Program-made: the position numbers and the translations under genes | Origin: a virus | Lineage: Duplodnaviria > Heunggongvirae > Uroviricota > Caudoviricetes | Length of the DNA stretch: 64,000 bases | Virus record (IMG/VR): IMGVR_UViG_3300049215_000070 | Reading direction: 5' to 3' (one strand) | Notes under the pieces: model-generated | The model's database searches: none | What the model was told of the DNA's origin: nothing | The model's input: only the letters and a program-made list of their open reading frames with translations | In this document: piece by piece, positions 1 to 64,000 of the stretch | Layout: each line of letters begins with the position of its first letter | Position numbering within the stretch: position 1 is the stretch's first letter

Positions 1-115
1 GGTTGAGAACGTCTGGCAGGCTATTCCTACGGCGGCGCGTGGCAAGATGGTGCGCGCGGACGTTCACGCGGTGCTAGATGCAATCAACCAGCTGGCAATC
101 AAAGAGATTCAATGA
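1..115 (+). CDS. 3' fragment of hypothetical protein (complete copy at 58740..59108)
   Basis: Reads in frame to TGA at 113-115. Identical to the C-terminus ...AINQLAIKEIQ of ORF 58740..59108. Confidence 0.7.
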   Translation, partial: VENVWQAIPTAARGKMVRADVHAVLDAINQLAIKEIQ

Positions 116-594
116 TACTTCAGGATGTCATAGACTTCGCCGCGGGAAGCTTCGACTGCGTTATGGGTTACCCGGGCCGGTACGCCGACGGCAGCAAGGA
201 AAAGCCGCGCACCGGCAGCCGTGAGTACGTCACCTTGCGTCACAGCGCGCCAACGTATGACGCCGCATTTGGCTGGTACCAGGGCAACAACGGCGAGCAC
301 GAGCTGAGCTGCAAAATGATCGCCACGTTAGAAATGGCACGCCGAAGCGTAGGCAAGATCTCGTACAAGCCTAAGCTGTACTGGCGCCATGTTGACAAGG
401 TCGAGATGTATAAGGACGCGTGGAGGGTCGCGCACATCCGCACCCGGCTGTACATCGATGGCGTACGCAGTTACGGCGTCGCGCAAATCAAGGAAGGCCC
501 GCGCGCATACATGCAGCTGGTTGTCGACAACGCCCCTAATGTGGCACTATTGACGCTTCAGGATTATGAGCAGCACACAGGAGAGACAGCATGA
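112..594 (+). CDS. hypothetical protein (160 aa)
   Basis: ATGA start/stop coupling with upstream ORF. GC-rich ORF. No motif recognised. Confidence 0.6.
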   Translation: MILQDVIDFAAGSFDCVMGYPGRYADGSKEKPRTGSREYVTLRHSAPTYDAAFGWYQGNNGEHELSCKMIATLEMARRSVGKISYKPKLYWRHVDKVEMYKDAWRVAHIRTRLYIDGVRSYGVAQIKEGPRAYMQLVVDNAPNVALLTLQDYEQHTGETA

Positions 595-767
595 TTAGGA
601 TTGTGGATGAGAAGATTTTCAGCTTAACTAAAAATCAGTACCGGGATCTTAGATTCGAGTTTGATCAAGACCCAATTTACTGGTACTCGACCGATAAAGA
701 CTTCGAGTATTGGCTGGAAACCGTGAAAAAGATCCAGCACACCACTTACCGCGAAGAGAACCCATGA
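591..767 (+). CDS. small hypothetical protein (58 aa)
   Basis: AGGAGA RBS 8 nt upstream of ATG. ATGA overlap with neighbours on both sides. Confidence 0.5.
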   Translation: MIRIVDEKIFSLTKNQYRDLRFEFDQDPIYWYSTDKDFEYWLETVKKIQHTTYREENP

Positions 768-874
768 AGTACTCCTGGTACGTGATGATGCTGACCTGCG
801 TTTCGTTCGCGCTGGCGGGTGCAATTATCTACTTTGGCGGGCTATTGATGCTTGCGGCGTTTGGTGAGCTATGA
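764..874 (+). CDS. small hydrophobic membrane peptide (36 aa)
   Basis: MKYSWYVMMLTCVSFALAGAIIYFGGLLMLAAFGEL. ATGA coupling at both ends. Confidence 0.45.
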   Translation: MKYSWYVMMLTCVSFALAGAIIYFGGLLMLAAFGEL

Positions 875-1425
875 CAGACCGAGAGATCCTTTTGGTGGTA
901 ATGAAAAGATTGCGCAAATACGCCGAAAGCAAAACTCCTGCAAGCCCAAGATTTTTGAGCATGGAGGCCGACTGGATCGAGCGCAAGATGGGAGAGCAGG
1001 AAATCGAGCGCAATACCGTTAGCGGCTTGTGCGCGCCATTTGTTCCGGGTGATGTCCCAGGTAACGCCGTAGATTTAAAGCCCGTATACTCCGAGCCAGG
1101 AGCCATCAAGCCCGTAGACCCCAAGTTTGAATGCGATTGCGGCGCCAAGGAGTGGGGCACGGAGCATCGCTATTGGTGCCAAACCAATCCTCGTGCAAAC
1201 CATATGCACGCGTGGGTGCGTTTCAATAAGTTCCCGGGGCTGATGAGGTGCATACATGGCGCGTGCCTGGCTGTGTGGGACGATGGGCAGATTTACCCGA
1301 GCTTTGATGCATACCTCAAGTGTCAGGCTTTTCTGGAATCTTGCGAGAAAGAGTCAAAACCAGATCCCTTGCTAGAGCGTCGAGCCGCCGAAGACAAATA
1401 TCTGAACTGGGACTGGGGCTATTGA
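871..1425 (+). CDS. hypothetical protein, Cys/His-rich C-terminal half (possible Zn-binding)
   Basis: 184-aa ORF translationally coupled. Contains CDCG...C..H.H...C.HGAC pattern. Confidence 0.6.
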   Translation: MTDREILLVVMKRLRKYAESKTPASPRFLSMEADWIERKMGEQEIERNTVSGLCAPFVPGDVPGNAVDLKPVYSEPGAIKPVDPKFECDCGAKEWGTEHRYWCQTNPRANHMHAWVRFNKFPGLMRCIHGACLAVWDDGQIYPSFDAYLKCQAFLESCEKESKPDPLLERRAAEDKYLNWDWGY

Positions 1426-1643
1426 TGGCGGACGAGGTATCCCCGGTAATACGCCTTAGGCAGAGGAACTGCATTGGCAGCCGCGGCGCCGAGGATCACG
1501 GCTGGATCAAGGGCTTGGCCGACAAGACCCATCACTGCGCCTTCTGTGGCGTAAGCAAGCCCGACTGGGAGCAGATGATGAATGAGATGTGGTACAGCCC
1601 GGGGATCAACAGCGCGCAGTCTGGGCCAACGGGATACCCATGA
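1425..1643 (+). CDS. small Cys/His-containing protein (72 aa)
   Basis: ATGA overlap with upstream stop. HHCAFCG motif. Confidence 0.45.
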   Translation: MADEVSPVIRLRQRNCIGSRGAEDHGWIKGLADKTHHCAFCGVSKPDWEQMMNEMWYSPGINSAQSGPTGYP

Positions 1644-1684
1644 GCGAAGATTACAAAAATCTGGGAATTATATACTTAACCCCC

Positions 1685-1713
1685 TTGACATCCTTAAGGG
1701 AGTCATCTACACT
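1685..1713 (+). promoter_or_regulatory. sigma70-like promoter: TTGACA - 17 nt - TACACT
   Basis: Perfect -35 TTGACA (1685-1690), 17-nt spacer, -10 TACACT (1708-1713), in an AT-rich gap upstream of the ATG at 1752. Confidence 0.55.
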
Positions 1714-1741
1714 ATCAGCACTGGTTAGATTATTCTTAAGG
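1692..1741. promoter_or_regulatory. pair of palindromic operator-like sites CCTTAAGG (1692-1699) and CTTAAGG (1735-1741) bracketing the -10
   Basis: ATCCTTAAG at 1690-1698 is the exact reverse complement of CTTAAGGAT at 1733-1741. The first site lies in the promoter spacer, the second at about +20. Confidence 0.45.
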
Positions 1742-1751
1742 ATCAGCGCAG

Positions 1752-2009
1752 ATGGCCGAAGTGACACAGTTTGAGCAGGCAATTGACGAAGCCGGGTATG
1801 GTTTTTCCCAAAAAAATCTGACCGAAACCCACGAGACAATTGAGCATTTTGTTGCGGCGCGAGGCAGGCCACTGGTCGTAGATACCGAAAATGGTACTTT
1901 GCACATTTGGGAGAATGTGCAGCAGGCGAAGGGGCTGGTGCGCGGCAGCTTGATTGTGATGGATGCCGGAGATACCCGGTTTGCACATTTCGATGGTGAG
2001 AAGATTTGA
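1752..2009 (+). CDS. hypothetical protein (85 aa)
   Basis: First ORF downstream of the predicted promoter. No motif recognised. Confidence 0.55.
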   Translation: MAEVTQFEQAIDEAGYGFSQKNLTETHETIEHFVAARGRPLVVDTENGTLHIWENVQQAKGLVRGSLIVMDAGDTRFAHFDGEKI

Positions 2010-2042
2010 AATGAACGTCAAGCACCACAATCAGCCAGCTCA

Positions 2043-2276
2043 ATGAATATGAAGTCAGCAGCGCGGACAGTGGCGCGCCAGGAATATCCGGCCAGCCGAC
2101 AGCATCCCGATTGCCACCGTATGGTGGACTGGGAAAAGCCGGTTCTACCCGTTTTGTCACCGGGGATGGCGGCGAAAAGTGGAGGCGTCGTGTCCTCCAT
2201 GCTGCCCCGACATGGGAAGCCGGTGCAATTCCGGCCTGACTTCACTTCCATAAAAGAGGTGCCCCATGGTGACTGA
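2043..2276 (+). CDS. hypothetical protein (77 aa)
   Basis: ORF fills the gap between neighbouring genes. Weak call. Confidence 0.3.
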   Translation: MNMKSAARTVARQEYPASRQHPDCHRMVDWEKPVLPVLSPGMAAKSGGVVSSMLPRHGKPVQFRPDFTSIKEVPHGD

Positions 2277-2526
2277 CGCCGACCCGCCACCGATGCCGAC
2301 CGCCGAGGAAGCATTGCCGGTAGCAACGGCAAGCATTATGACTAAAAAGAAGTTGCAAGAAATGGGCGTCCCCCTTGAGGTCTCAGCATATATTTTGAAG
2401 CTCGAAACAGCTCTCAGGGAAGTTCTTTGGCAATGCCAGCATGGCCGCGCAGGGTCCGCTCCGAGTGACGGAATTGAGCGGCGCATTGAATCGCCAGAGT
2501 TCACAGCAACACAGGGTGACGGGTAA
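2266..2526 (+). CDS. hypothetical protein (86 aa)
   Basis: ORF in the co-directional gene train. No motif. Confidence 0.45.
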   Translation: MVTDADPPPMPTAEEALPVATASIMTKKKLQEMGVPLEVSAYILKLETALREVLWQCQHGRAGSAPSDGIERRIESPEFTATQGDG

Positions 2527-2529
2527 ATC

Positions 2530-2925
2530 GTGGATAGGTTCGAAGCGTTTACGGCGTATTTGATCTCTCTTGCGAAAGAGCGCCCTTACAAAATAGCTGG
2601 TGACGCTGCATGCGGATATTGGATGGCAATAGAATCAATGGCGCGCGCCGCTGAACTTGCAATGCATCAGCCAGCAACATCGAGTGACGGAGTAGAGCAT
2701 GGGAAACCTAAAGTAAAAGCGACGTTGCAAAGTGATGGGGTGTTATACAACACTAAAACACCCTCAGCCACTCCCACGCACGCGCCCGACCCGGAGCGCA
2801 TCGCCAGCCACGCCTGCGGCTACGGCTGCATCGAGCGTGGGCATCCTGAGCCTGACTGCCCCAAGCACGGCTGGGTGGTATCCGAGTGCCCTAGTAACTA
2901 CCTGACGTCGCGTGATACGTGGTAG
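2530..2925 (+). CDS. hypothetical protein immediately upstream of terminase large subunit (candidate small terminase subunit, speculative)
   Basis: GTG start. 131 aa. Sits where a small terminase subunit gene usually sits. C-terminal Cys/His cluster. Confidence 0.4.
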   Translation: MDRFEAFTAYLISLAKERPYKIAGDAACGYWMAIESMARAAELAMHQPATSSDGVEHGKPKVKATLQSDGVLYNTKTPSATPTHAPDPERIASHACGYGCIERGHPEPDCPKHGWVVSECPSNYLTSRDTW

Positions 2926-2982
2926 ATCAAGAAATGACCTACAACCGCCTGAGGGCCTCTGAGCGCCGCGAGACCGAAATGG

Positions 2983-4587
2983 GTGCCACAACCATCTGAC
3001 ATACTGGAGATCGGCCTTCGGCAGGGCTTTACGAAAGCTCAAACTGCAGCAGCGCTTCGCTCTCTTGACGACTTCGAGGTCGAACGTCTGGCGTGGATGT
3101 GCCGCTGGGTTGACGCGCGTCACGCTTTCCAGGTTGTTCCCGACGGGCAATGGTCCAACTGGGTAATCCTGGCCGGGAGAGGCAGCGGCAAGACCCGCGT
3201 AGGCGCCGAGTGGTCTGGCATGCGCTGCGCCATGGGCGAGAAGGGTCACCGTCACCTGGTAGTCGCGCCAACGAAAGCAGACTTGAGGGCGGTGTGCTTT
3301 GAGGGCGACTCTGGGTTGCTACGCGTGATACCGCCCAGCCTTATCAAGTACTACCACAAAACGCCCGCTCCTGAGATCGTGCTGCATAACGGCGCGCTGA
3401 TTGGCGGGATCGCTGCTGAGGCGTTCGAGCGTACCCGAGGCCCGCAGTGGCATGGCGCCTGGTGTGACGAGGTAGCGGCCTGGGGTGAGGGCGGCAAGGC
3501 TGATCCCGAAGAGGTGTGGGACACGATGGTGATGTCCATCCGGTTAGGTCAAGACACCCGCATCCTGGTGACCACGACGCCCAAGAACCGGCCACTGGTG
3601 AAGCGCCTGGTGGCGGATGAAGACAGCGTTATGACGTCCGCTAGCACGCACGTCAACACCTCGAACCTGTCCCCTGAGTTCGCGCGCCGAATCCTCAAGT
3701 ACGACGGCACCAAGATCGGACGGCAGGAGGTCTACGCGGAGCTGATTGACGCCGAGGAAGGCGGCATCATCAGCCGCAGCTGGCTGCGCCATTGGCCCGC
3801 CAACAAGCCGCTGCCTGAGTTCCATTTTATCGTGATGAGCCTGGATACCGCGTTTAGCGAGTCCGACCACGACAAGAAAAAGCAGACCACCGACCCGAGC
3901 GCGTGCAGCGTCTGGGGGTGCTTTAAGTACGAGCGTACGCTGCCCAGCGGGGAAAAGATCGAGAAGCCGGGGATTATTCTGCTGGATTGCTGGGCCGAGC
4001 ACCTTGGTTTTCCGGACCTGGTGGACAAGGTCAAGAACGAGTCAGACCCGGACAAGATCCGCTACGGCAGGAACCTGAGCGCCAAGCCCGTCATCACCCC
4101 AAGCAACGTGCCCAAGGCGTACAGGCGCATGGCACCGCCCAAGATGGGGGGGAGGGCCATTGACCTGATCGTTATCGAGGGCAAGGCCAGCGGCAAGAGC
4201 CTGCGTCAAACGCTGATGAAGGCCGAGATCAACAGCGTGGAGTTTAACCCGGGGAACGCGGACAAGCTCAGCCGGGGCCATTTCATCAGCCCAATCATCA
4301 AAGATGGTATCCTATGGGTACCCGATTCGCCCACCCCGGACAAGAACGGCAACCCCAAGTTCAGGAGCTGGGCCGAGCCATTGGTGGAGCAGCTGTGCAG
4401 CTACAGCGGCGAAGGTTCAGTGGTTCACGACGACTTGTACGACACCGCGACGCAGGGGTTGCGCGTGATCGACTGGTACTGGCTGCACCACCTAGAGCAA
4501 AAAGCCAAGAAAGCTAAAGGCGGCACCGGCATCCACGAGGACCGGCAGCCCGACAAGCGCATCATCACCAACCCGTACGCCGAGTAA
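2983..4587 (+). CDS. terL: terminase large subunit (ATPase + nuclease)
   Basis: Walker A VILAGRGSGKT. Length 534 aa. Followed by the portal gene. N-terminus uncertain: GTG at 2983, or first in-frame ATG at 3097. Confidence 0.85.
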   Translation: MPQPSDILEIGLRQGFTKAQTAAALRSLDDFEVERLAWMCRWVDARHAFQVVPDGQWSNWVILAGRGSGKTRVGAEWSGMRCAMGEKGHRHLVVAPTKADLRAVCFEGDSGLLRVIPPSLIKYYHKTPAPEIVLHNGALIGGIAAEAFERTRGPQWHGAWCDEVAAWGEGGKADPEEVWDTMVMSIRLGQDTRILVTTTPKNRPLVKRLVADEDSVMTSASTHVNTSNLSPEFARRILKYDGTKIGRQEVYAELIDAEEGGIISRSWLRHWPANKPLPEFHFIVMSLDTAFSESDHDKKKQTTDPSACSVWGCFKYERTLPSGEKIEKPGIILLDCWAEHLGFPDLVDKVKNESDPDKIRYGRNLSAKPVITPSNVPKAYRRMAPPKMGGRAIDLIVIEGKASGKSLRQTLMKAEINSVEFNPGNADKLSRGHFISPIIKDGILWVPDSPTPDKNGNPKFRSWAEPLVEQLCSYSGEGSVVHDDLYDTATQGLRVIDWYWLHHLEQKAKKAKGGTGIHEDRQPDKRIITNPYAE

Positions 4588-4589
4588 CT

Positions 4590-4907
4590 ATGGCAACCGA
4601 ACTAAGCTTTAACGCAGTCACGACCAACGCCGACGGAAGCGCGTTGACCCTGCCGGTGACCTACACCGCCCTGATCGACACCGTCAACCCGCCCGTGAAA
4701 GCGTACCCCATCCAGGCGAACATAGCCCCGGTGGCTGGTTTGATTATCGTGACCTTTGCCGAGCTGGGCTTCGTGCCTGCCGCGAACCAGAAGTACTTCG
4801 TTGAGGTGACCGCTACCGACAGCGCCGGAACTTCTGGACCCTCCAACGAGGCGACGTTCACCAACACGGTCGTGCTCAGCGAGCCGACGGGTTTAAAGGT
4901 TGGCTGA
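4590..4907 (+). CDS. hypothetical protein between terminase and portal (105 aa; carries a polymorphic residue, L vs P, between the two copies)
   Basis: ATG 2 nt after the terminase stop. The two sequence copies differ at 4893. Confidence 0.55.
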   Translation: MATELSFNAVTTNADGSALTLPVTYTALIDTVNPPVKAYPIQANIAPVAGLIIVTFAELGFVPAANQKYFVEVTATDSAGTSGPSNEATFTNTVVLSEPTGLKVG

Positions 4908-4962
4908 TCCGGTTATGGAACTGGATCAAGGAACTATTCAAGCCCTACTGAGCCGCTAAACT

Positions 4963-7635
4963 ATGTCGTCAGAATCCCAAATCCTGCAGAGCTTCGACGT
5001 CGAATCCCCCGAGGACGACCCAAACACCGACATCGCCACGGATGCCGCGGAGCGTAGCCAGGGCAAGGTGCCTGATGACGCCGACACCAAAGAGCTAGAC
5101 GACGGCTCAGCGATTCTGGCGCTGCATGACAACCGTGAGGTGGCTAAGGCCAAAGAGTTCTACGTCAACCTTGCCGAAGATATCCCAGAGGATCAGCTGC
5201 GTGACATCAGCACCAAGCTTCTTGACTTGTTTGATAAGGATGTTCAGGCGCGCGAAGACCGCGACAAGCAGTACGCCGAGGGGCTGCGTCGAACTGGGTT
5301 TTCTCAGGATGCACCTGGCGGCGCTAATTTCGATGGAGCTTCTAAGGTAGTTCACCCGCTGGTAGCGGAGGTAGCCATAGACTTCAGCGCGCGAGCGATC
5401 AAGGAACTGTGGCCCGCTGGTGGACCGTGCAAGGACAAGATCGTCGGCGAGCCTGACAACAAAAAGGAAGAGAAAGCCAAGCGAAAGGTGCGATGGCTCA
5501 ACTGGCAGATGACCGAGGGCATGCCGAGCATGCGCTACGAGATGGAGCAGATCCTGACGCAGGTGCCCATGGGCGGCGTGCAGTACTCCAAGCTCTGGTG
5601 GGACGTTAAGCGCAAGACGCCCGTGCATGAGGCGGTGTGGGTTGACGAGATCGTGCTGCCGTTTGCGGCGACTGATTTTTACTCAAGCCCGCGCAAGGCT
5701 CATATCCAGAAACTGGACGAGTTCACATTCCAAGACCGGGTGCGCAAGGGAATCTACCGTGACGTTGACACCATTGCGCTGGTTACTCAGCCGGATGAGA
5801 CGAAGGCTGAGCAGGCCAACAACCGCATCGAGGGAAAGTCGCAGACCAACTACAACGAGGACGGTCAGCGGGTTGTCATTGAGTTCGACGTGCAGTACGT
5901 GGTGCCTGACAGCGAGCGCGGCGTGGATGACCTCGATGATGCCGACGATATAGGTCCGGCGCCTTACCTGATTACGATTGACAAGGAGACGCGCAGTGTC
6001 CTCAGCATCTACCGAAACTGGGACGAGGACGACGAGAACATGGACGCCCTGGTCCATATCATCGAGTGGCCGTTCTTGCCGTGGCGCGGTGCTATGCCCA
6101 TTGGAGCGCCGCAAGTACTGGGAGGGATTGCGGCTGCTGCCACAGGAGCGCTCCGCGCCCTTCTGGATTCAGCCCTCATCAACAATTTTCCCGGCGGCGT
6201 CAGGCTCAAGTCAGGTCCAGTCGGTGGTCAATCTGTCACCGTAAGCGCCGGTCAGACTGCGGAGATTGACGGCGGGATCATGCAGGATGATATCCGCAAA
6301 ACCTTCATGCCGACGCCCGCGAACCCCACCAGTGCGGTGCTTCTGCAGCTGCTTGAGTTCCTGGTCGACAGCGGGCACGAGGTCGTCAAGACCACGCTGG
6401 ATGAGGCTAACGATAACGCCAATGTTCCCGTCGGGACCATCATGGCGCGCATCGAGCAGCAGATGGTGGTGTTCAGCGCCATCCACAGCCGACTCCACAA
6501 TGCGATGGGCAAGCTGCTGAAGGTGCTGCACCGTCTCAACGCCACCTACCTTGAGGACGATGACGTCGTATCCAAGACCGGCGAAAAGATGGTATTCAAG
6601 GCCGACTTTGACGCCCCGGATGATGTGATACCGGTATCAGACCCGGAGATATTCAGCGAGCTTCAGCGCATCGCCCAGGTGCAGACGGTAGCGCAGCGTG
6701 CGCAGCTGTTCCCGCAGCTGTACGACCAGCGCAAGGTTGAGCAGTCGATTCTCAAGATGATGAAGCTAACCGACCCGGAGCAGTACCTGCTGCCCAAGCC
6801 AGAACCGAAGCCGCTCAACGCGGTCAACGAAAACATCGCCGCCAGCCTTGGGCAGCCCATTACCGCGTTCCCAGACCAGGATCACCTTGCGCACATTCAA
6901 TCGCATATGTCGTTCATTGAAGACCCGCTATTCGGGGCAAACCCCCTCATGGCAGCTCAGGCGATTGGTGGCATACTCCAGAACGTCAAGGAGCACATGC
7001 TATTTTGGTACGGCACTGAGATACACCGCATCGCCTCTGAGGCCGCGGGTACTGACATATCTGAGTTCATGACCATAAAGGATGCCGAGGTGCAGACCAA
7101 GTTCGACGGCATGCTGGCCGCGGCAACGAACAATGTCCATGCGCAGAGCATGGCGGTGTTTGGCAAGCTCCCACCGGCTATCGCGAAAGCGCAGGCCATG
7201 CTGAAGCAGTTCAGCCAGCCGCCGCCGATGGACCCGAGCCAGGTCGCACTCCAGAAGGTTCAGGCAGACACCCAGCTTAAGCAGCAGCAGCTGCAGCAGC
7301 AGGCTCAGACTGATGCCCAGAACGCCGCGCTCAAGAACGCCGAAATCGCGCTTGAAGGTAAGACCCAAGAGGCGCAAATGACTGCCGACCAGCAAAGCGA
7401 CCAACTGGATGCCCAGAACAATCAGCTGAACAACCAAACCAAACAGCAAATTGCGGCGCACTCTGACCAGACCAAGCAGTCTGTTGCTCAATCTGAAAAC
7501 GCGACGAAGCTTACCGTTACCGCTCAGGACAACGAGGTGGCGCTGGAGATCGCGGGCGCGGAGCTGGCCGCTGGCAAGCACACCAACATCAAGAACGGAC
7601 AAGCAGTCGGCAAAGAAGACGGCGCCGCCAAGTAA
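4963..7635 (+). CDS. portal protein (890 aa) with Gln-rich coiled-coil C-terminal extension
   Basis: Large ORF directly after the terminase large subunit and before the scaffold and capsid genes. C-terminal QLKQQQLQQQAQ... low-complexity tail. Assignment by position and size. Confidence 0.65.
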   Translation: MSSESQILQSFDVESPEDDPNTDIATDAAERSQGKVPDDADTKELDDGSAILALHDNREVAKAKEFYVNLAEDIPEDQLRDISTKLLDLFDKDVQAREDRDKQYAEGLRRTGFSQDAPGGANFDGASKVVHPLVAEVAIDFSARAIKELWPAGGPCKDKIVGEPDNKKEEKAKRKVRWLNWQMTEGMPSMRYEMEQILTQVPMGGVQYSKLWWDVKRKTPVHEAVWVDEIVLPFAATDFYSSPRKAHIQKLDEFTFQDRVRKGIYRDVDTIALVTQPDETKAEQANNRIEGKSQTNYNEDGQRVVIEFDVQYVVPDSERGVDDLDDADDIGPAPYLITIDKETRSVLSIYRNWDEDDENMDALVHIIEWPFLPWRGAMPIGAPQVLGGIAAAATGALRALLDSALINNFPGGVRLKSGPVGGQSVTVSAGQTAEIDGGIMQDDIRKTFMPTPANPTSAVLLQLLEFLVDSGHEVVKTTLDEANDNANVPVGTIMARIEQQMVVFSAIHSRLHNAMGKLLKVLHRLNATYLEDDDVVSKTGEKMVFKADFDAPDDVIPVSDPEIFSELQRIAQVQTVAQRAQLFPQLYDQRKVEQSILKMMKLTDPEQYLLPKPEPKPLNAVNENIAASLGQPITAFPDQDHLAHIQSHMSFIEDPLFGANPLMAAQAIGGILQNVKEHMLFWYGTEIHRIASEAAGTDISEFMTIKDAEVQTKFDGMLAAATNNVHAQSMAVFGKLPPAIAKAQAMLKQFSQPPPMDPSQVALQKVQADTQLKQQQLQQQAQTDAQNAALKNAEIALEGKTQEAQMTADQQSDQLDAQNNQLNNQTKQQIAAHSDQTKQSVAQSENATKLTVTAQDNEVALEIAGAELAAGKHTNIKNGQAVGKEDGAAK

Positions 7636-7669
7636 CGTATAATGGGATCACAGCATCCAAGGAATCATC

Positions 7670-7843
7670 ATGAGCAACAAATCCGACCGCGAGAACAACA
7701 CCGGGCCAAAGAGCGAGGGAACCGATAGCAAGCAGATCGGCCCGCGCCAGGAGTACCGTCGCACCGGCACCGCGCCGAACGACGCCGACGCTAAATCCAA
7801 GGACAAAGGATTCGGCAAGCCGTCGACCCCGCAGCCTTGGTAG
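7670..7843 (+). CDS. small basic hypothetical protein (57 aa)
   Basis: ATG ORF MSNKSDRENNTGPK... in the gap after the portal. Below the ORF-track size threshold. Confidence 0.35.
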   Translation: MSNKSDRENNTGPKSEGTDSKQIGPRQEYRRTGTAPNDADAKSKDKGFGKPSTPQPW

Positions 7844-7884
7844 TGTGAGCATAGTGAATCTTTTGCGCCGATACAATCGTCAGC

Positions 7885-8094
7885 ATGAAAGCTAGCGGCA
7901 TTGAGCAGAAGCTGATACAGCACATGGAGCGGCTCGCTCACAGCACCAAGCTGAACGGCTGGACACCAATGAACGTGCCGGACATTGCTTATGAGGCTGG
8001 CAGGCGAATTGGGGTGAATCAGGGCATGGACATGATGCTGAAAGCCGCCATAGAATTTTTCACTGATGCAGAAGCAAAGGACACCGAACTGTGA
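7885..8094 (+). CDS. hypothetical protein (69 aa)
   Basis: ORF in the head-module gene train. Confidence 0.45.
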   Translation: MKASGIEQKLIQHMERLAHSTKLNGWTPMNVPDIAYEAGRRIGVNQGMDMMLKAAIEFFTDAEAKDTEL

Positions 8095-8549
8095 CCAGTA
8101 TCTCGAATATCAAAAGACCATCGATCCTCGCGCAAACACTGGACGAGGCGTTCCCAGCTGTCGACCCGGGCGTCACGCCGTTTGGCAGCCTGGTGCTGAT
8201 CCAAGTCAAAGCCGCGGCAACGCGCACCAAGTCAGGCCTGATCCTTACCAAGGACACCGTCGAGACCGAAAGCGACAACACCCGCATCGCCAAAGTGATT
8301 GCTCTGGGGCCGCTGGCGTTCCATACCCGCGACACTCAGCAGCCATGGCCTGAGGGCGCATGGGCAAACCCAGGCGACTACGTACGCATCCCGATTTACG
8401 GTGGCGACCGCTGGCGCGTGCTGCTGAGCAGCGGCAAGGATGCGCGCGGCGTCGAGCAGAAAGTGTTCGCCGAGTTCGCGCTCATAGAAGACCTGACGCT
8501 CAAGGGAAAAGTTACGGGCGACCCGCTTGCTCAATTGGCGTTCCTGTGA
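8091..8549 (+). CDS. GroES-like co-chaperonin (Cpn10 fold) with N-terminal extension
   Basis: LVLIQVKAAATRTKSGLILTKDT...IAKVIALGP...PGDYVRIPIYGGD parallels GroES [22 protein letters not shown]...VLAVGNG...VGDIVIF..YG. Confidence 0.5.
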   Translation: MTSISNIKRPSILAQTLDEAFPAVDPGVTPFGSLVLIQVKAAATRTKSGLILTKDTVETESDNTRIAKVIALGPLAFHTRDTQQPWPEGAWANPGDYVRIPIYGGDRWRVLLSSGKDARGVEQKVFAEFALIEDLTLKGKVTGDPLAQLAFL

Positions 8550-8682
8550 AGCGCCTGCACTACGTGTTGATTCATTTGTACGCCATCGCCGCGCTTGGCC
8601 TTGGGTTCCTTGGGGTTGGCTCGTTGCTGGCTCAGGCTCAGTGGCTGCGCGAGATAGCAATCATCTTGCACGGAACCCAGGT

Positions 8683-8868
8683 ATGAGCGACGCCTTAGCC
8701 AAGTACATCGGCGCTGACATGCACACCGCGCACGCCATAGCTTTCAGGGACGGCGAGCAGCTGCGGGTGCTGTCTCAGGACGGGCGCCAGTACAGGTACG
8801 CTGAGGAGCCTGCTCAGGAGCATATCCAGGTAGAGATCAGCAAGGGCATTATTACGAGGGTTGTATGA
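8683..8868 (+). CDS. small hypothetical protein (61 aa)
   Basis: ATGA-coupled internal start of ORF 8527..8868. Confidence 0.4.
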   Translation: MSDALAKYIGADMHTAHAIAFRDGEQLRVLSQDGRQYRYAEEPAQEHIQVEISKGIITRVV

Positions 8869-9032
8869 GCGAAGACAATAGACGCACAGCGAGCCGCTGG
8901 GGCGACGAAGCCAAGCAGGTGAAGCGCCGAGACCTTACCGAGGAAGCCGCCAAGAGGGCTGGCTATCCTGGGGCGTTGCGTGAGGAGCACGGCTGGCGCA
9001 ACGGCGCGCGTGTCACCAAACGCCCGCAATAG
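8865..9032 (+). CDS. small basic hypothetical protein (55 aa)
   Basis: ATGA coupling with upstream ORF. MSEDNRRTASRWGDEAKQ... Confidence 0.35.
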   Translation: MSEDNRRTASRWGDEAKQVKRRDLTEEAAKRAGYPGALREEHGWRNGARVTKRPQ

Positions 9033-9238
9033 CGTGCTAGAATACTTGCGAAGGGGTTGGATGTTCTATATCAGGAGTTGGCCGCTAAACCAGGCGTCAT
9101 CACTCCAATGGTGCAATACGCGGTGATGAACCGCCGACGCTGGGAAGAGCAGCGCTCTATGGTGACGTTCGACTAAGTAAGTCACGGGGGTTATTCCCTG
9201 GCGATGCCGGAATACCCGGCACGTCACCGTACCTTTTC

Positions 9239-9314
9239 TGCGGGATAGTTCAGTTAGCAGAACAGGCGGCTCATACCCGCTACGTCGCAGGTGCAACTCC
9301 TGTTCCCGCATCCA
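9239..9314 (+). tRNA. tRNA-Met (or Ile2) anticodon CAT, 76 nt with encoded CCA
   Basis: Hand-folded cloverleaf. Acceptor TGCGGGA/TCCCGCA 7 bp. U8, A14. D-stem GTTC/GAAC. Anticodon stem GGCGG/CCGCT. Loop CTCATAC (U33, CAU, A37). T-stem GCAGG/CCTGT. T-loop TGCAACT (G55 atypical). Discriminator U, then CCA. Confidence 0.7.
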
Positions 9315-9590
9315 TTTTGTCGTGCAGCGGACTGCAGGCAAGAGCGCTGAATGCCAACGTAAGGGTTTCGAGTGCCGAGTCCAAAGGGCTGTGTCACGGC
9401 CAGCCACGGCAGATAGAAAACCCAGTCAACACCGTCGCTTTGTAACGGGGATCAAATCAGATTCGGTCTTAAGTGACACGACGCAATGCGCGGAGCATCG
9501 AGCGGGTGAGAGGCCCTGCATTCCATTCATGCCGCCCACACCGGGCGCCCTGCTGACCATTCGGCCAGCTGAAGCAACCAGGAAACCACG

Positions 9591-10583
9591 ATGAGTAAAT
9601 TAGGACACGAGGACGACAACGAGGAGATCACCTCACAGGTGGTTGATAACCCGAGCGATGACACGGATGACAGCCCGCAGGCTGAATCAGACGATCCCAA
9701 GGTTCCACAAGTAGTCGAGGCATCAGATGAGCGACTTACCACCTCTGACGAGGGAGAGAGCGATGATGCTGAGGAAGACACTGGGCGATCCCGTAAGCGA
9801 GAGTCTGCAAAGGAGCGCCGCGAGCGCGCCCGCAAAGCCAAAGAAGCAGACAAGCAAGAAATTGAAATCCTCCGTCGCACCGTCGCCAAGCAAGACCAGC
9901 GTTTCAAAGAGATCGAGCAGCGACTGACCGTTAACCGCGTCACAGAAATTGATGAACGCCTGGCGACGGTTACAGCTGAGGCTGAAAACTTCGACCGCAT
10001 TTTTGGGATGGCGATCAGCAAGAACAACGGCGAGGACGCGCGCAAGGCGGCGCAGCTTCGTGACGAGGCAAAGCAGAAAGCCTGGGCACTTTACAACGAG
10101 AAGCAGCAGATCATCACTCAGTCTCAGCAGCCGCGCGCCGCCGAGACGCCAGCGTACGCCGACAAGGCGGTCAGGTTCCTTGCTGACAAACCGTGGTACA
10201 ATCCAGCAAGCGGCGACGAAGACAGTCTCGTGGTTGAGGCGCTAGACAAGGCGCTCACCAAAACGATGAACCCCAACGACCCGCTCTACTGGGAAACTCT
10301 GGACCGTAAAGTGAAAGAGAAACTCCCGCACAGATTTAGCGACGCACAAGACGACGACGACAGCGACGGCACGCCGCCGCCTCGTGATACGCAGCGACGC
10401 AAAGGACCGCCTACCGGCGGAACCAACCGGTCATCCAGCAACGGCAACCGCAACCCGGGCCAGATCGTTCTTCCCAAGGAGATGGTCGAGGCCATGAAGG
10501 AAGCAGGTAAGTGGGATGACCCCGTAGTCCGAGCACGAGTAGCCAAGCGCTACCATGACGGACTCAAGAATCGCAACGGCTAA
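9591..10583 (+). CDS. scaffolding protein (acidic N-terminus, coiled-coil core)
   Basis: 330 aa, very acidic N-terminus (DDNEE...DDTDDSPQAESDD). KERRERARKAKEADKQEIEILRR coiled coil. Located between the portal and the major capsid gene. Confidence 0.6.
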   Translation: MSKLGHEDDNEEITSQVVDNPSDDTDDSPQAESDDPKVPQVVEASDERLTTSDEGESDDAEEDTGRSRKRESAKERRERARKAKEADKQEIEILRRTVAKQDQRFKEIEQRLTVNRVTEIDERLATVTAEAENFDRIFGMAISKNNGEDARKAAQLRDEAKQKAWALYNEKQQIITQSQQPRAAETPAYADKAVRFLADKPWYNPASGDEDSLVVEALDKALTKTMNPNDPLYWETLDRKVKEKLPHRFSDAQDDDDSDGTPPPRDTQRRKGPPTGGTNRSSSNGNRNPGQIVLPKEMVEAMKEAGKWDDPVVRARVAKRYHDGLKNRNG

Positions 10584-10599
10584 CCTTTAGGAGTCAGCC

Positions 10600-11148
10600 A
10601 TGGCAGACGCACGTTTAAGTAAGCAGACCGTCAACCGACGCCCTCAGCGAGCCGCCCAGAACCGGGCAGTAACCGAGAATCGTCAATCTACGGACGCAGA
10701 TAGATTGGCATTGTTCCGAATGGCGCACGCGCAAGCGGCGTTGCCGGACTTGCCGCCCATCCCTGGGTACCATGTTTGTTGGTTGACCTCGACCAACTCA
10801 AAGGACTCACTGGCCTTTCGCCGACGACTTGGGTACGAACCCATCAAACCGGAAGAGCTGGTAGGTTTTGGAGAGTTCGCTGTAGGTCAAGGTGGCACGG
10901 TAGATGGATTGGTTCACGTCAACGAGATGGTCGCTTTTAAGCTACCGCTCGATGTCTACAACCAGTACATGCAAGAGAACCACCACTACGCACCCGCCCG
11001 AGAAGACGAAAAGCTGACCGACACGGCACAGCAAACCGCGCAGACTCTGGCACGCAAAACCGGCAAAGAGGTTGAGCTTGGGGACGGAATCGAAGGTCTC
11101 GAACACATGGCCTCCATTCCGGTACCGGACTTCATCGATAACGCATAA
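10600..11148 (+). CDS. hypothetical head-module protein (182 aa)
   Basis: GGAG RBS. ORF between the scaffold and the capsid genes. Confidence 0.5.
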   Translation: MADARLSKQTVNRRPQRAAQNRAVTENRQSTDADRLALFRMAHAQAALPDLPPIPGYHVCWLTSTNSKDSLAFRRRLGYEPIKPEELVGFGEFAVGQGGTVDGLVHVNEMVAFKLPLDVYNQYMQENHHYAPAREDEKLTDTAQQTAQTLARKTGKEVELGDGIEGLEHMASIPVPDFIDNA

Positions 11149-11208
11149 CCGCGACCGATTCCTTCCGTGACCGAATGGAGCAGTTAATAAGCTCCATAGG
11201 ACACATAC

Positions 11209-11865
11209 ATGTCTCTTACTGCACTTCCTTCTGGTCTGGTACCCGCGTACCACCCGACGGGTGAGATCCGCAGCATAGCGCACACCGGCATCCTTTTGCC
11301 GGGAACCAACGTCAACATCTTCAAGGGCCAACCGGTCAAGGTGTTGATTGGTACGGGCGCCGCTGTCAACGGTGTCACAATTCCCGCCGGTCAATCTTAC
11401 CTCGCGCCCTGCACCGCCACCACGGACAAGATCTACGGTGTTTTCGCTGGCTGCGAGTACTTCGACGCAACCAACACGCCGCAAGAATCCAACTTCTGGC
11501 CCGCGTCTCAGGTTTGCTTCGCCGGTACGGCTGTCACCGCCTTCATCTGGCACGACCCGCTCATCGAGTACACGATCCAAACCGACGGCACCGCGTCAGG
11601 CGTCACCACGACCCTGGCTGACGGATTCGTTCGCTTTGACGGTCGCGAGCTGAACATCACCAACTTCGCCGCAGGTTCCGCCACGGTTGGTTTGTCTCAG
11701 TGTACCGCCGGGTTGTCGACTCTCGTTGCCACCGCCACCCAGGGTCAGCTGTTTATCACCAAGACAGACCCGACCATCCTCAATCAAACCGCGGGCGACA
11801 CGTACCTGCAGCTACAGGTTCGCATTGCGAACACGCAGACTGCGGCTCCGTTCGTTTCCGTCTAA
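11209..11865 (+). CDS. hypothetical structural protein (218 aa), possibly capsid decoration or accessory
   Basis: Gly/Thr/Ala-rich ORF immediately upstream of the major capsid gene. Confidence 0.5.
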   Translation: MSLTALPSGLVPAYHPTGEIRSIAHTGILLPGTNVNIFKGQPVKVLIGTGAAVNGVTIPAGQSYLAPCTATTDKIYGVFAGCEYFDATNTPQESNFWPASQVCFAGTAVTAFIWHDPLIEYTIQTDGTASGVTTTLADGFVRFDGRELNITNFAAGSATVGLSQCTAGLSTLVATATQGQLFITKTDPTILNQTAGDTYLQLQVRIANTQTAAPFVSV

Positions 11866-11877
11866 GGAGTCATGTAA

Positions 11878-12795
11878 ATGGCAGTCCCAATGCGCAGTAC
11901 AGACTTCCGCAACATCGTTGAGCCGATTCTCAACGAAGAGTTCGACGGAGTCTACGAGCAACGCGCCGACGAGTGGAACCAGGTATTCAAGCAGATTACC
12001 GGTATCCCCCGCTCATACCATGAAGAGCCTGTGCTGTTCGGCTTTAGCGCCGCGCCCTTGCTCCCCGACGGTCAGCCCGTCACCTACCAGGCTGGCGGAC
12101 AATTGTTCGTCTACCGGTACTTCTATCAGGTCTACGGCTTGGCGTTCGCGCTGACCAAGGTCCTCGTGGAAGACGGCGACCACATCCGCATCGGCCAGAC
12201 GTACTCGCGCCATCTCGCGCAGTCGCTGATCGAAACCAAAGAGACGCTCTGCGCCAACGTGATCAACCGCGCTTTCAACAGCTCGTTTGTCGGCGGCGAT
12301 GGTGTCTCGCTCATTAACGCGGCTCACCCGATTCAGAACGCGGGAAGCTTCAGCAACATCCTGGGCACGGCGGCTGCGCTGTCTCAGACGTCGCTTGAGC
12401 AGATCCTGATTCAGATTCGCGGCGCGGTTGACAATAACGGTAAGAAAATCCGCCTGGAGCCGAAGAAGCTCGTGGTGGCCCCGTCGAACGTGTTCCAAGC
12501 GGAAGTGCTCCTAAAGAGCGTGCTCCGTACCGGCACCACGAACAATGACATTAACCCGATCAAGTCCATGGGCTTGCTCAGCGGTGGTCAAGCGAACCTG
12601 TCGCGTCTGACCAGCAACACGGCCTGGTTCGTCCAGACCGACGCCCCCGAGGGCTTGAAGCTGGTGAATCGTCGGTCCTTGCAAAAAAGCATGGAGGGGG
12701 ATTTTGAAACGGATTCAATACGTTACAAAGCAACGGAGCGCTATGCCGTCGGCTTCACGGACCCTCGATGTCTTTTCGGTACGCCTGGGTTATGA
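11878..12795 (+). CDS. major capsid protein (HK97 fold)
   Basis: AAGGAG RBS. 305 aa. Sequence character typical of HK97-fold major capsid proteins. Position after the scaffold. Followed by a strong terminator. Confidence 0.75.
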   Translation: MAVPMRSTDFRNIVEPILNEEFDGVYEQRADEWNQVFKQITGIPRSYHEEPVLFGFSAAPLLPDGQPVTYQAGGQLFVYRYFYQVYGLAFALTKVLVEDGDHIRIGQTYSRHLAQSLIETKETLCANVINRAFNSSFVGGDGVSLINAAHPIQNAGSFSNILGTAAALSQTSLEQILIQIRGAVDNNGKKIRLEPKKLVVAPSNVFQAEVLLKSVLRTGTTNNDINPIKSMGLLSGGQANLSRLTSNTAWFVQTDAPEGLKLVNRRSLQKSMEGDFETDSIRYKATERYAVGFTDPRCLFGTPGL

Positions 12796-12801
12796 GTAAC
12801 G

Positions 12802-12833
12802 CGGGTCAGTAAAATGACCCGTATCCTTTAAAA
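12802..12833 (+). terminator. rho-independent terminator after the major capsid gene
   Basis: CGGGTCA gtaaaa TGACCCG (7-bp perfect stem) followed by TATCCTTTAAAA. Confidence 0.6.
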
Positions 12834-12840
12834 CCATGTT

Positions 12841-12876
12841 AGACTCTCTTCTGGAGTAATAACCAGGAGAGAGTCT
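12841..12876 (+). promoter_or_regulatory. RBS-sequestering hairpin in front of the endonuclease VII gene
   Basis: AGACTCTCTTCTGG agtaataa CCAGGAGAGAGTCT: 14-bp stem with one mismatch. The 3' arm contains the AGGAGA RBS and abuts the TTG start at 12876. Confidence 0.5.
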
Positions 12877-13364
12877 TGAAACTCTGTACAATCGATGGGT
12901 GCGGCAACAAGCACCAAGCCAAAGGCATGTGTAACAAGCACTACATGCGCCAATGGTATCTCGATCACCCTGAAGGCAAGATTGCCGCCAAGGTGAGAAT
13001 GAGTCAGGTTCCGCGTGCGATAATGCGGGACAGGGCGCTGCGATACGCTTACGGGGTTGACTCGAAGTGGTACGCAGAGCAACTGGCAAAACAGAACGGC
13101 GTGTGCGCCATCTGTCACAAGCCAGAAACGAAGTTCATGAAGGGCACGCTAATGCGGCTCGCAGTGGACCACTGCCACGACACCGGCAAGGTGCGCGGCC
13201 TCTTATGCCAGGCGTGCAATCGCGGCATAGGCTGTTTCAATCATGACCCGATGTTGCTACGCAGCGCCATCGAGTATCTTTCACCTACGGTCAGCCCAAC
13301 ACCGACCCCTGAAGGCTGGCCTCTGATCCGCTGCCGGGGTAGCGCCTCTACGACACACGCCTGA
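12876..13364 (+). CDS. endonuclease VII-type HNH (homing) endonuclease
   Basis: AVDHCHDTGKVRGLLCQACNRGIG motif. N-terminal CxxC...C..H Zn motif. TTG start with AGGAGA RBS. Confidence 0.8.
   Translation: MKLCTIDGCGNKHQAKGMCNKHYMRQWYLDHPEGKIAAKVRMSQVPRAIMRDRALRYAYGVDSKWYAEQLAKQNGVCAICHKPETKFMKGTLMRLAVDHCHDTGKVRGLLCQACNRGIGCFNHDPMLLRSAIEYLSPTVSPTPTPEGWPLIRCRGSASTTHA
13289..13315 (+). repeat. 27-bp direct repeat, copy A (GTCAGCCCAACACCGACCCCTGAAGGC)
   Basis: Matches 13440..13466 with one mismatch. Lies inside the 3' end of the endonuclease VII ORF. Confidence 0.8.
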
Positions 13365-13439
13365 AAAACGTTCTTGTCGCAAGCGCCCCCGGCATTTTGA
13401 TTTCTTCTCTCAAACCGTAGCCACGCTACGATAACCAGC

Positions 13440-13466
13440 GTCAGCCCAAAACCGACCCCTGAAGGC
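13440..13466 (+). repeat. 27-bp direct repeat, copy B (GTCAGCCCAAAACCGACCCCTGAAGGC)
   Basis: Lies in the intergenic region 33 nt upstream of the next gene start (13499). Confidence 0.8.
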
Positions 13467-13498
13467 GGCGAGAAAGCACGAGGCGCAAAGGTGCAATA

Positions 13499-14743
13499 AT
13501 GCGTACATCCCTATCCGGTCCTGTAATCCTTTACGGGAACGACAATCCCCAGCAGATCAGCGAAACTGACTCTGGTCCGAACATCGACTACCAGGCCAAT
13601 GCCGTACTCGACTCTCGCTACGTTTCGCAGGTAACTGCGGCTGGCGAAGGAGCACAAGCAGGCATCCTTTGCTGGTCAAACCCTGTTGAGATGGAGCTTC
13701 TGAGCTACGTCCCGGCAGCGGCCAACGCCGCCAACATCGCCGCCGCTCAGTCGCCGACAGTGGGCGGATTCTTCACGCTCGCGACAAGCAGCACCAACGC
13801 AGTCTGCGCGAACATCCCGCTGGTCCCTCAAGGTACCGCGATTCAGCCGACGGCGACCACAATCCCTGTCCTGGCTTTGGACTTTGGCTTTGCTCAGGTC
13901 ACCACGACCACGGCGGCGGGCACGGCGAACATTCTCACGATTACTGGTCCTTCTCCGACCGGTTACACCTCGACCGCCACCTACGGTTCGCGTTTTTTCT
14001 ACCCGGGTCAGCGCATCCTGGTAGGCGGCGCGGGCAACGCCGCGGGCACGGTTCCGCTGTCCACCATCGTTCTAGCGACCGACCGTTACGCAGCCCCGGG
14101 CTACGCGGTGCAGGCCGCTGGCACGGTACTGATTGCAAACAACGCGCTCTTCGCGGGCACCAACCTTCCGGTCGGCACCAGCGATCAAGAGTACGGCGTC
14201 GCCGTCAAGCCGGTCGTCAAAGCTGGCGCGGCTCGCGTCTATGATCCGGCGCAGATGGGCACACGTCAGGTTATCGTCACCGCATCCGGCGCCTCCACGG
14301 GCACTGTTACCATTCGCGGTTACGACATATACGAGCAGCCGATGTCTGAAACACAGACCATTGTCGGCTCGGGTGTGACGGTTCCGAAAAAGGCTTTCGG
14401 CTACGTCTCCAGCGTCCAGCTGAACGTTGGCTCGACGCTGACGGGCACGCTTTCGGTGGGAACAAACAGCACCATCGGTCTACCGATCCGTGTTGACGAG
14501 TTTGAGTACGCCGGGATATTCGTCAGCGGCGCTCAGATTTTTTCAGCAACCGGACTCACGTTTGCCGACCAAACCCCGACGGCCACCTCTACCACGGGCG
14601 ACGTGCGTGGAACCTACACGATGCAGACGGCGCCGAACGGCACCACGAACCGTGTGGTGCTCTTCTACCAGAAGCCCATCGCGACAGCCAAGGTATCCAG
14701 CAACATCGACTTCCGTGGCTTCACGGGCGTCACCAACGCTTAA
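13499..14743 (+). CDS. virion structural protein (414 aa, Thr/Ala/Gly-rich)
   Basis: Large ORF in the structural block. No specific motif. Confidence 0.55.
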   Translation: MRTSLSGPVILYGNDNPQQISETDSGPNIDYQANAVLDSRYVSQVTAAGEGAQAGILCWSNPVEMELLSYVPAAANAANIAAAQSPTVGGFFTLATSSTNAVCANIPLVPQGTAIQPTATTIPVLALDFGFAQVTTTTAAGTANILTITGPSPTGYTSTATYGSRFFYPGQRILVGGAGNAAGTVPLSTIVLATDRYAAPGYAVQAAGTVLIANNALFAGTNLPVGTSDQEYGVAVKPVVKAGAARVYDPAQMGTRQVIVTASGASTGTVTIRGYDIYEQPMSETQTIVGSGVTVPKKAFGYVSSVQLNVGSTLTGTLSVGTNSTIGLPIRVDEFEYAGIFVSGAQIFSATGLTFADQTPTATSTTGDVRGTYTMQTAPNGTTNRVVLFYQKPIATAKVSSNIDFRGFTGVTNA

Positions 14744-14756
14744 TACGGAGAACATC

Positions 14757-14912
14757 ATGTCCTTAGTATTTAATTTCCCTGTCGGTTTGGTTTTCGGCGC
14801 GGTCGCCGCGGTTGTCTCTTCCAAGGTCTACTCCTGGGTAAAATCCAAGGTAGTCGCCCCGGTGGAGACGAAAGTCGCCTCAGTGGAGAGCGCCGTCGAA
14901 AAGAAGGCGTAA
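14757..14912 (+). CDS. small membrane protein (51 aa)
   Basis: GGAGAACATC ATG. MSLVFNFPVGLVFGAVAAVVSS hydrophobic N-terminus. Confidence 0.45.
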   Translation: MSLVFNFPVGLVFGAVAAVVSSKVYSWVKSKVVAPVETKVASVESAVEKKA

Positions 14913-14915
14913 GCC

Positions 14916-15263
14916 GTGAAGCTTACCCAGAACAGCTACGTCATCACTGGGGTAGGCAACTCCCCGCTGATACCTCTCGACACGCACGTCAACCCGGTCG
15001 AGGTGTTTGGCTCGATCATCGACGGTGGCGCTTCTACGTATGCGGTTCATTACACCACCGCTGATGTATTTGCGCCAGGATACAGCGCAGCGGCTGATGC
15101 GATTCTTAACTCAAGCACCATCCCTACCGGGCCGACGACCGGCAGCAAGCCGTTCAATTTCAGCGCCGCTGGCGCCACCGCGATCCAACTCCAGGTCACC
15201 GTAGGTCCCGCAACGGTCACGCTTGGCCCAGTATTCCAGTCTGACAACACTTTGGGCGCATAA
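14916..15263 (+). CDS. small structural protein (115 aa)
   Basis: GTG start 3 nt after the upstream stop. Thr/Gly/Ala-rich. Confidence 0.45.
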   Translation: MKLTQNSYVITGVGNSPLIPLDTHVNPVEVFGSIIDGGASTYAVHYTTADVFAPGYSAAADAILNSSTIPTGPTTGSKPFNFSAAGATAIQLQVTVGPATVTLGPVFQSDNTLGA

Positions 15264-15298
15264 GCGGCAGTTAAAAGGCAGTATGATAAAATTGACGT

Positions 15299-15736
15299 AT
15301 GCCAAAAGCCAAGGATGCGTCAAAGAGATTTTTCACCGGGGTACCATGTAAGCATGGTCACATATCGGAGCGATGGACCAACAATGGACGTTGCATCGAA
15401 TGCCGGATGAATTATCAGGGAACCAGGAAAGACTACTATCGGCGCAAGGGTCGAGAGGCTTACTGGAATGATCCAGACAGAAAACAAAAAACCCTGGACA
15501 ACACCAGGAAGCAGCGCGGACTACCACAGCCGGAAAGACCGCCGCCAGCACACTGCGAATTGTGCGGCAAAAAATCAACCAGGAATTTATGCCTGGATCA
15601 CGACCACCAAAACGGCAGGTTTCGCGGCTGGCTATGCGGCAATTGCAATAGCGGTCTCGGTAAGCTTGGCGACACATCGGAAGCACTAATGAAAGCACTC
15701 GCTTACTTGGACAGGGCGTCACAGTCATGGCGGTGA
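15299..15736 (+). CDS. endonuclease VII-type HNH (homing) endonuclease, second copy
   Basis: LCLDHDHQNGRFRGWLCGNCNSGLGKLGD plus N-terminal C..H...C..C Zn motif. Lower GC than its flanks. Confidence 0.8.
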   Translation: MPKAKDASKRFFTGVPCKHGHISERWTNNGRCIECRMNYQGTRKDYYRRKGREAYWNDPDRKQKTLDNTRKQRGLPQPERPPPAHCELCGKKSTRNLCLDHDHQNGRFRGWLCGNCNSGLGKLGDTSEALMKALAYLDRASQSWR

Positions 15737-16968
15737 CCTATGTGAAAGACTTCTCCTTCCCCTCCGACTTTGGATTTTCCAAGAACGGCAGCGCTAGCGT
15801 CCCAGGAAAAGCCAAAGGGGGCCGCGCAACGACCCCACAAGCTTACCGCGAGGGCGGCAAGGTCCAGCCTGCGCAGTCGAAGTACTCCGGTCACGTCGCC
15901 AAGTCTGACGCCAAGCCGATGTCGGGTGCCGGGGCCAAGAATCTCTCCTACGGCAAAGCTTCGATGCCCGCCAAGACCACGATGGAAAAGAGCAGCGGCA
16001 TGCAGTCCCCGGCATTCAAGTCGGGCGGCAAGGCAGAGCGCAATGCGTCGATGATGAAGTCGCACATGGCGCGCCGCGCGAACGGTGGCGCGGCAACTGC
16101 CGAAGCCCCGGTTCCCATGGGCAAGAAATCCAGCTGGAACAAAGACGACGCCGTCAGCCCGGGAAGCTTCAAACGCACCCCGCCGAAGCAAGGCGCCAAG
16201 AACCCTGAATCCGCACGCGACAAGTTCGCCGCGAAGACCGCAGAGCCTGCCACCAAGCAAGAGGGCGACGTTGAGCGCATGAGCGGCTGGTCCGACTTCA
16301 AGAAGGGCGGCAAGGTAACGAAAAAGAAAATGGGCGGCGGTGTTCAAGACCGTTACGAGTCCAGCGACGGCTCAGGCTCTATGTCCAAGGACAAGACCGG
16401 CACCTCGAAGAAGATCAAAGGCACCCCAGCGTACAATTCGGGTGGTCGCATCAAGAGCATGGGCAAGTACGCGCACGGCGGCAAGGTCTGGAAAGACGGC
16501 AGTACTCAGAAACCCGGCGGCGACGCCAAGTACGAAAAGGCCGCGGGAACTCCGAAGCGGGACCACTTGTCGACCAAGGGCGAAGTCGAATCCGGCAAAG
16601 CAACCGGCAAGAGCACCGCACCCGCGCAGGGCGAGAAGCGCATGGCCCAAGGTGGCCTAAGCCGCGCCACCAGCCCGAAGCGAAACGCCGCGATTCACGC
16701 GAAGTCTCGCAAAGTATCTCCTGGCGCCTCGCTGGGCGCATTGGCGAGCGTTCTGGGCGGCGCGGGCGTACCGCATCAGCCGAGCGCACCGGGCATGGGT
16801 CCGTCGCCTCCTGGGATGGCACCTGGGATGGCACCTGGGATGGGTTCCCCTCCGGGTGGGCAAATGGGTGCAATGCGGCCTCAGGCGCCTGGCCCTGGCG
16901 CTCCTGCGATGGCTGGCGGTGGTTCCGTAAAACATGTAATGGTTCACCATATCTCGTACAAGAAGTAA
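15727..16968 (+). CDS. lysine-rich, highly basic low-complexity virion protein with ~8 GG[KR][VA] motifs and a Pro/Gly/Met-rich C-terminus
   Basis: 413 aa. Contains REGGKVQ, KSGGKAE, KKGGKVT, NSGGRIK, AHGGKVW, PGMAPGMAPGMG. No enzymatic motif. Confidence 0.6.
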   Translation: MAVTYVKDFSFPSDFGFSKNGSASVPGKAKGGRATTPQAYREGGKVQPAQSKYSGHVAKSDAKPMSGAGAKNLSYGKASMPAKTTMEKSSGMQSPAFKSGGKAERNASMMKSHMARRANGGAATAEAPVPMGKKSSWNKDDAVSPGSFKRTPPKQGAKNPESARDKFAAKTAEPATKQEGDVERMSGWSDFKKGGKVTKKKMGGGVQDRYESSDGSGSMSKDKTGTSKKIKGTPAYNSGGRIKSMGKYAHGGKVWKDGSTQKPGGDAKYEKAAGTPKRDHLSTKGEVESGKATGKSTAPAQGEKRMAQGGLSRATSPKRNAAIHAKSRKVSPGASLGALASVLGGAGVPHQPSAPGMGPSPPGMAPGMAPGMGSPPGGQMGAMRPQAPGPGAPAMAGGGSVKHVMVHHISYKK

Positions 16969-17038
16969 TTCCGGGATATTCGATATTCGCGAATCGCGAA
17001 CTCCCTGATTCGCATAAGATTCTAGGAAGTAATCGCTG

Positions 17039-18094
17039 ATGGCGTCTACCAATCAGGGCACGGTCAACCCGCTACTCACGACCGGCACCTACAACAACAT
17101 AGCGATTGACAACCGCACGTTCATTGACCGTGTGTACGGCGCGTTGAAGCTGCGCCCGCAGCAGATCACCGCCGAGATGATTTTGATTGGCCTGGACATG
17201 ATAAACCTCGTGCAGCTCGACATGCTGAACGACGCCGCGCCGCTTTGGACCCTTCGCAAGTACATCCAGCCCCTGTACCAGGGTCAGCAGCAGTACGTGC
17301 TCCCGCCGAGCACAAACGACGTCACGAAGGCGTTTTACCGGACGATGTCGAACCTGACCAGCTCCGCGACAATCACAAACTCGACCGCGTACTACCAGTG
17401 GAGCTTCACGCAGCCTACGCAGGTCACCACAATCAATCTGAACTGGCCGTCCGCGAGCTTCCCGGTGCAGTACCAGTACAGCCTTGACAACGTCAACTGG
17501 AGCACCGCGGCAAACTCAAGCAGCACTCACAACGGCATTGTTGGGTACAGCGCGCAAGACATCGACAACGCCAGCGCGTACCAGTACTGGCGCGTCATCC
17601 CGGCCACCAGCCAAAACGGGGTGCCGATTACGGTGCCCAATACTTTGCCGCTGACGCTGAGCGGGCAGGTGTACAATACCCCTGCGGACATAGAAATGTA
17701 CCGCATGAACCGGGACGATTACTGGAACCTGACCAACAAGACCTTCCAGGGGAGACCGCTGCAGTGGTGGATGGATCGTCAAATATACCCGCAGATGGAT
17801 CTCTGGCCCGCGCCAGACGCCACCGCGGCTCAGAATTTCATGGTGGTCTGGCGGCAGCGCATGATCGCCGACGCAGGCAGCCTGCAGAACACGCTAGAGA
17901 TCCCGCCGCGCTGGTACCTGGCGTTTTTTTATCGTGTCGCCGCCGAGCTGGCTTTTTGCACACCAGAGGTTGACCCCGAGGTCACCGGGCAGATTCAGGC
18001 CAAGTCGGATGCTCACTGGAAACGCGCCTGGGGTGAGGAGCGCGACAAGTCCCCAATCAAGTTCCAGACGCAGATCGGGGTTTATACTCGATGA
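17039..18094 (+). CDS. virion or tail structural protein (351 aa)
   Basis: ORF in the structural block. Asn/Thr/Gln-rich. Confidence 0.5.
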   Translation: MASTNQGTVNPLLTTGTYNNIAIDNRTFIDRVYGALKLRPQQITAEMILIGLDMINLVQLDMLNDAAPLWTLRKYIQPLYQGQQQYVLPPSTNDVTKAFYRTMSNLTSSATITNSTAYYQWSFTQPTQVTTINLNWPSASFPVQYQYSLDNVNWSTAANSSSTHNGIVGYSAQDIDNASAYQYWRVIPATSQNGVPITVPNTLPLTLSGQVYNTPADIEMYRMNRDDYWNLTNKTFQGRPLQWWMDRQIYPQMDLWPAPDATAAQNFMVVWRQRMIADAGSLQNTLEIPPRWYLAFFYRVAAELAFCTPEVDPEVTGQIQAKSDAHWKRAWGEERDKSPIKFQTQIGVYTR

Positions 18095-18468
18095 GCTTGT
18101 ATCTCGACACGCGCGGAAACGCAAACGTCGCCATCGGTATATGCGGCAGATGCTCGCTGAAGTACCCGCTGGTGGACTTGCATCCTGATCCAAACAGCCC
18201 CGGCCTGATGGTGTGCGGCACCCCGGGGGCGATGACCGGCAAAGGGACATGGGTTGGCGGCTGGGGATGCGCGGACATGCTCGACCCGTACCGTTTGCGG
18301 ACTCACGAGACCGAGAACATCACGCTTGAGTACCCACGCCCTGACGTCAAGCTTCCGGTGCCTGGGTACGTCACGGTCGCTCCCGGGGACGCCAACTGGC
18401 CCCCATCACAATTTCCTGACGACGGCCTTCAAGCCGCGCAGCTTCCTTCAACTGGGAATAGTTCGTAA
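18091..18468 (+). CDS. hypothetical structural protein (125 aa)
   Basis: ATGA coupling. Confidence 0.45.
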   Translation: MSLYLDTRGNANVAIGICGRCSLKYPLVDLHPDPNSPGLMVCGTPGAMTGKGTWVGGWGCADMLDPYRLRTHETENITLEYPRPDVKLPVPGYVTVAPGDANWPPSQFPDDGLQAAQLPSTGNSS

Positions 18469-18806
18469 TGCAGACAGCAACGATCATCGGCATAGAAGCG
18501 ACATCCGGCCTCACGACCAGCCTCGCAAACATCGGCAACTACGTGGTACCGGTATCAACCAGCGCCGTCATCAGCCATCTATTCGTCGCCAACAAGTCTG
18601 GCTCTCCAATTACCGCTAGCGTTTACGTCTACAACGGCAGCACGGGATATTACCTAGCGTACCAGGCCCCGATTGCGGTAAATGACACGCTGAATTTGCT
18701 TGGAGAGAACGGCAAGATCACGCTCGCGACTGGATGGAGCATCCAAGCCAGCGCAAGCTCTGCGTCTGTTGCTGACGCATCCATGTCAGTCACTCAGTTC
18801 GTGTAA
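18468..18806 (+). CDS. hypothetical structural protein (112 aa)
   Basis: TAATG coupling. Confidence 0.45.
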   Translation: MQTATIIGIEATSGLTTSLANIGNYVVPVSTSAVISHLFVANKSGSPITASVYVYNGSTGYYLAYQAPIAVNDTLNLLGENGKITLATGWSIQASASSASVADASMSVTQFV

Positions 18807-18809
18807 TCC

Positions 18810-19754
18810 ATGCGCAGTCTCGGAAACGGCATTAGAAACTTTTACGGTCAGCTGACCATAAACGCGGCCTCAGGTGAGGCTTCCGGCGGACTTATTGTCA
18901 ATGCAATCGCAGCCTTGAACGTACCCGCAGTTACGATCAACGGATCAAGTACCGCAGGACAGTCAAATGGTTTATTTGTGCTTGCTGGAGCTAACTCCGC
19001 AGACAGATCTTTAGATGTGCTAAATTCTGCTGGTTCATCGCGATTGTTTGGTATATTTGGCGACGGTCATTTCGCGCTCGGCTACAACGGCACGGCAAAC
19101 GTAATCACCGGAACGGCGGCGGGCAACATCACGATCAACGCACCGAGCAGCGGAACAGCACTTGTGACGACTGCCGGGACCGGCGGGTACGCGATTCAAG
19201 GTACCGGCGCCACCGGGGCAATTACCGCGCTATTTACTGGCGCATCAGGAGACGCGGGCAGACTGGCGGTGCAAGACGGCCAGTCCGGAAACCGCGCCTG
19301 GGAAATGCGTTCGGGCGGTGTCTCGGTGGGTGTTTTCGATATCTACGACCTGACGGCGGCAACCTCGCGGTTGCAGATCGACACATCAGGCAATGTCAGC
19401 GTGCCGAATGGCACCGGGTCGCTTAGCCCGGTCTATGCTGGCATCCCGGTTAACACGCAGGCTGGTAGCTACACGACGGTATTGTCTGATGCCAACAAAT
19501 GCATCAAGTTTACCGGCGCGTCCGCAGGCACGCTCACTATTGCCGCAAACTCCAGCGTCGCTTACCCGGTAGGCACGGCGATCACGTTCGTCAACAGAAC
19601 CACCAATACCTTGACCATATCAATCAACAGCGACTCCCTTGTGTATTCAAACACGGGCGCTGTCGGATCCAGAACGCTGGGCACTAACGCGATGGCAACG
19701 GCAATCAAGACCGACGCGACCATTTGGCTCATATCTGGTGCGGGTATCTCGTAA
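18810..19754 (+). CDS. tail fibre or tail spike-like protein (314 aa, Gly/Thr/Ala/Ser-rich)
   Basis: Composition and repeats of the TGTAAGNITINA type, typical of fibre shafts. Confidence 0.5.
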   Translation: MRSLGNGIRNFYGQLTINAASGEASGGLIVNAIAALNVPAVTINGSSTAGQSNGLFVLAGANSADRSLDVLNSAGSSRLFGIFGDGHFALGYNGTANVITGTAAGNITINAPSSGTALVTTAGTGGYAIQGTGATGAITALFTGASGDAGRLAVQDGQSGNRAWEMRSGGVSVGVFDIYDLTAATSRLQIDTSGNVSVPNGTGSLSPVYAGIPVNTQAGSYTTVLSDANKCIKFTGASAGTLTIAANSSVAYPVGTAITFVNRTTNTLTISINSDSLVYSNTGAVGSRTLGTNAMATAIKTDATIWLISGAGIS

Positions 19755-20329
19755 TGGGCATTCAGCAAATGCTGCTGGCGGCTGGCGGATTCGTCCCGGT
19801 CACGCGCACGTACACCACCGGAAATTCAGCAACTGAAACCCCTCCGGTCGGCGCAACGCATGTGCAAATTTCAGCGTGGGGTGGTGGCGGAAGCGGAGCG
19901 TACAATTCCGGAGCATACACGTATGGCGGCGGCGGCGGCGCTTACGTTCAAACCGCAGTTATATCGCTTTCCGGCATATCCACATTTACATACACAGTCG
20001 GCGTAGGTAGCACTACCCCAGGAACTAGTCCGCAAAACGGTACTGCAGGCACGGCTACCAGTTGCACAGCTACTGGTGTTTCGATTTCCGCAGGCGCTGG
20101 TAGCGGCGGAAATTACGCTGGGCCAGGAGGCTCAGGCGGCACAGGCAGCGGCGGAACAATCAACGCATCAGGAAGCGCAGGATCTAACGGTGGTGTTGGC
20201 GGCAACAACGGACAAGGCGTAAACGGCGGCAACCAGTTACCCGGAACCGCGCCTGGTGGCGGCGGCGGAACAAGTACCAGTCAGGGATATGCGGGCGCTG
20301 CTGGTCAAATTAGTTTTGCTTACACTTAA
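19754..20329 (+). CDS. glycine-rich fibre or collar-like protein
   Basis: TAATG coupling. Poly-Gly tracts GGGGSGAYNSGAYTYGGGGGAY. Confidence 0.45.
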   Translation: MGIQQMLLAAGGFVPVTRTYTTGNSATETPPVGATHVQISAWGGGGSGAYNSGAYTYGGGGGAYVQTAVISLSGISTFTYTVGVGSTTPGTSPQNGTAGTATSCTATGVSISAGAGSGGNYAGPGGSGGTGSGGTINASGSAGSNGGVGGNNGQGVNGGNQLPGTAPGGGGGTSTSQGYAGAAGQISFAYT

Positions 20330-20346
20330 ACTCACAAGGAAATCAC

Positions 20347-20628
20347 ATGTCAGACTCGAAAGAAAACGTCATCACATTGCTCGATTCAGATTTACTTGAA
20401 ATCGAGACCGCGCTCAAAGATCGCCCGCTGCGCATCGCGTTGCCTTTGTTACAAAAAATCGACTCGCAACTAAGGGCTGCGGCGGCTAAAGCTGACTCGG
20501 AAGCGGCGAAAATCAAAGCTGAAGCAGAAAGCGAGCTGGAGACGCTGAGAAAAAAGCTGGAATCTTACGAGGCATCTGCAAAGGCGGGAATAGTTCACGT
20601 ATGGGAAGAAGTCAAGGCAGCGGTATGA
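20347..20628 (+). CDS. coiled-coil hypothetical protein (93 aa)
   Basis: AAGGAA RBS. Heptad-rich Ala/Lys/Glu sequence. Confidence 0.45.
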   Translation: MSDSKENVITLLDSDLLEIETALKDRPLRIALPLLQKIDSQLRAAAAKADSEAAKIKAEAESELETLRKKLESYEASAKAGIVHVWEEVKAAV

Positions 20629-20813
20629 ACGAGCAGCACCCGCACCAGGCCTACCTGGCGCTCACAAGTTTTACGGTATCGGTTGGTGGAGCAACAGTGG
20701 CCTGGTTATCTCAAGTCGAGCAATTTTTGCGTATAGGATCAAGCATGATTGCCATTGTTGCGGGTATCACCTCGATCGTCTACTACGGCAAGCAGAACAA
20801 ATGGTGGAGGTAG
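20625..20813 (+). CDS. holin-like small membrane protein (2 predicted TM, 62 aa)
   Basis: ATGA coupling. Hydrophobic stretches AYLALTSFTVSVGGATVAWL and IGSSMIAIVAGITSIVYYG. Sits directly upstream of the endolysin. Confidence 0.5.
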   Translation: MNEQHPHQAYLALTSFTVSVGGATVAWLSQVEQFLRIGSSMIAIVAGITSIVYYGKQNKWWR

Positions 20814-20814
20814 T

Positions 20815-21357
20815 ATGTCAGCCTTCGACGTTGCATTTGAACAGCTCATCGGCATTGAAGGAAGATACTCCAGCGACGAGTCCGACCCGGGCAACTGGAC
20901 ATCAGGCAAGGTTGGAACCGGAGAGTGTCGTGGCACTATGTACGGGATCTCTGCAGCAGCGTACCCAAACCTGGATATTGCGGGGCTTAGTCTCGCCAAA
21001 GCCAAGTCAATCTATTTCACTGACTACTGGAGCAGGCTCCGGTGCTCAAACTTTCCCGATGCCATAGCGATTGCGCTTTTCAAGGAAGGCGTAAATCTTG
21101 GGGTTGAGGGCGCAGCGAAAGCGCTCCAGCGCAGCTTAAAAGCCACCGTCGACGGCAACATCGGGCAGCTGACAATTGGCCTTGCCACGTCCAAGGCACC
21201 GAAAGACTGCCTCACCGATTTCCTGACGCAGTGCGCTTACGATTACACGCAAATGGAAAATTTCAAGATTGACGGCAAGGGCTGGCTGTCGCGCGTCATC
21301 AAGACCGCGGTTGAGTCTACGCTTACCGGCAACGAGCTTATGGAGCTTAAAGCGTAA
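20815..21357 (+). CDS. endolysin, glycoside hydrolase family 108-like with C-terminal peptidoglycan-binding region
   Basis: AFEQLIGIEGRYSSDESDPGNWTSGKVGTGECRGTMYGIS matches the GH108 N-terminal signature. GGAGG RBS. Confidence 0.7.
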   Translation: MSAFDVAFEQLIGIEGRYSSDESDPGNWTSGKVGTGECRGTMYGISAAAYPNLDIAGLSLAKAKSIYFTDYWSRLRCSNFPDAIAIALFKEGVNLGVEGAAKALQRSLKATVDGNIGQLTIGLATSKAPKDCLTDFLTQCAYDYTQMENFKIDGKGWLSRVIKTAVESTLTGNELMELKA

Positions 21358-21757
21358 ATCTCAGCAAGTACGCCTTCATCGAATCCAGAATCTCTGGTCG
21401 ATCCCTGGTTGCGCCAAGAACCAGGCTGCACTGCGAACAAAGCAGCCCACGGATAACACCGCTGGCGTGGAAATGGTCCACATGGGGCGTATCGTCCTCA
21501 GTGGTAAAATGGTTGGGGCAGATGGCGCATTTCCCCCCTTGGGATTGGAGCATGTCATTGTACTGCTCAGGGGTGATGCCCCACTTCCTGCGCCTGTGAG
21601 CCGCACTGAAGAACTCGGGTCCTTTTCTTGCGCGGTAAGCAAAATCCCAGGCTTTCCTGCACTTTTTACATGCGGTCTGAAGCCCGTCTTTCATTTTTTT
21701 GGCGCGGTTAAATTCAGAATGCGGCAGATCACTCTTACACCCAGAGCAGTATTTCAT
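21347..21757 (-). CDS. endonuclease VII-type HNH (homing) endonuclease, third copy
   Basis: KCAICPNHFTTEDDTPHVDHFHASGVIRGLLCSQCSLVLG. Start taken at MKYCSGCKS. Convergent with the endolysin (11-bp overlap), divergent with the holin. Confidence 0.75.
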   Translation of the reverse strand: MKYCSGCKSDLPHSEFNRAKKMKDGLQTACKKCRKAWDFAYRARKGPEFFSAAHRRRKWGITPEQYNDMLQSQGGKCAICPNHFTTEDDTPHVDHFHASGVIRGLLCSQCSLVLGATRDRPEILDSMKAYLLRFTL

Positions 21758-22205
21758 GGGAATTTTCGACACAGTTATCGCTCCAATTGCCAGTATAATA
21801 AATCGTATTATACCTGACAAAGCAGCCGCAGCCGCTGCAATTGCACAACTCAATCAATTGACCCTGCAAGGCCAACTCCAAGAGGAACTGGTCCAGCTGC
21901 AGTCTGTCACGGTCAATCAAACCGACGTCAACAAAGTAGAGGCTGCTAGTCCTAGCATGTTTGTCGCTGGTCCTCGCCCCGCTATAATGTGGGTGTGCGC
22001 ACTTGCTCTGTTTTACCAGTACCTAGTGAGGCCAATAGCCACTGGATTGGCGTTAATTGCATCGCATCCAATTCCCGCGCCAGGGCTCCCAGGAATAGAC
22101 GACAACCTGTACCAACTTATGTTCGCGTTGCTTGGCATTGGAGCGATGCGTTCTTACGACAAAACAAAAGGAACAGAAACAAAATCAGTTTCTTTTTTTA
22201 AATAG
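21747..22205 (+). CDS. holin (3-TM type; MGIFDTVIAPIA... N-terminus)
   Basis: Three hydrophobic segments. N-terminal motif recalled from 3-TM holins of Gram-negative phages. Adjacent to the endolysin. Confidence 0.5.
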   Translation, partial: QYFMGIFDTVIAPIASIINRIIPDKAAAAAAIAQLNQLTLQGQLQEELVQLQSVTVNQTDVNKVEAASPSMFVAGPRPAIMWVCALALFYQYLVRPIATGLALIASHPIPAPGLPGIDDNLYQLMFALLGIGAMRSYDKTKGTETKSVSFFK

Positions 22206-22220
22206 GCTAGGTTAAATCAA

Positions 22221-22895
22221 ATGCCAACCTCGATGACATTCACCAGCTTGCAGTCAGACGTCCAGACGTACATGGAGCGCGGCACCGTGCTCGATCCAAT
22301 CGTGTACGCGCAGCTGCCGGAACTCATCAATTTCGCTGAGCGTCGAATCTCGCGCGAGCTTAAGGTGCTTGGGTTCGTCGTCGCCGCCACATTTACTCTG
22401 CAGCCCGGTTTGGCGGTTTACGCCAAGCCAGACCGATGGAGAAAGCTCATATCCGTAAACGTGGGACAGTCTGCCACCGGCAACAGCGTACGGTCTCAGG
22501 TGCTTCCGCGCAGCTACGAGTACATTCGCGCTTACTGGCCGGATGACAGCCAAACGCTGACGACCACGTACGGAATTGCCGGACCACCCAAATTCTACGC
22601 GGAGTATAATTACCAGAACATCATCGTCGCGCCGACGCCAGACGCCGCGTACCCTGCGGAGATCGTGTACTACGAGGAGCCTGCGCTGCTCGACGCCACG
22701 AACACCACCAACTGGATCACGCAGTACGCCCCGAACCTGCTGCTGTACTCCACCTTGTTGGAGTGCGCCCCGTTTCTGAAGAACGACTCCCGCATAGCGA
22801 CCTGGCAGGCGCTCTACGACCGCGCCGCGGCAACCCTCGACAGCGAATCCAAGGCCGGTATCTTGGATCGTAATCCAACAAGGCAAGAAACGTGA
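22221..22895 (+). CDS. hypothetical tail or baseplate-associated protein (224 aa)
   Basis: ORF between the lysis genes and the tail fibre. Confidence 0.45.
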   Translation: MPTSMTFTSLQSDVQTYMERGTVLDPIVYAQLPELINFAERRISRELKVLGFVVAATFTLQPGLAVYAKPDRWRKLISVNVGQSATGNSVRSQVLPRSYEYIRAYWPDDSQTLTTTYGIAGPPKFYAEYNYQNIIVAPTPDAAYPAEIVYYEEPALLDATNTTNWITQYAPNLLLYSTLLECAPFLKNDSRIATWQALYDRAAATLDSESKAGILDRNPTRQET

Positions 22896-24133
22896 CCACG
22901 TACACAAATATATTTACAGGCGCTTTGGTTGCGCCCGCTCTTGCTGCGTACAATTCGATTACGCTTACGGCGAACCTGCAGCTGCAATGGCCGCTGGAAA
23001 CCGCGCCCAACTCCAACCTTTGCACGCCGCTAATCGACATCAATAGCTCGACCTCGGGATCGTATGGGCTAATTCTTCCGCCTGCGACTTCCGTAGGAGT
23101 CGGCACGTTCATCATCGTAAACAACCTGAGCGCGTACCCGCAGGCAGTTTACAACAACAGCGGCGCCATTATTGTGGCATCTCAGGCCTCAGGATCTGTT
23201 TTCTTTTACTACCTTCAGAACAACACCACCGCCGCGGGCACATGGTTTGCTTTCCAGTACGGCTCTGCAGTATCGACACCCTCAGTAGCCGCCATCGCTG
23301 GCCCAGGATTGGTTGCCTTAGGGTCGCAGCTGGGGCAGAACATGAGCGTTACGACGCTTTCTTCGCCATACACCATAGGTGTCAACGACCGAGATAAGTT
23401 TTTCAACTGGAACGCAGGCGCTGGAACCGTAACGTTGCCGCAGGCCGCGACCGCTGGTGGCGGGTACTATGTGCAACTGCGCAACTCTGGTAGCTCAATC
23501 CTATCCATCGCGCCCGTAGCGTCTGACACCATTAACGGCGGTTACAACAGCGCGACCCCGCTGCCGCTAAACCCTGGTGACAGTTGTTTCATTGTGACTG
23601 ACGGCACGGTTTGGTACACCATTGGCCTTGGCCCATCCATTCAGGCGGCGTTCAATTTCGTCACCATCAGCGTGACCGGGTTGTCCGGCACGTACACCCT
23701 AAGCGGCACGCAGCTGAACCAGGTCGGGTACCGATTCACAGGCACCAAATCTGGCAACCTTGAGATCATCGTACCCTCGACCAAGCAAGAGTACTGGGTC
23801 AACAACCAGACCGACAACACATACACGCTCACCATAGGAACCGCCAGCCAAACGTCCCCAACGCCGCCGACCATTGCTTACAACGGCAGCTCGATTTTCT
23901 ATTGTGACGGATCTAACGTTTACAACGCCACCCCGTCGAGCGCCATCACCTCGATACCGATTCCGATTGCGCAGGGTGGCACCAACTCGACCACCGCCGC
24001 TGGGGCGCTTACCAACCTTGGCGGAACCTCCATCGGCACCTCGTTGTTTACTGCCGTAAGCAACGCCGCCGCGCAGCAGGCTATCGGCGCACCGTCGACC
24101 GCTGACATGTTCCTCTGGGCTATGGTCCTGTAA
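22892..24133 (+). CDS. tail fibre protein with three internal ~100-aa repeats and a C-terminal PIAQGGTNSTTAAGALTNLG motif
   Basis: Conserved fibre motif (I/L)PIxxGGTGATTAAGARxNLG near the C-terminus. Confidence 0.65.
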   Translation: MTTYTNIFTGALVAPALAAYNSITLTANLQLQWPLETAPNSNLCTPLIDINSSTSGSYGLILPPATSVGVGTFIIVNNLSAYPQAVYNNSGAIIVASQASGSVFFYYLQNNTTAAGTWFAFQYGSAVSTPSVAAIAGPGLVALGSQLGQNMSVTTLSSPYTIGVNDRDKFFNWNAGAGTVTLPQAATAGGGYYVQLRNSGSSILSIAPVASDTINGGYNSATPLPLNPGDSCFIVTDGTVWYTIGLGPSIQAAFNFVTISVTGLSGTYTLSGTQLNQVGYRFTGTKSGNLEIIVPSTKQEYWVNNQTDNTYTLTIGTASQTSPTPPTIAYNGSSIFYCDGSNVYNATPSSAITSIPIPIAQGGTNSTTAAGALTNLGGTSIGTSLFTAVSNAAAQQAIGAPSTADMFLWAMVL

Positions 24134-25998
24134 TGGCGCTGATCCCCCTTGCATCCGCTCCTGGGATACAGCGAGATGGAACATTTTTGGCATCTACCGC
24201 GCACACGGACGGGCAGTGGTGCCGCTGGCAGCGCGGGCTGCCGCGAAAGATCGGCGGGTACAAGGTCATTCAGCCGTACCTGACGGGCATCGAGAGACTG
24301 TTTTTTACCCAGGCGCAAAGCGGTTACCGGTACCTTGCCGCGGGAAATGCGAACGGCATCGATACTTTTACCGTTGACAACTTTGGCGTCTGCTCAAGCG
24401 TTCAGAATCCGAAGTTTCCTGCGACCACCAACCCGACGACCACGGGCCTGCCGACGAACACGGTGAACCTGCAGCCGTACACTCAGATCAACAGCTGGCA
24501 GATGGAGTCGCAGTTCGACAACGCCACCAACCAAACGCTGCTGTTTCTATTCGCCAATCAGAACCTACTGGACCCCGCAAACGGAGAAAACTTTCCGCTG
24601 TACTCGACGCCGATCTACAGCCCAAACGGCAACGGTAACTTTGCAACGTTTACTGGCTCCGTGAGCGGGACCACGCTGACCGTATCTGGCGTTACCGGCA
24701 CAATATCAATAGGACAATACCTGACTGGATTTGGCATTCCTTCCGGCACGCTCATTACTGGCGGCAGCGGCACATCGTGGACGCTGGGTGCCAACTTAGG
24801 GACAATCGGCGCAGAGGCCATGTCGTCCGGTTCGATCTTCCAGGTGCAGGGGTACGGCACCGGCAGCGACGGTCACGGCGGGACTCAGCAGGCATTATTT
24901 CCCAACGGCATCAGCGGGGGCATGGTCAGCCTTGCACCGTACATGATCGTCTACGGGAACAACGGTTTTTTCGCGTGGAGCAGCCCCGGTTACCCTACCG
25001 ACTTTGTGGGCACTTCCTTGGGATCATTGTACGTTGGCGCTACCGAGATTACCAACCAGAAAATAATAAAAGGTTTCCCGCTTAGGGGTGGTGGAGGCTA
25101 TTCGCCCGCCGGTATCTTCTGGAGCGTAGACAGCGTCGTCCGCGCGACCTTTATTGGTGTCACAAATGGCACATGGCAATTCGACCAGCTCACGACGCAG
25201 TCGAGTCTGCTCAGCGACCGGTGCATTGTTGAGCACGACGGCGCGTTCTACTGGGCCGGTGTGGATCGATTTTTGATGTACAACGGCGTGGTTGGAGAAA
25301 TACCAAACTCGATGAACCTTAACTGGTTTTTTGACGGCATCAATACCACGTACGCCAGCAAGTCTTTCGCGATGAAAGTGCCAAGGTACGGCGAGATCTG
25401 GTGGTGCTACCCGCGCGGTAACAACACCGAGTGCAGCCACGCGGTGATATACAACTACCGAGAAAAGTCTTGGTACGACACACCGCTGCCAAACACCGGG
25501 CGCAGCGCGGGATTGCACGCCGACAACCTGGTAGGAAACCTGATGGCAGGTATTTTGCCGTACACGTCGAGCGTCAGCGGCACAACGCAAACGTACTACA
25601 ATATGTGGGATCACGAAATCGGCACCGACGAGATTAACGGCGTATTTCAAAATGCCGTAAACTCGTATTTTACGACCGCGCCCATTACGAATTACAACGC
25701 GCAGCCTCCGAACGCCGCGACCACGAGCGTTGAGCTGCTTGAGCCAGATTTTATCCAATCGCAGAACATGACCGTCAGCGTTTTGAAGCAGAACAACGCG
25801 AACGCCCCGGTAGTTACAGGGTCGGTGGTCACGCTTGAGCCAGATCCCACTAGCACCGGCACATTGAATCAGATAGTGCCGCTCAAAGACACCGCCAAGA
25901 TCATTCGTATTCAGGTACAGAGCAACGTCGTCGGTGGGAACTTTCAGGCCGGTAAGTCGATGCTCACGATCAACGCGGACGGCGAGCGGAGCACGTAA
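24133..25998 (+). CDS. large tail or virion structural protein (621 aa)
   Basis: TAATG coupling to the fibre gene. Asn/Gly/Thr-rich. Confidence 0.5.
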   Translation: MALIPLASAPGIQRDGTFLASTAHTDGQWCRWQRGLPRKIGGYKVIQPYLTGIERLFFTQAQSGYRYLAAGNANGIDTFTVDNFGVCSSVQNPKFPATTNPTTTGLPTNTVNLQPYTQINSWQMESQFDNATNQTLLFLFANQNLLDPANGENFPLYSTPIYSPNGNGNFATFTGSVSGTTLTVSGVTGTISIGQYLTGFGIPSGTLITGGSGTSWTLGANLGTIGAEAMSSGSIFQVQGYGTGSDGHGGTQQALFPNGISGGMVSLAPYMIVYGNNGFFAWSSPGYPTDFVGTSLGSLYVGATEITNQKIIKGFPLRGGGGYSPAGIFWSVDSVVRATFIGVTNGTWQFDQLTTQSSLLSDRCIVEHDGAFYWAGVDRFLMYNGVVGEIPNSMNLNWFFDGINTTYASKSFAMKVPRYGEIWWCYPRGNNTECSHAVIYNYREKSWYDTPLPNTGRSAGLHADNLVGNLMAGILPYTSSVSGTTQTYYNMWDHEIGTDEINGVFQNAVNSYFTTAPITNYNAQPPNAATTSVELLEPDFIQSQNMTVSVLKQNNANAPVVTGSVVTLEPDPTSTGTLNQIVPLKDTAKIIRIQVQSNVVGGNFQAGKSMLTINADGERST

Positions 25999-26265
25999 AT
26001 GCAGATACCAGATCCCAACGGCATGGATCTGGATCAGTGGGTATACGGGACACTGTCCGTGCTGACCAATTACCCGAACCCGCGCACCATGGTCAATGAC
26101 GACTGGCGGCAGTGGGGTATGATGTTTTTTGACACCCCTTCGCTGTCTACGCTAGGTCCGCCAAACCCGTACGATTACGCGGAATGGCGACCATGGGCAG
26201 AGCGACTAGCCGAGAGCCTTGGCAACGCCCCGGGGTCTCCAACGCCTATCACGAAGACAGCATAA
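25999..26265 (+). CDS. hypothetical protein (88 aa, Trp/Pro-rich)
   Basis: TAAATG coupling. Confidence 0.45.
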   Translation: MQIPDPNGMDLDQWVYGTLSVLTNYPNPRTMVNDDWRQWGMMFFDTPSLSTLGPPNPYDYAEWRPWAERLAESLGNAPGSPTPITKTA

Positions 26266-26282
26266 TGCCTATAGGATAAAAA

Positions 26283-27710
26283 ATGAAATTAAACATAGAT
26301 GGAGACCCAACAACAGGAAAATCTGCTGCTGCATTGGAAAATTCCAAAGCCAATCAAGAAGCAGCTGCTCAAGCCAAACTTAACGCAGAGCTTCAGCCAT
26401 ATGCTCAGCAAACTATTGCAGATTTAAATAGCGGAAATTATTCTGGCGCATGGAACGAGGCTTTGCAATCATCGCCGCTGTACAACACGAATTACAGCTC
26501 ACAGACAACAGATCCTTTGCTTGCCGATATGGAGTCTGCACAAGGTCTGCAGGAGCTTGATCCAAGCATTCAGTGGAACGCTACAAATACGGCTGCGTAT
26601 TACAATGCTCTAGGTCAAAATCCTGTTTACAGCGGGCAAACGGTCAAGGGGGCGAATGGCGGCACAGAAAGCTTAGGTCAAAATCCGTACGGGGACTGGG
26701 GAGCTGGGGCTGCCGTTACCAATGGAACAGACGCAAAAGCAAATCTAACGCAGGACCCCAATTCATCCCCCAATGTTTCGCAGTTCGCTGGGGCGAGACC
26801 TCGCGCTTCATTTCTTGATAAATACGGCGCCGATATTGCGGCAATTGTTGCCACGGTGGCAACCGCTGGGGCTGGAGCACCGGCTCTTGGAGCGGCCCTT
26901 GCTGGGTCAGCGGCATCGGACCTAGTCAATGGTGCAGAAGGTAAATTAACCCTGAGCGGCGCCCTTGAGGGAGCCGGGATGGCGGCTCTTGGAGCCGCGG
27001 TTCCAGGCGCAAGTAGCGCTTTAAATTCCGCCACAGGAAACGCGCTAGGCACAGTCGGTTCGAACGCGTTAGTGGGCGCCGGGGTTGGTGCGCTTGGGTC
27101 AAAGCTAACCGGAGGCAATCCATTGGTTGGAGCCATAGGAGGCGGCGCGGGGGGTGCTATACAAGCATCCGGGATAAACAATACAGTCGGGCAGCAAATT
27201 AATAGCGCCACCGGACTCCCTGTATCTGTTGGGGCTGGTTTATCTGGCGGTGCATTAGGCGCAGGGGTTGGCGCTATCACGGGCAGCTTGAGCGGCCAGG
27301 GGGCAGCAAATGGCGCCTTAATGGGTGGAGTTGGGGGCGCTCTAAGGGCTGGCGTTGGATCGGCAACTGGAAACCAGACCATAGGTAACGTTGCTGGTAC
27401 AATAGGCAGTGCCCTAGCGGGCAAATACTTGACGTCTTCCCCGGCGGCTGCTACCGCAGCAGCCGCACCGGCTACTGCTACCGTTGCGGCGGCAAAAACA
27501 CCTACGCCTGCTGCAACAACTGCCGCGCAAACAGCACCTGCGCCGACGCCTCTTTTCCAGCAGCCAACCAATATTGGCACGTACAACTTCAACAGCACCG
27601 GATTGGGTTACCAGCCAATGAGCCAGGTTAATCCAGGAATTACCAATTACGCGACTTACGGGCAAGGACCAGAAGCAAACTTCTTTGCCCCCACGCCAGG
27701 AACAACATGA
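26283..27710 (+). CDS. internal virion (ejection) protein, Gly/Ala-rich with glycine-zipper-like segments
   Basis: Long GxxxG-type runs. C-terminal NYATYGQGPEANFF motif shared with the next gene. Confidence 0.5.
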   Translation: MKLNIDGDPTTGKSAAALENSKANQEAAAQAKLNAELQPYAQQTIADLNSGNYSGAWNEALQSSPLYNTNYSSQTTDPLLADMESAQGLQELDPSIQWNATNTAAYYNALGQNPVYSGQTVKGANGGTESLGQNPYGDWGAGAAVTNGTDAKANLTQDPNSSPNVSQFAGARPRASFLDKYGADIAAIVATVATAGAGAPALGAALAGSAASDLVNGAEGKLTLSGALEGAGMAALGAAVPGASSALNSATGNALGTVGSNALVGAGVGALGSKLTGGNPLVGAIGGGAGGAIQASGINNTVGQQINSATGLPVSVGAGLSGGALGAGVGAITGSLSGQGAANGALMGGVGGALRAGVGSATGNQTIGNVAGTIGSALAGKYLTSSPAAATAAAAPATATVAAAKTPTPAATTAAQTAPAPTPLFQQPTNIGTYNFNSTGLGYQPMSQVNPGITNYATYGQGPEANFFAPTPGTT

Positions 27711-27807
27711 GAGAAACGTCCGGTATAAGGCAACTTGGCGCACTAGGCGACAACATCGAAGGGCTGGAAAAGCTCATTTCTTACCTCCGTCGAGCGGAAT
27801 CACATTA

Positions 27808-29265
27808 ATGTCGAAACTCAGAGAAATCTACAAGGGCTCATTCAAAGGGCGTCGTAACAAGCACGACGTGGTAACGGCGTACGACGGCGGATACATGGAT
27901 TTTTCCACGTCCTCTTTCGATCCGAGCACGGTTGTTCCCACGGCGGTTGACACCGGGTACGGCAGCGGCTACAACCCCAGCACCGACCCCAATGTCGCCG
28001 GTTACACGGGATCACAAGACAGCAGCCTTGCGGCGCCCGCGGCCACGGGGCTGGATCAAAATTACCTGTCGACAATCAACGCCGAGCTTGCCGCCGACCC
28101 TACCGGAGAAAACGCCGCCGCCAGTTTTGATAGCAGCAAATCAAAATCTGGCTCATCTTCTGGCTCATCTGCCGCGTCAAGCGCCGCAGGTGGTGCGCTT
28201 GGTACGCTACTCAAGGCGCTGGGTCTTGGGAGCGGAAACACCAGCGCGCAAGGTATCACCGCGCTGGCCGGGCTGCTCTCTGCCGCTGGGCAGTACAAGC
28301 AAAACTCCGCGTACGCGCCGACGTTTGCGCCGCCCGCGTTATTTGGCGGGACCTCAGGGACCACATCCGGCAACACCGCAGGCATCGCGTCGACCGGGTA
28401 CGGACCCGCTGGCGGCTACAACTACGCCAACTACAAAGGCCTGGTAGCGGGCGCCCCCGGGCTGGGTTACGCGCCGCAGACCGCGACCACGCCCACGATC
28501 CCAAATTACTACACCTACGGTCAGGGTCCGCAGCAGAGCTTTTTCACCACGACGCCGTCGAGCGCCACGCAGCCCACCGCAATGAAAAAAGGCGGCAAGG
28601 TCAGCACGCCGCAGCGTTTTGCCATGGGCGGGTTCAACACCGGCATGATGCCGCCCGTCCACCCCAACATGGGCACGATCACCCCCAGTATGGGGGTGCC
28701 TAGCGCCAATCCAATGGCGGGCGGTATTACGACCAGCGGCCCGTCAAACCCGACCGGCACGCCATCCTTTGGCGCAATGCCCGCGCAACGCGGCGCGCAA
28801 GTGCGCCCGGCGGTCCCGGCCACAATGCCTCCGCAGCAGACCCACACGCAGCCCATGCCGGGTCGAGCCTTTGCGAATGGCGGCAGCGCCGCGCCTCAAG
28901 CGTCGTCCTCGTCGTTTACCAGCCAGGTGCCTCAAAACCTGTCTGGGGTGCTCTCAGGGATGCGCAAAGCCTCTACCCCTAGTCACGCACCCCCGCTGGC
29001 TACGGGCGGCGCCTTGGCCTCCGTAAGCCGTCACGTCAAGGGTCCGGGGGATGGTACTAATGACAAAATTCCGGCACGCCTATCGCCCGGAGAATTCGTA
29101 ATTTCTGCGGATGTTGTAAGCGGCATCGGTAATGGTGACAATGGTGCAGGCGCCAGAAAACTCGATGCGTTTATGAAAAACGTCAGGAAGCACAAAGCAG
29201 AAAATGGATCTAAGGGTAAATTGCCAGCCAATGCTAGGCCAGTGGCAAGTTATCTAGGGAAGTAG
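27808..29265 (+). CDS. internal virion (ejection) protein, paralogous to upstream gene
   Basis: Shares NYYTYGQGPQQSFF. Contains KKGGKVS and FANGGSA motifs. Confidence 0.5.
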   Translation: MSKLREIYKGSFKGRRNKHDVVTAYDGGYMDFSTSSFDPSTVVPTAVDTGYGSGYNPSTDPNVAGYTGSQDSSLAAPAATGLDQNYLSTINAELAADPTGENAAASFDSSKSKSGSSSGSSAASSAAGGALGTLLKALGLGSGNTSAQGITALAGLLSAAGQYKQNSAYAPTFAPPALFGGTSGTTSGNTAGIASTGYGPAGGYNYANYKGLVAGAPGLGYAPQTATTPTIPNYYTYGQGPQQSFFTTTPSSATQPTAMKKGGKVSTPQRFAMGGFNTGMMPPVHPNMGTITPSMGVPSANPMAGGITTSGPSNPTGTPSFGAMPAQRGAQVRPAVPATMPPQQTHTQPMPGRAFANGGSAAPQASSSSFTSQVPQNLSGVLSGMRKASTPSHAPPLATGGALASVSRHVKGPGDGTNDKIPARLSPGEFVISADVVSGIGNGDNGAGARKLDAFMKNVRKHKAENGSKGKLPANARPVASYLGK

Positions 29266-29267
29266 CT

Positions 29268-29375
29268 ATGTATCGCGTTTACCAAATTATCAATGCTGAG
29301 TCTAAAAAAAGATACATCGGAATGACCAGAATGTCAGGACGCGAGCACTTCGGACACGCGTCAGTGGTGGCGTAA
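29268..29375 (+). pseudogene. GIY-YIG homing endonuclease N-terminal remnant (35 codons)
   Basis: MYRVYQIINAESKKRYIGMTRMSGREHFGH aligns with GIYxIxN...YIGS..R..H of I-TevI-like enzymes. AT-richer island. TAATG overlap with the next gene. Confidence 0.55.
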
Positions 29376-30472
29376 TGGGCGCACTCAGCTTTCTCAATCA
29401 GGGCACGGCGCCGAGCGCCAGCTCAAACTACAGCCAAAGCTCGACCCAGCTTCCCAGCTGGTACACGGACTACACGCAGCAAATCCTGAACACCGCGGCG
29501 CAGTTTGCCGCGCAACCGTATCAAACGTATCAGGGTCCGCGCATAGCCGCTCAAGACCAGAACACGGAAAACGCTTATTCCGCGGCCCCCGGCATCGCGA
29601 ACACCGCGAGCGGCACGAACACCACCGCGCAGAATTTGATTCAGCAGGGCGCGAATCAGAACAACCCCTTAGGGGCGGCGCAGCCGTACCTCAATCAGGG
29701 CACAGACCCGACGTACAACACGGTTCAGAATTACATGAACCCGTACAACACGGATGTCACGAATGCCATCGCGACCGCGGGCAACACAAATTTCAATCAG
29801 AACACGCTCCCGGCGCTGCAGTCGTCTATCATTGGTGCGGGCAACATCACCGGCAGCTCGACGGAGGGAACAAACCTCATCGAGAACGCGGAACAACAAA
29901 ACAACCAGAACATCACAAACGCGCAAGCCGCGGCGCTGCAGTCTGGGTACACGGGATCTTTGAACGCCGCGCAACAAGGCAACGCAAACGCGCTCACCGC
30001 CGGTCAAACCGCCGCCAACGCAAACACCGCGCAAGCCAACACCTCAATCAACGCCGGGACCGCGGCGTCGAACGCAGGCACTCAAGCCACCGCGAACGAG
30101 CTTGCCGCGTCGAACAATGAAAACACTCTGGGTCAGCAAAATCAGGGGTATAATCAATCCAATTTGAACCTGGCGTACCAGGACTACCTGAACCAGCTCA
30201 ATTACCCGCTCACTCGGGTCAGCGAGATGCAGGGCGCGCTATCAGGGATTCAGGTGCCGTCCGCCACCGTGAACTACAACTACGGTACCGGCGTCGGCGG
30301 CGGCAACGGCAGCGCGCAGGGCAGCACAACGTCGCCGCTTGCGAGCTTGTTCGGCACCGGAGTTGGCGCCGCGGCAGGCGCGGCTGGCAGCACGACCCCA
30401 ACCACAACCAACACCGCAGCCGGGCCGTCAAATGTCGGCGGGTTTGTCAACGGCGTCTGGCAAGGGAGTTAG
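29375..30472 (+). CDS. internal virion protein, Asn/Gln/Thr-rich (365 aa)
   Basis: Low-complexity ORF in the ejection-protein block. Confidence 0.5.
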   Translation: MGALSFLNQGTAPSASSNYSQSSTQLPSWYTDYTQQILNTAAQFAAQPYQTYQGPRIAAQDQNTENAYSAAPGIANTASGTNTTAQNLIQQGANQNNPLGAAQPYLNQGTDPTYNTVQNYMNPYNTDVTNAIATAGNTNFNQNTLPALQSSIIGAGNITGSSTEGTNLIENAEQQNNQNITNAQAAALQSGYTGSLNAAQQGNANALTAGQTAANANTAQANTSINAGTAASNAGTQATANELAASNNENTLGQQNQGYNQSNLNLAYQDYLNQLNYPLTRVSEMQGALSGIQVPSATVNYNYGTGVGGGNGSAQGSTTSPLASLFGTGVGAAAGAAGSTTPTTTNTAAGPSNVGGFVNGVWQGS

Positions 30473-30473
30473 C

Positions 30474-32291
30474 ATGGCTGAGCAAGTCAACAGCATGGGC
30501 ATTCCACTTGAAGATGCCGAGCTGGACGATCCAAGTAGCAACATAGACGCCCCTGACCCGTTGCTTGACGAGTCCCCTCGAAGCGGCGCGCTTGCGGCTG
30601 TCACTCAAGGTGGCGCACGCCGAGCGGCCAAAGATCGCTACGACGAGAACAACGCCGAGATGGACGATTTGCGTCAGCAGTACGCAAGCACCGCCAAACA
30701 GCAAGCGGACGCGTACGCTCAGCAGAAAGCGCAAATTGACGCAGCGACCGCGCGCCTCCAGGGCATGCAGGTTGGCCCCAGCGACCAGGAGAAGCTGTAC
30801 CGTATCGCGGCGGCTGGCGCCACACCAAACCACAACGGCGTCGACATCGCCGGGATCAACGCCACGCAGGCCGACGTACTCAAAGAACGGCGCGAAGCGG
30901 AGCTGCAAAAGCAAAACCTTCTCGCTCAGTACGGATTTCAGGGTCCGCAGGCCACCATTGGCGCAACCAATGCAAAGTTGAATCAGCTCACGCAGCAGCA
31001 GCGCATCGTCGCCGGTCAGCTCAACAGCGCAGGCAACCAGCAATTCCGTGGGCAAGCCAACATGCCGTTTGGGTTAACCCAGAACGCCGACGGCTCCGTT
31101 TCTGTCGCCCCTGGCATGGAGCAGTACTGGAACGAAAAATCACTGGCTGCCATGTACGGCAAAGGCTACATGAAGCCGAACCCGGACGGATCTAAGTCCT
31201 GGATATCGCTCGCGCCTTTGGCCGCATCTTTGCAGCGCGGGCAGCAACCGCCTCAGCAAGCGCCGCAACAGGCACCGCAACAGGCACCGCAAACGCCGCC
31301 ACAGCAAGGTGGGGGAGCAATAACTCCTCAAGCACCTCGTCCAGTCGCGGCTGCGGCACCTTCTGCGGCACCGGCAGCAACAGCCCCGCAAATCCCATCC
31401 GCACCTACGGCACTCCAAGCGCCAGCAAAGCCTCTGCCCAGCCCGTATGACGATTTGTTCATACCGTCCACGGTGCTAGACCCGAAATACGGCGCGCTTA
31501 CGCCTGCAACCAAGCCCGCGTACGTTGCCACCGCGGCGCAGGCTTTCGATCCCGCGTACTTCAAAGAGTACCAGTTTCAGGCGAACAATTTTGGCGACAT
31601 GGATGTTCGCAAAAAAAACCTGGAGAAAGAAGCCGCCGAGCTTGCGGAAGCGGGCAACAGCGCAAAAAGCGTCATCTACAATTACGGTCAGGCGCTGCAT
31701 CAAATGGACCAATTGAACGACCCGCAGCTTCTCAGCGGACCCGCGGGCGCAAAAATTGGCGCGTTCGAGAACACGCTTCGCGGCGTGCTGCCAGATACCG
31801 TAACGCAGCAGCTTTTTAGCGACCCAAACCTGAAAAAACTCGCCACTCAACAGGACACAGACAAGTACTTTTTGAACGCGGCGACAACCGGCCTAAAAGC
31901 TATTTACGGTGGCCGCATCACGAACATGGAAGTGCAGCAACGACTCAAGAGCCTGCCCAGCAATAACCTGCTCCCGGCGGTGACGCGCATGCTAGCCGCG
32001 GCGCAGGCCGAGGTCGCTCAAGATACGGTCAACAAGGGCAAGCTATTTGGCGCTTACGTGCGCAAAGGTGGAGATCCCGCACCGGGAACTTTCAACACCT
32101 GGTACGAGGCAAACTTTGACCCGTTTGGTGAAAGCCGTCTCAAGCAAAATTTGAATCAGCTGCAAACCGTTGCCCCTGCAAAAACCGCCGCACCCGCTGC
32201 GCAAAACCCGCTGGTTGCTTACTACAGCGGCCCGTACGCCGCCTGGGTTGCTGGCGGTAAAAAAGGCCCGCAACCCCCGAGACCTCGGTAA
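30474..32291 (+). CDS. internal virion protein (605 aa) with QQAPQQAPQQAPQ repeat
   Basis: ATG 2 nt after the upstream stop. Gln-rich. Confidence 0.5.
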   Translation: MAEQVNSMGIPLEDAELDDPSSNIDAPDPLLDESPRSGALAAVTQGGARRAAKDRYDENNAEMDDLRQQYASTAKQQADAYAQQKAQIDAATARLQGMQVGPSDQEKLYRIAAAGATPNHNGVDIAGINATQADVLKERREAELQKQNLLAQYGFQGPQATIGATNAKLNQLTQQQRIVAGQLNSAGNQQFRGQANMPFGLTQNADGSVSVAPGMEQYWNEKSLAAMYGKGYMKPNPDGSKSWISLAPLAASLQRGQQPPQQAPQQAPQQAPQTPPQQGGGAITPQAPRPVAAAAPSAAPAATAPQIPSAPTALQAPAKPLPSPYDDLFIPSTVLDPKYGALTPATKPAYVATAAQAFDPAYFKEYQFQANNFGDMDVRKKNLEKEAAELAEAGNSAKSVIYNYGQALHQMDQLNDPQLLSGPAGAKIGAFENTLRGVLPDTVTQQLFSDPNLKKLATQQDTDKYFLNAATTGLKAIYGGRITNMEVQQRLKSLPSNNLLPAVTRMLAAAQAEVAQDTVNKGKLFGAYVRKGGDPAPGTFNTWYEANFDPFGESRLKQNLNQLQTVAPAKTAAPAAQNPLVAYYSGPYAAWVAGGKKGPQPPRPR

Positions 32292-34255
32292 TGGCAAACG
32301 ATACGGACTTACTTGCGGCCTTAAAGGCCGCGCATGACGCCGGGGATGACGAGGCGGCGGCGGCTATTGCCGCGCAAATGTCGGCGCAACCGGTGACGCA
32401 TGAACCGGTCAAACAACCGGACACGTTGACCATTACTCCATCAGATCCATCAGAGCAACCAGGTGGCGAGCACTGGATGGAAAAATACGGCCCGACGTCA
32501 GGTATGAGCGGGCTGGATAAATTTCGTGCGGGAATTGGTCAATCTTTTGTTGACACCGGGCGAGGAATATCGCAATTATTTGGTGGTCAATCCAAGTCGG
32601 ACACCGACGAGCAGCGCCGATTAGACGCGCCCCTCGACAGGACCGGCGCTGGATTGGCCGGTAACATCCTGGGAGGCGTGGCGCAATCCGCGTTGCCCGG
32701 GTTGGGCGCCGAGGCAGCAGGCGCAAAGATCGCCTCAGGGCTTGCGACAAGTCCCGGCGCGCTGCAGGCCGCGCAGGCCATTTACCGCATCGCGCGTCCC
32801 GCCGCAACCGGCGCCGCGTACGGAGCGTTAGCACCAGTCGGAAGCAATGAGACGCGCGCAGGGAACGCCGGTCTGGGCGCCGCTGCGGGTGAGGTCGGTC
32901 AGGTGCTGGGTAACGCGGGCGCGAATGTGCTGCGCTCCGGTGAGGATGCGCTTACAGCTGGCGCTCGCAAAGGCGCCGACATCGCCCGCAAGTACGGCAT
33001 TCCGTTAAGTATGCCGCAGCTCGCAGGCAAATTTACCGGTTTCGTTGGGGACACGCTTGATAAACTGCCGTTCAGCGGTGCGAGCGACCGACGAGACGCG
33101 CAGCGAAGCGCATTCAATGACGCGCTGGGTCGTACCGCCGGAATACCAAACGCGCAAGGCGCGATCAACACCGACATGGTTGACCACGCGCGAGACACCG
33201 TAGGCAGCGCCATTGGCAACATGGCGAGCAACCGTGTCGCGCTTGTTACCCCGAAACAAGTTCAAGGTGTCACGCAGCTTCTGCAGGACGTGAATGACGT
33301 CTCGACGCCTGAGACGGCGCGCGTAGTCAACAACTACGCCAACAAAATGTTCGGTATGGGCGCGTCCGGTCCTTCCAAAGTCATCCCCATCAACAATGCG
33401 CTTCCCGGCGGACCCATCGCGCAAATACCTGGCGACGCTTGGCGCGAACAGAACACACAAATCGGGAACCACATCCGCAGGCTTGGGCCAAACGACGGCG
33501 ACCTGAAGTACTACCTGGGCGAGCTGCAAGACCATTACATGGATACTATGCAGAACGCGATGTCGCCCGAAGAATTCAATCAATTCCAAAGTTTGCGCGG
33601 GCAATACCGCAACAATCGAACCATCGCCCCGCTTGCTGAAAAAGCAGGCGACGAAGGTATCAACCCGTTGCTGGTGCAAGCGAGAGCTATTTCGGCCAAA
33701 AACAACCGCGGCGACGTTGGAGAGCTTGGGGATTTTGCCAAGTCAATGCTCGCCAAAAAATACCCGGACAGCGGCACCGCGCAACGCGCGCTGATGTACT
33801 CCGCGATTACCGGCGGATTGGGCGCTGGGGCTGGCGCGTTACTAGACGACGAAAATCACGGCACGGGCGCGGCATATGGAGCGCTCCCTGGCGCGGCGAT
33901 GATCGCTGGCGGGTTGGCCGGTCGAGGTCTGAATTCTCAGGCGCTCAGTCGGTTGTATCAGGCGCGCATGCCGGAGCCTGTTGCGGGCACGATTCGAGAC
34001 CTGGCGGCTCGTAGCCCGGTTGCGGCGCAGCGCGCGGAGCAAGTAATCGCGCCACAGGAAGGATACGCAGACGGCGGCGAAGTCAAAAAATCAACCTTCT
34101 GGGATCTTGTGCAGCAAGCTGTCAAAGAGCTAGCTTCACCCAGCACCAATGCACCGCCCACGCCGACACCAGCACCCGGCACAGTAGCATCAGGCAGTGT
34201 AGGCCAAGACTTTGACAATAAGGTGAACCAAGCCGTGCAAGGCGCCGGTGGTTAG
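32291..34255 (+). CDS. internal virion (ejection) protein (654 aa) with C-terminal YADGGEV motif
   Basis: TAATG coupling. Gly/Ala-rich. Confidence 0.5.
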   Translation: MANDTDLLAALKAAHDAGDDEAAAAIAAQMSAQPVTHEPVKQPDTLTITPSDPSEQPGGEHWMEKYGPTSGMSGLDKFRAGIGQSFVDTGRGISQLFGGQSKSDTDEQRRLDAPLDRTGAGLAGNILGGVAQSALPGLGAEAAGAKIASGLATSPGALQAAQAIYRIARPAATGAAYGALAPVGSNETRAGNAGLGAAAGEVGQVLGNAGANVLRSGEDALTAGARKGADIARKYGIPLSMPQLAGKFTGFVGDTLDKLPFSGASDRRDAQRSAFNDALGRTAGIPNAQGAINTDMVDHARDTVGSAIGNMASNRVALVTPKQVQGVTQLLQDVNDVSTPETARVVNNYANKMFGMGASGPSKVIPINNALPGGPIAQIPGDAWREQNTQIGNHIRRLGPNDGDLKYYLGELQDHYMDTMQNAMSPEEFNQFQSLRGQYRNNRTIAPLAEKAGDEGINPLLVQARAISAKNNRGDVGELGDFAKSMLAKKYPDSGTAQRALMYSAITGGLGAGAGALLDDENHGTGAAYGALPGAAMIAGGLAGRGLNSQALSRLYQARMPEPVAGTIRDLAARSPVAAQRAEQVIAPQEGYADGGEVKKSTFWDLVQQAVKELASPSTNAPPTPTPAPGTVASGSVGQDFDNKVNQAVQGAGG

Positions 34256-34371
34256 CGGCGGCTTGATCCCAGGCGTCTGAGAGCGCGTACGCAGCCAGGC
34301 ACCCAAAAAACCCAATCAGCATCAAAATTAGCATGGTCATCTCCTGTTAAGATGACCCAATCTACTGCGTC

Positions 34372-34908
34372 TTGAAGGTAAAGTCAATGTTTGACCGCAT
34401 AATCGACTTCTTCTTCCAGTTCGCAAGTTTGTTTCAATTTTGGGTGATTTTGGAGCCGTATGACGAAGGCGTGCGCCTGAGGCTAGGAAAGCAGCACGGT
34501 GGCCCGCTGAGATGCGGGTTGCACTGGAAAATACCGTTCAAGGTCGACCAAATCCTGACGCTGCAGGTGGTCCCTTCGACGCACAGCCTGGGCGACGAAA
34601 GCGTGATGACAAAAGATGGGAAGTCCATCACGTTTCACGCGATTATAACTTTTCAGATCAGCGACATCGAGAAAGCTCTTCTCAAAGTTCATGACGTAGA
34701 TCACGCTGTGAGAGATAGCTGCTCCGGTGAGGTGGGTCGCGTATTGCGCGAAAGCACATGGGATGAGATATTGAAAGATGACATTCTCGATAAGCTGACC
34801 GCGGCCTGCCGAAAAAAGGGCTGGCGCTGGGGGTTGGAGATCATGTCGGTGCAGCTTGCCGGGTTGTCTATCGCGCGCAATATTCGTCTCATGAACAGTA
34901 GCAGGTAA
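34372..34908 (+). CDS. SPFH/band-7 (stomatin/HflK/C-like) domain protein with N-terminal hydrophobic anchor
   Basis: GLHWKIPF..VDQI..LQVVP...DESVMTKDGKSITFHAIITFQISD...VGRVLRESTWDEIL...WGLEIMSVQLAGLSI follows the SPFH consensus. Alternative ATG start at 34387. Confidence 0.65.
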   Translation: MKVKSMFDRIIDFFFQFASLFQFWVILEPYDEGVRLRLGKQHGGPLRCGLHWKIPFKVDQILTLQVVPSTHSLGDESVMTKDGKSITFHAIITFQISDIEKALLKVHDVDHAVRDSCSGEVGRVLRESTWDEILKDDILDKLTAACRKKGWRWGLEIMSVQLAGLSIARNIRLMNSSR

Positions 34909-34909
34909 A

Positions 34910-36040
34910 ATGTCAAACACACCCGATGAACGTTCAGTCAAGATCGCTAAACTCCACGCCAAGGGCCTTTCCCAAAGGGAAATAGCCAAAAAACTCGGCA
35001 TCGCGCAAAGCACCGTCTCGGAGCGCCTCAAAAAAGTAGGCGGCTCATTCCCCGCACCAGACGGGCATTACGTCAAAGCAACCTCCACCCTTTACAGCCC
35101 AGACGGCGAGATCAAGCTTCAGTGGGTGAAATCTAGCCTAGATGAAGAGGCGCGTCAAGCAGCAGAGAAGGCCGCATTTGCGGCACTGTGCGAGACGCTG
35201 CCACGGTATGTGCCGACCAACGGCCCCGGGCACACCGACGCGGAGCTTGCGAACCTGTACGTGTTTACAGATTGTCACGTAGGCATGCTGGCATGGGGCA
35301 AGGAAACCGGGGACGACTGGGACACGGGAATCGCTGAGCGCACGCTGATTCGAACTTTCGAGGCAATGATCGCGGGCAGCCCCAAGGCGCGGGTTGCTAT
35401 AATTGGGCAGATGGGGGATTTTTTGCATTTTGACGGTTTACTGGCCGTTACCCCCACATCCAAGCACGTACTTGACGCCGACAGCCGATTCTCAAAAATT
35501 GTCAAGATCGCGATACGGGTGCTGCGGTACATCATCGACATGGCGCTTCTCAATCACGAGGAGGTCCACGTCGTCATGGCGGACGCGAATCACGACCCGG
35601 CGAGCCAGGTTTGGCTGCGGCACATGTTCACCGCGCTGTACGAGAACGAGCCGCGCGTCAAGGTCAACGACAGCGAAAAGCCTTTCTATGCGTACCAGCA
35701 CGGCGAAACCATGATCGGGTTTCACCACGGGCACACGCTGAAAAAAGAAAAGCTCCCGCTGCTGCTTGCCACGCTGTACCCCAAGATGTGGGGCAACACG
35801 CTCAAGCGATACTGCCACACCGGTCATCTGCACACGGTGGACGAGGTCGAGGCCAACGGCATGAAGATCGTGCAGCATCCCACTATTGCCGCCAAGGACG
35901 CGTACGCGGTTCGTAACGGCTGGGTAAGTCAGCGACAAGCATCATGCATTACCTATCACCAGTCTTATGGCGAAGTCGGTCGCACCGTCGTCTGCCCCGA
36001 GATGTTCGAGACAATTAATGGACCCACAAACCCTCATTGA
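34910..36040 (+). CDS. HTH (sigma70 region-4/LuxR-like) fused to a calcineurin-like metallophosphoesterase domain
   Basis: GLSQREIAKKLGIAQSTVSERLKK helix-turn-helix. Phosphoesterase motifs DCHVG, GDFLHFDG, ANHD, HHGH, GHLH in canonical order. Confidence 0.6.
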   Translation: MSNTPDERSVKIAKLHAKGLSQREIAKKLGIAQSTVSERLKKVGGSFPAPDGHYVKATSTLYSPDGEIKLQWVKSSLDEEARQAAEKAAFAALCETLPRYVPTNGPGHTDAELANLYVFTDCHVGMLAWGKETGDDWDTGIAERTLIRTFEAMIAGSPKARVAIIGQMGDFLHFDGLLAVTPTSKHVLDADSRFSKIVKIAIRVLRYIIDMALLNHEEVHVVMADANHDPASQVWLRHMFTALYENEPRVKVNDSEKPFYAYQHGETMIGFHHGHTLKKEKLPLLLATLYPKMWGNTLKRYCHTGHLHTVDEVEANGMKIVQHPTIAAKDAYAVRNGWVSQRQASCITYHQSYGEVGRTVVCPEMFETINGPTNPH

Positions 36041-39000
36041 CAAATACCGCGGCGTTCTTGGGCTTACCGGGCACGCCGCTCAGTCCACCGCAGCGAACAT
36101 CGCGGGCGGACTTGTGGGCCTTGGAAACCTTCCCAGAGGCATAGACGCCGCTGAGTCTGCCCGTCAGCTGATTACCGACAAGCTTTCCCCAGGAGAACCC
36201 GACTCGCAAACCATTGGCCTGATACGGGACATCGCCCCGGCCTACCTGGCCGCGGCGCGCAGCCCGGTCGCCAAGGCGGCGCACGCCGTCGGGGACGCGT
36301 ACGACAAAAGCGTCGACACCTACGCCGACTTAGCGTCGCGCTACCTGGGCGCCCCGGCTGGGGGTGAGGTGGCCGCATTGGGCGCCGCGCTGCCAAACGC
36401 CGCCTTTCCTGAATCAAAAGCCGCCAAAGCCACCGAGTACGCCGCCCCCGCCGCCGAATTGCTGAGCAAGTACCCGGCGACCCCGGTGCTGCCAGACGGC
36501 TCGACCCTGCGCACGCTGGCCCGTGAGGGCGCCGCAAACGCCCGCAGAGCCGACGAAGGCTTACCCCCTCCCGATGTGCTCGCAAGCGATTTCGCAGGCA
36601 GGCAGGCCGCGCACGAGGGCGCCGTGGCGCAACGTAACGCGGACCCGGCGTACATCAAGGCCAAGGTACCGGCCACGAGCGTAGACCCGTCATTGTACCC
36701 ATCTAGTTTTAGCCCGCCGGACAACGCGGAGGCGTACGTCGCCATGGATCCGCAAACCGGGCAGCACATCGGGCATGTGACGTTCGTCAAGCGCGGTGAC
36801 GGCGTATCCAGCTTGCGCATGGACGTCGCCCCCACTTATCAGGGGCAGGGCATCGGCAGCGACTTGCTGAATGACGCCATTGCAAACGCGCACGACCAGG
36901 GCCTGCCGTACCGGTCAGACACTCAGGTAAGTGTTCCGGCAGCCAAAACTTACAGCAAGCTTCCCGGGGCGATCCGCAACGAGGACGTGGATCACATGAT
37001 TGACCCGAATGACGGTCACGTCGGGGTATCCAGCAACGGTCGCGCGGTGTTTGAGATTCCGCCGAGTGCGGATGCGGACGACGCGACACCGGACGAGATG
37101 CCGCACTTCAACCCGAACAGCTACATCGGCAGCCAGGCGTACGCCGAGGGCGGTGAGGTTGCGCCTGCATTGGGGGACATTGGCGACCTGATTGCGCGCT
37201 ACGCAACCAAACCGCTGCCCGGGTTACCTGCCAAGGTGCAGGTGCCGGGAGTTGGCGGACTAGAGGTTGGTCCAAACCCCAAAATCCGCCAGGTAGCGCA
37301 AAATTACATGGACGAGGTCGGAATCAAAAACCCGCCTCAGCCCATTTACGCCAAGGCCGACCCGGTGCGCGGTAAAGCGATTGCCGCCGCCTACGACGCC
37401 GCGCAGCACAACCCCAGCGACCCGGACGTCAAGGCCTCGTACGACGCGCTTATCAAGGAAACCTTGGCGCAGTATCAGCACATCAAAAACGCAGGACTTA
37501 AGGTAGATCTTATTCAGCCCGGTCAGGCTGACCCGTACGCCGCCTCGCCGCGACTCGCGGTAGAGGATATCAACCGCAACAACCACATGTGGGTATTCCC
37601 GACGTCAAGCGGATTCGGTACCGAGGGCGCGGCGCCGATGGATCACCCACTGCTGGCGGATAGCGGCGAAACAATTAGCGGGCAACCCGCAACCGCGAAC
37701 GACATTTTTCGGGTAGTTCACGATTATTTTGGGCACGCCAAGGAAGGAGTCGGATTTCGCGCCGATGGCGAAGAGAACGCCTGGAATCAGCACGCGCGCA
37801 TGTACTCGGATCTAGCCAAACCGGCGATGACCGCAGAGACGCGCGGGCAGAACAGCTGGGTGAACTTTGGTCCTCACGCCGACGCGAACAAAGGCGCGAG
37901 CGCCGCCAGCACCGTGTACGCACCGCAGAAGGCTGTCATTTTGCCGGATGTTTACAATGATCCCGACGCCGGACGGACGATGGATTTTTTGCACATGTCC
38001 AACCTGACAGACCCGCAGGTTACGCTTGACCCTGCGGCGTACGGCACAGGCATGAAAGGCGCTGAGGCGCGCAGGGGCGGAACCAAAACCATCAGCCTGT
38101 ACCCTGCGAACATAGACCCCAAGGATATCGAGCTGCCGCTGCAAGGAAAAACACCGTACCGTGTCTCGGTTCCCGCGAGCCAGATGTACGACATGTCGAA
38201 CGATCCGCTAGGATACCGCTCGATAACGCCCAGCTACAGCGACGCCGAGGACGCCATCAGGGGTGCGGGATGGGCCGGGTATTACACACCGGATCACGAA
38301 GACCCAAGACAGCGCGGGCAGGCGCGGCTGTTTGTGCCGACGACCGCGACACGCCTTGACCCCATTGACGCGCCCGGGCCAACGAAAGCCGCCGCAGCGA
38401 AAAGCAGCGGCTTGTACGACGACACACTGGACACCTCAGATTTCTCTACCGGTGGCCTGGTTCAAAAATACGCCGACGGAGGTGAGGCAGCGGTCGCGCT
38501 CGATGATGTCGCAAACCTTATCGCCAAGTACGGCAAAGATGCCGCCCCAGCGCAAGCGGAGCATCTCGCGAATGCGGTCTCCGAGAACGGCTCCGCTACC
38601 TACAACCCAACCACCGGAGACGTCCACAGCAGCGGCTACGCCGTTCCGCACGATATTAGCCGCAGTGTCGCCCTAGACGCGCCGCCTACCGCGGGCGACA
38701 TCCATGACTTCATGCTGCAAAACCAGGACGCATTCGACAACCCGAAGGCGGCAGTTCACGTCGAGAGCGACGGTAACGGCAATCACTTCATCCACGTCGC
38801 TCACGTCGAGCCAGATTTTGATAGCGCAATGGCTGCCGCCAAGGCATTCGACGCGCCGGGAGTACGCGAGCTTCATACTGGCAACAATTTTCCTGCTGAT
38901 GGTCCCGCCGGGATCAGCGATGATGCGGATACGGGGATAGAGGATTACTTGGCGGGATCAAAGATACCAGAGACAAACCTACCGGCGGAACTGGACACAG

Positions 39001-40127
39001 AGCGCAATCAGAGACCAAGGACGGCGTGGAAATATGGGAAGCCAACGGTTGATCCTGCGCAACGGGTGGCTTTTCCGGGGATCTACAATGATCCTCGTCA
39101 GGTGATTCAGGATGCGAATTCAATGGTTGGTCCAGAAGAACCTCTGCTTGAGAGATTATTCGGCGTAAATCGTCAAGATCTATCCGACATCGCATTAGGT
39201 CGGCAAGGAAACGAAATCGGGACTCTTCCTGGGGCAAAGCCTGGATCGACTGGAGCCGCCTCAGCGCGAGCAGTAATGACTCCGCAGAACGAGCAGCGTC
39301 TGATAGACGTTCTGAACGAAGCTCGTGGAACGCCGTTACACACGGGTATGACTGGTTGGTATTCAATGGACCCTCTCTATGAAAGATTTAGGCAAATATT
39401 TGGTGACGAGGACGCGCCAGCTAAGTACCAGCAATTCAATACTCTTTCTGGAATGGCGTCTCCGGGGTCAGACGTGGGAACTGAGATTGCGCGGGGGACA
39501 TCTGCAAATTGGCTGCAAAACCAGGGACGCTTTGCTGATTTCCTAAAGTACTCTGGGGTTGCAAACGATGAGCGGGCAGGGATTCGCGATTACCCTCAGG
39601 ATATTCTCGATGTTCCTGGGCATGCGTACCACAAGACGGCGCATGCTCTGCCAATGAGCCAGTACCTGTCTTCTGGTGAGATCCAGATGAAGTCCCCGAA
39701 GGTTCCAATGTACATTGGGGCATCAGGGGTACCAGAGACTGGATTTCAATCAGATATGCCAGTAGGCGACGCCCACTGGGCGCGCGGAGTAGGTCTAGCC
39801 GATACCCGGAACCCTCGCACTTTGAAAGGAGAAAGCATCGTCCCGGGTTCGTCGGCATCGACTCCAGAAATGCAGACACTTGGTCCTTGGTGGCGAGATC
39901 GGGTGGCAGCTCAAGCCGGATATGGAGCCGTTCCAGCTCAGGCGACCGCTTGGGGGGTTTTCGCGCCGTATACAGGCGTAACATCCAACATAGGGGCGCC
40001 GAAACTAGAGATACTATCGACTCAGATAGGAAAACTAGCCCAACGGCTAGGGGTATCACCAGAAACAGCCAGGGATCTTGTGATCCAGGGTAAAGCAGGG
40101 GCGTACTCATCAGGAGGCTCCGTCTAG
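36018..40127 (+). CDS. giant virion protein (1369 aa) containing a GNAT acetyltransferase motif and an internal duplicated YA(D/E)GGE(V/A)..L.D...LIA(R/K)Y segment
   Basis: VAPTYQGQGIGSDLLNDAI is GNAT motif A (about 36820-36880). Duplicated segments at about 37139 and about 38469. First ATG at 36018. The ORF extends upstream to 35967 with no ATG. Confidence 0.6.
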   Translation: MDPQTLIDKYRGVLGLTGHAAQSTAANIAGGLVGLGNLPRGIDAAESARQLITDKLSPGEPDSQTIGLIRDIAPAYLAAARSPVAKAAHAVGDAYDKSVDTYADLASRYLGAPAGGEVAALGAALPNAAFPESKAAKATEYAAPAAELLSKYPATPVLPDGSTLRTLAREGAANARRADEGLPPPDVLASDFAGRQAAHEGAVAQRNADPAYIKAKVPATSVDPSLYPSSFSPPDNAEAYVAMDPQTGQHIGHVTFVKRGDGVSSLRMDVAPTYQGQGIGSDLLNDAIANAHDQGLPYRSDTQVSVPAAKTYSKLPGAIRNEDVDHMIDPNDGHVGVSSNGRAVFEIPPSADADDATPDEMPHFNPNSYIGSQAYAEGGEVAPALGDIGDLIARYATKPLPGLPAKVQVPGVGGLEVGPNPKIRQVAQNYMDEVGIKNPPQPIYAKADPVRGKAIAAAYDAAQHNPSDPDVKASYDALIKETLAQYQHIKNAGLKVDLIQPGQADPYAASPRLAVEDINRNNHMWVFPTSSGFGTEGAAPMDHPLLADSGETISGQPATANDIFRVVHDYFGHAKEGVGFRADGEENAWNQHARMYSDLAKPAMTAETRGQNSWVNFGPHADANKGASAASTVYAPQKAVILPDVYNDPDAGRTMDFLHMSNLTDPQVTLDPAAYGTGMKGAEARRGGTKTISLYPANIDPKDIELPLQGKTPYRVSVPASQMYDMSNDPLGYRSITPSYSDAEDAIRGAGWAGYYTPDHEDPRQRGQARLFVPTTATRLDPIDAPGPTKAAAAKSSGLYDDTLDTSDFSTGGLVQKYADGGEAAVALDDVANLIAKYGKDAAPAQAEHLANAVSENGSATYNPTTGDVHSSGYAVPHDISRSVALDAPPTAGDIHDFMLQNQDAFDNPKAAVHVESDGNGNHFIHVAHVEPDFDSAMAAAKAFDAPGVRELHTGNNFPADGPAGISDDADTGIEDYLAGSKIPETNLPAELDTERNQRPRTAWKYGKPTVDPAQRVAFPGIYNDPRQVIQDANSMVGPEEPLLERLFGVNRQDLSDIALGRQGNEIGTLPGAKPGSTGAASARAVMTPQNEQRLIDVLNEARGTPLHTGMTGWYSMDPLYERFRQIFGDEDAPAKYQQFNTLSGMASPGSDVGTEIARGTSANWLQNQGRFADFLKYSGVANDERAGIRDYPQDILDVPGHAYHKTAHALPMSQYLSSGEIQMKSPKVPMYIGASGVPETGFQSDMPVGDAHWARGVGLADTRNPRTLKGESIVPGSSASTPEMQTLGPWWRDRVAAQAGYGAVPAQATAWGVFAPYTGVTSNIGAPKLEILSTQIGKLAQRLGVSPETARDLVIQGKAGAYSSGGSV

Positions 40128-40340
40128 CTTATCTGTGGTATCAGACTGTGATCGCAATTTAAGCGAAGCCGATTTGACTTTCTCTTTCGTGACCCCGGCA
40201 CCGTCATGCCAAACATCAATGCAGACCGGCAAGTCAACCCGCTAAACATTAATCGACACCGAGATACCGGACCTGGCGTGTCGCACACGTCACATACTGG
40301 CGACTGATACAAGCCAGCCCATACTGCCTCTCTCATGGCT

Positions 40341-40553
40341 TCACTTCTCCGCTCCGGGGTTGGCCTTAGAGCGCGACTGAACCGCATCTGCAGCCGCGTC
40401 ATTAATCATATCTAGCATCATGTCGTCAGACTGATTTACAAGCTTCGACCAGCGTCGGTATTGACACATACAAAAAAAAGAAAACGCCACAAAATACGCG
40501 GCGTGAAAAGCCACTACGCCGCACCAAAAACCGACCCAAAACAAATCATGCAT
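40341..40553 (-). CDS. small membrane protein (70 aa)
   Basis: AGGAG RBS before ATG (MHDLFWVGFWCGVVAF...). Confidence 0.45.
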   Translation of the reverse strand: MHDLFWVGFWCGVVAFHAAYFVAFSFFCMCQYRRWSKLVNQSDDMMLDMINDAAADAVQSRSKANPGAEK

Positions 40554-40554
40554 A

Positions 40555-40812
40555 TCAATCTCCTGTTGACTCATCCCTCACCGCAATTGGATTTATGTAT
40601 CGAAACTCGTACTCTTGCGTGGCCCGGTTAAAGCTGAAATCTACGCTTGCGCCTCTGATTTGCTCGATAACCGCCACGGGTACGGAGAATAACCGATCCG
40701 GCTGGGTAAAAGCAATAGCGGCCATGATTGACATCATGTCGCGAAGGCGCACCTCCATCTCGACCACGCTCTGCGTCAGCTCGCCCGCGGTCGGGAATTT
40801 TGTTTTTTCCAT
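40555..40812 (-). CDS. hypothetical protein (85 aa)
   Basis: Minus-strand gene train. Confidence 0.45.
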   Translation of the reverse strand: MEKTKFPTAGELTQSVVEMEVRLRDMMSIMAAIAFTQPDRLFSVPVAVIEQIRGASVDFSFNRATQEYEFRYINPIAVRDESTGD

Positions 40813-40981
40813 TACGGGGTACCTACCGCAGGGTCGGTGTCATCTACGGTGGGATCTTCATCAATAAACCACATGTCGCAAAAAAGGCACGGAATCATGC
40901 CGTTTTCATTTGGCTTACCGGCTAAAAATCGAGGGCACGGGCTGGCGCACACGTTATCCGCGAACACGATAAATACCCCAA

Positions 40982-41224
40982 TTATTCATACCTTGCCCCT
41001 TTGAATTTGCATGCTTTGCATTTTACGCGCAGTTTTGTAGGGCTGACGGACTCAACCTGCCCCGTATCATAAAGCATCCCGCCGCACTCTGGGCACAGCA
41101 GCCCGTTTGTGTAGGCCTCTGGTCTTGACACCCTGTCGCGCACATCGTGCCAGTAAGCTTCTCTGCGCGCGTTCCAGTGGTTGAGGTTGGTCTTTGTGTC
41201 TACGACGGCAAATCTCCAGTTCAT
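40982..41224 (-). CDS. zinc-ribbon protein (80 aa)
   Basis: CPECGG...CKACKF motif. ATGA coupling with the upstream gene. Confidence 0.45.
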   Translation of the reverse strand: MNWRFAVVDTKTNLNHWNARREAYWHDVRDRVSRPEAYTNGLLCPECGGMLYDTGQVESVSPTKLRVKCKACKFKGARYE

Positions 41225-41319
41225 TTGGCCGCACCAATCGCCAATCCCATTACCAGACCGCACGCGACCGCGGCAATGTAAAACAGCCACAGCAGCGTCG
41301 TCTTCATGAATGGCGTCAT
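41221..41319 (-). CDS. tiny membrane peptide (32 aa)
   Basis: Perfect GGAGGA RBS 4 nt before ATG. MTPFMKTTLLWLFYIAAVACGLVMGLAIGAAK. Confidence 0.5.
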   Translation of the reverse strand: MTPFMKTTLLWLFYIAAVACGLVMGLAIGAAK

Positions 41320-41327
41320 ATTTCCTC

Positions 41328-41753
41328 CTAAAATTTGAAGCGTAGACCCACCGACAAGTTGTGAGCGACGTATCCGGTCTCGACCCCGATGCTTATTGCC
41401 TCCCATCCGGTAATGACCGCAGAGGGCACGTCGTTTGATACCATTTCATAAGTAATCGCGGCATGAAGCCCCGCCACCGCCAACCCGTAGGCGGCAATCG
41501 TACCGGCGCTGGGGCGCGACCCTAGCAGCGGATTGTACTCGACAAACTGCGTCGCCGGACGGTACCTGATGTCGTTCGTGGTCAACATGTCCGCCAGAAG
41601 CGCGGCGTCGAAAGCGTACTCCAGCTTGGGCTGCGTCTCAAAAAAATTCCCGTAGTGATCGTCGGCCTTAGCCTGACCGCAAAGAAACACAAGCAGCAAA
41701 ATCATCGCACCCATGGCGATCACGTTTTCGATAAAAGTATCACGGCTATTCAT
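41328..41753 (-). CDS. secreted or outer-membrane-like small protein with signal peptide and C-terminal aromatic (…GLRFKF)
   Basis: N-terminal MNSRDTFIENVIAMGAMILLLVFLCGQAKA signal-like sequence. C-terminal Phe is typical of OM beta-barrels. Confidence 0.4.
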   Translation of the reverse strand: MNSRDTFIENVIAMGAMILLLVFLCGQAKADDHYGNFFETQPKLEYAFDAALLADMLTTNDIRYRPATQFVEYNPLLGSRPSAGTIAAYGLAVAGLHAAITYEMVSNDVPSAVITGWEAISIGVETGYVAHNLSVGLRFKF

Positions 41754-41934
41754 GTCATCTCTCCTTGGTTATTACGCACATATATCCTAACACAGTGGCT
41801 GGAGAAGGCCTTAAACGAGCACAAGCTACCCCAGACCCATACCGGCATCGCCTGGGATGCCAGGGCTGAGAAAAGGCCTGCAGCAAGCGGCCTAAGGGTA
41901 CCGGCGGTGAAATGTTATGAGCGCTCAACGCCGA

Positions 41935-42405
41935 CTATCCAATCAAGCCCTTGGGCCGGTCATCACCTTCAGTGTACGTTTTCGAGTATAGCTGCAGCAT
42001 TCGCACGTTACAGGCGACATGCGCCAGGTGAGGCAAACCAGACTCAGGGTCCAGTTCTTCGCCGCGCTGCCACGCCGCCAAATGCCGCTGGATGCACGCA
42101 AAAGGAATCGACCAGGCCATACCTTTTGTCCAGTTCCAGGCGGCGTATTTTTTCTTTCCGTACTCCCACACCCGGGCTTCATCTTCGAGCGTCACCAAAG
42201 GGATCAGGCTAAAATCAGGCTTGCCAGCGTTGTAGCGGGCGCCGCTTCCTTTCTCTTTGCTGTTGACGTCACCGACACCCGCAACCTGCGACTGAGAAAT
42301 CAATGTAGGCGATAGCGCCTCAATCGCAATCACACCGGGAATTACCGTGGTTGATTTCAGCGCCTCTTTGTAGGCGTCGTATCCGGCGTCTCCTGCTATG
42401 CTCAT
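41935..42405 (-). CDS. dATP/dGTP pyrophosphohydrolase-like (DUF5664-type) protein
   Basis: KPDFSLIP...KKKYAAWNWTKG...C..RHL..W..GE motifs recalled from the phage dGTP_diPhyd_N family. Confidence 0.45.
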   Translation of the reverse strand: MSIAGDAGYDAYKEALKSTTVIPGVIAIEALSPTLISQSQVAGVGDVNSKEKGSGARYNAGKPDFSLIPLVTLEDEARVWEYGKKKYAAWNWTKGMAWSIPFACIQRHLAAWQRGEELDPESGLPHLAHVACNVRMLQLYSKTYTEGDDRPKGLIG

Positions 42406-42629
42406 TTTGCCTCGAATATTTTGAGTTTGTTGAAAGCACGCCGGATCACGTACTGCCGCGCCACGCTAACCAGGGTGAATAATACCCCAATCTCGGCATT
42501 TTTTGTGAGCGACAGCGTGTTGAATCCGAACAGCGGGAGGATGCACAGGTTGGCAATGAAGTTCACCGTGTAGCCTATAGCCAGGTTGACTGCCACTTCA
42601 GTAACGCTGCCTCTTTTGGTCTGGCTCAT
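42402..42629 (-). CDS. small membrane protein (75 aa)
   Basis: ATGA coupling. Two hydrophobic segments. Confidence 0.45.
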   Translation of the reverse strand: MSQTKRGSVTEVAVNLAIGYTVNFIANLCILPLFGFNTLSLTKNAEIGVLFTLVSVARQYVIRRAFNKLKIFEAK

Positions 42630-42964
42630 GCGGTTTCCCGTTTGCGGGTGCCGCGGCGCGTCTCGATCTTAGCGATGTTGGCGCGCATAATGTCCCCTAG
42701 TTCAATCTGGTACGTGCGAGCGATGCGGCACAGGTAGTGCAAAACGTCCCCAAGTTCCAGGGTCAGCGCGGCCCGATCAACCGGCCCGTCGCCGCGAATG
42801 TTTTTCTTGATATGCTCGCTCACTTCGCCAGCCTCACCCACAAGCCCCAGCGTCATGATTGCTAGCTCGCGCAGCGAATCTTCAGCGGTCGCGACCTTAC
42901 GAGTCCATCCCGCTTCGACCCAGTCGCAGAAGTTTTCAACAGTTATGTCCTGATAGGGTTGCAT
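42626..42964 (-). CDS. mazG: MazG-like nucleoside triphosphate pyrophosphohydrolase
   Basis: LGLVGEAGEVSEHIKK and ELGDVLHYL, the hallmark MazG EEXX(E/D) motifs. Confidence 0.7.
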   Translation of the reverse strand: MQPYQDITVENFCDWVEAGWTRKVATAEDSLRELAIMTLGLVGEAGEVSEHIKKNIRGDGPVDRAALTLELGDVLHYLCRIARTYQIELGDIMRANIAKIETRRGTRKRETA

Positions 42965-43348
42965 TCAAATCTCCGTATTGAGCAGCTCTCGGTCGAGATC
43001 CACGCCAGCGAACTGCGGCAACAACCGTGGAATTGCGGCAAGCGCCGCATTGTAGAATTCGTTGAATTCGTTCTGGTCCATCTTGGCCCAGCTTATTGAC
43101 ACCGGCTTGAAAGCTACCTTGTCACCTTCAAGCTGTATGCTGTCGACGTACCCGGCCTGCACCATTACCGCAAACCTCAGCGCCTCTTGACTGAGATACT
43201 TGTCCTGGTTGGAAAACACCAACCGAAGGAGACCAAAAAACTTGCGATGATGGCCGGGGTTGCGATCCTTCTTGCACGTGGCACGAACCACCTCCCCGGT
43301 CCCCAGCGCCGCTATGTACTCCTCGCCAACGCCGTCAATCGGCTTCAA
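42965..43348 (-). CDS. phage protein of unknown function (DUF1367-like)
   Basis: NPGHHRKFFGLLRLVFSNQ resembles a family recalled from lambdoid phages. Confidence 0.4.
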   Translation of the reverse strand: MKPIDGVGEEYIAALGTGEVVRATCKKDRNPGHHRKFFGLLRLVFSNQDKYLSQEALRFAVMVQAGYVDSIQLEGDKVAFKPVSISWAKMDQNEFNEFYNAALAAIPRLLPQFAGVDLDRELLNTEI

Positions 43349-43368
43349 TGTGCCGCCGAGCGTTTTTG

Positions 43369-43587
43369 TCAGGTAGATGTCGATGGCGTCACCTCGTACG
43401 TGCCAATTTCAGTGACGCGCACCTCGCGATTTCGGTTGTCGATAAACGCGTCGCATTCTTGCGCGCCATCAAACTCATACGGTGGCTCGTGAAAATAAAT
43501 CTGCAATACTCCTGGTTTCGCGGTATGCCGGTAGCAATCCAGCTTGCGCGGGCACATTCCACCAAAGCACATCGAGATGTCAGGCAT
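43369..43587 (-). CDS. small Cys-containing hypothetical protein (72 aa)
   Basis: ORF in the gene train. Confidence 0.4.
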   Translation of the reverse strand: MPDISMCFGGMCPRKLDCYRHTAKPGVLQIYFHEPPYEFDGAQECDAFIDNRNREVRVTEIGTYEVTPSTST

Positions 43588-43757
43588 TACAGCACCAAAC
43601 CTGAGGCCACGCCTTCCGCTTCTAAGACGCGAAGGTCATTTGCGGCATCAGACACACCGTGCCAGTCGGCCACCTCGGTCTTGTGCTTAAGGTATTCGAT
43701 CAAAGCGTCTCGGGCGGCAAAGTACTTGTCGACGTTGGTAAACACGTTAGATGCCAT
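43587..43757 (-). CDS. small hypothetical protein (56 aa)
   Basis: Internal ATG (MASNVFTNVDKYF...) of ORF 43587..44021. Confidence 0.35.
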   Translation of the reverse strand: MASNVFTNVDKYFAARDALIEYLKHKTEVADWHGVSDAANDLRVLEAEGVASGLVL

Positions 43758-44034
43758 CGGTGGCCTCCGTTTGCTTTTGGAGTGCGGCCCAGGCTGCTGC
43801 CTCTTTTCGCTGCTCTGCGCCACGTTGCTGTCGCTCGCGCAGTCGGATATACCAAAAAGCTCCCCAGGAGTTTCGACCTTTGGCGCGTGCCTTAGGGGTT
43901 GGTCGGCGATAGGTGTGCCCTTCGCGGTCGACCACGTAATCGAACTGGCCCTCGGCAGGAGTTGGTTTGCCGTCGGTCCCGAGAGCCATTCTTGGCACCA
44001 CAACGAGTTCTTTGGAGACATGCAGATAATTCAC
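43747..44034 (-). CDS. basic hypothetical protein (95 aa)
   Basis: First gene after the predicted minus-strand terminator. Confidence 0.4.
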   Translation of the reverse strand: MNYLHVSKELVVVPRMALGTDGKPTPAEGQFDYVVDREGHTYRRPTPKARAKGRNSWGAFWYIRLRERQQRGAEQRKEAAAWAALQKQTEATDGI

Positions 44035-44059
44035 AAACGCGCCTCGATAAATTTAGCAA

Positions 44060-44102
44060 TTTGCGCAAAAGACAAGCCGCTGTCGTTTTTTATTGCCAGC
44101 GG
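44060..44102 (-). terminator. candidate rho-independent terminator (minus strand) after the SSB-like gene
   Basis: Minus-strand read CCGCTG-(15-nt loop)-CAGCGG followed by CTTGTCTTTTGCG. The loop is long. Confidence 0.3.
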
Positions 44103-44116
44103 TACAGGACGCTATA

Positions 44117-44848
44117 TCAAAACGGTATACTGGGATGACCAAACGCCGGGTCATCATCGCCAAAATCGTCATCGCTTCCCGGCTCCCGAGCGCCAGGCTT
44201 TTTCGCGTCGAGCGGCTTGCCGTTTTTCTTTGTCGTGATCCGGTTGTCGATCTTTTCGCGAAGAAACTTGGGCAGCTTCTGGTAGACGCTGTCGTCCGGC
44301 TCGTCCGCGTTGAACGTCAGCAACGGGTTGTGAGGCTCAGCGGATATCGTTCCCGCAACGATTCCATCCTGCTGAATCTTCAGGATCTTGCCAGCGCTGG
44401 AGATGTTGGCGTAGGTTTTGTCGCCCTTCGTCTTGTGGATCACGCCAAGGTTGCACACCTTGCCCAGCAGCGAGGTAACGTCAAACTCCTCGCCCTCTTC
44501 CTTGGTAAATTCCTTGCCGCGCCAATTCGATATAAACGGCCCCAGGTTCGACTTATCGCCAATGTTGAGCGTAAACTCGCGCCCAATAATGGCAGGTCCC
44601 TTGACCTTCTCGCCGTTCTTTTCGTACTCGATCTGAATGTCGGGTATCTCAAAGCGTAAGTAAACCTTTGGCTGCTCCTTGGTCTCGCCGTCGAATGTCA
44701 CGGCCTGAATGCCGAGGTAGTAAACGCCCACGCAGATCGCGAAGTGCGTGCCAGCGGGGACCAGTTCGAAATCTTTCCCGCTGCTTTTTGAAGATGCTTT
44801 GATCGGTGCGTGTGCCACTATGGTTGTTCCTCGTATGTTCGTAGCCAT
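44117..44848 (-). CDS. ssDNA-binding-like protein (DUF669-like) with acidic C-terminal tail ending ...DDDPAFGHPSIPF
   Basis: C-terminal acidic tail ending IPF mimics the bacterial SSB DDDIPF tip. N-terminal region resembles the phage DUF669 family. Confidence 0.5.
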   Translation of the reverse strand: MATNIRGTTIVAHAPIKASSKSSGKDFELVPAGTHFAICVGVYYLGIQAVTFDGETKEQPKVYLRFEIPDIQIEYEKNGEKVKGPAIIGREFTLNIGDKSNLGPFISNWRGKEFTKEEGEEFDVTSLLGKVCNLGVIHKTKGDKTYANISSAGKILKIQQDGIVAGTISAEPHNPLLTFNADEPDDSVYQKLPKFLREKIDNRITTKKNGKPLDAKKPGAREPGSDDDFGDDDPAFGHPSIPF

Positions 44849-44923
44849 GTAAAATATTCGGGATCATCTGCGAGCATGCGCTGCTCGTCTTTTTCTGCCT
44901 GATGCCAGGTCGCGTCGTTGTAA

Positions 44924-45192
44924 TCATCCATCGGGTCCATTGCCTTTCACTCCTGCCCATCGGCGTGTTACGCCATCGTACTTACTAGCAGTCTCAGATA
45001 TAGGACCAAACTGCAACTCCATTTCTGTGATGAGTTTCGCTTTTTTTGCTGACTCCTTTTCTTTGGAGTGAGATTTACGCTGGCTGGTTATGGTCGTCGG
45101 TATCAAGCTGGTGCCGTCCGGTACCCATAGTGACGCAAAATGGCCGCGGCACTGACTGACGGTTTTCTTGTGAAAGTCTGTGCGTGCCATTA
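44924..45192 (-). CDS. hypothetical protein (88 aa)
   Basis: TAATG coupling to the upstream gene. Confidence 0.4.
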
Positions 45193-45720
45193 GATTTCCG
45201 TCATGTGCGCGTAAAGTTTGGCGGCGTGCTGCCGAGGGAATTTCTTGTTGCGGGCCGCAAATATTGTCACACCGGCCTCCTTGCACATGTTGACTTTCGC
45301 GAGCAGACTGAACTGACCCCAAGAGTAATGGATTGACTTCCTGTCCACCTTGACCTCGTTTTCGGGGTCTAGGCTGCCTTTCGCCGCAATTCGCTTGGCA
45401 AACATGTCAGCCATTCGCAGCGACCTATCAGCTTCGCGATGAACCATTACGTAGTACCTAAATCCCATAACCTCATCGCTAAAAGTCGGCGTAATTACCA
45501 CTTTTTCGTTAACGATAACGCTGTCTAGCAGGTGCTCTCGGATGTACTCGTGATTTGATTTTTCGACAGGAGAGCACCTGAAAAATCTCCATGATGCGAC
45601 GTAGTACTCAGAAAAATCTTCCCCGGTGTAATTGATTTGCTCAATCCAGGGTTTGATGTGCGTTGGTGTGTATGCCAATTCGTTTACCTCATGTGGTCCA
45701 TAATCAGCCTCGCACAGCAA
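45190..45720 (-). CDS. hypothetical protein (176 aa), first gene of the leftward operon
   Basis: Starts adjacent to the divergent regulatory region. Confidence 0.5.
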   Translation of the reverse strand: MLCEADYGPHEVNELAYTPTHIKPWIEQINYTGEDFSEYYVASWRFFRCSPVEKSNHEYIREHLLDSVIVNEKVVITPTFSDEVMGFRYYVMVHREADRSLRMADMFAKRIAAKGSLDPENEVKVDRKSIHYSWGQFSLLAKVNMCKEAGVTIFAARNKKFPRQHAAKLYAHMTEI

Positions 45721-45977
45721 CGTGCAAAGTCAAGCCTCGCGCGCACGCGCGTAATACCAATATTTGATATAATTTTGTTATTCAGCTGATTGCAGGGTAC
45801 GCTCACTTCGTTCGCTGCTTTAAGAGGAGATCAAGAATTTGACAAGAGTTCACAAGGCAGTAAGAGATTGAACCGGAATTCAGAATCGCTCCGCTAGGAT
45901 TATAACAATAAATCGAGTCAAAAAGTCAACACTTGCATTTATGAAAGTTTTGGTGTTAGCGTGATTGAGGAGGGCAA
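45721..45977. promoter_or_regulatory. divergent intergenic control region (AT-richer), with extended -10 TGATATAAT near 45765-45775 on the plus strand
   Basis: 257-bp gap between oppositely oriented operons. TTTGATATAATTTTG. Alternating-GC tract CTCGCGCGCACGCGCG. Confidence 0.45.
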
Positions 45978-46268
45978 ATGACACGAAAACCGATTTTAAC
46001 CGTTGAGGCAGCCAATGAAATGGCAAAGAACACGACCGGCCTCGATTTTGAGGCTTTTACCGACTGGGTTGATTACCGAAAGGCAACCGGAAAGCCAATC
46101 AAACCGGCAATGTACCCTTGGCTGATATCGCGCATGGTCAAGATGGGAAATCGTCAAAAAGAAGCAGTAGATCACAGTTCTGGCAACGGGTACCAGGGAT
46201 TGTTTTTGCCATCTGGTCGAGCGCCTAAGCACTCTGGCCTCAAGGCAACACTGGAGGATTTCAAATGA
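45978..46268 (+). CDS. hypothetical protein (96 aa), first gene of the rightward operon
   Basis: GAGGAGGG RBS. Confidence 0.55.
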   Translation: MTRKPILTVEAANEMAKNTTGLDFEAFTDWVDYRKATGKPIKPAMYPWLISRMVKMGNRQKEAVDHSSGNGYQGLFLPSGRAPKHSGLKATLEDFK

Positions 46269-46513
46269 GCAAACCAGAGCTGAAAGAAGCAGACAAGCAG
46301 GCGTTTATTGATGCGCTGAATGATTTTGGTGTAATTTTTGGCCGCGACATCACGCCCGAGCTGCTGAATGTTTACTGGCGACACCTGTCCAAGAAAATGG
46401 ACCGCATGGGATTTGATTTTGCGGTTGGCTGGATACACGACCACGAGAGGTATTTTCCTGCTCCGAGCGCCTTTATTCGTGGTGAGCGGGCGCGCTGGGG
46501 CGTTGCGGGTTGA
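46265..46513 (+). CDS. hypothetical protein (82 aa)
   Basis: ATGA coupling. Confidence 0.45.
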   Translation: MSKPELKEADKQAFIDALNDFGVIFGRDITPELLNVYWRHLSKKMDRMGFDFAVGWIHDHERYFPAPSAFIRGERARWGVAG

Positions 46514-46944
46514 GCGTCGAAAACCTACTCAACAACCTGCAGAAGGTCAAAAAGGTAGGCCCCGACAAGTGGATCGCGCGCTGCCCTGCGCACGACGACA
46601 AGAACCCCAGCCTGTCCATCAAGGACAGCGGCGGCACGGTACTGCTCAAGTGCTGGTCCGCCGGGTGCGGCGCGATGGACATCGTAGGCGCGCTGGGGCT
46701 GGACCCGTCAGAGCTGTTCCCTCCCAATGACGGCAGCTGGCAGCCTGACGAGAAACGTCACGCCGGTTTTGCAAAGTTTACCGCTATGGACGGGCTGAGG
46801 TGCCTGTCCCACGAGGGCGGGTTGATTTCTATCATGGCCGCGGACATGGCCGAGGGCAAAGTATTGAGCATCAAAGAACGCGAGCGGCTAGAGGTGGCGT
46901 GCGGCAGAATCGCCGCCGCGCTGGAGTATCTCGATGGCAATTAA
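46510..46944 (+). CDS. DNA primase zinc-binding (CHC2-type) domain protein lacking a TOPRIM domain
   Basis: WIARCPAHDDKNPSLSI...GGTVLLKCWSAGCG matches the CHC2 zinc-finger consensus. TTG start overlapping the upstream TGA. Confidence 0.6.
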   Translation: MSVENLLNNLQKVKKVGPDKWIARCPAHDDKNPSLSIKDSGGTVLLKCWSAGCGAMDIVGALGLDPSELFPPNDGSWQPDEKRHAGFAKFTAMDGLRCLSHEGGLISIMAADMAEGKVLSIKERERLEVACGRIAAALEYLDGN

Positions 46945-48013
46945 CCTGAAGCGCAACATCGAGGATATTGACGAGAGTCTGCGCCGCGCCGACGCGGTAA
47001 GCGCCGCCCGAAAGATCGGCAAGATGCTGGTCACCGAGGAATCCGAGGGCGCGGACGACCCTCCAGAAAAGATCCTGCTCGACGTGGCCTCCATGTCACC
47101 CCTTGAGATGCTGGCAAAGTACAAGGCGTACATGGCCGACTTTGACACGCTTCCCATAGACCCCGCCGGGGATCATGTCCGCATATTCCGGGGCGAATGG
47201 AGCATATGGTCCGGGTACCCGGGCAACGGCAAGACCACGTTCTTGAGGCAGATGTGCCTGCATTTTCTTAAGTGCATGAAGAATGGCGAGTGCGTTTTTG
47301 TGGCGACCTTGGAACAAGACCCTACCTGGTACATCATCGAGATGGCCGGTACCGCGGCGGGCGTGGAGACGCCTACTGAGGAGCATGTGACCGCGTTCTT
47401 GGATACCTATGGCGACAAGCTCAAGGTTTGGGGTATGATCGGCGTCGCGGAGCATCGCAAGATATTCGCAACGGTACGAGAACTGGCTGAGAAACACGGT
47501 TGCAAGCATGCCATCATTGATTCACTCATGGCCCTGGATATCGACAGCGGCGACTACGAAGCGCAGCGCAAGTTCGCTAACATGGTGTCTGCCACTGCGA
47601 GAGCAAAAGGCGTCCACATCCATCTTGTCGCGCATCCCCGGAAGCCGATTGCTGCGGATCAGGCTCCAAACACCTGGGACGTGGCGGGTTCCTCTGATCT
47701 TGGGCGTCTGGCTTTTAACGTGTTTTTTGTTCGCCGTGGGCCTCAGGTCGCTGGCTTTGAGGATATCAGCGCTATGTTATTTTATACACTTAAGCAACGT
47801 ACGCGCGGCACGGTTGGCGAGCAGACGGCTTACTTTTACCGGAAGCACCGGCAGTTCCACATCGATCAATTTGCGACGGAGCCGACGCATTACCTGCCGG
47901 ATTCGTCGTACCCTCCGACTGGTATGAGCGAAGAGATACCGGCGCACCTGATGAATCCTGGCGCGTTTAAAGTCGAGCCGCAGCCATACGGATCAAACCC
48001 CTGGGATGTCTAG
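46934..48013 (+). CDS. DnaB-like replicative helicase (RecA-fold ATPase domain)
   Basis: Walker A GYPGNGKTTF. Walker B-like IIDSLMALD. DnaB/gp4-type arrangement. Confidence 0.65.
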   Translation: MAINLKRNIEDIDESLRRADAVSAARKIGKMLVTEESEGADDPPEKILLDVASMSPLEMLAKYKAYMADFDTLPIDPAGDHVRIFRGEWSIWSGYPGNGKTTFLRQMCLHFLKCMKNGECVFVATLEQDPTWYIIEMAGTAAGVETPTEEHVTAFLDTYGDKLKVWGMIGVAEHRKIFATVRELAEKHGCKHAIIDSLMALDIDSGDYEAQRKFANMVSATARAKGVHIHLVAHPRKPIAADQAPNTWDVAGSSDLGRLAFNVFFVRRGPQVAGFEDISAMLFYTLKQRTRGTVGEQTAYFYRKHRQFHIDQFATEPTHYLPDSSYPPTGMSEEIPAHLMNPGAFKVEPQPYGSNPWDV

Positions 48014-48291
48014 TGAGACGACGAACACGCACCGAGGGTATACGCAGGCGGCGAACTTTGGCGTATTACGAGCAAAACGGCAAGTGCTATTATTGCGGCT
48101 GCCAGATGACGCTTGAGAGTGTTACGCTCGATCACCGCTACCCGGTAGGAAACGTGCTTAGAACAGCCAACCCTGCTGACATGAAGAGAAACGTTGCCAG
48201 CTGCAGATTGTGCAACCAATGGCTCGGTGTTGCGTGGGCGAAAATCAAACAACTTTGGGGAAATGCTCGTGTCCAAGAAACCGCCAACTAA
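48013..48291 (+). CDS. HNH endonuclease (92 aa)
   Basis: CYYCGCQ...DHRYPV...N....CRLCN HNH core. GTG start overlapping the helicase TAG. Confidence 0.65.
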   Translation: MRRRTRTEGIRRRRTLAYYEQNGKCYYCGCQMTLESVTLDHRYPVGNVLRTANPADMKRNVASCRLCNQWLGVAWAKIKQLWGNARVQETAN

Positions 48292-48643
48292 AGCTGAATC
48301 CGAGCGCATGGAGAAATTGTCTCGCATGGGCTGCATCGTGACCCGCTTGTGCTTTGGTGCGTACAAGGACGCTGACGTGCATCACATCACCAGCGGCGGT
48401 CGACGCCTGGGGCATATGAGCACGATCCCGCTCAGCCCCTGGTATCATAGGGCGGTTCCGGATAGCAACATGACGCCGCAGCTGATGCGCGAGTTTTATG
48501 GTCCGTCGCTGGCGGAAAGTAAGGCAGAGTTTGAGGCGCGGTTTGGCACCGAGGCGTACCTGCTAGAGCAAACCAACAAATGGCTGGGACAAGTTCCCGT
48601 CGAGAACACAAGCAAACATGGCGTGGATATCGAAACAACCTAG
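48263..48643 (+). CDS. HNH-type nuclease related to Ref/DUF968-like proteins
   Basis: C..C...DVHHITSGGRRLGHMSTIPLSPWYHR resembles the recombination-enhancement (Ref) HNH family. Confidence 0.45.
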   Translation: MLVSKKPPTKAESERMEKLSRMGCIVTRLCFGAYKDADVHHITSGGRRLGHMSTIPLSPWYHRAVPDSNMTPQLMREFYGPSLAESKAEFEARFGTEAYLLEQTNKWLGQVPVENTSKHGVDIETT

Positions 48644-48854
48644 GTTGACGCAAACTTATTGCGTCGTCGTTGCGCAACTGAATGACATTGGGATACGCCC
48701 CGGCGGCGCGGAGATTAAACCTTGGATACGACAAGAGATAGCGGACCACGAGATAACGGCAGACCCACAGGAGATCGCGGTGATACTGAGCGGGCTCCTG
48801 TCGGAGAAAGCCATATCGCAGGCGGACATCGGGCGCCTGAAGAAAAATGCCTAA
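48618..48854 (+). CDS. hypothetical protein (78 aa)
   Basis: ORF spanning the hairpin and palindrome region. Weak call. Confidence 0.3.
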   Translation: MAWISKQPRLTQTYCVVVAQLNDIGIRPGGAEIKPWIRQEIADHEITADPQEIAVILSGLLSEKAISQADIGRLKKNA

Positions 48855-49230
48855 GTACGCCGAGCACGACGAGCAAGTTGAATTTTTCCGACGCCTTGCG
48901 CGCTTTCCGTACCGTGACGGAACGCTCACCGACTATTGTTTCGCCGTTCCTAACGGAGGCACAGCTGGAGGGCGCCGCGCAATGCTTGCTGGGGCACGCC
49001 GACAAGCAGAGGGTGTTAAAGCGGGAGTACCTGATGTCGAGTGCGTTCTACCGGCCAAGGGATTCACGGGACTGCATATCGAATTCAAGCGAGCTGATGG
49101 CGTGCCGAGTGACGTATCAGCCAAGCAACGAGAATGGTTGGAGCGACTGCGAAAATGCGGACGCAAGGCCGAGGTCGCATTTGGCGCTGAGCAGGCGTGG
49201 CAGATAATCACCAGCTATCTGGGGATATGA
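48847..49230 (+). CDS. VRR-NUC domain nuclease
   Basis: AVPNGGTAGG...GVKAGVPDVECVL...LHIEFKRADGVPSDVSAKQREWLERL matches the VRR-NUC PD-(D/E)xK pattern. Confidence 0.65.
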   Translation: MPKYAEHDEQVEFFRRLARFPYRDGTLTDYCFAVPNGGTAGGRRAMLAGARRQAEGVKAGVPDVECVLPAKGFTGLHIEFKRADGVPSDVSAKQREWLERLRKCGRKAEVAFGAEQAWQIITSYLGI

Positions 49231-49463
49231 TGCACTCACGGCACCCGGCGCTTGACTGCTACATTGAGGCGATGAGGGTGGTGAACGCGCTGAAGCAGTT
49301 TCGCAAGGAGCAGCGAATACCGCGCAAGATTTGGGACCGAATATTTAGCCGCCAGGTGCAGCACTTGCTATTGGCGCATTTTTATACGAAGGTAGATGGA
49401 GATTACGTTTTTTTGACACATGAAGTTCTAGAGATTCTAGAATTAACACTTGCCGGAGGTTAA
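49227..49463 (+). CDS. hypothetical protein (78 aa)
   Basis: ATGA coupling. Confidence 0.45.
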   Translation: MMHSRHPALDCYIEAMRVVNALKQFRKEQRIPRKIWDRIFSRQVQHLLLAHFYTKVDGDYVFLTHEVLEILELTLAGG

Positions 49464-49464
49464 T

Positions 49465-49722
49465 ATGGCAAAAGCAACAGTTATTGAGATTCCCTATGCG
49501 CCGGTAAAACCGATCAAACAGGTTACGCTGATTCTAACCGATGCCGAGGCGCAGACGCTGGCCGACATTCTGGGAATGATCGGTGGTAATCCGGTAACGA
49601 CGCGCCGCAAGCACGCCGACAGCATTGACAACGCACTAAGCAGTGTTGGCTTCGATAGTCAACCCCCGTCCGATGTGTGCGATGAGCTTCGCCGCATCTA
49701 TTTCACCGAGGCGCAAGAATGA
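49465..49722 (+). CDS. hypothetical protein (85 aa)
   Basis: GGAGG RBS. Confidence 0.5.
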   Translation: MAKATVIEIPYAPVKPIKQVTLILTDAEAQTLADILGMIGGNPVTTRRKHADSIDNALSSVGFDSQPPSDVCDELRRIYFTEAQE

Positions 49723-50363
49723 TCGAGTTCCGCGAGTGGCCGAAGATCCCCCGCTATCGTCGCGAGATCGCGGTGACCGAGAAGCTTGACGGCACCAACG
49801 CCGCCGTCGTGTGGGTGTCAGCTGAGAAGAACGAGGATGTTCCCGGCGTCGAGCCTGTGGTCATTGCGACGCGCAACCTGGTCGACCAGCACGGCAACGA
49901 CAATGGGCCTCATGTGCTGTTGGCTCAGTCGCGTCAGAGATTCATCACGCCCGCCAGCATCAAACCGAAGAACGACAACTACGGTTTCGCGCAGTGGGTA
50001 AGCGATCACGCTGACGAGTTGACGAAGCTTGGGCCTGGGTACCATTACGGTGAGTGGTGGGGCTATGGCATTCAACGCGGCTACGGTGTGCCCGAGAAGC
50101 GCTTCAGTTTGTTCAACGTAAAACGTTGGAGTGAAGGCAACCTTCCGCCAGGATGCTGCCGAGTTGTGCCGCTGCTAGGGTATTTCACCCCCGACAAGAT
50201 AGAGGGTGTGGTCGAAAGCTTGAGAGCGAACGGCAGCGTCGCCGCGCCGGGGTATCAACGCCCCGAGGGTGTGGTGCTTTGGCACTCGCAGAGCAAGAGA
50301 TACTACAAGATCCTGCTCGACGGGGACGACGTGCCGAAAGGCTTACAGAAGGGTGCGGCATGA
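49719..50363 (+). CDS. RNA-ligase-family nucleotidyltransferase (KxDG motif I)
   Basis: VTEKLDGTNA is ligase/RNA-ligase motif I. 214 aa. Confidence 0.5.
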   Translation: MIEFREWPKIPRYRREIAVTEKLDGTNAAVVWVSAEKNEDVPGVEPVVIATRNLVDQHGNDNGPHVLLAQSRQRFITPASIKPKNDNYGFAQWVSDHADELTKLGPGYHYGEWWGYGIQRGYGVPEKRFSLFNVKRWSEGNLPPGCCRVVPLLGYFTPDKIEGVVESLRANGSVAAPGYQRPEGVVLWHSQSKRYYKILLDGDDVPKGLQKGAA

Positions 50364-51166
50364 CAACGATTATTGCGACTAAGAATGACTTTGCTGATTC
50401 TGCTGGACACTGGTATTGCGCCAAGACAGGCGAGCCTCGATACACCGTCGTTGGCGCTAACGGCAAAGTCAGGAACACCACCCTGGCCGACGCCCGCAAA
50501 CTGAATTTTTTTCCCAGCGTGACAACCATCGCCAAGGTTGAGGCCAAGCCAGCCTTGACGAATTGGTTGGTACAACAAGGCATGATGGCGTGCCTGACGC
50601 TGCCGCGCCTCGCGGGCGAGGACGACACGCAGTTCATCAAGCGTGCGCTCGAAGACTCCAAGCAGCAGGTGTACAAGGCCGCAGAGCGCGGCACCTACCT
50701 GCACGGGCTGATGGAGAAGTCCATGGAGATCGGACTGCTGACGTGCGACGCCAGCGCTGAGGGTGCCGAGTACGTGCTGCCGCTGCTGCAGTGGATCTGG
50801 GACAACTTCCCGGGCTACCGGTGGCACACCGAGAAAAGTTTCGCGCATCCTGAGCTAAAGTTTGGCGGCAAGGTCGACTTGCATGGTACGCATGAGACGC
50901 TTCCTCCGGTGGTGCTGGACTACAAGTTCAAAGATTTCAAGGATGCCGACAAGAAACTGGCCTACCCTGAGCATTGCAGCCAGCTGTGCGCCTATGCTGT
51001 GGGGTTGGATTTTCCGGTCGTTCCGTCGCGGCTCATTAACATCTTCGCGTCCTCGACTAAGCCTGGGATGTTCACCATCAAGGAATGGGACCGCGAAGAT
51101 AAAGAGTACGCATGGCGCGCATTCCGTGCGATGCTGGATCTGTGGCAGGCCAGGAGCAAATTTTGA
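50360..51166 (+). CDS. PD-(D/E)xK family nuclease (RecB/Cas4-like fold)
   Basis: GTYLHGLME ... KVDLHG ... VVLDYKFK, the canonical motif order. ATGA coupling. Confidence 0.5.
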   Translation: MTTIIATKNDFADSAGHWYCAKTGEPRYTVVGANGKVRNTTLADARKLNFFPSVTTIAKVEAKPALTNWLVQQGMMACLTLPRLAGEDDTQFIKRALEDSKQQVYKAAERGTYLHGLMEKSMEIGLLTCDASAEGAEYVLPLLQWIWDNFPGYRWHTEKSFAHPELKFGGKVDLHGTHETLPPVVLDYKFKDFKDADKKLAYPEHCSQLCAYAVGLDFPVVPSRLINIFASSTKPGMFTIKEWDREDKEYAWRAFRAMLDLWQARSKF

Positions 51167-51411
51167 CCGACGTCATCTATATCGAGAGAAACGGCGGCTG
51201 GATGTTCAAGGGAATGACCGACAAAGGAAAGCACGAGATGTGCGTCATGCTTGGAGTTCCCGCCGGATTGCAGGCCGAGGTGTTTCTTGAGGCAAAAAAC
51301 CTGGGCGCAACCGTCGAGCGGATGACCGGTATGGGTTTGAAGGTTGAGGTTCACGGCGCGAAGCCAAAAGAGAGGCCAAGGATTGATTTGTCAAAATACA
51401 TGGAGATCTGA
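51163..51411 (+). CDS. hypothetical protein (83 aa)
   Basis: TTGA coupling. Alternative ATG at 51205. Confidence 0.4.
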   Translation: MTDVIYIERNGGWMFKGMTDKGKHEMCVMLGVPAGLQAEVFLEAKNLGATVERMTGMGLKVEVHGAKPKERPRIDLSKYMEI

Positions 51412-51594
51412 ATGCTACAATACGATATGAACGGAGCAATCGACATCCTCAAAGAACAACCCTCGCAAGGTCAGCGGGTGCTCGTGGAGATGCTTGACGG
51501 AAAAGTTAGGATCGCTACCTACGACAAGTATGATTACCAATTGTGGCCGGTGAAAGAGTGGAAGCCAATTCCTAGTGAGCAACGACAACCATAA
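51412..51594 (+). CDS. hypothetical protein (60 aa)
   Basis: TGAATG junction. Confidence 0.4.
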   Translation: MLQYDMNGAIDILKEQPSQGQRVLVEMLDGKVRIATYDKYDYQLWPVKEWKPIPSEQRQP

Positions 51595-51907
51595 GATTTT
51601 CCGAGAGTGCGGAACCGGCTGGGAGAGACTAATAGCGCCGCTCATCAAGAGATGCACGGAGCTTGGCGGCACGGTCGAGCAGGTGAAGGAAAAGTTTGGT
51701 CGCCTGAGGTTCTACTACTACCCTGGTGAACCGGGCACAGACGCGCAATGGGAGGCGTTCGAGGATGCCGTCAACCAGGCATGCACCGACAGCGGTCACA
51801 CCTGTGAGATGTGCGGCAAACGAGGGCTGCTGATGATAAAAGGGCGCTGGTACAAGACACTTTGCGCTGAGCATTCAAAAGATCTGGGCTACAAGGACAA
51901 AGCATAA
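51575..51907 (+). CDS. hypothetical protein with C-terminal Cys cluster (110 aa)
   Basis: CEMCGKRG...LCAEH. Confidence 0.45.
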   Translation: MSNDNHKIFRECGTGWERLIAPLIKRCTELGGTVEQVKEKFGRLRFYYYPGEPGTDAQWEAFEDAVNQACTDSGHTCEMCGKRGLLMIKGRWYKTLCAEHSKDLGYKDKA

Positions 51908-52317
51908 TGATTACGATTGAGCAACATATTCAGACGCTGTATGACGGGAAATTTGCGGGCGACGCCCGGCACCCACTGAAAACCGGTGAAAAGGGTTTTC
52001 TGCTCGAATTGACTCCAGTCTCAAACAATCCGAATTTTGCGCCGCGCCGTCGACTGGAGCTGCGCCCTCATCCGGTGCGCAAAGCCGGTACGCTGGAAGA
52101 GCTTTTGTTCGGCACCGTATTCGGTGATAGAACCGACGTAGAGGCTCTAGGCGTGGCGATTGTGACGGACGCCGCCGCCAATGGCCGGGGAAAAATAAAG
52201 ACGCTCTGGGGCGACGAGGCGCGGCAGGCGCTCGAAGAATTGGGCTACCCCGAGCTGACCATGGACCTGGAAGGCTCCGACGAGGAATACATCAAGCCGG
52301 TATACGAAGGTGCCTGA
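51907..52317 (+). CDS. hypothetical protein (136 aa)
   Basis: TAATG coupling. Confidence 0.45.
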   Translation: MITIEQHIQTLYDGKFAGDARHPLKTGEKGFLLELTPVSNNPNFAPRRRLELRPHPVRKAGTLEELLFGTVFGDRTDVEALGVAIVTDAAANGRGKIKTLWGDEARQALEELGYPELTMDLEGSDEEYIKPVYEGA

Positions 52318-52436
52318 GTGGCCCCAGGACTCCTGGGAGTGGTGGTGCGTTTCACGATTGGCTTGCATTGCAACCCTGGTCGCGTTAGGGTACGTAGTGT
52401 GGTACATCGTGGACGCATTCAACGAGGATTAGATCA

Positions 52437-52613
52437 TGAAAAATGAGGTGATATACAGCACATGGAAGATTAGCCGGTTACCGGGTAACATCAAGATGCA
52501 AACCCGGCAGCGGTTTATTCCGTTGCGCGATCCGTTGCTGATCGAGGAAATTGTGCTCGAATCCATGCCGCTGGAGCTGGAGCAGCCCGAGCGACTGATG
52601 CGGCGGCGCTGAT
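52437..52613 (+). CDS. small hypothetical protein (58 aa)
   Basis: ATG ORF below the ORF-track size threshold. Confidence 0.3.
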
Positions 52614-52814
52614 GCTGCGCGTGATCGCTGTCTGTCTTTGGTTTACGGGCAATCCCCAGGCCGCGCTGTGGTGCTTTTTGTTGCAATGGGTCTGATGGGG
52701 ATAAAAGAAAACCCGGGTCCATGGGGAAATGGCCCGGGTTATTCGTACCGCTCGACTGGCGGCGTCTCAGGTGGGATGCTGCAGCGAGTACCATTGTATC
52801 ACAAGGGGAATTTG

Positions 52815-54467
52815 ATGACGATTACAATTGGCGCCGCCGACCTGGCCGCATTGAACGCCGGGCAGCCCGTTACGCTGCAGGGCGCCACGGTTCCGAAGCC
52901 AAACCCGCTTACTATATCGGGATTTTCACCAAATACGGGCGGCATCGGCACGCAGTTCGTCATTAACGGCACCGGATTTACGGGTGCCACGGGCGTCAAG
53001 ATCGGCGGATTGACTTTCCCGCCTACCAAGATCGTCTCGGATTCGCAACTAGTAGCCACCGTCCCCGCGGGCGCGGTAACCGGCAACATCGCGGTTTTGA
53101 ACGCGACCACCACGGCATTCGATAACAGCCTGTTTGCGGTGACCGCAGTGGCTGCGCCGCCGCCGGTCACGACGCCTCCTGTAACAACGCCGCCGGTCAT
53201 CCCGGGCAGCGGATTGACGCCGAGCACCAGCGTCCCGGCGCGCACGATTACGCCGCTGACGCCGCCCGCTGGCATGAAGTCGATTACTGTCAAGGGCAAG
53301 GATTTTGTCGACGGCAACGGCAACGTCGTGGTGCTGAATGGCGTGAACCTTACGGGCTTAGAGAACACCGCGATCCAGGGCTGGGACGGCTCGAATTATT
53401 GGGGTGATTCAGGATTCCCCGGTCTGCCGCCGGTTGCGCTTTTGAAACTGTGGAACGTCAACTTTGTGCGCGTGCCGTACAACAGCTCAAGCGTGCTTGG
53501 AACGGTGTGCGTCGACGGCACCGGCAAGAAAATCATACCCGCCGACCCTGCAGGCATTTACTTCAGCATCATGGACCAGATGATGATGACGTACACCGCC
53601 GCCGGTCTGTACATCGAGTTGGAGGAGCACTGGAACGCGCCGTTTCTGAAGACCATTCCTGGCTACCCCAATGGGGCGTTTCTTGCTCCCGAGGGGCAGG
53701 GGCAGTTTTCCGACGCGCAAACAAGTGCGCCCGCGGCGGCTCAGCTCGCGCAGCGATACAAGAATTTCAAGAACCTTTTGATGGGCTGCTTCAACGAGCC
53801 TGACCTGGACGGCTTTGGTCCGACGGTTCCGGCGGACGTAGGAGTTTGCCAGCGGGACGGCGGCACCTGCGCGCGGTTCATCAATAACACCGACGCCGGG
53901 GCGGATTACACCATCACCGAGACCTGGGAGGTGTGCGGGTTCCAGACAAAAATCAACGCGATACGGAACGCCGGGTTCACTGGGCCGATATCGGTATCAG
54001 ACCGCAACTGGGCGCAAGACTTGTCCGCGTGGCTTAAGTACAAGCCCACCGACCCATTGAACAACATATTCGCCGACTGGCATTTTTACCCGGACAACGG
54101 GCAGCCGTTCAACTCCGCGGCGTACGCTCTCGGTAACTTTGGCGCGCCAGGGTCACAGAGCGCGACATCCGGCGTCACCGGTACGTGTTACGAGTGGGCG
54201 CAAAACATCCTGGCCGCTGGGTACCCTGTGTTCATCACCGAATACGGTGGTCAGAACAGCGCGGGCAGCCCGCCGGATAACTTCGTGGCCGGGGCGCTGG
54301 CGTTTGCCAAGGCAAACGGCATCAGCACCGCCGCCTGGGCGTTCTGCGTCACCGGCTCGGCGAACAACAACCTGCTGAAGAACACCAACGGCGACCCGTG
54401 CGACGGCTTCCCGCTTCAGGTAAAGGCCTACCTGACCAGTTTGCCGCCCGTAGCATATAGCAGTTGA
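52815..54467 (+). CDS. IPT/TIG domain + Pro/Thr linker + glycoside hydrolase family 5 domain: putative polysaccharide depolymerase
   Basis: N-terminal Ig-like region (ISGFSPNTGGIGTQFVINGTGF). PPPVTTPPVTTPPV linker. GH5 catalytic motifs GCFNEPDLDG (acid/base NEP) and FITEYGG (nucleophile). AAGGGG RBS. No signal peptide. Confidence 0.65.
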   Translation: MTITIGAADLAALNAGQPVTLQGATVPKPNPLTISGFSPNTGGIGTQFVINGTGFTGATGVKIGGLTFPPTKIVSDSQLVATVPAGAVTGNIAVLNATTTAFDNSLFAVTAVAAPPPVTTPPVTTPPVIPGSGLTPSTSVPARTITPLTPPAGMKSITVKGKDFVDGNGNVVVLNGVNLTGLENTAIQGWDGSNYWGDSGFPGLPPVALLKLWNVNFVRVPYNSSSVLGTVCVDGTGKKIIPADPAGIYFSIMDQMMMTYTAAGLYIELEEHWNAPFLKTIPGYPNGAFLAPEGQGQFSDAQTSAPAAAQLAQRYKNFKNLLMGCFNEPDLDGFGPTVPADVGVCQRDGGTCARFINNTDAGADYTITETWEVCGFQTKINAIRNAGFTGPISVSDRNWAQDLSAWLKYKPTDPLNNIFADWHFYPDNGQPFNSAAYALGNFGAPGSQSATSGVTGTCYEWAQNILAAGYPVFITEYGGQNSAGSPPDNFVAGALAFAKANGISTAAWAFCVTGSANNNLLKNTNGDPCDGFPLQVKAYLTSLPPVAYSS

Positions 54468-54520
54468 CCCTGCTACTTGGGCGTGCCATGATCCGTCCCA
54501 GGTAACCACTGGAGACGGAC

Positions 54521-54904
54521 ATGACAAATCAGGATCAGGTTAATTTTTTCAAAGAAATTTTTAATCATGCGTACGCTGCCGGTGTATCAGCCGCTGACGC
54601 CGCCCAAGTCGATACCATGCGCGTTATCGAGACAGACGTTCTGGGAAGGACTCTCCCGGGTGCGGTGCCGTCCGCCCCTTTCGAGCCGTGCGGATTTGCC
54701 TGGGTGAACATCAAAGGCACCACCGCCTTCGCTCGCTGGGTCAAAAAGGAAGGCTACTTCCGCAAGGCGTACGGCCCCGGGCTGCAGTACTGGGTGAGCT
54801 ACGGTGAGCAGTCGATGGGCCGGAAAGAGGCGTTTGCTGAGGCGTTTGCCAAGATTCTGCGCGATAACGGGATCGAGGCCAGCACGGGCAGCAGGATGGA
54901 TTGA
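54521..54904 (+). CDS. hypothetical protein (127 aa)
   Basis: ORF with upstream GGAGACGGAC. Confidence 0.45.
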   Translation: MTNQDQVNFFKEIFNHAYAAGVSAADAAQVDTMRVIETDVLGRTLPGAVPSAPFEPCGFAWVNIKGTTAFARWVKKEGYFRKAYGPGLQYWVSYGEQSMGRKEAFAEAFAKILRDNGIEASTGSRMD

Positions 54905-54973
54905 AAAAAAGCTTGCAAGGATCATGGGGGTGTGCAATGATACACCCACTGATCAAACCAACTGGAGAATGAG

Positions 54974-55216
54974 ATGAGCGACCAGAACCGAATCGAAGAA
55001 CTACAGCAAGCCCTTGAAGCCGAACTTGCCGCCAAAGTTGTGCAGGTGAGCGTCAAGAACGTCTACGGCAACCTGATGGTGTACCCCGCCAACCAGGTCG
55101 CGCATGACTTGGCCGACCTGCTGGGGGTCAAAACCTTCACCAACAAGGCTCGCGACCAGCTGAAGAAACTGGGCTACGAGTTTGTGAGAGTAAACAACGA
55201 CGGGGTGAAATTATGA
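54974..55216 (+). CDS. hypothetical protein (80 aa)
   Basis: GGAG RBS. Confidence 0.45.
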   Translation: MSDQNRIEELQQALEAELAAKVVQVSVKNVYGNLMVYPANQVAHDLADLLGVKTFTNKARDQLKKLGYEFVRVNNDGVKL

Positions 55217-55331
55217 AAAAATACATTTTTTTGCCAACGGTCGCGCCTATAGCCGCGCCGTTTGGATGCCGGGTGTTGAGCGTACTTGCGAGCGCAAACG
55301 ATAATACATCAAAGGAAAATGAGACAAACAC

Positions 55332-55892
55332 ATGAAATACGAATTTACTGGTGAGACGAAAGATTTTAACGGCATCACGCTGAAACGTATTCGCGCGGTA
55401 ACCGCCTTTGGCGCTATCGCGGTGGGTACCGTTGGCGGATGGATTCAAAGCGAAAATAACCTGGAGCAGGTCTGCGGCAATGCGTGGGTCTACGGCGATG
55501 CGTGGGTCTACGGCGATGCGCGGGTCTACGGCGATGCGCAGGTCTGCGGCGATGCGCAGGTCTACGGCGATGCGCAGGTCTGCGGCGATGCGCAGGTCTA
55601 CGGCAATGCGTGCGTCTACGGCAATGCGCGGGTCTACGGCAATGCGGATTTGCTGCTTATTGGACCTATTGGATCGCGCCGCGCGTACCTTACGGTGCAC
55701 GCCGATTCAAAGCTGTCGGTACGCTACTCGACCGGATGCTTTAGCGGCACTAGAGCGCAGCTTGTGGCAGCGGTTAAGAAAACCCACAAGCCGTCGACGC
55801 TGTACGCCAAACAATATGCGGCGGCGCTGGCAGCGGCCAAGATTTGCGTCAATGGATTGAAAATCCCTAAGCAAGTGAAGGATGAAAAATGA
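55332..55892 (+). CDS. protein with ~10 perfect tandem hexapeptide repeats ([WRQC]VYG[DN]A): predicted beta-helix repeat protein
   Basis: NAWVYGDAWVYGDARVYGDAQVCGDAQVYGDAQVCGDAQVYGNACVYGNARVYGNA. The repeats are highly regular. Confidence 0.6.
   Translation: MKYEFTGETKDFNGITLKRIRAVTAFGAIAVGTVGGWIQSENNLEQVCGNAWVYGDAWVYGDARVYGDAQVCGDAQVYGDAQVCGDAQVYGNACVYGNARVYGNADLLLIGPIGSRRAYLTVHADSKLSVRYSTGCFSGTRAQLVAAVKKTHKPSTLYAKQYAAALAAAKICVNGLKIPKQVKDEK
55478..55648 (+). repeat. 18-bp tandem repeat array (~9.5 units, consensus GCGTGGGTCTACGGCGAT) inside the CDS
   Basis: Directly visible periodicity. Minus-strand and alternate-frame ORFs here are artefacts of the repeat. Confidence 0.85.
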
Positions 55893-56002
55893 AAAACAAA
55901 GACATCATCGATTACATGCGCCCTGCAGAATGGGTAGTCGCCTTGTCGGTTTTCGGTATTATTATAATGTGGGTTGTCATAGGGAGCGTGGTGTTGCGAT
56001 GA
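55889..56002 (+). CDS. small membrane peptide (37 aa)
   Basis: ATGA coupling into the next gene. VVALSVFGIIIMWVVIGSVVL. Confidence 0.35.
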   Translation: MKNKDIIDYMRPAEWVVALSVFGIIIMWVVIGSVVLR

Positions 56003-56223
56003 GGTACGCCTACAAGGCCGGACCAGACGTAATTGCCAAGGTGCAGGCCTGGGACGCGGAGCGCCGCAAGCTAGGTAAAGTGGACGACGCCGTCACCCGT
56101 TGGCGAGCCGAGCGCAGGCGCATCGGTATGCCCAAAAAGGTCGCATCTGAACTTGGCGTGTCATTGACCACGTTATACTCGATACTCAAAAACGGAAGCA
56201 CGCTGAAAAAGGACAGAAGGTAA
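56000..56223 (+). CDS. HTH DNA-binding protein (74 aa)
   Basis: MPKKVASELGVSLTTLYSILKNG helix-turn-helix. Confidence 0.5.
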
Positions 56224-56227
56224 TCCA

Positions 56228-56434
56228 ATGGACCCGGTTCCAGAGATCGACCCCAAAAAGCTATTCGAGCAAGCCGACAAGGTTCTTAACCAGCTGGCTA
56301 GGCTTACGGACGCGGTGCTGCAGTCCATGAAATCCTATCACTGCGACCCGGCGGTTAGGATTCAAGCCGGGAACGCGGTGCAGCTGATAGTGAGCCTGAG
56401 AAAAAGTGTTGACACAGCCAATCAGGGCGCGTAA
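56228..56434 (+). CDS. hypothetical protein (68 aa)
   Basis: ORF in the gene train. Confidence 0.4.
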   Translation: MDPVPEIDPKKLFEQADKVLNQLARLTDAVLQSMKSYHCDPAVRIQAGNAVQLIVSLRKSVDTANQGA

Positions 56435-56469
56435 GGTACGCACATCGAAAACTGACTGGAGATGAAATC

Positions 56470-56688
56470 ATGAAGTTCCACGGCGACGTTCGTCCCTTGA
56501 GTCACGACGACCAATACATGGGCGTGGTCTTCGAGGGCGACATTGACGACGCGATACAGCAGGCGAAGCAATCGCCCAACCACGGCACCATGCCGCTGCA
56601 CGGTGAAGCTGCCAAATTTTTTTGGCTCAACCGCATGAGCCGCGACCGCATCGCGCTGCTGCAGCACCTAAACCTGATGCCGTCATGA
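56470..56688 (+). CDS. hypothetical protein (72 aa)
   Basis: GGAG RBS. Confidence 0.4.
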   Translation: MKFHGDVRPLSHDDQYMGVVFEGDIDDAIQQAKQSPNHGTMPLHGEAAKFFWLNRMSRDRIALLQHLNLMPS

Positions 56689-56960
56689 TAAGCGACCCTG
56701 GATTCTGGGGTCTTGAGTACGCCCAACGCCGGGGCTGGGTACCGGCCAAACCAAAGGAAAATGAAGTGAAATATCAGATCAGAAAAGAAAACAACAGCGT
56801 AGACCCATCGATGGTTATGTTTAACATTTACAAACTAAGCCCGAAGCCGCTTTACCTGACCGGCTTTGGTACACTTGAAGCGGCCATGAAAAATCTTGAA
56901 AAAATCATAAAACCCGCCAGCGAGGTAGTGTACGAGATCGAGGTGCCAGATGTTACCTAA
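56685..56960 (+). CDS. hypothetical protein (91 aa)
   Basis: ATGA coupling. Confidence 0.4.
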   Translation: MISDPGFWGLEYAQRRGWVPAKPKENEVKYQIRKENNSVDPSMVMFNIYKLSPKPLYLTGFGTLEAAMKNLEKIIKPASEVVYEIEVPDVT

Positions 56961-57195
56961 GGAGTGCGCGGGCGTTCAGCTTTCGGGAAAGCGCCGCGGG
57001 GCGCCTTGCCAGGCTCGACCGGTGTACCAGGTGAGAAACAAGCATTACTGCGTCCCTCACAGCGCCATAGCCGCCAAGGAGCCGCACAAGTTCCGCGAGG
57101 CTATAGAGACCAGCGTCCGGCGCATCGCCCGCCAGGTAGCCTCTGAGCGCGCCATGGCACGGCAGATCGACGCGTTTGAAGAGGCGTCACCATGA
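56950..57195 (+). CDS. Cys-containing hypothetical protein (81 aa)
   Basis: C..C....C..H pattern. Confidence 0.4.
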   Translation: MLPKECAGVQLSGKRRGAPCQARPVYQVRNKHYCVPHSAIAAKEPHKFREAIETSVRRIARQVASERAMARQIDAFEEASP

Positions 57196-57536
57196 GCGCC
57201 ATCATTTGGCGATATCTGCCCAGGTTTTTCGCTCGAAAGCGTAGCCTGTCGGGACCGGAGACTATTGAGGTTTGCGCGCAGGCAGACCTAAAGCCCCACG
57301 TCGGTATGCCCGCCACGCACCACATCGGCAGCGACAGCTACGGCGGAGAAATCATCGCGGTCAGCACGACCGGGCACCGCGTGACCTGGCAACGGATCGA
57401 CGCCAACGGCAACTCCAATCGCGTTTTTGTCAAGGAGTACTCACGCCGCCGCGACGGCAGTTACGTGGCTATCGGCAGTAAGTACGGCACCCTGGAACTG
57501 GGGATTGCCCGCACCGTGTTGGACGAGGGGTTTTAA
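57192..57536 (+). CDS. hypothetical protein (114 aa)
   Basis: ATGA coupling. Confidence 0.45.
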   Translation: MSAIIWRYLPRFFARKRSLSGPETIEVCAQADLKPHVGMPATHHIGSDSYGGEIIAVSTTGHRVTWQRIDANGNSNRVFVKEYSRRRDGSYVAIGSKYGTLELGIARTVLDEGF

Positions 57537-57613
57537 AATTGTGACAACTATTGTTATGAGGCGACGGCATCGCGTGGATACTACGTGTTCACGCCGCAAT
57601 GAACAGCAAGATA

Positions 57614-57638
57614 TTGAGCTGGATCAACGTGCTATAAT
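57614..57638 (+). promoter_or_regulatory. candidate promoter with extended -10 (TGcTATAAT)
   Basis: Perfect TATAAT at 57633-57638 preceded by TG at 57630-57631. Weak -35 TTGAGC with a short spacer. About 35 nt upstream of the ATG at 57671. Confidence 0.45.
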
Positions 57639-57670
57639 GGCGCTCCCTCATCAGCATAAGGCTAGCCTTC

Positions 57671-58309
57671 ATGGCAAGCGACAACACCCCTGGCAACGAT
57701 TCAACCAGTTCAAGCGCCCCGATCAGTTACGTGGAGGAGCTGAACCAGCGGCATCAGCGGTTCATAGCTCTGGGTGGAAAGCGCGACCTGCAGATGGACA
57801 TGAAGGGCTGGACCCCGCTCAAGGATCTGGTCACGGACCTGCACCGCAAAATCGTATTCGACCTGTCAGCGTCCGGCCTCAGCAACGAGGACGTGGCCGC
57901 GGTCGTCGGGATATCGAAGGAGAGGCTTCAGGAGCTGTTCAAGGTCGAGATCGCGACAGCGTACCAGCTGTGCCACGCGAGCCTGTCACGGAGCCTGTAC
58001 TACCAGGGAATCGCCGGGGACGAGAAGGCCGCGACAAATTGGCTGAAGTATCACAACCGCTCGAAGTGGGCGGCGAAGCAGCAGGTGTCCGGCGACCCAG
58101 ACGGCGCGCCAATAAAGACCGAGGACGCGTCATCCAAGACGCTGCTGAACGCGCTGCTTCAGGGTATGATGACGGACCCCGATCTTAAGGGCGCAAACAA
58201 GGAGGTAAAACGACCAGAATCTCATGAAAAAACCGCTCCTGTCAAGAGCGCGAAAAAAACTGGCAAGACCAAGATCGTGAAAAAGGTAAGGAAGGAAATT
58301 AATGAATAG
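57671..58309 (+). CDS. HTH-containing DNA-binding protein with Lys-rich C-terminal tail (212 aa); small terminase role possible but unsupported
   Basis: LSNEDVAAVVGISKERLQELF helix-turn-helix. Tail KTGKTKIVKKVRKE. Confidence 0.45.
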   Translation: MASDNTPGNDSTSSSAPISYVEELNQRHQRFIALGGKRDLQMDMKGWTPLKDLVTDLHRKIVFDLSASGLSNEDVAAVVGISKERLQELFKVEIATAYQLCHASLSRSLYYQGIAGDEKAATNWLKYHNRSKWAAKQQVSGDPDGAPIKTEDASSKTLLNALLQGMMTDPDLKGANKEVKRPESHEKTAPVKSAKKTGKTKIVKKVRKEINE

Positions 58310-58490
58310 CTTGCATCATCCGTGGCGCAAAAACTCGCCCAACTTTATTGTCCCGTCGAAGAAATCTAAGTCCGACAAAGTCGGCGTTACGATTCCGATA
58401 GAGTCAGTAACCCCTGAGGAATTTACCTGTATAATCCACGGTGTTCCCGCGCTCGCGGATCACAATTTGAGGAGAATGTCAGATGTTTAA
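58302..58490 (+). CDS. hypothetical protein (62 aa)
   Basis: ORF overlapping the upstream stop. Confidence 0.35.
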   Translation: MNSLHHPWRKNSPNFIVPSKKSKSDKVGVTIPIESVTPEEFTCIIHGVPALADHNLRRMSDV

Positions 58491-58743
58491 TTACACTCAA
58501 GATTTTAATTACACGCAAGATGACCCGCGAGACACCAACGGCGACCCAAAATTAAGCGAGAGCAAGCTCGACGTCCGCACCTCACAGCTTATCAACCAGC
58601 TGTATCACGAAATCGCGCGCCTGGAGCGTGCGGTAGACGATAGCTGTGAGCTGCTCGTGGAAGTTTTAGACGCGGAGGGTGAAGATCTCAACACGCTGCT
58701 TGGCAGAGTTCATCAGCACCTGGCTATCCATTTCCTGAAATGA
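58483..58743 (+). CDS. hypothetical protein (86 aa)
   Basis: ATG ORF. Confidence 0.4.
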   Translation: MFNYTQDFNYTQDDPRDTNGDPKLSESKLDVRTSQLINQLYHEIARLERAVDDSCELLVEVLDAEGEDLNTLLGRVHQHLAIHFLK

Positions 58744-59108
58744 CCCAGGTAAAGTGCCATCAGAAGGAGTCCGGCCCATCCTTGCGCATCGAGGAAAGGC
58801 CGGACGGCCCTGTCGTTGAGATCGACCAGAACGGCGGCATCACGCTGCACCGTGCCCCGCCGGATGAGGCCGGACGGTTGTTCTGGGAGGCGGTCAACTT
58901 CAACGGGATAACGTACCGGGAAATCATCGAGAAACTCAACCAAAAAATCGACACGCTGATGCTGGACCCGTTTCGGTCCATAGTTCACGGCCCGGTTGAG
59001 AACGTCTGGCAGGCTATTCCTACGGCGGCGCGTGGCAAGATGGTGCGCGCGGACGTTCACGCGGTGCTAGATGCAATCAACCAGCTGGCAATCAAAGAGA
59101 TTCAATGA
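58740..59108 (+). CDS. hypothetical protein (122 aa)
   Basis: ATGA coupling. Its 3' end equals window positions 1..115. Confidence 0.5.
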   Translation: MTQVKCHQKESGPSLRIEERPDGPVVEIDQNGGITLHRAPPDEAGRLFWEAVNFNGITYREIIEKLNQKIDTLMLDPFRSIVHGPVENVWQAIPTAARGKMVRADVHAVLDAINQLAIKEIQ

Positions 59109-59587
59109 TACTTCAGGATGTCATAGACTTCGCCGCGGGAAGCTTCGACTGCGTTATGGGTTACCCGGGCCGGTACGCCGACGGCAGCAAGGAAAAGCCG
59201 CGCACCGGCAGCCGTGAGTACGTCACCTTGCGTCACAGCGCGCCAACGTATGACGCCGCATTTGGCTGGTACCAGGGCAACAACGGCGAGCACGAGCTGA
59301 GCTGCAAAATGATCGCCACGTTAGAAATGGCACGCCGAAGCGTAGGCAAGATCTCGTACAAGCCTAAGCTGTACTGGCGCCATGTTGACAAGGTCGAGAT
59401 GTATAAGGACGCGTGGAGGGTCGCGCACATCCGCACCCGGCTGTACATCGATGGCGTACGCAGTTACGGCGTCGCGCAAATCAAGGAAGGCCCGCGCGCA
59501 TACATGCAGCTGGTTGTCGACAACGCCCCTAATGTGGCACTATTGACGCTTCAGGATTATGAGCAGCACACAGGAGAGACAGCATGA
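59105..59587 (+). CDS. hypothetical protein (second copy of 112..594)
   Basis: Identical translation. Confidence 0.6.
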   Translation: MILQDVIDFAAGSFDCVMGYPGRYADGSKEKPRTGSREYVTLRHSAPTYDAAFGWYQGNNGEHELSCKMIATLEMARRSVGKISYKPKLYWRHVDKVEMYKDAWRVAHIRTRLYIDGVRSYGVAQIKEGPRAYMQLVVDNAPNVALLTLQDYEQHTGETA

Positions 59588-59863
59588 TTAGGATTGTGGA
59601 TGAGAAGATTTTCAGCTTAACTAAAAATCAGTACCGGGATCTTAGATTCGAGTTTGATCAAGACCCAATTTACTGGTACTCGACCGATAAAGACTTCGAG
59701 TATTGGCTGGAAACCGTGAAAAAGATCCAGCACACCACTTACCGCGAAGAGAACCCATGAAGTACTCCTGGTACGTGATGATGCTGACCTGCGTTTCGTT
59801 CGCGCTGGCGGGTGCAATTATCTACTTTGGCGGGCTATTGATGCTTGCGGCGTTTGGTGAGCT

Positions 59864-60418
59864 ATGACAGACCGAGAGATCCTTTTGGTGGTAATGAAAA
59901 GATTGCGCAAATACGCCGAAAGCAAAACTCCTGCAAGCCCAAGATTTTTGAGCATGGAGGCCGACTGGATCGAGCGCAAGATGGGAGAGCAGGAAATCGA
60001 GCGCAATACCGTTAGCGGCTTGTGCGCGCCATTTGTTCCGGGTGATGTCCCAGGTAACGCCGTAGATTTAAAGCCCGTATACTCCGAGCCAGGAGCCATC
60101 AAGCCCGTAGACCCCAAGTTTGAATGCGATTGCGGCGCCAAGGAGTGGGGCACGGAGCATCGCTATTGGTGCCAAACCAATCCTCGTGCAAACCATATGC
60201 ACGCGTGGGTGCGTTTCAATAAGTTCCCGGGGCTGATGAGGTGCATACATGGCGCGTGCCTGGCTGTGTGGGACGATGGGCAGATTTACCCGAGCTTTGA
60301 TGCATACCTCAAGTGTCAGGCTTTTCTGGAATCTTGCGAGAAAGAGTCAAAACCAGATCCCTTGCTAGAGCGTCGAGCCGCCGAAGACAAATATCTGAAC
60401 TGGGACTGGGGCTATTGA
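59864..60418 (+). CDS. hypothetical Cys/His-rich protein (second copy of 871..1425)
   Basis: Identical translation. Confidence 0.6.
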   Translation: MTDREILLVVMKRLRKYAESKTPASPRFLSMEADWIERKMGEQEIERNTVSGLCAPFVPGDVPGNAVDLKPVYSEPGAIKPVDPKFECDCGAKEWGTEHRYWCQTNPRANHMHAWVRFNKFPGLMRCIHGACLAVWDDGQIYPSFDAYLKCQAFLESCEKESKPDPLLERRAAEDKYLNWDWGY

Positions 60419-60677
60419 TGGCGGACGAGGTATCCCCGGTAATACGCCTTAGGCAGAGGAACTGCATTGGCAGCCGCGGCGCCGAGGATCACGGCTGGAT
60501 CAAGGGCTTGGCCGACAAGACCCATCACTGCGCCTTCTGTGGCGTAAGCAAGCCCGACTGGGAGCAGATGATGAATGAGATGTGGTACAGCCCGGGGATC
60601 AACAGCGCGCAGTCTGGGCCAACGGGATACCCATGAGCGAAGATTACAAAAATCTGGGAATTATATACTTAACCCCC

Positions 60678-60706
60678 TTGACATCCTTAAGGGAGTCATC
60701 TACACT
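60678..60706 (+). promoter_or_regulatory. second copy of the TTGACA-17-TACACT promoter with CCTTAAGG operators
   Basis: Identical to 1685..1713. Confidence 0.55.
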
Positions 60707-61975
60707 ATCAGCACTGGTTAGATTATTCTTAAGGATCAGCGCAGATGGCCGAAGTGACACAGTTTGAGCAGGCAATTGACGAAGCCGGGTATGGTTTTTC
60801 CCAAAAAAATCTGACCGAAACCCACGAGACAATTGAGCATTTTGTTGCGGCGCGAGGCAGGCCACTGGTCGTAGATACCGAAAATGGTACTTTGCACATT
60901 TGGGAGAATGTGCAGCAGGCGAAGGGGCTGGTGCGCGGCAGCTTGATTGTGATGGATGCCGGAGATACCCGGTTTGCACATTTCGATGGTGAGAAGATTT
61001 GAAATGAACGTCAAGCACCACAATCAGCCAGCTCAATGAATATGAAGTCAGCAGCGCGGACAGTGGCGCGCCAGGAATATCCGGCCAGCCGACAGCATCC
61101 CGATTGCCACCGTATGGTGGACTGGGAAAAGCCGGTTCTACCCGTTTTGTCACCGGGGATGGCGGCGAAAAGTGGAGGCGTCGTGTCCTCCATGCTGCCC
61201 CGACATGGGAAGCCGGTGCAATTCCGGCCTGACTTCACTTCCATAAAAGAGGTGCCCCATGGTGACTGACGCCGACCCGCCACCGATGCCGACCGCCGAG
61301 GAAGCATTGCCGGTAGCAACGGCAAGCATTATGACTAAAAAGAAGTTGCAAGAAATGGGCGTCCCCCTTGAGGTCTCAGCATATATTTTGAAGCTCGAAA
61401 CAGCTCTCAGGGAAGTTCTTTGGCAATGCCAGCATGGCCGCGCAGGGTCCGCTCCGAGTGACGGAATTGAGCGGCGCATTGAATCGCCAGAGTTCACAGC
61501 AACACAGGGTGACGGGTAAATCGTGGATAGGTTCGAAGCGTTTACGGCGTATTTGATCTCTCTTGCGAAAGAGCGCCCTTACAAAATAGCTGGTGACGCT
61601 GCATGCGGATATTGGATGGCAATAGAATCAATGGCGCGCGCCGCTGAACTTGCAATGCATCAGCCAGCAACATCGAGTGACGGAGTAGAGCATGGGAAAC
61701 CTAAAGTAAAAGCGACGTTGCAAAGTGATGGGGTGTTATACAACACTAAAACACCCTCAGCCACTCCCACGCACGCGCCCGACCCGGAGCGCATCGCCAG
61801 CCACGCCTGCGGCTACGGCTGCATCGAGCGTGGGCATCCTGAGCCTGACTGCCCCAAGCACGGCTGGGTGGTATCCGAGTGCCCTAGTAACTACCTGACG
61901 TCGCGTGATACGTGGTAGATCAAGAAATGACCTACAACCGCCTGAGGGCCTCTGAGCGCCGCGAGACCGAAATGG

Positions 61976-63580
61976 GTGCCACAACCATCTGACATACTGG
62001 AGATCGGCCTTCGGCAGGGCTTTACGAAAGCTCAAACTGCAGCAGCGCTTCGCTCTCTTGACGACTTCGAGGTCGAACGTCTGGCGTGGATGTGCCGCTG
62101 GGTTGACGCGCGTCACGCTTTCCAGGTTGTTCCCGACGGGCAATGGTCCAACTGGGTAATCCTGGCCGGGAGAGGCAGCGGCAAGACCCGCGTAGGCGCC
62201 GAGTGGTCTGGCATGCGCTGCGCCATGGGCGAGAAGGGTCACCGTCACCTGGTAGTCGCGCCAACGAAAGCAGACTTGAGGGCGGTGTGCTTTGAGGGCG
62301 ACTCTGGGTTGCTACGCGTGATACCGCCCAGCCTTATCAAGTACTACCACAAAACGCCCGCTCCTGAGATCGTGCTGCATAACGGCGCGCTGATTGGCGG
62401 GATCGCTGCTGAGGCGTTCGAGCGTACCCGAGGCCCGCAGTGGCATGGCGCCTGGTGTGACGAGGTAGCGGCCTGGGGTGAGGGCGGCAAGGCTGATCCC
62501 GAAGAGGTGTGGGACACGATGGTGATGTCCATCCGGTTAGGTCAAGACACCCGCATCCTGGTGACCACGACGCCCAAGAACCGGCCACTGGTGAAGCGCC
62601 TGGTGGCGGATGAAGACAGCGTTATGACGTCCGCTAGCACGCACGTCAACACCTCGAACCTGTCCCCTGAGTTCGCGCGCCGAATCCTCAAGTACGACGG
62701 CACCAAGATCGGACGGCAGGAGGTCTACGCGGAGCTGATTGACGCCGAGGAAGGCGGCATCATCAGCCGCAGCTGGCTGCGCCATTGGCCCGCCAACAAG
62801 CCGCTGCCTGAGTTCCATTTTATCGTGATGAGCCTGGATACCGCGTTTAGCGAGTCCGACCACGACAAGAAAAAGCAGACCACCGACCCGAGCGCGTGCA
62901 GCGTCTGGGGGTGCTTTAAGTACGAGCGTACGCTGCCCAGCGGGGAAAAGATCGAGAAGCCGGGGATTATTCTGCTGGATTGCTGGGCCGAGCACCTTGG
63001 TTTTCCGGACCTGGTGGACAAGGTCAAGAACGAGTCAGACCCGGACAAGATCCGCTACGGCAGGAACCTGAGCGCCAAGCCCGTCATCACCCCAAGCAAC
63101 GTGCCCAAGGCGTACAGGCGCATGGCACCGCCCAAGATGGGGGGGAGGGCCATTGACCTGATCGTTATCGAGGGCAAGGCCAGCGGCAAGAGCCTGCGTC
63201 AAACGCTGATGAAGGCCGAGATCAACAGCGTGGAGTTTAACCCGGGGAACGCGGACAAGCTCAGCCGGGGCCATTTCATCAGCCCAATCATCAAAGATGG
63301 TATCCTATGGGTACCCGATTCGCCCACCCCGGACAAGAACGGCAACCCCAAGTTCAGGAGCTGGGCCGAGCCATTGGTGGAGCAGCTGTGCAGCTACAGC
63401 GGCGAAGGTTCAGTGGTTCACGACGACTTGTACGACACCGCGACGCAGGGGTTGCGCGTGATCGACTGGTACTGGCTGCACCACCTAGAGCAAAAAGCCA
63501 AGAAAGCTAAAGGCGGCACCGGCATCCACGAGGACCGGCAGCCCGACAAGCGCATCATCACCAACCCGTACGCCGAGTAA
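61976..63580 (+). CDS. terL: terminase large subunit (second copy)
   Basis: Identical translation to 2983..4587. Confidence 0.85.
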   Translation: MPQPSDILEIGLRQGFTKAQTAAALRSLDDFEVERLAWMCRWVDARHAFQVVPDGQWSNWVILAGRGSGKTRVGAEWSGMRCAMGEKGHRHLVVAPTKADLRAVCFEGDSGLLRVIPPSLIKYYHKTPAPEIVLHNGALIGGIAAEAFERTRGPQWHGAWCDEVAAWGEGGKADPEEVWDTMVMSIRLGQDTRILVTTTPKNRPLVKRLVADEDSVMTSASTHVNTSNLSPEFARRILKYDGTKIGRQEVYAELIDAEEGGIISRSWLRHWPANKPLPEFHFIVMSLDTAFSESDHDKKKQTTDPSACSVWGCFKYERTLPSGEKIEKPGIILLDCWAEHLGFPDLVDKVKNESDPDKIRYGRNLSAKPVITPSNVPKAYRRMAPPKMGGRAIDLIVIEGKASGKSLRQTLMKAEINSVEFNPGNADKLSRGHFISPIIKDGILWVPDSPTPDKNGNPKFRSWAEPLVEQLCSYSGEGSVVHDDLYDTATQGLRVIDWYWLHHLEQKAKKAKGGTGIHEDRQPDKRIITNPYAE

Positions 63581-63582
63581 CT

Positions 63583-63900
63583 ATGGCAACCGAACTAAGC
63601 TTTAACGCAGTCACGACCAACGCCGACGGAAGCGCGTTGACCCTGCCGGTGACCTACACCGCCCTGATCGACACCGTCAACCCGCCCGTGAAAGCGTACC
63701 CCATCCAGGCGAACATAGCCCCGGTGGCTGGTTTGATTATCGTGACCTTTGCCGAGCTGGGCTTCGTGCCTGCCGCGAACCAGAAGTACTTCGTTGAGGT
63801 GACCGCTACCGACAGCGCCGGAACTTCTGGACCCTCCAACGAGGCGACGTTCACCAACACGGTCGTGCCCAGCGAGCCGACTGGTTTAAAGGTTGGCTGA
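63583..63900 (+). CDS. hypothetical protein, variant copy (Pro instead of Leu vs 4590..4907)
   Basis: Translation differs at one residue (…TNTVVPSEPTG vs …TNTVVLSEPTG). Confidence 0.55.
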   Translation: MATELSFNAVTTNADGSALTLPVTYTALIDTVNPPVKAYPIQANIAPVAGLIIVTFAELGFVPAANQKYFVEVTATDSAGTSGPSNEATFTNTVVPSEPTGLKVG

Positions 63901-63955
63901 TCCGGTTATGGAACTGGATCAAGGAACTATTCAAGACCTACTGAGCCGCTAAACT

Positions 63956-64000
63956 ATGTCGTCAGAATCCCAAATCCTGCAGAGCTTCGACGTCGAATCC
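63956..64000 (+). CDS. portal protein, 5' fragment of second copy
   Basis: Same start context as 4963. Confidence 0.6.
   Translation, partial: MSSESQILQSFDVES

Follow-up and report, generated by a model that had tools for sequence, protein, structure and literature searches.

The window, i.e., the whole 64,000-nt stretch of DNA that was analyzed (IMG/VR record IMGVR_UViG_3300049215_000070), represents an uncultivated phage with a genome of ~59 kb and a portal protein similar to the portals of Caulobacter, Roseobacter and Pelagibacter phages. A long late operon on the + strand, encoding the terminase, portal, major head protein, structural proteins and ejection proteins, closes with three co-oriented genes, encoding an SPFH protein, an HTH-metallophosphoesterase and a giant protein. 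All three open reading frames are present as predicted in a first-pass annotation of this DNA, which had suggested that they are packaged in the virion and injected with the genome, as a candidate effector set. The genes of the region are as follows:

32291..34255, + strand: ejection-protein homologue (654 aa; PHROG 26400), directly upstream of the three-gene block
34387..34908, + strand: SPFH/Band-7 protein (173 aa from ATG; Pfam Band_7), listed as an open reading frame from TTG 34372
34910..36040, + strand: HTH-metallophosphoesterase (376 aa; HTH_38, PHROG 704, motifs, fold)
36018..40127, + strand: giant protein (1369 aa; ORF translation)

The five low-complexity proteins reported upstream of the block are indeed of biased composition (Ala 13-20 %, Gly 8-16 %). 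The fifth of them, the nearest to the block, matches PHROG 26400 'DNA ejection protein' (E = 2.4e-29) and, in a tblastn search, the 'DNA injection protein' of Xylella Xfas53. Comparison of the block with 50,697 phage records at the DNA level gave no match, a promoter and terminator scan of positions 33800-41000 revealed nothing above chance, and PADLOC returned nothing for the block other than weak HTH matches. NCBIfam searches with the three proteins likewise yielded only weak hits, to HflK, RimI and a sigma-factor-type HTH.

The ATG of the SPFH gene at 34387 is preceded by GAAGG, and the 173-aa form starting there is also the one found in public gene calls (it is identical to P0152). The SPFH assignment is well supported by Pfam (Band_7, E = 7.2e-17; 62.4 bits against a cutoff of 23.6). 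The match spans residues 26-169 of the 178-residue TTG-start form, which leaves the domain at the very end of the protein, with no C-terminal coiled coil. An N-terminal hydrophobic segment, or anchor, precedes the domain. The same combination of anchor and SPFH domain occurs in HflK/HflC; however, these proteins and the flotillins possess a long cage-forming coiled coil, which the phage protein (173 aa) lacks, and the scores against the NCBIfam models of HflK (TIGR01933; 3.5e-11, 43 bits) and HflC (TIGR01932; 19 bits) are far below the respective cutoffs of 159.4 and 134.4. There are 132 relatives, which form a uniform family (nearly all of 168-185 aa among those listed), and many of them are encoded on contigs as large as phage genomes; a tblastn search of phages with the SPFH protein gave no match. 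In a related contig (L015) the SPFH gene directly follows the holin gene, and neither the phosphoesterase gene nor the giant gene is present. The protein is most likely produced late and membrane-anchored, and would act at the host inner membrane.

Within the second gene, three parts were distinguished:

34925-35041, + strand: HTH, aa 6-44 (HTH_38)
aa 53-77, + strand: beta-hairpin
35222-36007, + strand: calcineurin-like catalytic domain, ~aa 105-366 (invariant residues, AlphaFold/Foldseek)

The HTH was recognized by two Pfam models (HTH_38, 1.1e-6; Sigma70_r4, 4.5e-4). The catalytic part gave no hit in Pfam (up to E = 10), including Metallophos and Metallophos_2, or in NCBIfam; the sequences of this family have diverged beyond the reach of such models. 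Its identification as a metallophosphoesterase stands by motif conservation and fold comparison rather than by a profile hit. All five calcineurin-type motifs pointed out previously (tested as DxH, GD, GNH[DE], H and GHxH) are present and are invariant in an alignment of 32 sequences (D121/H123, G169-D170, N227-H228-D229, H272-H273-H275, H303 and G305-H306-x-H308), position 226, which precedes N227-H228-D229, being occupied by A or G. A Foldseek search with the AlphaFold model (pLDDT 78) retrieved Mre11, PolD DP1, Rv0805, LpxH and Vps29 (E = 2e-7 to 1e-5, probability 1.00); among the best 50 of 92 PDB hits (E <= 0.001) there are only metallophosphoesterases, with GpdQ also near the top. The near-equal scores (2e-7 for Mre11, 2e-6 for Rv0805 and 1e-5 for LpxH) do not separate a nuclease from a cyclic-nucleotide or lipid phosphodiesterase.

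The best structural matches, Mre11/SbcD and PolD DP1 (Foldseek E = 2e-7 to 4e-6), have the same set of binuclear-metal motifs, but the identity is ~13 % and the TM-scores are 0.33-0.47, and the phage protein carries an N-terminal HTH instead of the customary partner-binding parts. A Rad50/SbcC-type partner is absent from the block, and none is annotated beside the homologues in five annotated phages. A PDB sequence search with the phosphoesterase retrieved nothing. Based on the fold, nearest to the Mre11/PolD-DP1 nucleases, and on the DNA-binding HTH at the N-terminus, the most likely targets of the enzyme are phosphoester ends of nucleic acids, or DNA, within the infected cell.

Over its full length the phosphoesterase matches PHROG 704 (E = 1.3e-123), whose members, annotated as 'DNA repair exonuclease' or 'phosphoesterase' in Jerseyvirus, Webervirus, Dhillonvirus, Bonnellvirus and Rhodobacter Casjensviridae, share with it both the architecture (HTH plus catalytic domain) and the invariant motif residues. 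The protein shares 38-50 % identity with enterobacterial and Rhodobacter phage homologues, and 25-32 % with distant ones. This highly conserved family is represented in 2084 phage records; metagenomes contribute more than 4700 proteins, the closest 120 of which are typically ~55 % identical. The gene resides elsewhere (i) in DNA-metabolism clusters beside polynucleotide kinase (Autographiviridae, Webervirus), (ii) after the lysis cassette or (iii) in a small island within tail genes, whereas in the window it is placed between the genes of the SPFH protein and the polyvalent protein described below. A literature search for an experimentally tested function of this family found none, which places it among the commonest phage genes lacking one in the literature searched.

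The third gene overlaps the phosphoesterase gene by 23 nt, as annotated previously, and an upstream in-frame ATG at 35967 would extend its product from 1369 to 1386 aa. The protein (overall Ala 14 %, Gly 10 % and Pro 8 %) is composed of the following parts:

36018..36722, + strand: Ala-rich N-terminal region, aa 1-235 (collinear in BLAST with P0002, P0004, P0006 and P0007 from residue 1)
36723..36962, + strand: GNAT acetyltransferase domain, aa 236-315 (Pfam; acetyl-CoA motif YQGQGIG)
37140..37205, + strand: linker copy 1, YAEGGEVAPALGDIGDLIARYA, aa 375-396
37209..37958, + strand: module C, aa 398-647 (PHROG 3170, 2.6e-15; model pLDDT >90)
37971..38363, + strand: module D, small alpha/beta domain, aa 652-782
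38469..38534, + strand: linker copy 2, YADGGEAAVALDDVANLIAKYG, aa 818-839
38544..38903, + strand: module E, small alpha/beta domain, aa 843-962 (model pLDDT ~90)
39039..40109, + strand: module F, all-helical, ~355 aa, aa 1008-1364 (model pLDDT 45-80)

As with the SPFH and HTH assignments, Pfam supports the proposed GNAT domain, for which we looked for a profile score above the curated threshold together with motif A (Q/R-x-x-G-x-G/A). Both Acetyltransf_7 (2.2e-7; 31.6 bits, cutoff 27) and Acetyltransf_1 (1e-6; 29.4 bits, cutoff 20.7) exceed their thresholds over a short match of ~80 residues, which contains the motif YQGQGIG. The best NCBIfam match is RimI, which is weak (E = 0.023) and far under its cutoff. 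Combined with the RimI-like assignment of GNAT domains in phage polyvalent proteins (PMC5512222), this match suggests that the substrate may be a protein.

For the remaining modules (C-F), no Pfam match was significant and no solved structure matched convincingly. When the phosphoesterase and the giant protein were searched against Pfam to E = 10 as seven sub-segments, nothing besides noise was found in the latter other than the GNAT domain; a PDB sequence search with the giant protein was negative, and a Foldseek search of the PDB with a 972-residue model of modules C-F gave no hit below E = 0.5. In the structural model, the four modules fold separately, with confident pLDDT for C, D and E. 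Module C, for which neither Pfam nor PDB sequence searches (a profile search included) gave a hit, is highly conserved, with a set of invariant residues (H568-D569…H573, E585, H592 and E607-T608…Q611-N612) and was detected by tblastn in 214 phage records, including ~200 mycobacteriophages and cyanophage genes annotated as 'large polyvalent protein'. Module D is the likeliest carrier of a weak ADP-ribosyltransferase-like fold signal; hhalign comparisons of modules D and E with ART-PolyVal segments were not significant (probability 3.8 % and 0.1 %, respectively). Module F, which ends with a degenerate linker (AYSSGGSV) and has no Pfam hit, was found in 511 cluster representatives, 383 of them with E < 1e-30, within proteins of 394-2429 aa and of variable architecture; its identity among the matches listed is 40-78 %, mostly ~50 %. 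Its hhalign match to DUF7178 (P = 8e-4, probability 24 %) is weak and at most suggestive. A tape-measure or tail-fibre protein was also considered and rejected, as the architecture is modular and enzymatic and no PHROG or Pfam signal of that kind was observed.

The internal duplication noticed in the first-pass annotation is real, but it concerns a 22-residue linker (13 of 22 positions identical) and not a duplicated domain. This linker joins modules and has the consensus [FY]A[DE]GGE….L[IV]A.Y, and the motif was found at module borders in the homologues P0001-P0011, P0013 and P0014. A related sequence (YADGGEV…STFWDLVQQA, from nt 34064) lies near the C-terminus of the ejection protein and is conserved in L003, L006 and L008.

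The giant protein is probably a phage polyvalent protein sensu Iyer et al. (2017), and of a kind already described. Polyvalent proteins are defined by the presence of 2-15 functionally distinct domains, including catalytic effector domains, and a RimI-like GNAT family, usually neighboring an ART domain, has been described in those of phages and prophages (Iyer, Burroughs, Anand, de Souza & Aravind, 2017; PMC5512222). The giant protein (i) comprises several distinct globular domains (GNAT and four modules) in one polypeptide, (ii) is encoded beside virion and packaging genes, both in the window and in relatives, and (iii) belongs to a group of proteins whose BLAST alignments reveal mosaic rearrangement. 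Module C is missing from P0005 and P0014; in these two and in P0010, the N-terminal part with the GNAT is directly followed by module E, which thus occupies the place of module C. P0008 carries an ART-PolyVal module inserted between two linker copies at the site of linker 2, P0013 has DUF7178 instead of module F, and P0007 has one extra module. Among the proteins containing module C or F are ones with ART-PolyVal, InPase, PBECR5, LPD22/23 and Peptidase_M15 domains, and among homologues DUF7178 occurs as well. No LPD, ART or metallopeptidase domain was detected by Pfam in the giant protein itself, and its placement in this class is based on its architecture and on the domains of its relatives. 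It resembles the GNAT proteins described in PMC5512222 in being large and multidomain, in its position beside virion genes, in the GNAT domain and in module exchange, but differs from them in having no Pfam-detectable ART, LPD or metallopeptidase domain.

An experimentally studied counterpart is gp47 of the short-tailed, Stx-encoding phage phi24B, a large polyvalent protein of 2811 aa, which is abundant in virions according to mass spectrometry; the authors of that study proposed that it is encapsidated and ejected, and forms part of an ejection conduit (bioRxiv 10.64898/2026.04.10.717836). Both proteins are very large and polyvalent; however, gp47 contains LPD5, LPD1, LPD38 and MuF-C metallopeptidase domains, no sequence relation to the giant protein was found, and neither phi24B nor any other Escherichia phage is among the organisms listed in the tblastn search. 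The same concept of capsid-carried enzymes injected with the DNA applies to T4 Alt, P1 DarB/DdrB and the N4 virion RNA polymerase (PMC5512222), which have other catalytic domains and no detectable homology to the giant protein.

We examined gene order in five giant-bearing contigs of the clade (the window, L003/L004, L006, L008 and the P0221 contig). In all five, the SPFH gene, one middle gene and the giant gene occur in this order, and there may be a functional link among them. The middle gene encodes a protein of 376-418 aa in four of the five (HTH-positive in three), and in the P0221 contig one of 284 aa that gave no Pfam hit. In the window, L003, L004, L006, L008 and the P0221 contig, the virion operon ends with the giant gene, which comes after the ejection-protein genes; the giant gene lies near the operon end in L007, and is the last + strand gene of Planktothrix phage Pag-Yong1, where convergent minus-strand genes follow. 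The tight coupling claimed for the giant and phosphoesterase genes did not prove general, their overlap being present in the window and L008, and absent in L003, L004 and L006.

Among the three proteins, it is reasonable to regard only the giant one as a candidate injected effector with real support, namely its polyvalent mosaicism, its operon-end position, the motif held in common with the ejection protein and the gp47 precedent. The existence of the genes, the domain identities, the mosaicism, the synteny and the distribution of the linker are shown by the data, and packaging, injection, substrates and the timing of action are inferred. The conserved Ala-rich N-terminus and the C-terminal module F would bracket exchangeable, putatively enzymatic modules: the RimI-type GNAT, module C with its HD…H…E…H residues, and two alpha/beta modules, one of them weakly ADP-ribosyltransferase-like. 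The protein would be made late, enter the capsid alongside the low-complexity ejection proteins and be expelled with the DNA into the cell, where its modules might covalently modify host proteins at the onset of infection, by acetylation and possibly by ADP-ribosylation-type chemistry.

Alternatively, the giant protein could be a structural component of the ejectosome or internal core, like T7 gp16, with the N-terminus and module F forming a DNA conduit and the enzyme-like modules being accessory or inactive. Its presence in every clade member, and the fact that almost every collinear homologue keeps the N-terminal region and module F while C, ART and E vary, are consistent with such a role, as are the wide distribution of module F (~50 % identity across 383 clusters, which would fit a core mechanical function), the motif common to the giant and ejection proteins and the conduit role proposed for gp47. 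We nevertheless consider this unlikely, as no transmembrane segment was noticed when the translation was read, the domain searches showed no peptidoglycan hydrolase, module F can also be N-terminal or internal and is present in proteins as small as 394 aa, and the retained acetyl-CoA motif of the GNAT and the many invariant polar residues of module C argue for activity.

The original proposal, that all three proteins form one packaged cargo, i.e., a host-takeover or anti-defence kit, is less probable still, and we doubt it strongly. It would account for the adjacency of the SPFH, middle and giant genes in the five clade contigs, right after the ejection proteins, and for their close spacing or overlap in the window. 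On the other hand, the SPFH protein has a hydrophobic anchor and its gene follows the holin gene in L015 unaccompanied by the other two; the phosphoesterase family is at home in DNA-metabolism clusters (Autographiviridae, Webervirus) or after the lysis cassette; neither protein contains the core motif [FYM]A.GG common to the ejection proteins and the giant protein; and a 284-aa protein without a Pfam match occupies the middle position in the P0221 contig. The part of the proposal concerning the giant protein appears reasonable, whereas the three-gene set is not supported. The SPFH and phosphoesterase genes each occur alone elsewhere; on balance, the three closing genes appear to be separate neighbors within the clade and not an obligate unit.

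It is also very improbable that none of the three is packaged and that all act as late cytoplasmic or membrane proteins (e.g., in protein modification before lysis, superinfection exclusion or nucleic-acid processing): in unrelated phages the phosphoesterase gene is repeatedly found behind the lysis genes, where the late operon ends, as is the SPFH gene in L015, but the class-wide virion-gene context of the giant protein, its ejection-protein motif and the detection of gp47 in virions point to packaging.

Polyvalent proteins are regarded as the earliest-acting phage proteins in the infected cell, and few have been studied. The giant protein is a compact example, with five separable modules in 1369 aa and natural module swaps in its orthologues, and two of its modules, C (214 phage records) and F (511 protein clusters), have no assigned function. 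Should its packaging be shown, it would lend itself well to studies of loading, possible cleavage at linkers and GNAT targets upon entry.

A more speculative and rather doubtful idea concerns the 22-residue element itself, [FYM]A[DE]GGE-(x)n followed by an amphipathic helix, which might be a functional signal (a processing site or a capsid- or ejectosome-docking tag) instead of a passive linker. It would mark every module border as well as the C-terminal regions of module F and of the ejection protein. Cassettes flanked by it could be swapped by recombination and released or positioned singly in the capsid or host, modules C and F being new enzyme families delivered in this way. A term search of PMC5512222 did not find [FY]A[DE]GGE linker punctuation in that article. 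Six-frame translation of the window gives 12 hits of the core motif; four virion-module proteins, the ejection protein and the giant protein among them, account for 8 of these.

Positions 1-5007 of the window recur at 58994-64000 with three mismatches (self-comparison of the window), and the window is therefore one phage genome of ~58,993 bp read past its own start. The two end copies differ at 4876 (T/C), 4889 (G/T) and 4943 (C/A), clustered in the terminase-portal intergenic region, near the window's end. The plus strand carries a long late operon, which includes tail genes and genes of virion structural proteins (PHROG matches). The features considered here are:

2983-4587, plus strand, terminase
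4963-7635, plus strand, portal, ~49% identity to Caulobacter phages RW and KcrB
11878-12795, plus strand, major head protein
20749-21357, plus strand, endolysin (PHROG 315)
21699-22205, plus strand, holin (PHROG 3427)
26283-34255, plus strand, five compositionally biased proteins, the last being the ejection protein (32291-34255, 654 aa)
34122-34340, minus strand, ORF of 72 aa behind a strong ribosome-binding site (AGGAGA), hydrophobic at its N-terminus, MTMLILMLIGFFGCLAAY…
34387-34908, plus strand, SPFH protein (probable start)
34910-36040, plus strand, HTH-metallophosphoesterase
36018-40127, plus strand, giant protein

The portal proteins of Roseobacter, Pelagibacter and Planktothrix phages are more distant relatives than those of RW and KcrB. 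The endolysin and holin genes (20749-22205) are embedded midway in the structural operon; the SPFH gene follows ~12 kb farther downstream. The five biased proteins correspond to the five low-complexity proteins of the first-pass annotation, and the last of them matches PHROG 26400 ("DNA ejection protein") and the injection protein of Xylella phage Xfas53. Translation confirmed the three co-oriented ORFs that follow. Downstream of them the genes are convergent: minus-strand early genes (MazG/dGTPase-like, NinB) span 40124-45720 and are followed by replication genes. A DNA-level search of the three-gene block against 50,697 phage records gave no match to a cultivated phage.

Read from the ATG at 36018, the giant ORF encodes 1369 aa and overlaps the phosphoesterase gene by 23 nt, as originally described; an in-frame ATG at 35967 is a possible alternative start. 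With the Met at 36018 as residue 1, the protein is organized as follows:

aa 1-235, Ala-rich N-terminal region, kept in collinear homologues
aa 236-315, GNAT, above Pfam thresholds
aa 375-396, linker 1, YAEGGEVAPALGDIGDLIARYA
aa 398-647, module C, model pLDDT above 90
aa 652-782, module D, model pLDDT about 85
aa 818-839, linker 2, YADGGEAAVALDDVANLIAKYG
aa 843-962, module E, model pLDDT about 90
aa 1008-1364, module F, helical, model pLDDT 45-80

The GNAT matches exceed the Pfam gathering scores, which bears out the domain call made from the sequence. Iyer et al. (2017; PMC5512222) define the polyvalent-protein class and report, for polyvalent proteins of (pro)phages, a family of RimI-like GNAT domains that typically adjoin an ART domain. 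Judged by its domain architecture, the giant protein fits this picture and can be assigned to the phage polyvalent proteins; GNAT-bearing members are already known, and it is a new one among them.

A search of 5.8 billion proteins retrieved 31 relatives. Roughly twelve align collinearly along most of the length, and the remainder have only a stretch of ~250 residues (module C) in common and bear ART-PolyVal, InPase, PBECR5, LPD22, LPD23, LPD38, Peptidase_M15 or DUF7178 (Pfam). Planktothrix phage Pag-Yong1 carries module C within a 2772-aa "large polyvalent protein", whose gene, as in the window, is the last plus-strand gene ahead of convergent early genes; in about 200 mycobacteriophages the module is a small solo protein. 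The collinear relatives are mosaic (BLAST): (i) module C is missing from P0005 and P0014, its slot being taken by module E, (ii) P0008 matches the window's protein except for an added ART-PolyVal module, set between two copies of the linker, (iii) P0013 ends in DUF7178 in place of module F, and (iv) P0007 has an extra module C-terminal to module F. In one 58,992-bp contig (L007) module C is part of a 2186-aa polyvalent protein, and the second gene downstream of it (16894-18330) codes for a protein with an AIPR (abortive-infection phage resistance) domain.

Alignment of module C revealed many invariant polar residues (H568, D569, H573, E585, H592, E607, T608, Q611 and N612), a pattern typical of an enzyme. 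The module had no match in Pfam or among PDB sequences, and Foldseek with a model of modules C-F found none for it in the PDB. If the protein has an ART-like part, it is most likely module D, whose N-terminal h-h-H-x-S start and C-terminal "AGYxGY…F.P" end parallel ART-PolyVal segments; hhalign against these segments did not confirm the likeness, and we therefore only infer it. An exhaustive search with module F yielded 511 cluster representatives (383 at E < 1e-30). The matches listed share 40-78% identity, for the most part near 50%; the proteins that contain them range from 394 to 2429 aa, with the module at any position, and some bear ART-PolyVal. Module F aligns weakly with DUF7178 (hhalign, P = 8e-4).

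The internal duplication reported in the giant protein exists as two copies with 13 of 22 residues identical, but it is a linker that also marks module borders in relatives. Its pattern, [FY]A[DE]GGE….L.D…L[IV]A.Y, occurs at the borders in P0001-P0011, P0013 and P0014, and also at the end of module F wherever further sequence follows. Translated in all six frames, the whole window has 12 matches to the core [FYWM]A.GG. Eight of them are in frame within four virion-module proteins: three in the product of 15727-16968, two in that of 27685-29265, one in the ejection protein and two in the giant protein. The ejection-protein copy is followed by STFWDLVQQA and is kept in three further lineages. 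Among 149 module-F proteins, [FYWM][AS].GG occurs 132 times (23 expected after shuffling); 26 of these matches fall no more than 15 residues from where module F ends, and just two inside the module. Judging from this distribution, the linker ties the giant protein and the ejection proteins together. In the 2017 polyvalent paper (PMC5512222), term searches turned up no passage on an element of this kind, and it is the sole feature of the locus that may be new. The interest of the locus lies in two widespread modules without assigned function and a punctuating linker common to an ejection protein.

The N-terminus of the middle protein matches HTH_38 (1e-6) and, under its cutoff, sigma-70 region 4 (4.5e-4; Pfam), in line with the sigma70-region-4-type HTH proposed for it. 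Its catalytic part had no Pfam or NCBIfam match, not even in a separate scan at E = 10; the first-pass annotation had made its calls dependent on profile searches, and this silence therefore puts the calcineurin-like phosphoesterase call at risk on its own terms. On the other side, the match to PHROG 704 is full-length (E = 1.3e-123), all residues of the five calcineurin-type motifs are invariant in a 32-sequence alignment, and the AlphaFold model (pLDDT 78) matches 92 solved structures at E <= 0.001, the best 50 of which are all metallophosphoesterases. Mre11 (2e-7) heads the list together with the PolD DP1 exonuclease, and Rv0805, Vps29, LpxH and GpdQ come next. The assignment as a metallophosphoesterase therefore stands; the modelled fold, together with the HTH, hints at DNA as the target.

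The phosphoesterase is a very common phage gene, with more than 4760 proteins in the family (~55% identity is typical among the closest 120) and a presence in 2084 phage records. Homologues lie (i) flanked by genes for an endonuclease and a polynucleotide kinase in Bonnellvirus, (ii) directly before polynucleotide kinase and dNMP kinase, and then the lysis cassette, in Webervirus, (iii) in a small opposite-strand island within the tail genes in Jerseyvirus, and (iv) at or near the late-operon end, after lysis genes, in Rhodobacter Casjensviridae and two metagenomic siphovirus-like contigs. Loci compared include those of Salmonella phage MA12 (5708-8092), Klebsiella phage phi1_146047 (5956-8191) and Escherichia phage glasur (6962-9305). 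The polynucleotide kinases adjoining the Webervirus and Bonnellvirus homologues are short, and the Jerseyvirus island also carries a superinfection-immunity gene and an anti-repressor. Kinase adjacency hints at a role in nucleic-acid end processing, and the contexts suggest a mobile accessory gene, possibly for nucleic-acid end healing; none of those examined seems to point to a virion protein.

The SPFH call is upheld by Pfam Band_7 (E = 7.2e-17). The gene probably starts at the ATG at 34387, preceded by GAAGG, and the resulting 173-aa product is the exact form in public gene calls (P0152). It is of a truncated type, with anchor and domain only and without the coiled coil, and tblastn against phages found no homologue in a cultivated phage.

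Beyond the observed genes, domains, mosaicism, position and linker distribution, we consider it rather probable that the giant protein is built into the virion with the ejection proteins and would enter the cell together with the phage DNA, where GNAT and the other modules would modify host targets. PMC5512222 reviews precedents (P1 DdrB, T4 Alt and N4 vRNAP), and gp47 of phi24B, abundant in virions by mass spectrometry, has been proposed as an ejection protein (bioRxiv 10.64898/2026.04.10.717836). The main alternative, in which the conserved N-terminus and module F would serve chiefly as structural parts of an ejectosome, is unlikely. The packaged-effector role proposed initially for all three proteins is reasonable for the giant protein, a member of the polyvalent class that ends the virion operon, but the other two genes occur independently elsewhere. 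SPFH, middle gene and giant gene are indeed adjacent in the window, in L003/L004 (giant 71% identity), L008 (59%) and L006 (43%), with a middle protein of 376-418 aa that is HTH-positive by Pfam in three of four, and in the 65.7-kb contig of P0221 (locus genes 9001-14414; 1348-aa giant). In the latter, however, a 284-aa gene without Pfam match occupies the place of the 376-aa HTH-phosphoesterase, and in a 42-kb contig (L015; SPFH 54% identical) the late genes end with SPFH, which lies directly 3' of a holin gene whose PHROG family is that of the window's holin; the other two genes are absent there. This distribution and the varied phosphoesterase contexts make a single three-protein cargo improbable; the SPFH and phosphoesterase genes appear independent of the giant gene, and what joins them to it seems to be synteny within the clade, not a functional unit. 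That none of the three is packaged is hardly to be expected either. The original observation is thus confirmed and its interpretation backed in part.

Two further features of the region were recorded. The low-complexity protein of 27685-29265 matches tape-measure PHROGs 6090, 25241 and 5448 through a C-terminal segment (aa 449-515, "GPGDGTNDKIPARLSPGEFVISADVV"), despite the otherwise podovirus-like genome. The minus-strand 72-aa ORF (34122-34340), without a PHROG match, fills the gap ahead of the SPFH gene and extends into the 3' end of the ejection-protein gene; at the equivalent position of L008 a 29-aa minus-strand ORF is called.

What the first reader, a model, noticed from the sequence alone, without database searches (positions are those of the whole stretch)
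52815..54467. TIG-domain / GH5 glycanase encoded in the non-structural arm
This is a 550-aa protein with an N-terminal Ig-like TIG region and a Pro/Thr linker. Its GH5 catalytic signatures are NEP (GCFNEPDLDG) and TEYG (FITEYGG). The gene lies about 12 kb from the tail genes, in an operon of small early or accessory genes. The protein has no signal peptide. It could be a soluble capsule, EPS or LPS depolymerase released at lysis, or a virion component encoded apart from the tail module.
Basis: partly seen in the sequence, partly recalled or inferred. Interest (0 to 1): 0.55.

Follow-up and report, generated by a model that had tools for sequence, protein, structure and literature searches.

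The report
Phage-borne TIG–GH5 glycanase without signal peptide
A 59-kb phage carries, outside its particle genes, an intact family-5 sugar-chain-cutting enzyme copied from bacterial slime-synthesis loci but stripped of its export signal, most likely released at cell burst to dissolve the host's slime layer; this is a confirmed but fairly ordinary kind of phage cargo gene.

Summary
The ORF at 52815-54467 (+) encodes a 550-aa protein. It has a 25-residue N-terminal peptide, an IPT/TIG beta-sandwich (about 31-112), a Pro/Thr linker (113-150) and a GH5 (beta/alpha)8 domain (about 151-542). Pfam PF00150 matches at E=3.8e-24, and all eight canonical GH5 residues are present, including E328 (NEP) and E476 (TEYG).

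The window is a wrapped 58,993-bp phage genome. Its GH108 endolysin and holin lie about 31 kb away, so the GH5 is not the lysin. No tail gene is adjacent.

Relatives at 28-66% identity sit in at least seven other phage-like contigs. All lie among small or replication genes, and most share no other gene with this phage. The gene therefore behaves as mobile cargo.

Bacterial relatives (37% identity or less) carry signal peptides, and several lie in exopolysaccharide loci. One sits between Wza/Wzc-like and WecG-type genes in Pseudomarimonas salicorniae.

Best reading (about 0.5): a soluble, non-virion beta-glycanase that is released at lysis and degrades host exopolysaccharide. Substrate, GH5 subfamily and host are unresolved. 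The only unexplained element is the conserved N-terminal peptide, which travels independently of both the TIG and catalytic domains.

Novelty: a new member of a known kind. Interest is moderate to low.

The parts
52815..54467 (+). Complete gene for the 550-aa N-peptide / TIG / Pro-Thr linker / GH5 protein, stop codon included
   Evidence: An identical protein, P0001, is found on other metagenomic contigs.
52803..52808 (+). Shine-Dalgarno-like AAGGGG, 6 nt before ATG 52815
   Evidence: Read directly from the sequence.
52815..52889 (+). Conserved N-terminal peptide, residues 1-25 (MTITIGAADLAALNAGQPVTLQGAT); function unknown
   Evidence: It is 55-75% identical in P0002, P0003, P0005, P0089 and L091/L092. 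It occurs only at the N-terminus of these GH5 proteins in all loci held. AF2 predicts a helix at residues 7-14.
52905..53150 (+). IPT/TIG Ig-like beta-sandwich, residues about 31-112
   Evidence: AF2 strands span 33-109 with pLDDT 85-93. The domain matches multi-TIG proteins. Homologues pass the PF01833 cut-off. BFVD returns IPT/TIG hits.
53151..53264 (+). Pro/Thr-rich flexible linker, residues 113-150
   Evidence: 12 Pro and 9 Thr out of 38 residues; pLDDT 36-42.
53265..54440 (+). GH5 (beta/alpha)8 catalytic domain, residues about 151-542
   Evidence: PF00150 at E=3.8e-24. Foldseek against PDB gives probability 1.0 to endo-beta-1,4-glucanases. A profile search of PDB sequences agrees.
53796..53798 (+). 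Codon of E328, the predicted acid/base residue in the N-E-P motif
   Evidence: Invariant in alignment A1.
54240..54242 (+). Codon of E476, the predicted nucleophile in the T-E-Y-G motif
   Evidence: Invariant in alignment A1.
52707..52744 (.). GC-rich hairpin in the 202-nt spacer upstream of the gene. It looks like a terminator, but the T-run lies on the minus-strand side.
   Evidence: Fold energy -30.4 kcal/mol, z=-2.0.
54484..54526 (+). Hairpin just after the stop codon that covers the RBS and start codon of the next gene (54521)
   Evidence: Fold z=-3.6; 0 of 200 shuffles fold as well. A promoter-like site lies at 54464-54492.
20749..21357 (+). GH108 endolysin. Not part of the feature; it shows the GH5 is not the lysin.
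   Evidence: PF05838 at E=1.5e-15.
21699..22205 (+). 3-TM holin of the GTA type. Not part of the feature; it is the presumed release route.
   Evidence: PF11351 at E=1.1e-22.

Best explanation
The gene encodes an active, retaining beta-glycanase of family GH5. It descends from the secreted TIG-GH5 glycanases that bacteria encode in or near exopolysaccharide (EPS) loci.

In the phage copy, the Sec signal peptide has been replaced by a short conserved N-terminal peptide. The proposed mechanism has four steps:
1. The enzyme is made in the cytoplasm of the infected cell, from a separately spaced cargo unit that lies between the replication genes and the packaging genes.
2. It has no access to substrate while it stays in the cytoplasm.
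3. It is released when the phage's own 3-TM holin and GH108 endolysin lyse the cell.
4. Outside the cell it cuts a beta-linked glycan, probably with a beta-1,4-glucan or beta-1,4-mannan type backbone, in the slime or biofilm matrix around neighbouring host cells. This lets progeny diffuse and reach their receptors. The TIG domain and flexible linker act as a spacer or weak glycan-binding module.

Shown here:
- GH5 family membership and an intact catalytic apparatus.
- The domain layout.
- The lack of an obvious signal peptide.
- A separate lysis cassette.
- A recurrent non-structural position in unrelated phages.
- An EPS-locus context for some bacterial relatives.

Inferred:
- The time of expression.
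- Release by lysis.
- EPS as the substrate.
- A benefit to progeny.
For: GH5 identity and an intact active site.

Not the endolysin: a GH108 endolysin plus a holin lie at 20.7-22.2 kb.

Not in a tail module:
- Neighbours are small ORFs with no structural PHROG match.
- The structural block ends at 40127.

The same holds for relatives in seven other phage-like contexts:
- P0003 lies among small ORFs.
- P0004 and P0007 lie after DNA methylases and DUF87.
- P0009 lies beside a primase-polymerase.
- P0002 lies among small ORFs.
- P0089 lies directly after a primase/helicase.
- L091/L092 and L094 lie in arrays of small same-strand ORFs.

Cargo behaviour:
- L091/L092 are 60% identical to the window protein yet share no other gene with it within +-10 kb.
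- The nearest cultured phages, the Caulobacter RW group (MCP 78.7% identical), share only the structural module and have no GH5.
- GC3 of the gene equals that of the rest of the phage, so the gene is a long-term resident.

Bacterial ancestry:
- The same TIG-linker-GH5 layout occurs with signal peptides in P0008, P0010, P0069, P0090, P0104 and L015.
- 95 neighbours from 24 bacterial loci show WecG-type, GT2, GT4 and GT1 glycosyltransferases, epimerases, acyltransferase_3 and GGDEF, plus further GH5 copies, among the 25 most frequent families listed. No transporter-type utilisation-locus family appears in that list.
- In Pseudomarimonas salicorniae, two tandem GH5 genes lie between Wza/Wzc-like export genes and a WecG-type transferase.

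Fold: the closest solved folds are endo-beta-1,4-glucanases.
Against: - No enzyme assay, virion proteome or transcript data exist.
- The absence of a signal peptide rests on a hydrophobicity check and on comparison with relatives, not on SignalP.
- The host is unknown. The capsid points to Caulobacter-type phages, while the endolysin's first named relatives are Burkholderia at 45% identity. Whether the host makes a matching EPS therefore cannot be checked.
- The EPS-locus link holds for only some bacterial relatives (about 4 of 24 loci have the WecG-type neighbour). Those relatives are at most 37% identical to the phage protein, so the substrate may differ.
- The conserved N-terminal peptide has no role in this model.
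- Two phage-borne relatives (P0009 and L095) have signal-peptide-like N-termini. Release by lysis is therefore not the only route used in this clade.
Confidence: 0.5

Rival explanations
1. Auxiliary metabolic gene in the ecological sense. The enzyme degrades environmental plant or moss polysaccharide (cellulose, mixed-linkage glucan, glucomannan). It would feed the host or the local community rather than help infection directly.
For: - Virus-encoded GH5 genes are reported from peat and soil viromes, and one from a bog was shown to be an endomannanase (PMC6786970; 10.1101/2024.12.20.629349).
- Many bacterial relatives come from MAGs whose names indicate bog, fen, peat or moss.
- The closest solved folds are plant-polymer endoglucanases.
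- The non-structural cargo position fits the AMG pattern.
Against: - Without a signal peptide, the enzyme cannot reach an insoluble extracellular polymer while the host is alive. The infected cell therefore gains nothing.
- Among the 25 most frequent families next to the bacterial relatives, EPS-synthesis genes appear but no transporter-type polysaccharide-utilisation family does.
Confidence: 0.2
2. Virion-associated depolymerase encoded apart from the tail module. The N-terminal peptide, with or without the TIG domain, docks the enzyme onto the capsid or tail as a decoration or accessory spike.
For: - The N-terminal module behaves like the conserved anchor of receptor-binding proteins. In P0089 the peptide is 75% identical and the TIG domain 66%, while the catalytic domain is only 28% identical. 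P0005 keeps the peptide without a TIG domain.
- In L091 and P0003 the peptide is tethered by a long flexible linker.
- Some relatives carry collagen-like repeats, as phage fibres do.
- Ig-like and TIG domains occur in phage tail proteins.
- Cultured phages do carry GH5 domains in tail-module proteins, for example phiEaP8.
Against: - None of the eight phage contexts places the gene in or next to a structural module.
- Phages that share the peptide share no other gene in the DNA available, so a common docking partner is not evident.
- The anchor would be only about 25 residues, against about 360 residues in phiEaP8.
- No other protein of this phage carries the peptide or a related TIG domain.
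Confidence: 0.15
3. The enzyme is exported or membrane-targeted during infection through the unusual N-terminal peptide, by a SAR-like or other non-classical route. It then strips the infected cell's own surface glycan, for example to prevent progeny being trapped or to block superinfection.
For: - The peptide sits exactly where bacterial relatives carry their signal peptide.
- It is Ala/Gly/Thr-rich with little charge.
- Two phage relatives do have Sec-like signals.
- The position among replication genes would suit expression before lysis.
Against: - The peptide is only weakly hydrophobic (Kyte-Doolittle 1.75).
- It contains an invariant Asp at position 9 and a Pro at 18.
- It has no basic n-region, no twin-arginine motif and no lipobox.
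Confidence: 0.08
4. A hitch-hiking or decaying passenger gene with no function for the phage.
For: The gene lies in a loosely packed, variable region. It is absent from the nearest cultured relatives.
Against: - The ORF is full-length and all catalytic residues are conserved.
- Codon usage matches the phage.
- An identical protein is recovered from several samples.
- The clade persists in many unrelated phages at 28-66% identity.
Confidence: 0.05

Closest known systems
Virus-encoded GH5 'auxiliary metabolic genes' from peat and soil viromes (Emerson et al. 2018, PMC6786970: a viral GH5 from a bog contig shown to be an endomannanase)
   Same: Both are GH5 catalytic domains on phage contigs from similar environments. 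Both lie outside the virion modules and appear to be of bacterial origin.
   Different: The sequence of the characterised enzyme was not available here, so relatedness could not be tested. The window protein's nearest solved folds are glucanases rather than mannanases. It also has an N-peptide-TIG-linker architecture, and its bacterial relatives point to EPS loci rather than plant-polymer use.
Tail-module GH5 proteins of cultured phages (Erwinia phages phiEaP8 and pEp_SNUABM_01, Klebsiella phage SopranoGao, Pseudomonas phage Skulduggery)
   Same: They share the GH5 fold (Foldseek E from 1e-14 to 1e-12). For phiEaP8, hhalign gives 98% probability to residues 365-709. All are presumed to depolymerise a host glycan.
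   Different: These proteins are 700-926 aa long with an N-terminal region of about 360 aa, and phiEaP8's is encoded between tail-spike and lysis genes. Identity to the window protein is only 13-16%, and tblastn with it finds none of them. The window protein is 550 aa, has no such anchor and is not near tail genes.
Bacterial EPS-locus glycanases, as a functional class (BcsZ, PslG, PelA, ExoK and similar; recalled from the literature, and belonging to other GH families)
   Same: Some bacterial relatives of this GH5 are secreted enzymes encoded inside Wza/Wzc/glycosyltransferase loci. This is the position held by enzymes that trim the cell's own EPS.
   Different: The named examples belong to GH8, GH39, GH166 and GH16, not GH5. 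The phage copy lacks the signal peptide. No substrate is known for this GH5 clade.
Solved GH5 endo-beta-1,4-glucanases: SdGluc5_26A (5A8M; subfamily 26 by its name), CjCel5C (8BN7), metagenomic Cel5A (4HTY), XacCel5A (5HNN)
   Same: They share the TIM-barrel fold, with target-normalised TM-scores of 0.64-0.72 and probability 1.0. The profile search gives E from 1e-19 to 1e-16. The catalytic motifs are the same.
   Different: Identity is only about 17%. The window protein has extra loops: residues 281-294, a beta-hairpin region at 349-373, and 437-455. It cannot be placed in their subfamilies on this evidence.

Membership tests
Glycoside hydrolase family 5 (clan GH-A) | Sequence match to the family profile above the curated threshold | tested here: met
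   PF00150 scores 86.1 bits against a cut-off of 23.5, E=3.8e-24, over residues 185-511.
Glycoside hydrolase family 5 (clan GH-A) | (beta/alpha)8 barrel fold | tested here: met
   The AF2 model has mean pLDDT 83. Foldseek against PDB gives probability 1.0 to more than 50 GH5 structures.
Glycoside hydrolase family 5 (clan GH-A) | Acid/base Glu in an Asn-Glu-Pro motif after strand 4 | tested here: met
   The residues are N327-E328-P329. E328 and P329 are invariant and N327 is at least 90% conserved across 17 sequences.
Glycoside hydrolase family 5 (clan GH-A) | Nucleophile Glu after strand 7 | tested here: met
   E476 in ITEYGG is invariant.
Glycoside hydrolase family 5 (clan GH-A) | The other conserved active-site residues (Arg, His, His-x-Tyr, Trp) | tested here: met
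   R219, H272, H423, Y425 and W508 are all invariant.
Glycoside hydrolase family 5 (clan GH-A) | CAZy subfamily and substrate | not testable with these tools
   dbCAN is not available. The nearest solved structures are only about 17% identical.
IPT/TIG Ig-like domain (PF01833) | Profile match or demonstrable homology, plus a beta-sandwich fold | tested here: met
   There is no direct Pfam hit at E<=1. However, the 48-66% identical domains of P0004 and P0089 score 28 and 31.8 bits against a cut-off of 20.9. phmmer matches many multi-TIG proteins at residues 31-115. The AF2 model shows a beta-sandwich. BFVD returns IPT/TIG hits.
Virion-associated phage depolymerase (tail spike or fibre) | Encoded within or next to the tail module | tested here: not met
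   The gene lies 12.7 kb after the last structural gene, with a minus-strand block and the replication genes in between. The same holds in seven other phage contexts.
Virion-associated phage depolymerase (tail spike or fibre) | N-terminal particle-binding domain | tested here: inconclusive
   No known anchor domain was found. A 25-residue conserved peptide of unknown role is present.
Virion-associated phage depolymerase (tail spike or fibre) | Presence in purified virions | not testable with these tools
   This requires proteomics.
Phage endolysin | Peptidoglycan-hydrolase family and adjacency to a holin | tested here: not met
   GH5 is not a muralytic family (established knowledge). The phage has a GH108 endolysin at 20749-21357 and a holin at 21699-22205.
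Viral auxiliary metabolic gene (AMG) | Host-derived metabolic gene inside a bona fide viral genome, flanked by viral genes | tested here: met
   The genome is a complete wrapped phage genome with terminase, portal, capsid, adaptor and lysis genes. Bacterial relatives exist.
Viral auxiliary metabolic gene (AMG) | Acts on host metabolism during infection | not testable with these tools
   The lack of an export signal argues against access to a polymeric substrate before lysis.

The most novel reading that the evidence does not exclude
The 25-residue N-terminal peptide is a portable docking tag. It would attach interchangeable glycanase heads (GH5 domains as divergent as 28% identity, with or without a TIG domain) to the phage particle or to a host envelope component. 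This would make it a small plug-in enzyme decoration system encoded outside the structural module and exchanged between unrelated phages.
Probability: 0.1. Interest if true: 0.7.

Novelty: new member of a known kind. Interest (0 to 1): 0.35.

Why it matters
If the best reading is right, this is a clear example of a phage capturing a host EPS-trimming enzyme, deleting its export signal and using lysis as the delivery route. That supplies a concrete alternative to the 'carbon-cycling AMG' label routinely given to viral GH5 genes in soil and peat viromes, and it would affect estimates of viral contributions to polymer degradation. The enzyme is also a candidate biofilm- or EPS-degrading reagent. 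The mobile N-terminal peptide, if it proves to be a docking or targeting tag, would be the more interesting result.

Tried and rejected
Searches that found nothing:
- tblastn of the protein and megablast of the locus against 50,697 phage records gave no match.
- PHROGs gave no family for the GH5 or for most of its neighbours.
- phmmer against PDB with the single sequence gave only marginal hits. The profile search was needed to recover GH5 structures.
When padded, only 56 candidates shared words and none scored E<=10. Whether the peptide occurs on other proteins is therefore untested.
- A regex search of all held loci found the peptide only on these GH5 proteins.
- The sequence of the characterised viral GH5 endomannanase is not in the paper's held supplements.
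- Literature searches for cultured-phage GH5 depolymerases mostly returned irrelevant hits, such as 'phage GH5' as a phage name.

Host assignment:
- The capsid points to Caulobacter phages.
- The endolysin's first named relatives are Burkholderia.
It returned only bacterial relatives at 37% identity or less, and none matched at the level of the phage clade.
- The host is left unresolved.

Ideas rejected:
- GH5 as the endolysin. A GH108 endolysin and a holin are present.
- The upstream TTG start, which would add a hydrophobic N-terminal segment. GC3, the hairpin and the homologue start sites all argue against it.
Full report
**Observation**

The window is a phage genome read past its own end. 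Positions 1-5007 repeat at 58994-64000 with three mismatches, so the unit is 58,993 bp.

The ORF named in the finding, 52815-54467 on the plus strand, translates to 550 residues. Its ATG follows an AAGGGG Shine-Dalgarno-like sequence by 6 nt.

A longer ORF from a TTG at 52638 would add a hydrophobic N-terminal stretch. Three things argue against it:
- The added codons have GC3 of 0.56, against 0.77 in the gene.
- They contain a stable hairpin.
- Homologues elsewhere begin at the same 'MTI.IS' with stop codons just upstream.

**Domain content**

Pfam places residues 185-511 in PF00150 (GH5) at 86 bits, E=3.8e-24.

I aligned the protein with 16 relatives spanning 31-66% identity. The acid/base E328 (NEP) and the nucleophile E476 (TEYG) are invariant. 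So are R219, H272, H423, Y425 and W508, and N327 is nearly invariant. That is the full canonical GH5 active-site set.

An AlphaFold2 model (mean pLDDT 83) shows four elements:
- A short helix at 7-14.
- A beta-sandwich at 33-109.
- A disordered stretch at 113-130.
- A TIM barrel from about 158 to 542.

Foldseek against the PDB returns only GH5 enzymes at probability 1.0. The best are the endo-beta-1,4-glucanases CjCel5C, SdGluc5_26A, XacCel5A and the metagenomic Cel5A, at about 17% identity. A profile search of PDB sequences gives the same ranking.

Pfam does not call the TIG domain on this sequence, but several results secure it:
- Matches to many multi-TIG proteins.
- Pfam-significant TIG calls on homologues whose domain is 48-66% identical.
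- IPT/TIG hits in BFVD.

The linker (113-150) has 21 Pro or Thr residues out of 38.

The N-terminus has neither a basic n-region nor a hydrophobic core, unlike the bacterial relatives. SignalP was not available.

**The phage**

The plus strand carries the following:
- Large terminase (2983-4587).
- Portal (4963-7635).
- Capsid protein (11878-12795).
- GH108 endolysin (20749-21357).
- GTA-type 3-TM holin (21699-22205).
- SU10-type adaptor (22221-22895).
- Further virion and ejection proteins up to 40127.

A minus-strand block (40124-45720) holds MazG, a dATP/dGTP diphosphohydrolase N-domain protein and DUF1367.

From 45978 the plus strand resumes with a primase-like zinc ribbon, an AAA_25 ATPase, nucleases and an RNA ligase. 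These genes are tightly packed or overlapping up to 52317.

The GH5 gene follows in a looser stretch, with gaps of 118, 202, 53, 69 and 115 nt. A hairpin lies in the 202-nt spacer upstream, and another hairpin covers the next gene's start.

The GH5 is therefore not the lysin and not next to tail genes. It looks like a separately spaced cargo unit between the replication module and the packaging module.

The nearest cultured phages are the Caulobacter phages RW, RLK, KcrB and GB2A, with capsid protein 78.7% identical and terminase 42%. Only the structural module is shared, and they have no GH5. The endolysin's first named relatives are Burkholderia at 45% identity. I leave the host open.

**Relatives in phages**

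An identical protein occurs on other metagenomic contigs with the same neighbours. Proteins of 28-66% identity occur in other phage-like contexts, all among small ORFs or DNA-metabolism genes:
- P0003 lies in an array of small ORFs.
- P0004 and P0007 lie after DNA methylases, a GerE-type regulator and DUF87.
- P0009 lies beside a primase-polymerase and helicase.
- P0002 lies among small ORFs about 1.5 kb from a phage lysozyme on the other strand.
- P0089 lies directly after a primase/helicase, with YqaJ, VRR_NUC and a methylase nearby.
- The IMG/VR contigs L091/L092 and L094 place it in small-ORF arrays.

L091/L092 are 60% identical to the window protein over its full length. They share no other detectable gene with the window within +-10 kb. 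L094 shares terminase and portal at 42-44% identity. The gene is therefore mobile cargo among otherwise unrelated phages. Its GC3 matches the rest of this genome, so it is not a recent arrival here.

**Modularity**

The first about 25 residues (consensus MTITISAADLAALNAGQPV.IQG) are conserved in the window protein and in P0002, P0003, P0005, P0089 and L091/L092. In all loci held, they occur nowhere else.

Domain-by-domain comparison shows that the parts move independently:
- P0089 keeps the peptide (75% identical) and the TIG domain (66%) but has a GH5 domain only 28% identical.
- P0005 keeps the peptide and a 55% identical GH5 but has no TIG domain.
- P0004 and P0007 have other N-termini.
- P0009 and P0075 have collagen-like repeats instead.
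- P0009 and L095 start with signal-peptide-like sequences.

In L091 and P0003 a long Asn/Thr/Pro linker separates the peptide from the TIG domain. The peptide is therefore a unit under its own selection. I could not assign it a role, and a profile search for it in the large protein collection returned nothing.

**Bacterial relatives**

A scan of one genome per species found 98 relatives, none above 37% identity. Most are in Gammaproteobacteria (Nevskia, Steroidobacteraceae, Pseudomarimonas), Burkholderiaceae, Verrucomicrobia and Acidobacteria. Many are MAGs whose names indicate bog, fen, peat or moss.

Full-length bacterial relatives have a signal peptide, one to three TIG domains, a Pro-rich linker and GH5.

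I scanned 95 flanking proteins from 24 loci. The recurrent families, with the number of proteins hit, were:
- Further GH5 copies (5).
- Calx-beta (4).
- NAD-dependent epimerases (4).
- WecG-type glycosyltransferases (4).
- GT2 (3).
- GT4, GT1, acyltransferase_3 and GGDEF (2 each).

No transporter-type utilisation-locus family appears among the 25 most frequent families listed.

In the cultured Pseudomarimonas salicorniae, two tandem GH5 genes lie between a Wza-like exporter plus Wzc-like kinase and a WecG/CoA_binding_3 transferase. The first of the two has the layout SP-Calx-TIG-TIG-linker-GH5. At least part of the bacterial family therefore belongs to exopolysaccharide loci.

**Mechanism proposed**

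The enzyme is made in the cytoplasm and has no access to a polymeric substrate there. It is set free by the phage's holin and endolysin. It then cuts a beta-linked glycan of the host's slime or biofilm matrix, which helps progeny spread and reach receptors.

The catalytic competence, the layout, the separate lysis genes, the non-structural position and the EPS-locus ancestry are shown. The timing, the release route, the substrate and the benefit are inferred. I put this reading at about 0.5.

**Rivals**

- Ecological AMG acting on plant or moss polymers (0.2). This is supported by the precedent of a viral bog GH5 endomannanase (PMC6786970) and by the glucanase-like fold. It is weakened by the missing export signal and by the bacterial contexts.
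- Virion-attached enzyme (0.15). This is supported by the anchor-like conservation of the N-terminal module and by the collagen-like relatives. It is weakened by eight non-structural contexts and by the absence of a shared partner.
- Export by the odd N-peptide (0.08).
- Functionless passenger gene (0.05).

**Comparison with what is known**

Virus-encoded GH5 genes in soil and peat viromes are an established class.

Cultured phages also carry GH5 domains. Those proteins are 700-926 residues long. In the one examined here, phiEaP8, the GH5 domain occupies residues 365-709 (hhalign 98%) and the gene lies between a tail-spike gene and the lysis cassette.

The window protein meets every GH5 criterion that I could test. 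It does not meet the positional criterion for a tail-spike depolymerase, and it is not an endolysin.

It is a new member of a known kind. The points added here are its EPS-locus ancestry, the loss of the signal peptide, its mobility among unrelated phages, and the independently travelling N-terminal peptide.

**Verdict**

Interest is moderate to low (0.35). The one element that could raise it is the N-terminal peptide. If it proves to be a docking or targeting tag for interchangeable glycanase heads (probability about 0.1), it would be worth considerably more.

Noticed in passing
window 1-5007 and 58994-64000: The window wraps around a 58,993-bp genome. The two copies differ at three positions (4876 T/C, 4889 G/T, 4943 C/A). 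The identical GH5 protein is also recorded on a 106,276-bp contig, which may be a concatemer-like assembly.
   Followed up: partly
window 41935-42405 (-) and 42626-42964 (-): A dATP/dGTP diphosphohydrolase N-domain protein (PF18909, E=2e-29) lies next to a MazG-family gene. The pair suggests manipulation of the nucleotide pool. No PurZ-like gene was seen among the proteins scanned.
   Followed up: no
window 12876-13364 (+) and 15299-15736 (+): Two Endonuclease VII-domain ORFs are inserted in the head/structural block. The second resembles ORFs in an unrelated GH5-carrying phage contig (L005; 40% identity over 124 aa). This suggests mobile nuclease genes.
   Followed up: no
window 35967-40127 (+): A 1386-aa protein at the end of the structural block carries a GNAT acetyltransferase domain at residues 253-332.
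   Followed up: no
window 55332-55892 (+): A 186-aa protein is built of tandem 'GDAxVYG' repeats (PHROGs 7964 and 5070, function unknown). The repeats create a 187-aa antisense ORF at 55137-55700.
   Followed up: no
window 52707-52744: A GC-rich 15-pair hairpin lies in the spacer upstream of the GH5 gene. Its T-run is on the minus-strand side, although no convincing minus-strand gene lies to its right. It may be a bidirectional or U-tract-less terminator.
   Followed up: partly
window 54484-54526: A hairpin (z=-3.6) sequesters the GGAG and the ATG of the downstream 127-aa gene (54521-54904). A promoter-like site overlaps the GH5 stop codon at 54464-54492.
   Followed up: no
window 20749-22205: The lysis cassette (GH108 endolysin plus a GTA-type 3-TM holin) sits inside the structural block, just before the SU10-type adaptor gene, rather than at the end of the late region.
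   Followed up: partly
L015 7149-11018 (Pseudomarimonas salicorniae NZ_JALNMH010000003.1): Two tandem GH5 genes lie between Wza/Wzc-like export genes and a WecG-type transferase. The first has a signal peptide, a Calx-like domain and two TIG domains. This is an EPS locus with built-in glycanases in a cultured strain, which could be used for substrate work.
   Followed up: partly
L119 5738-7312 (protein P0089): This phage-contig protein has the same N-peptide and TIG domain as the window protein but a GH5 domain only 28% identical. Its start overlaps the stop of a primase/helicase gene by 4 nt.
   Followed up: partly
window 9239-9314 (+): A single tRNA-Met (CAT) gene lies between the portal region and the head genes.
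   Followed up: no
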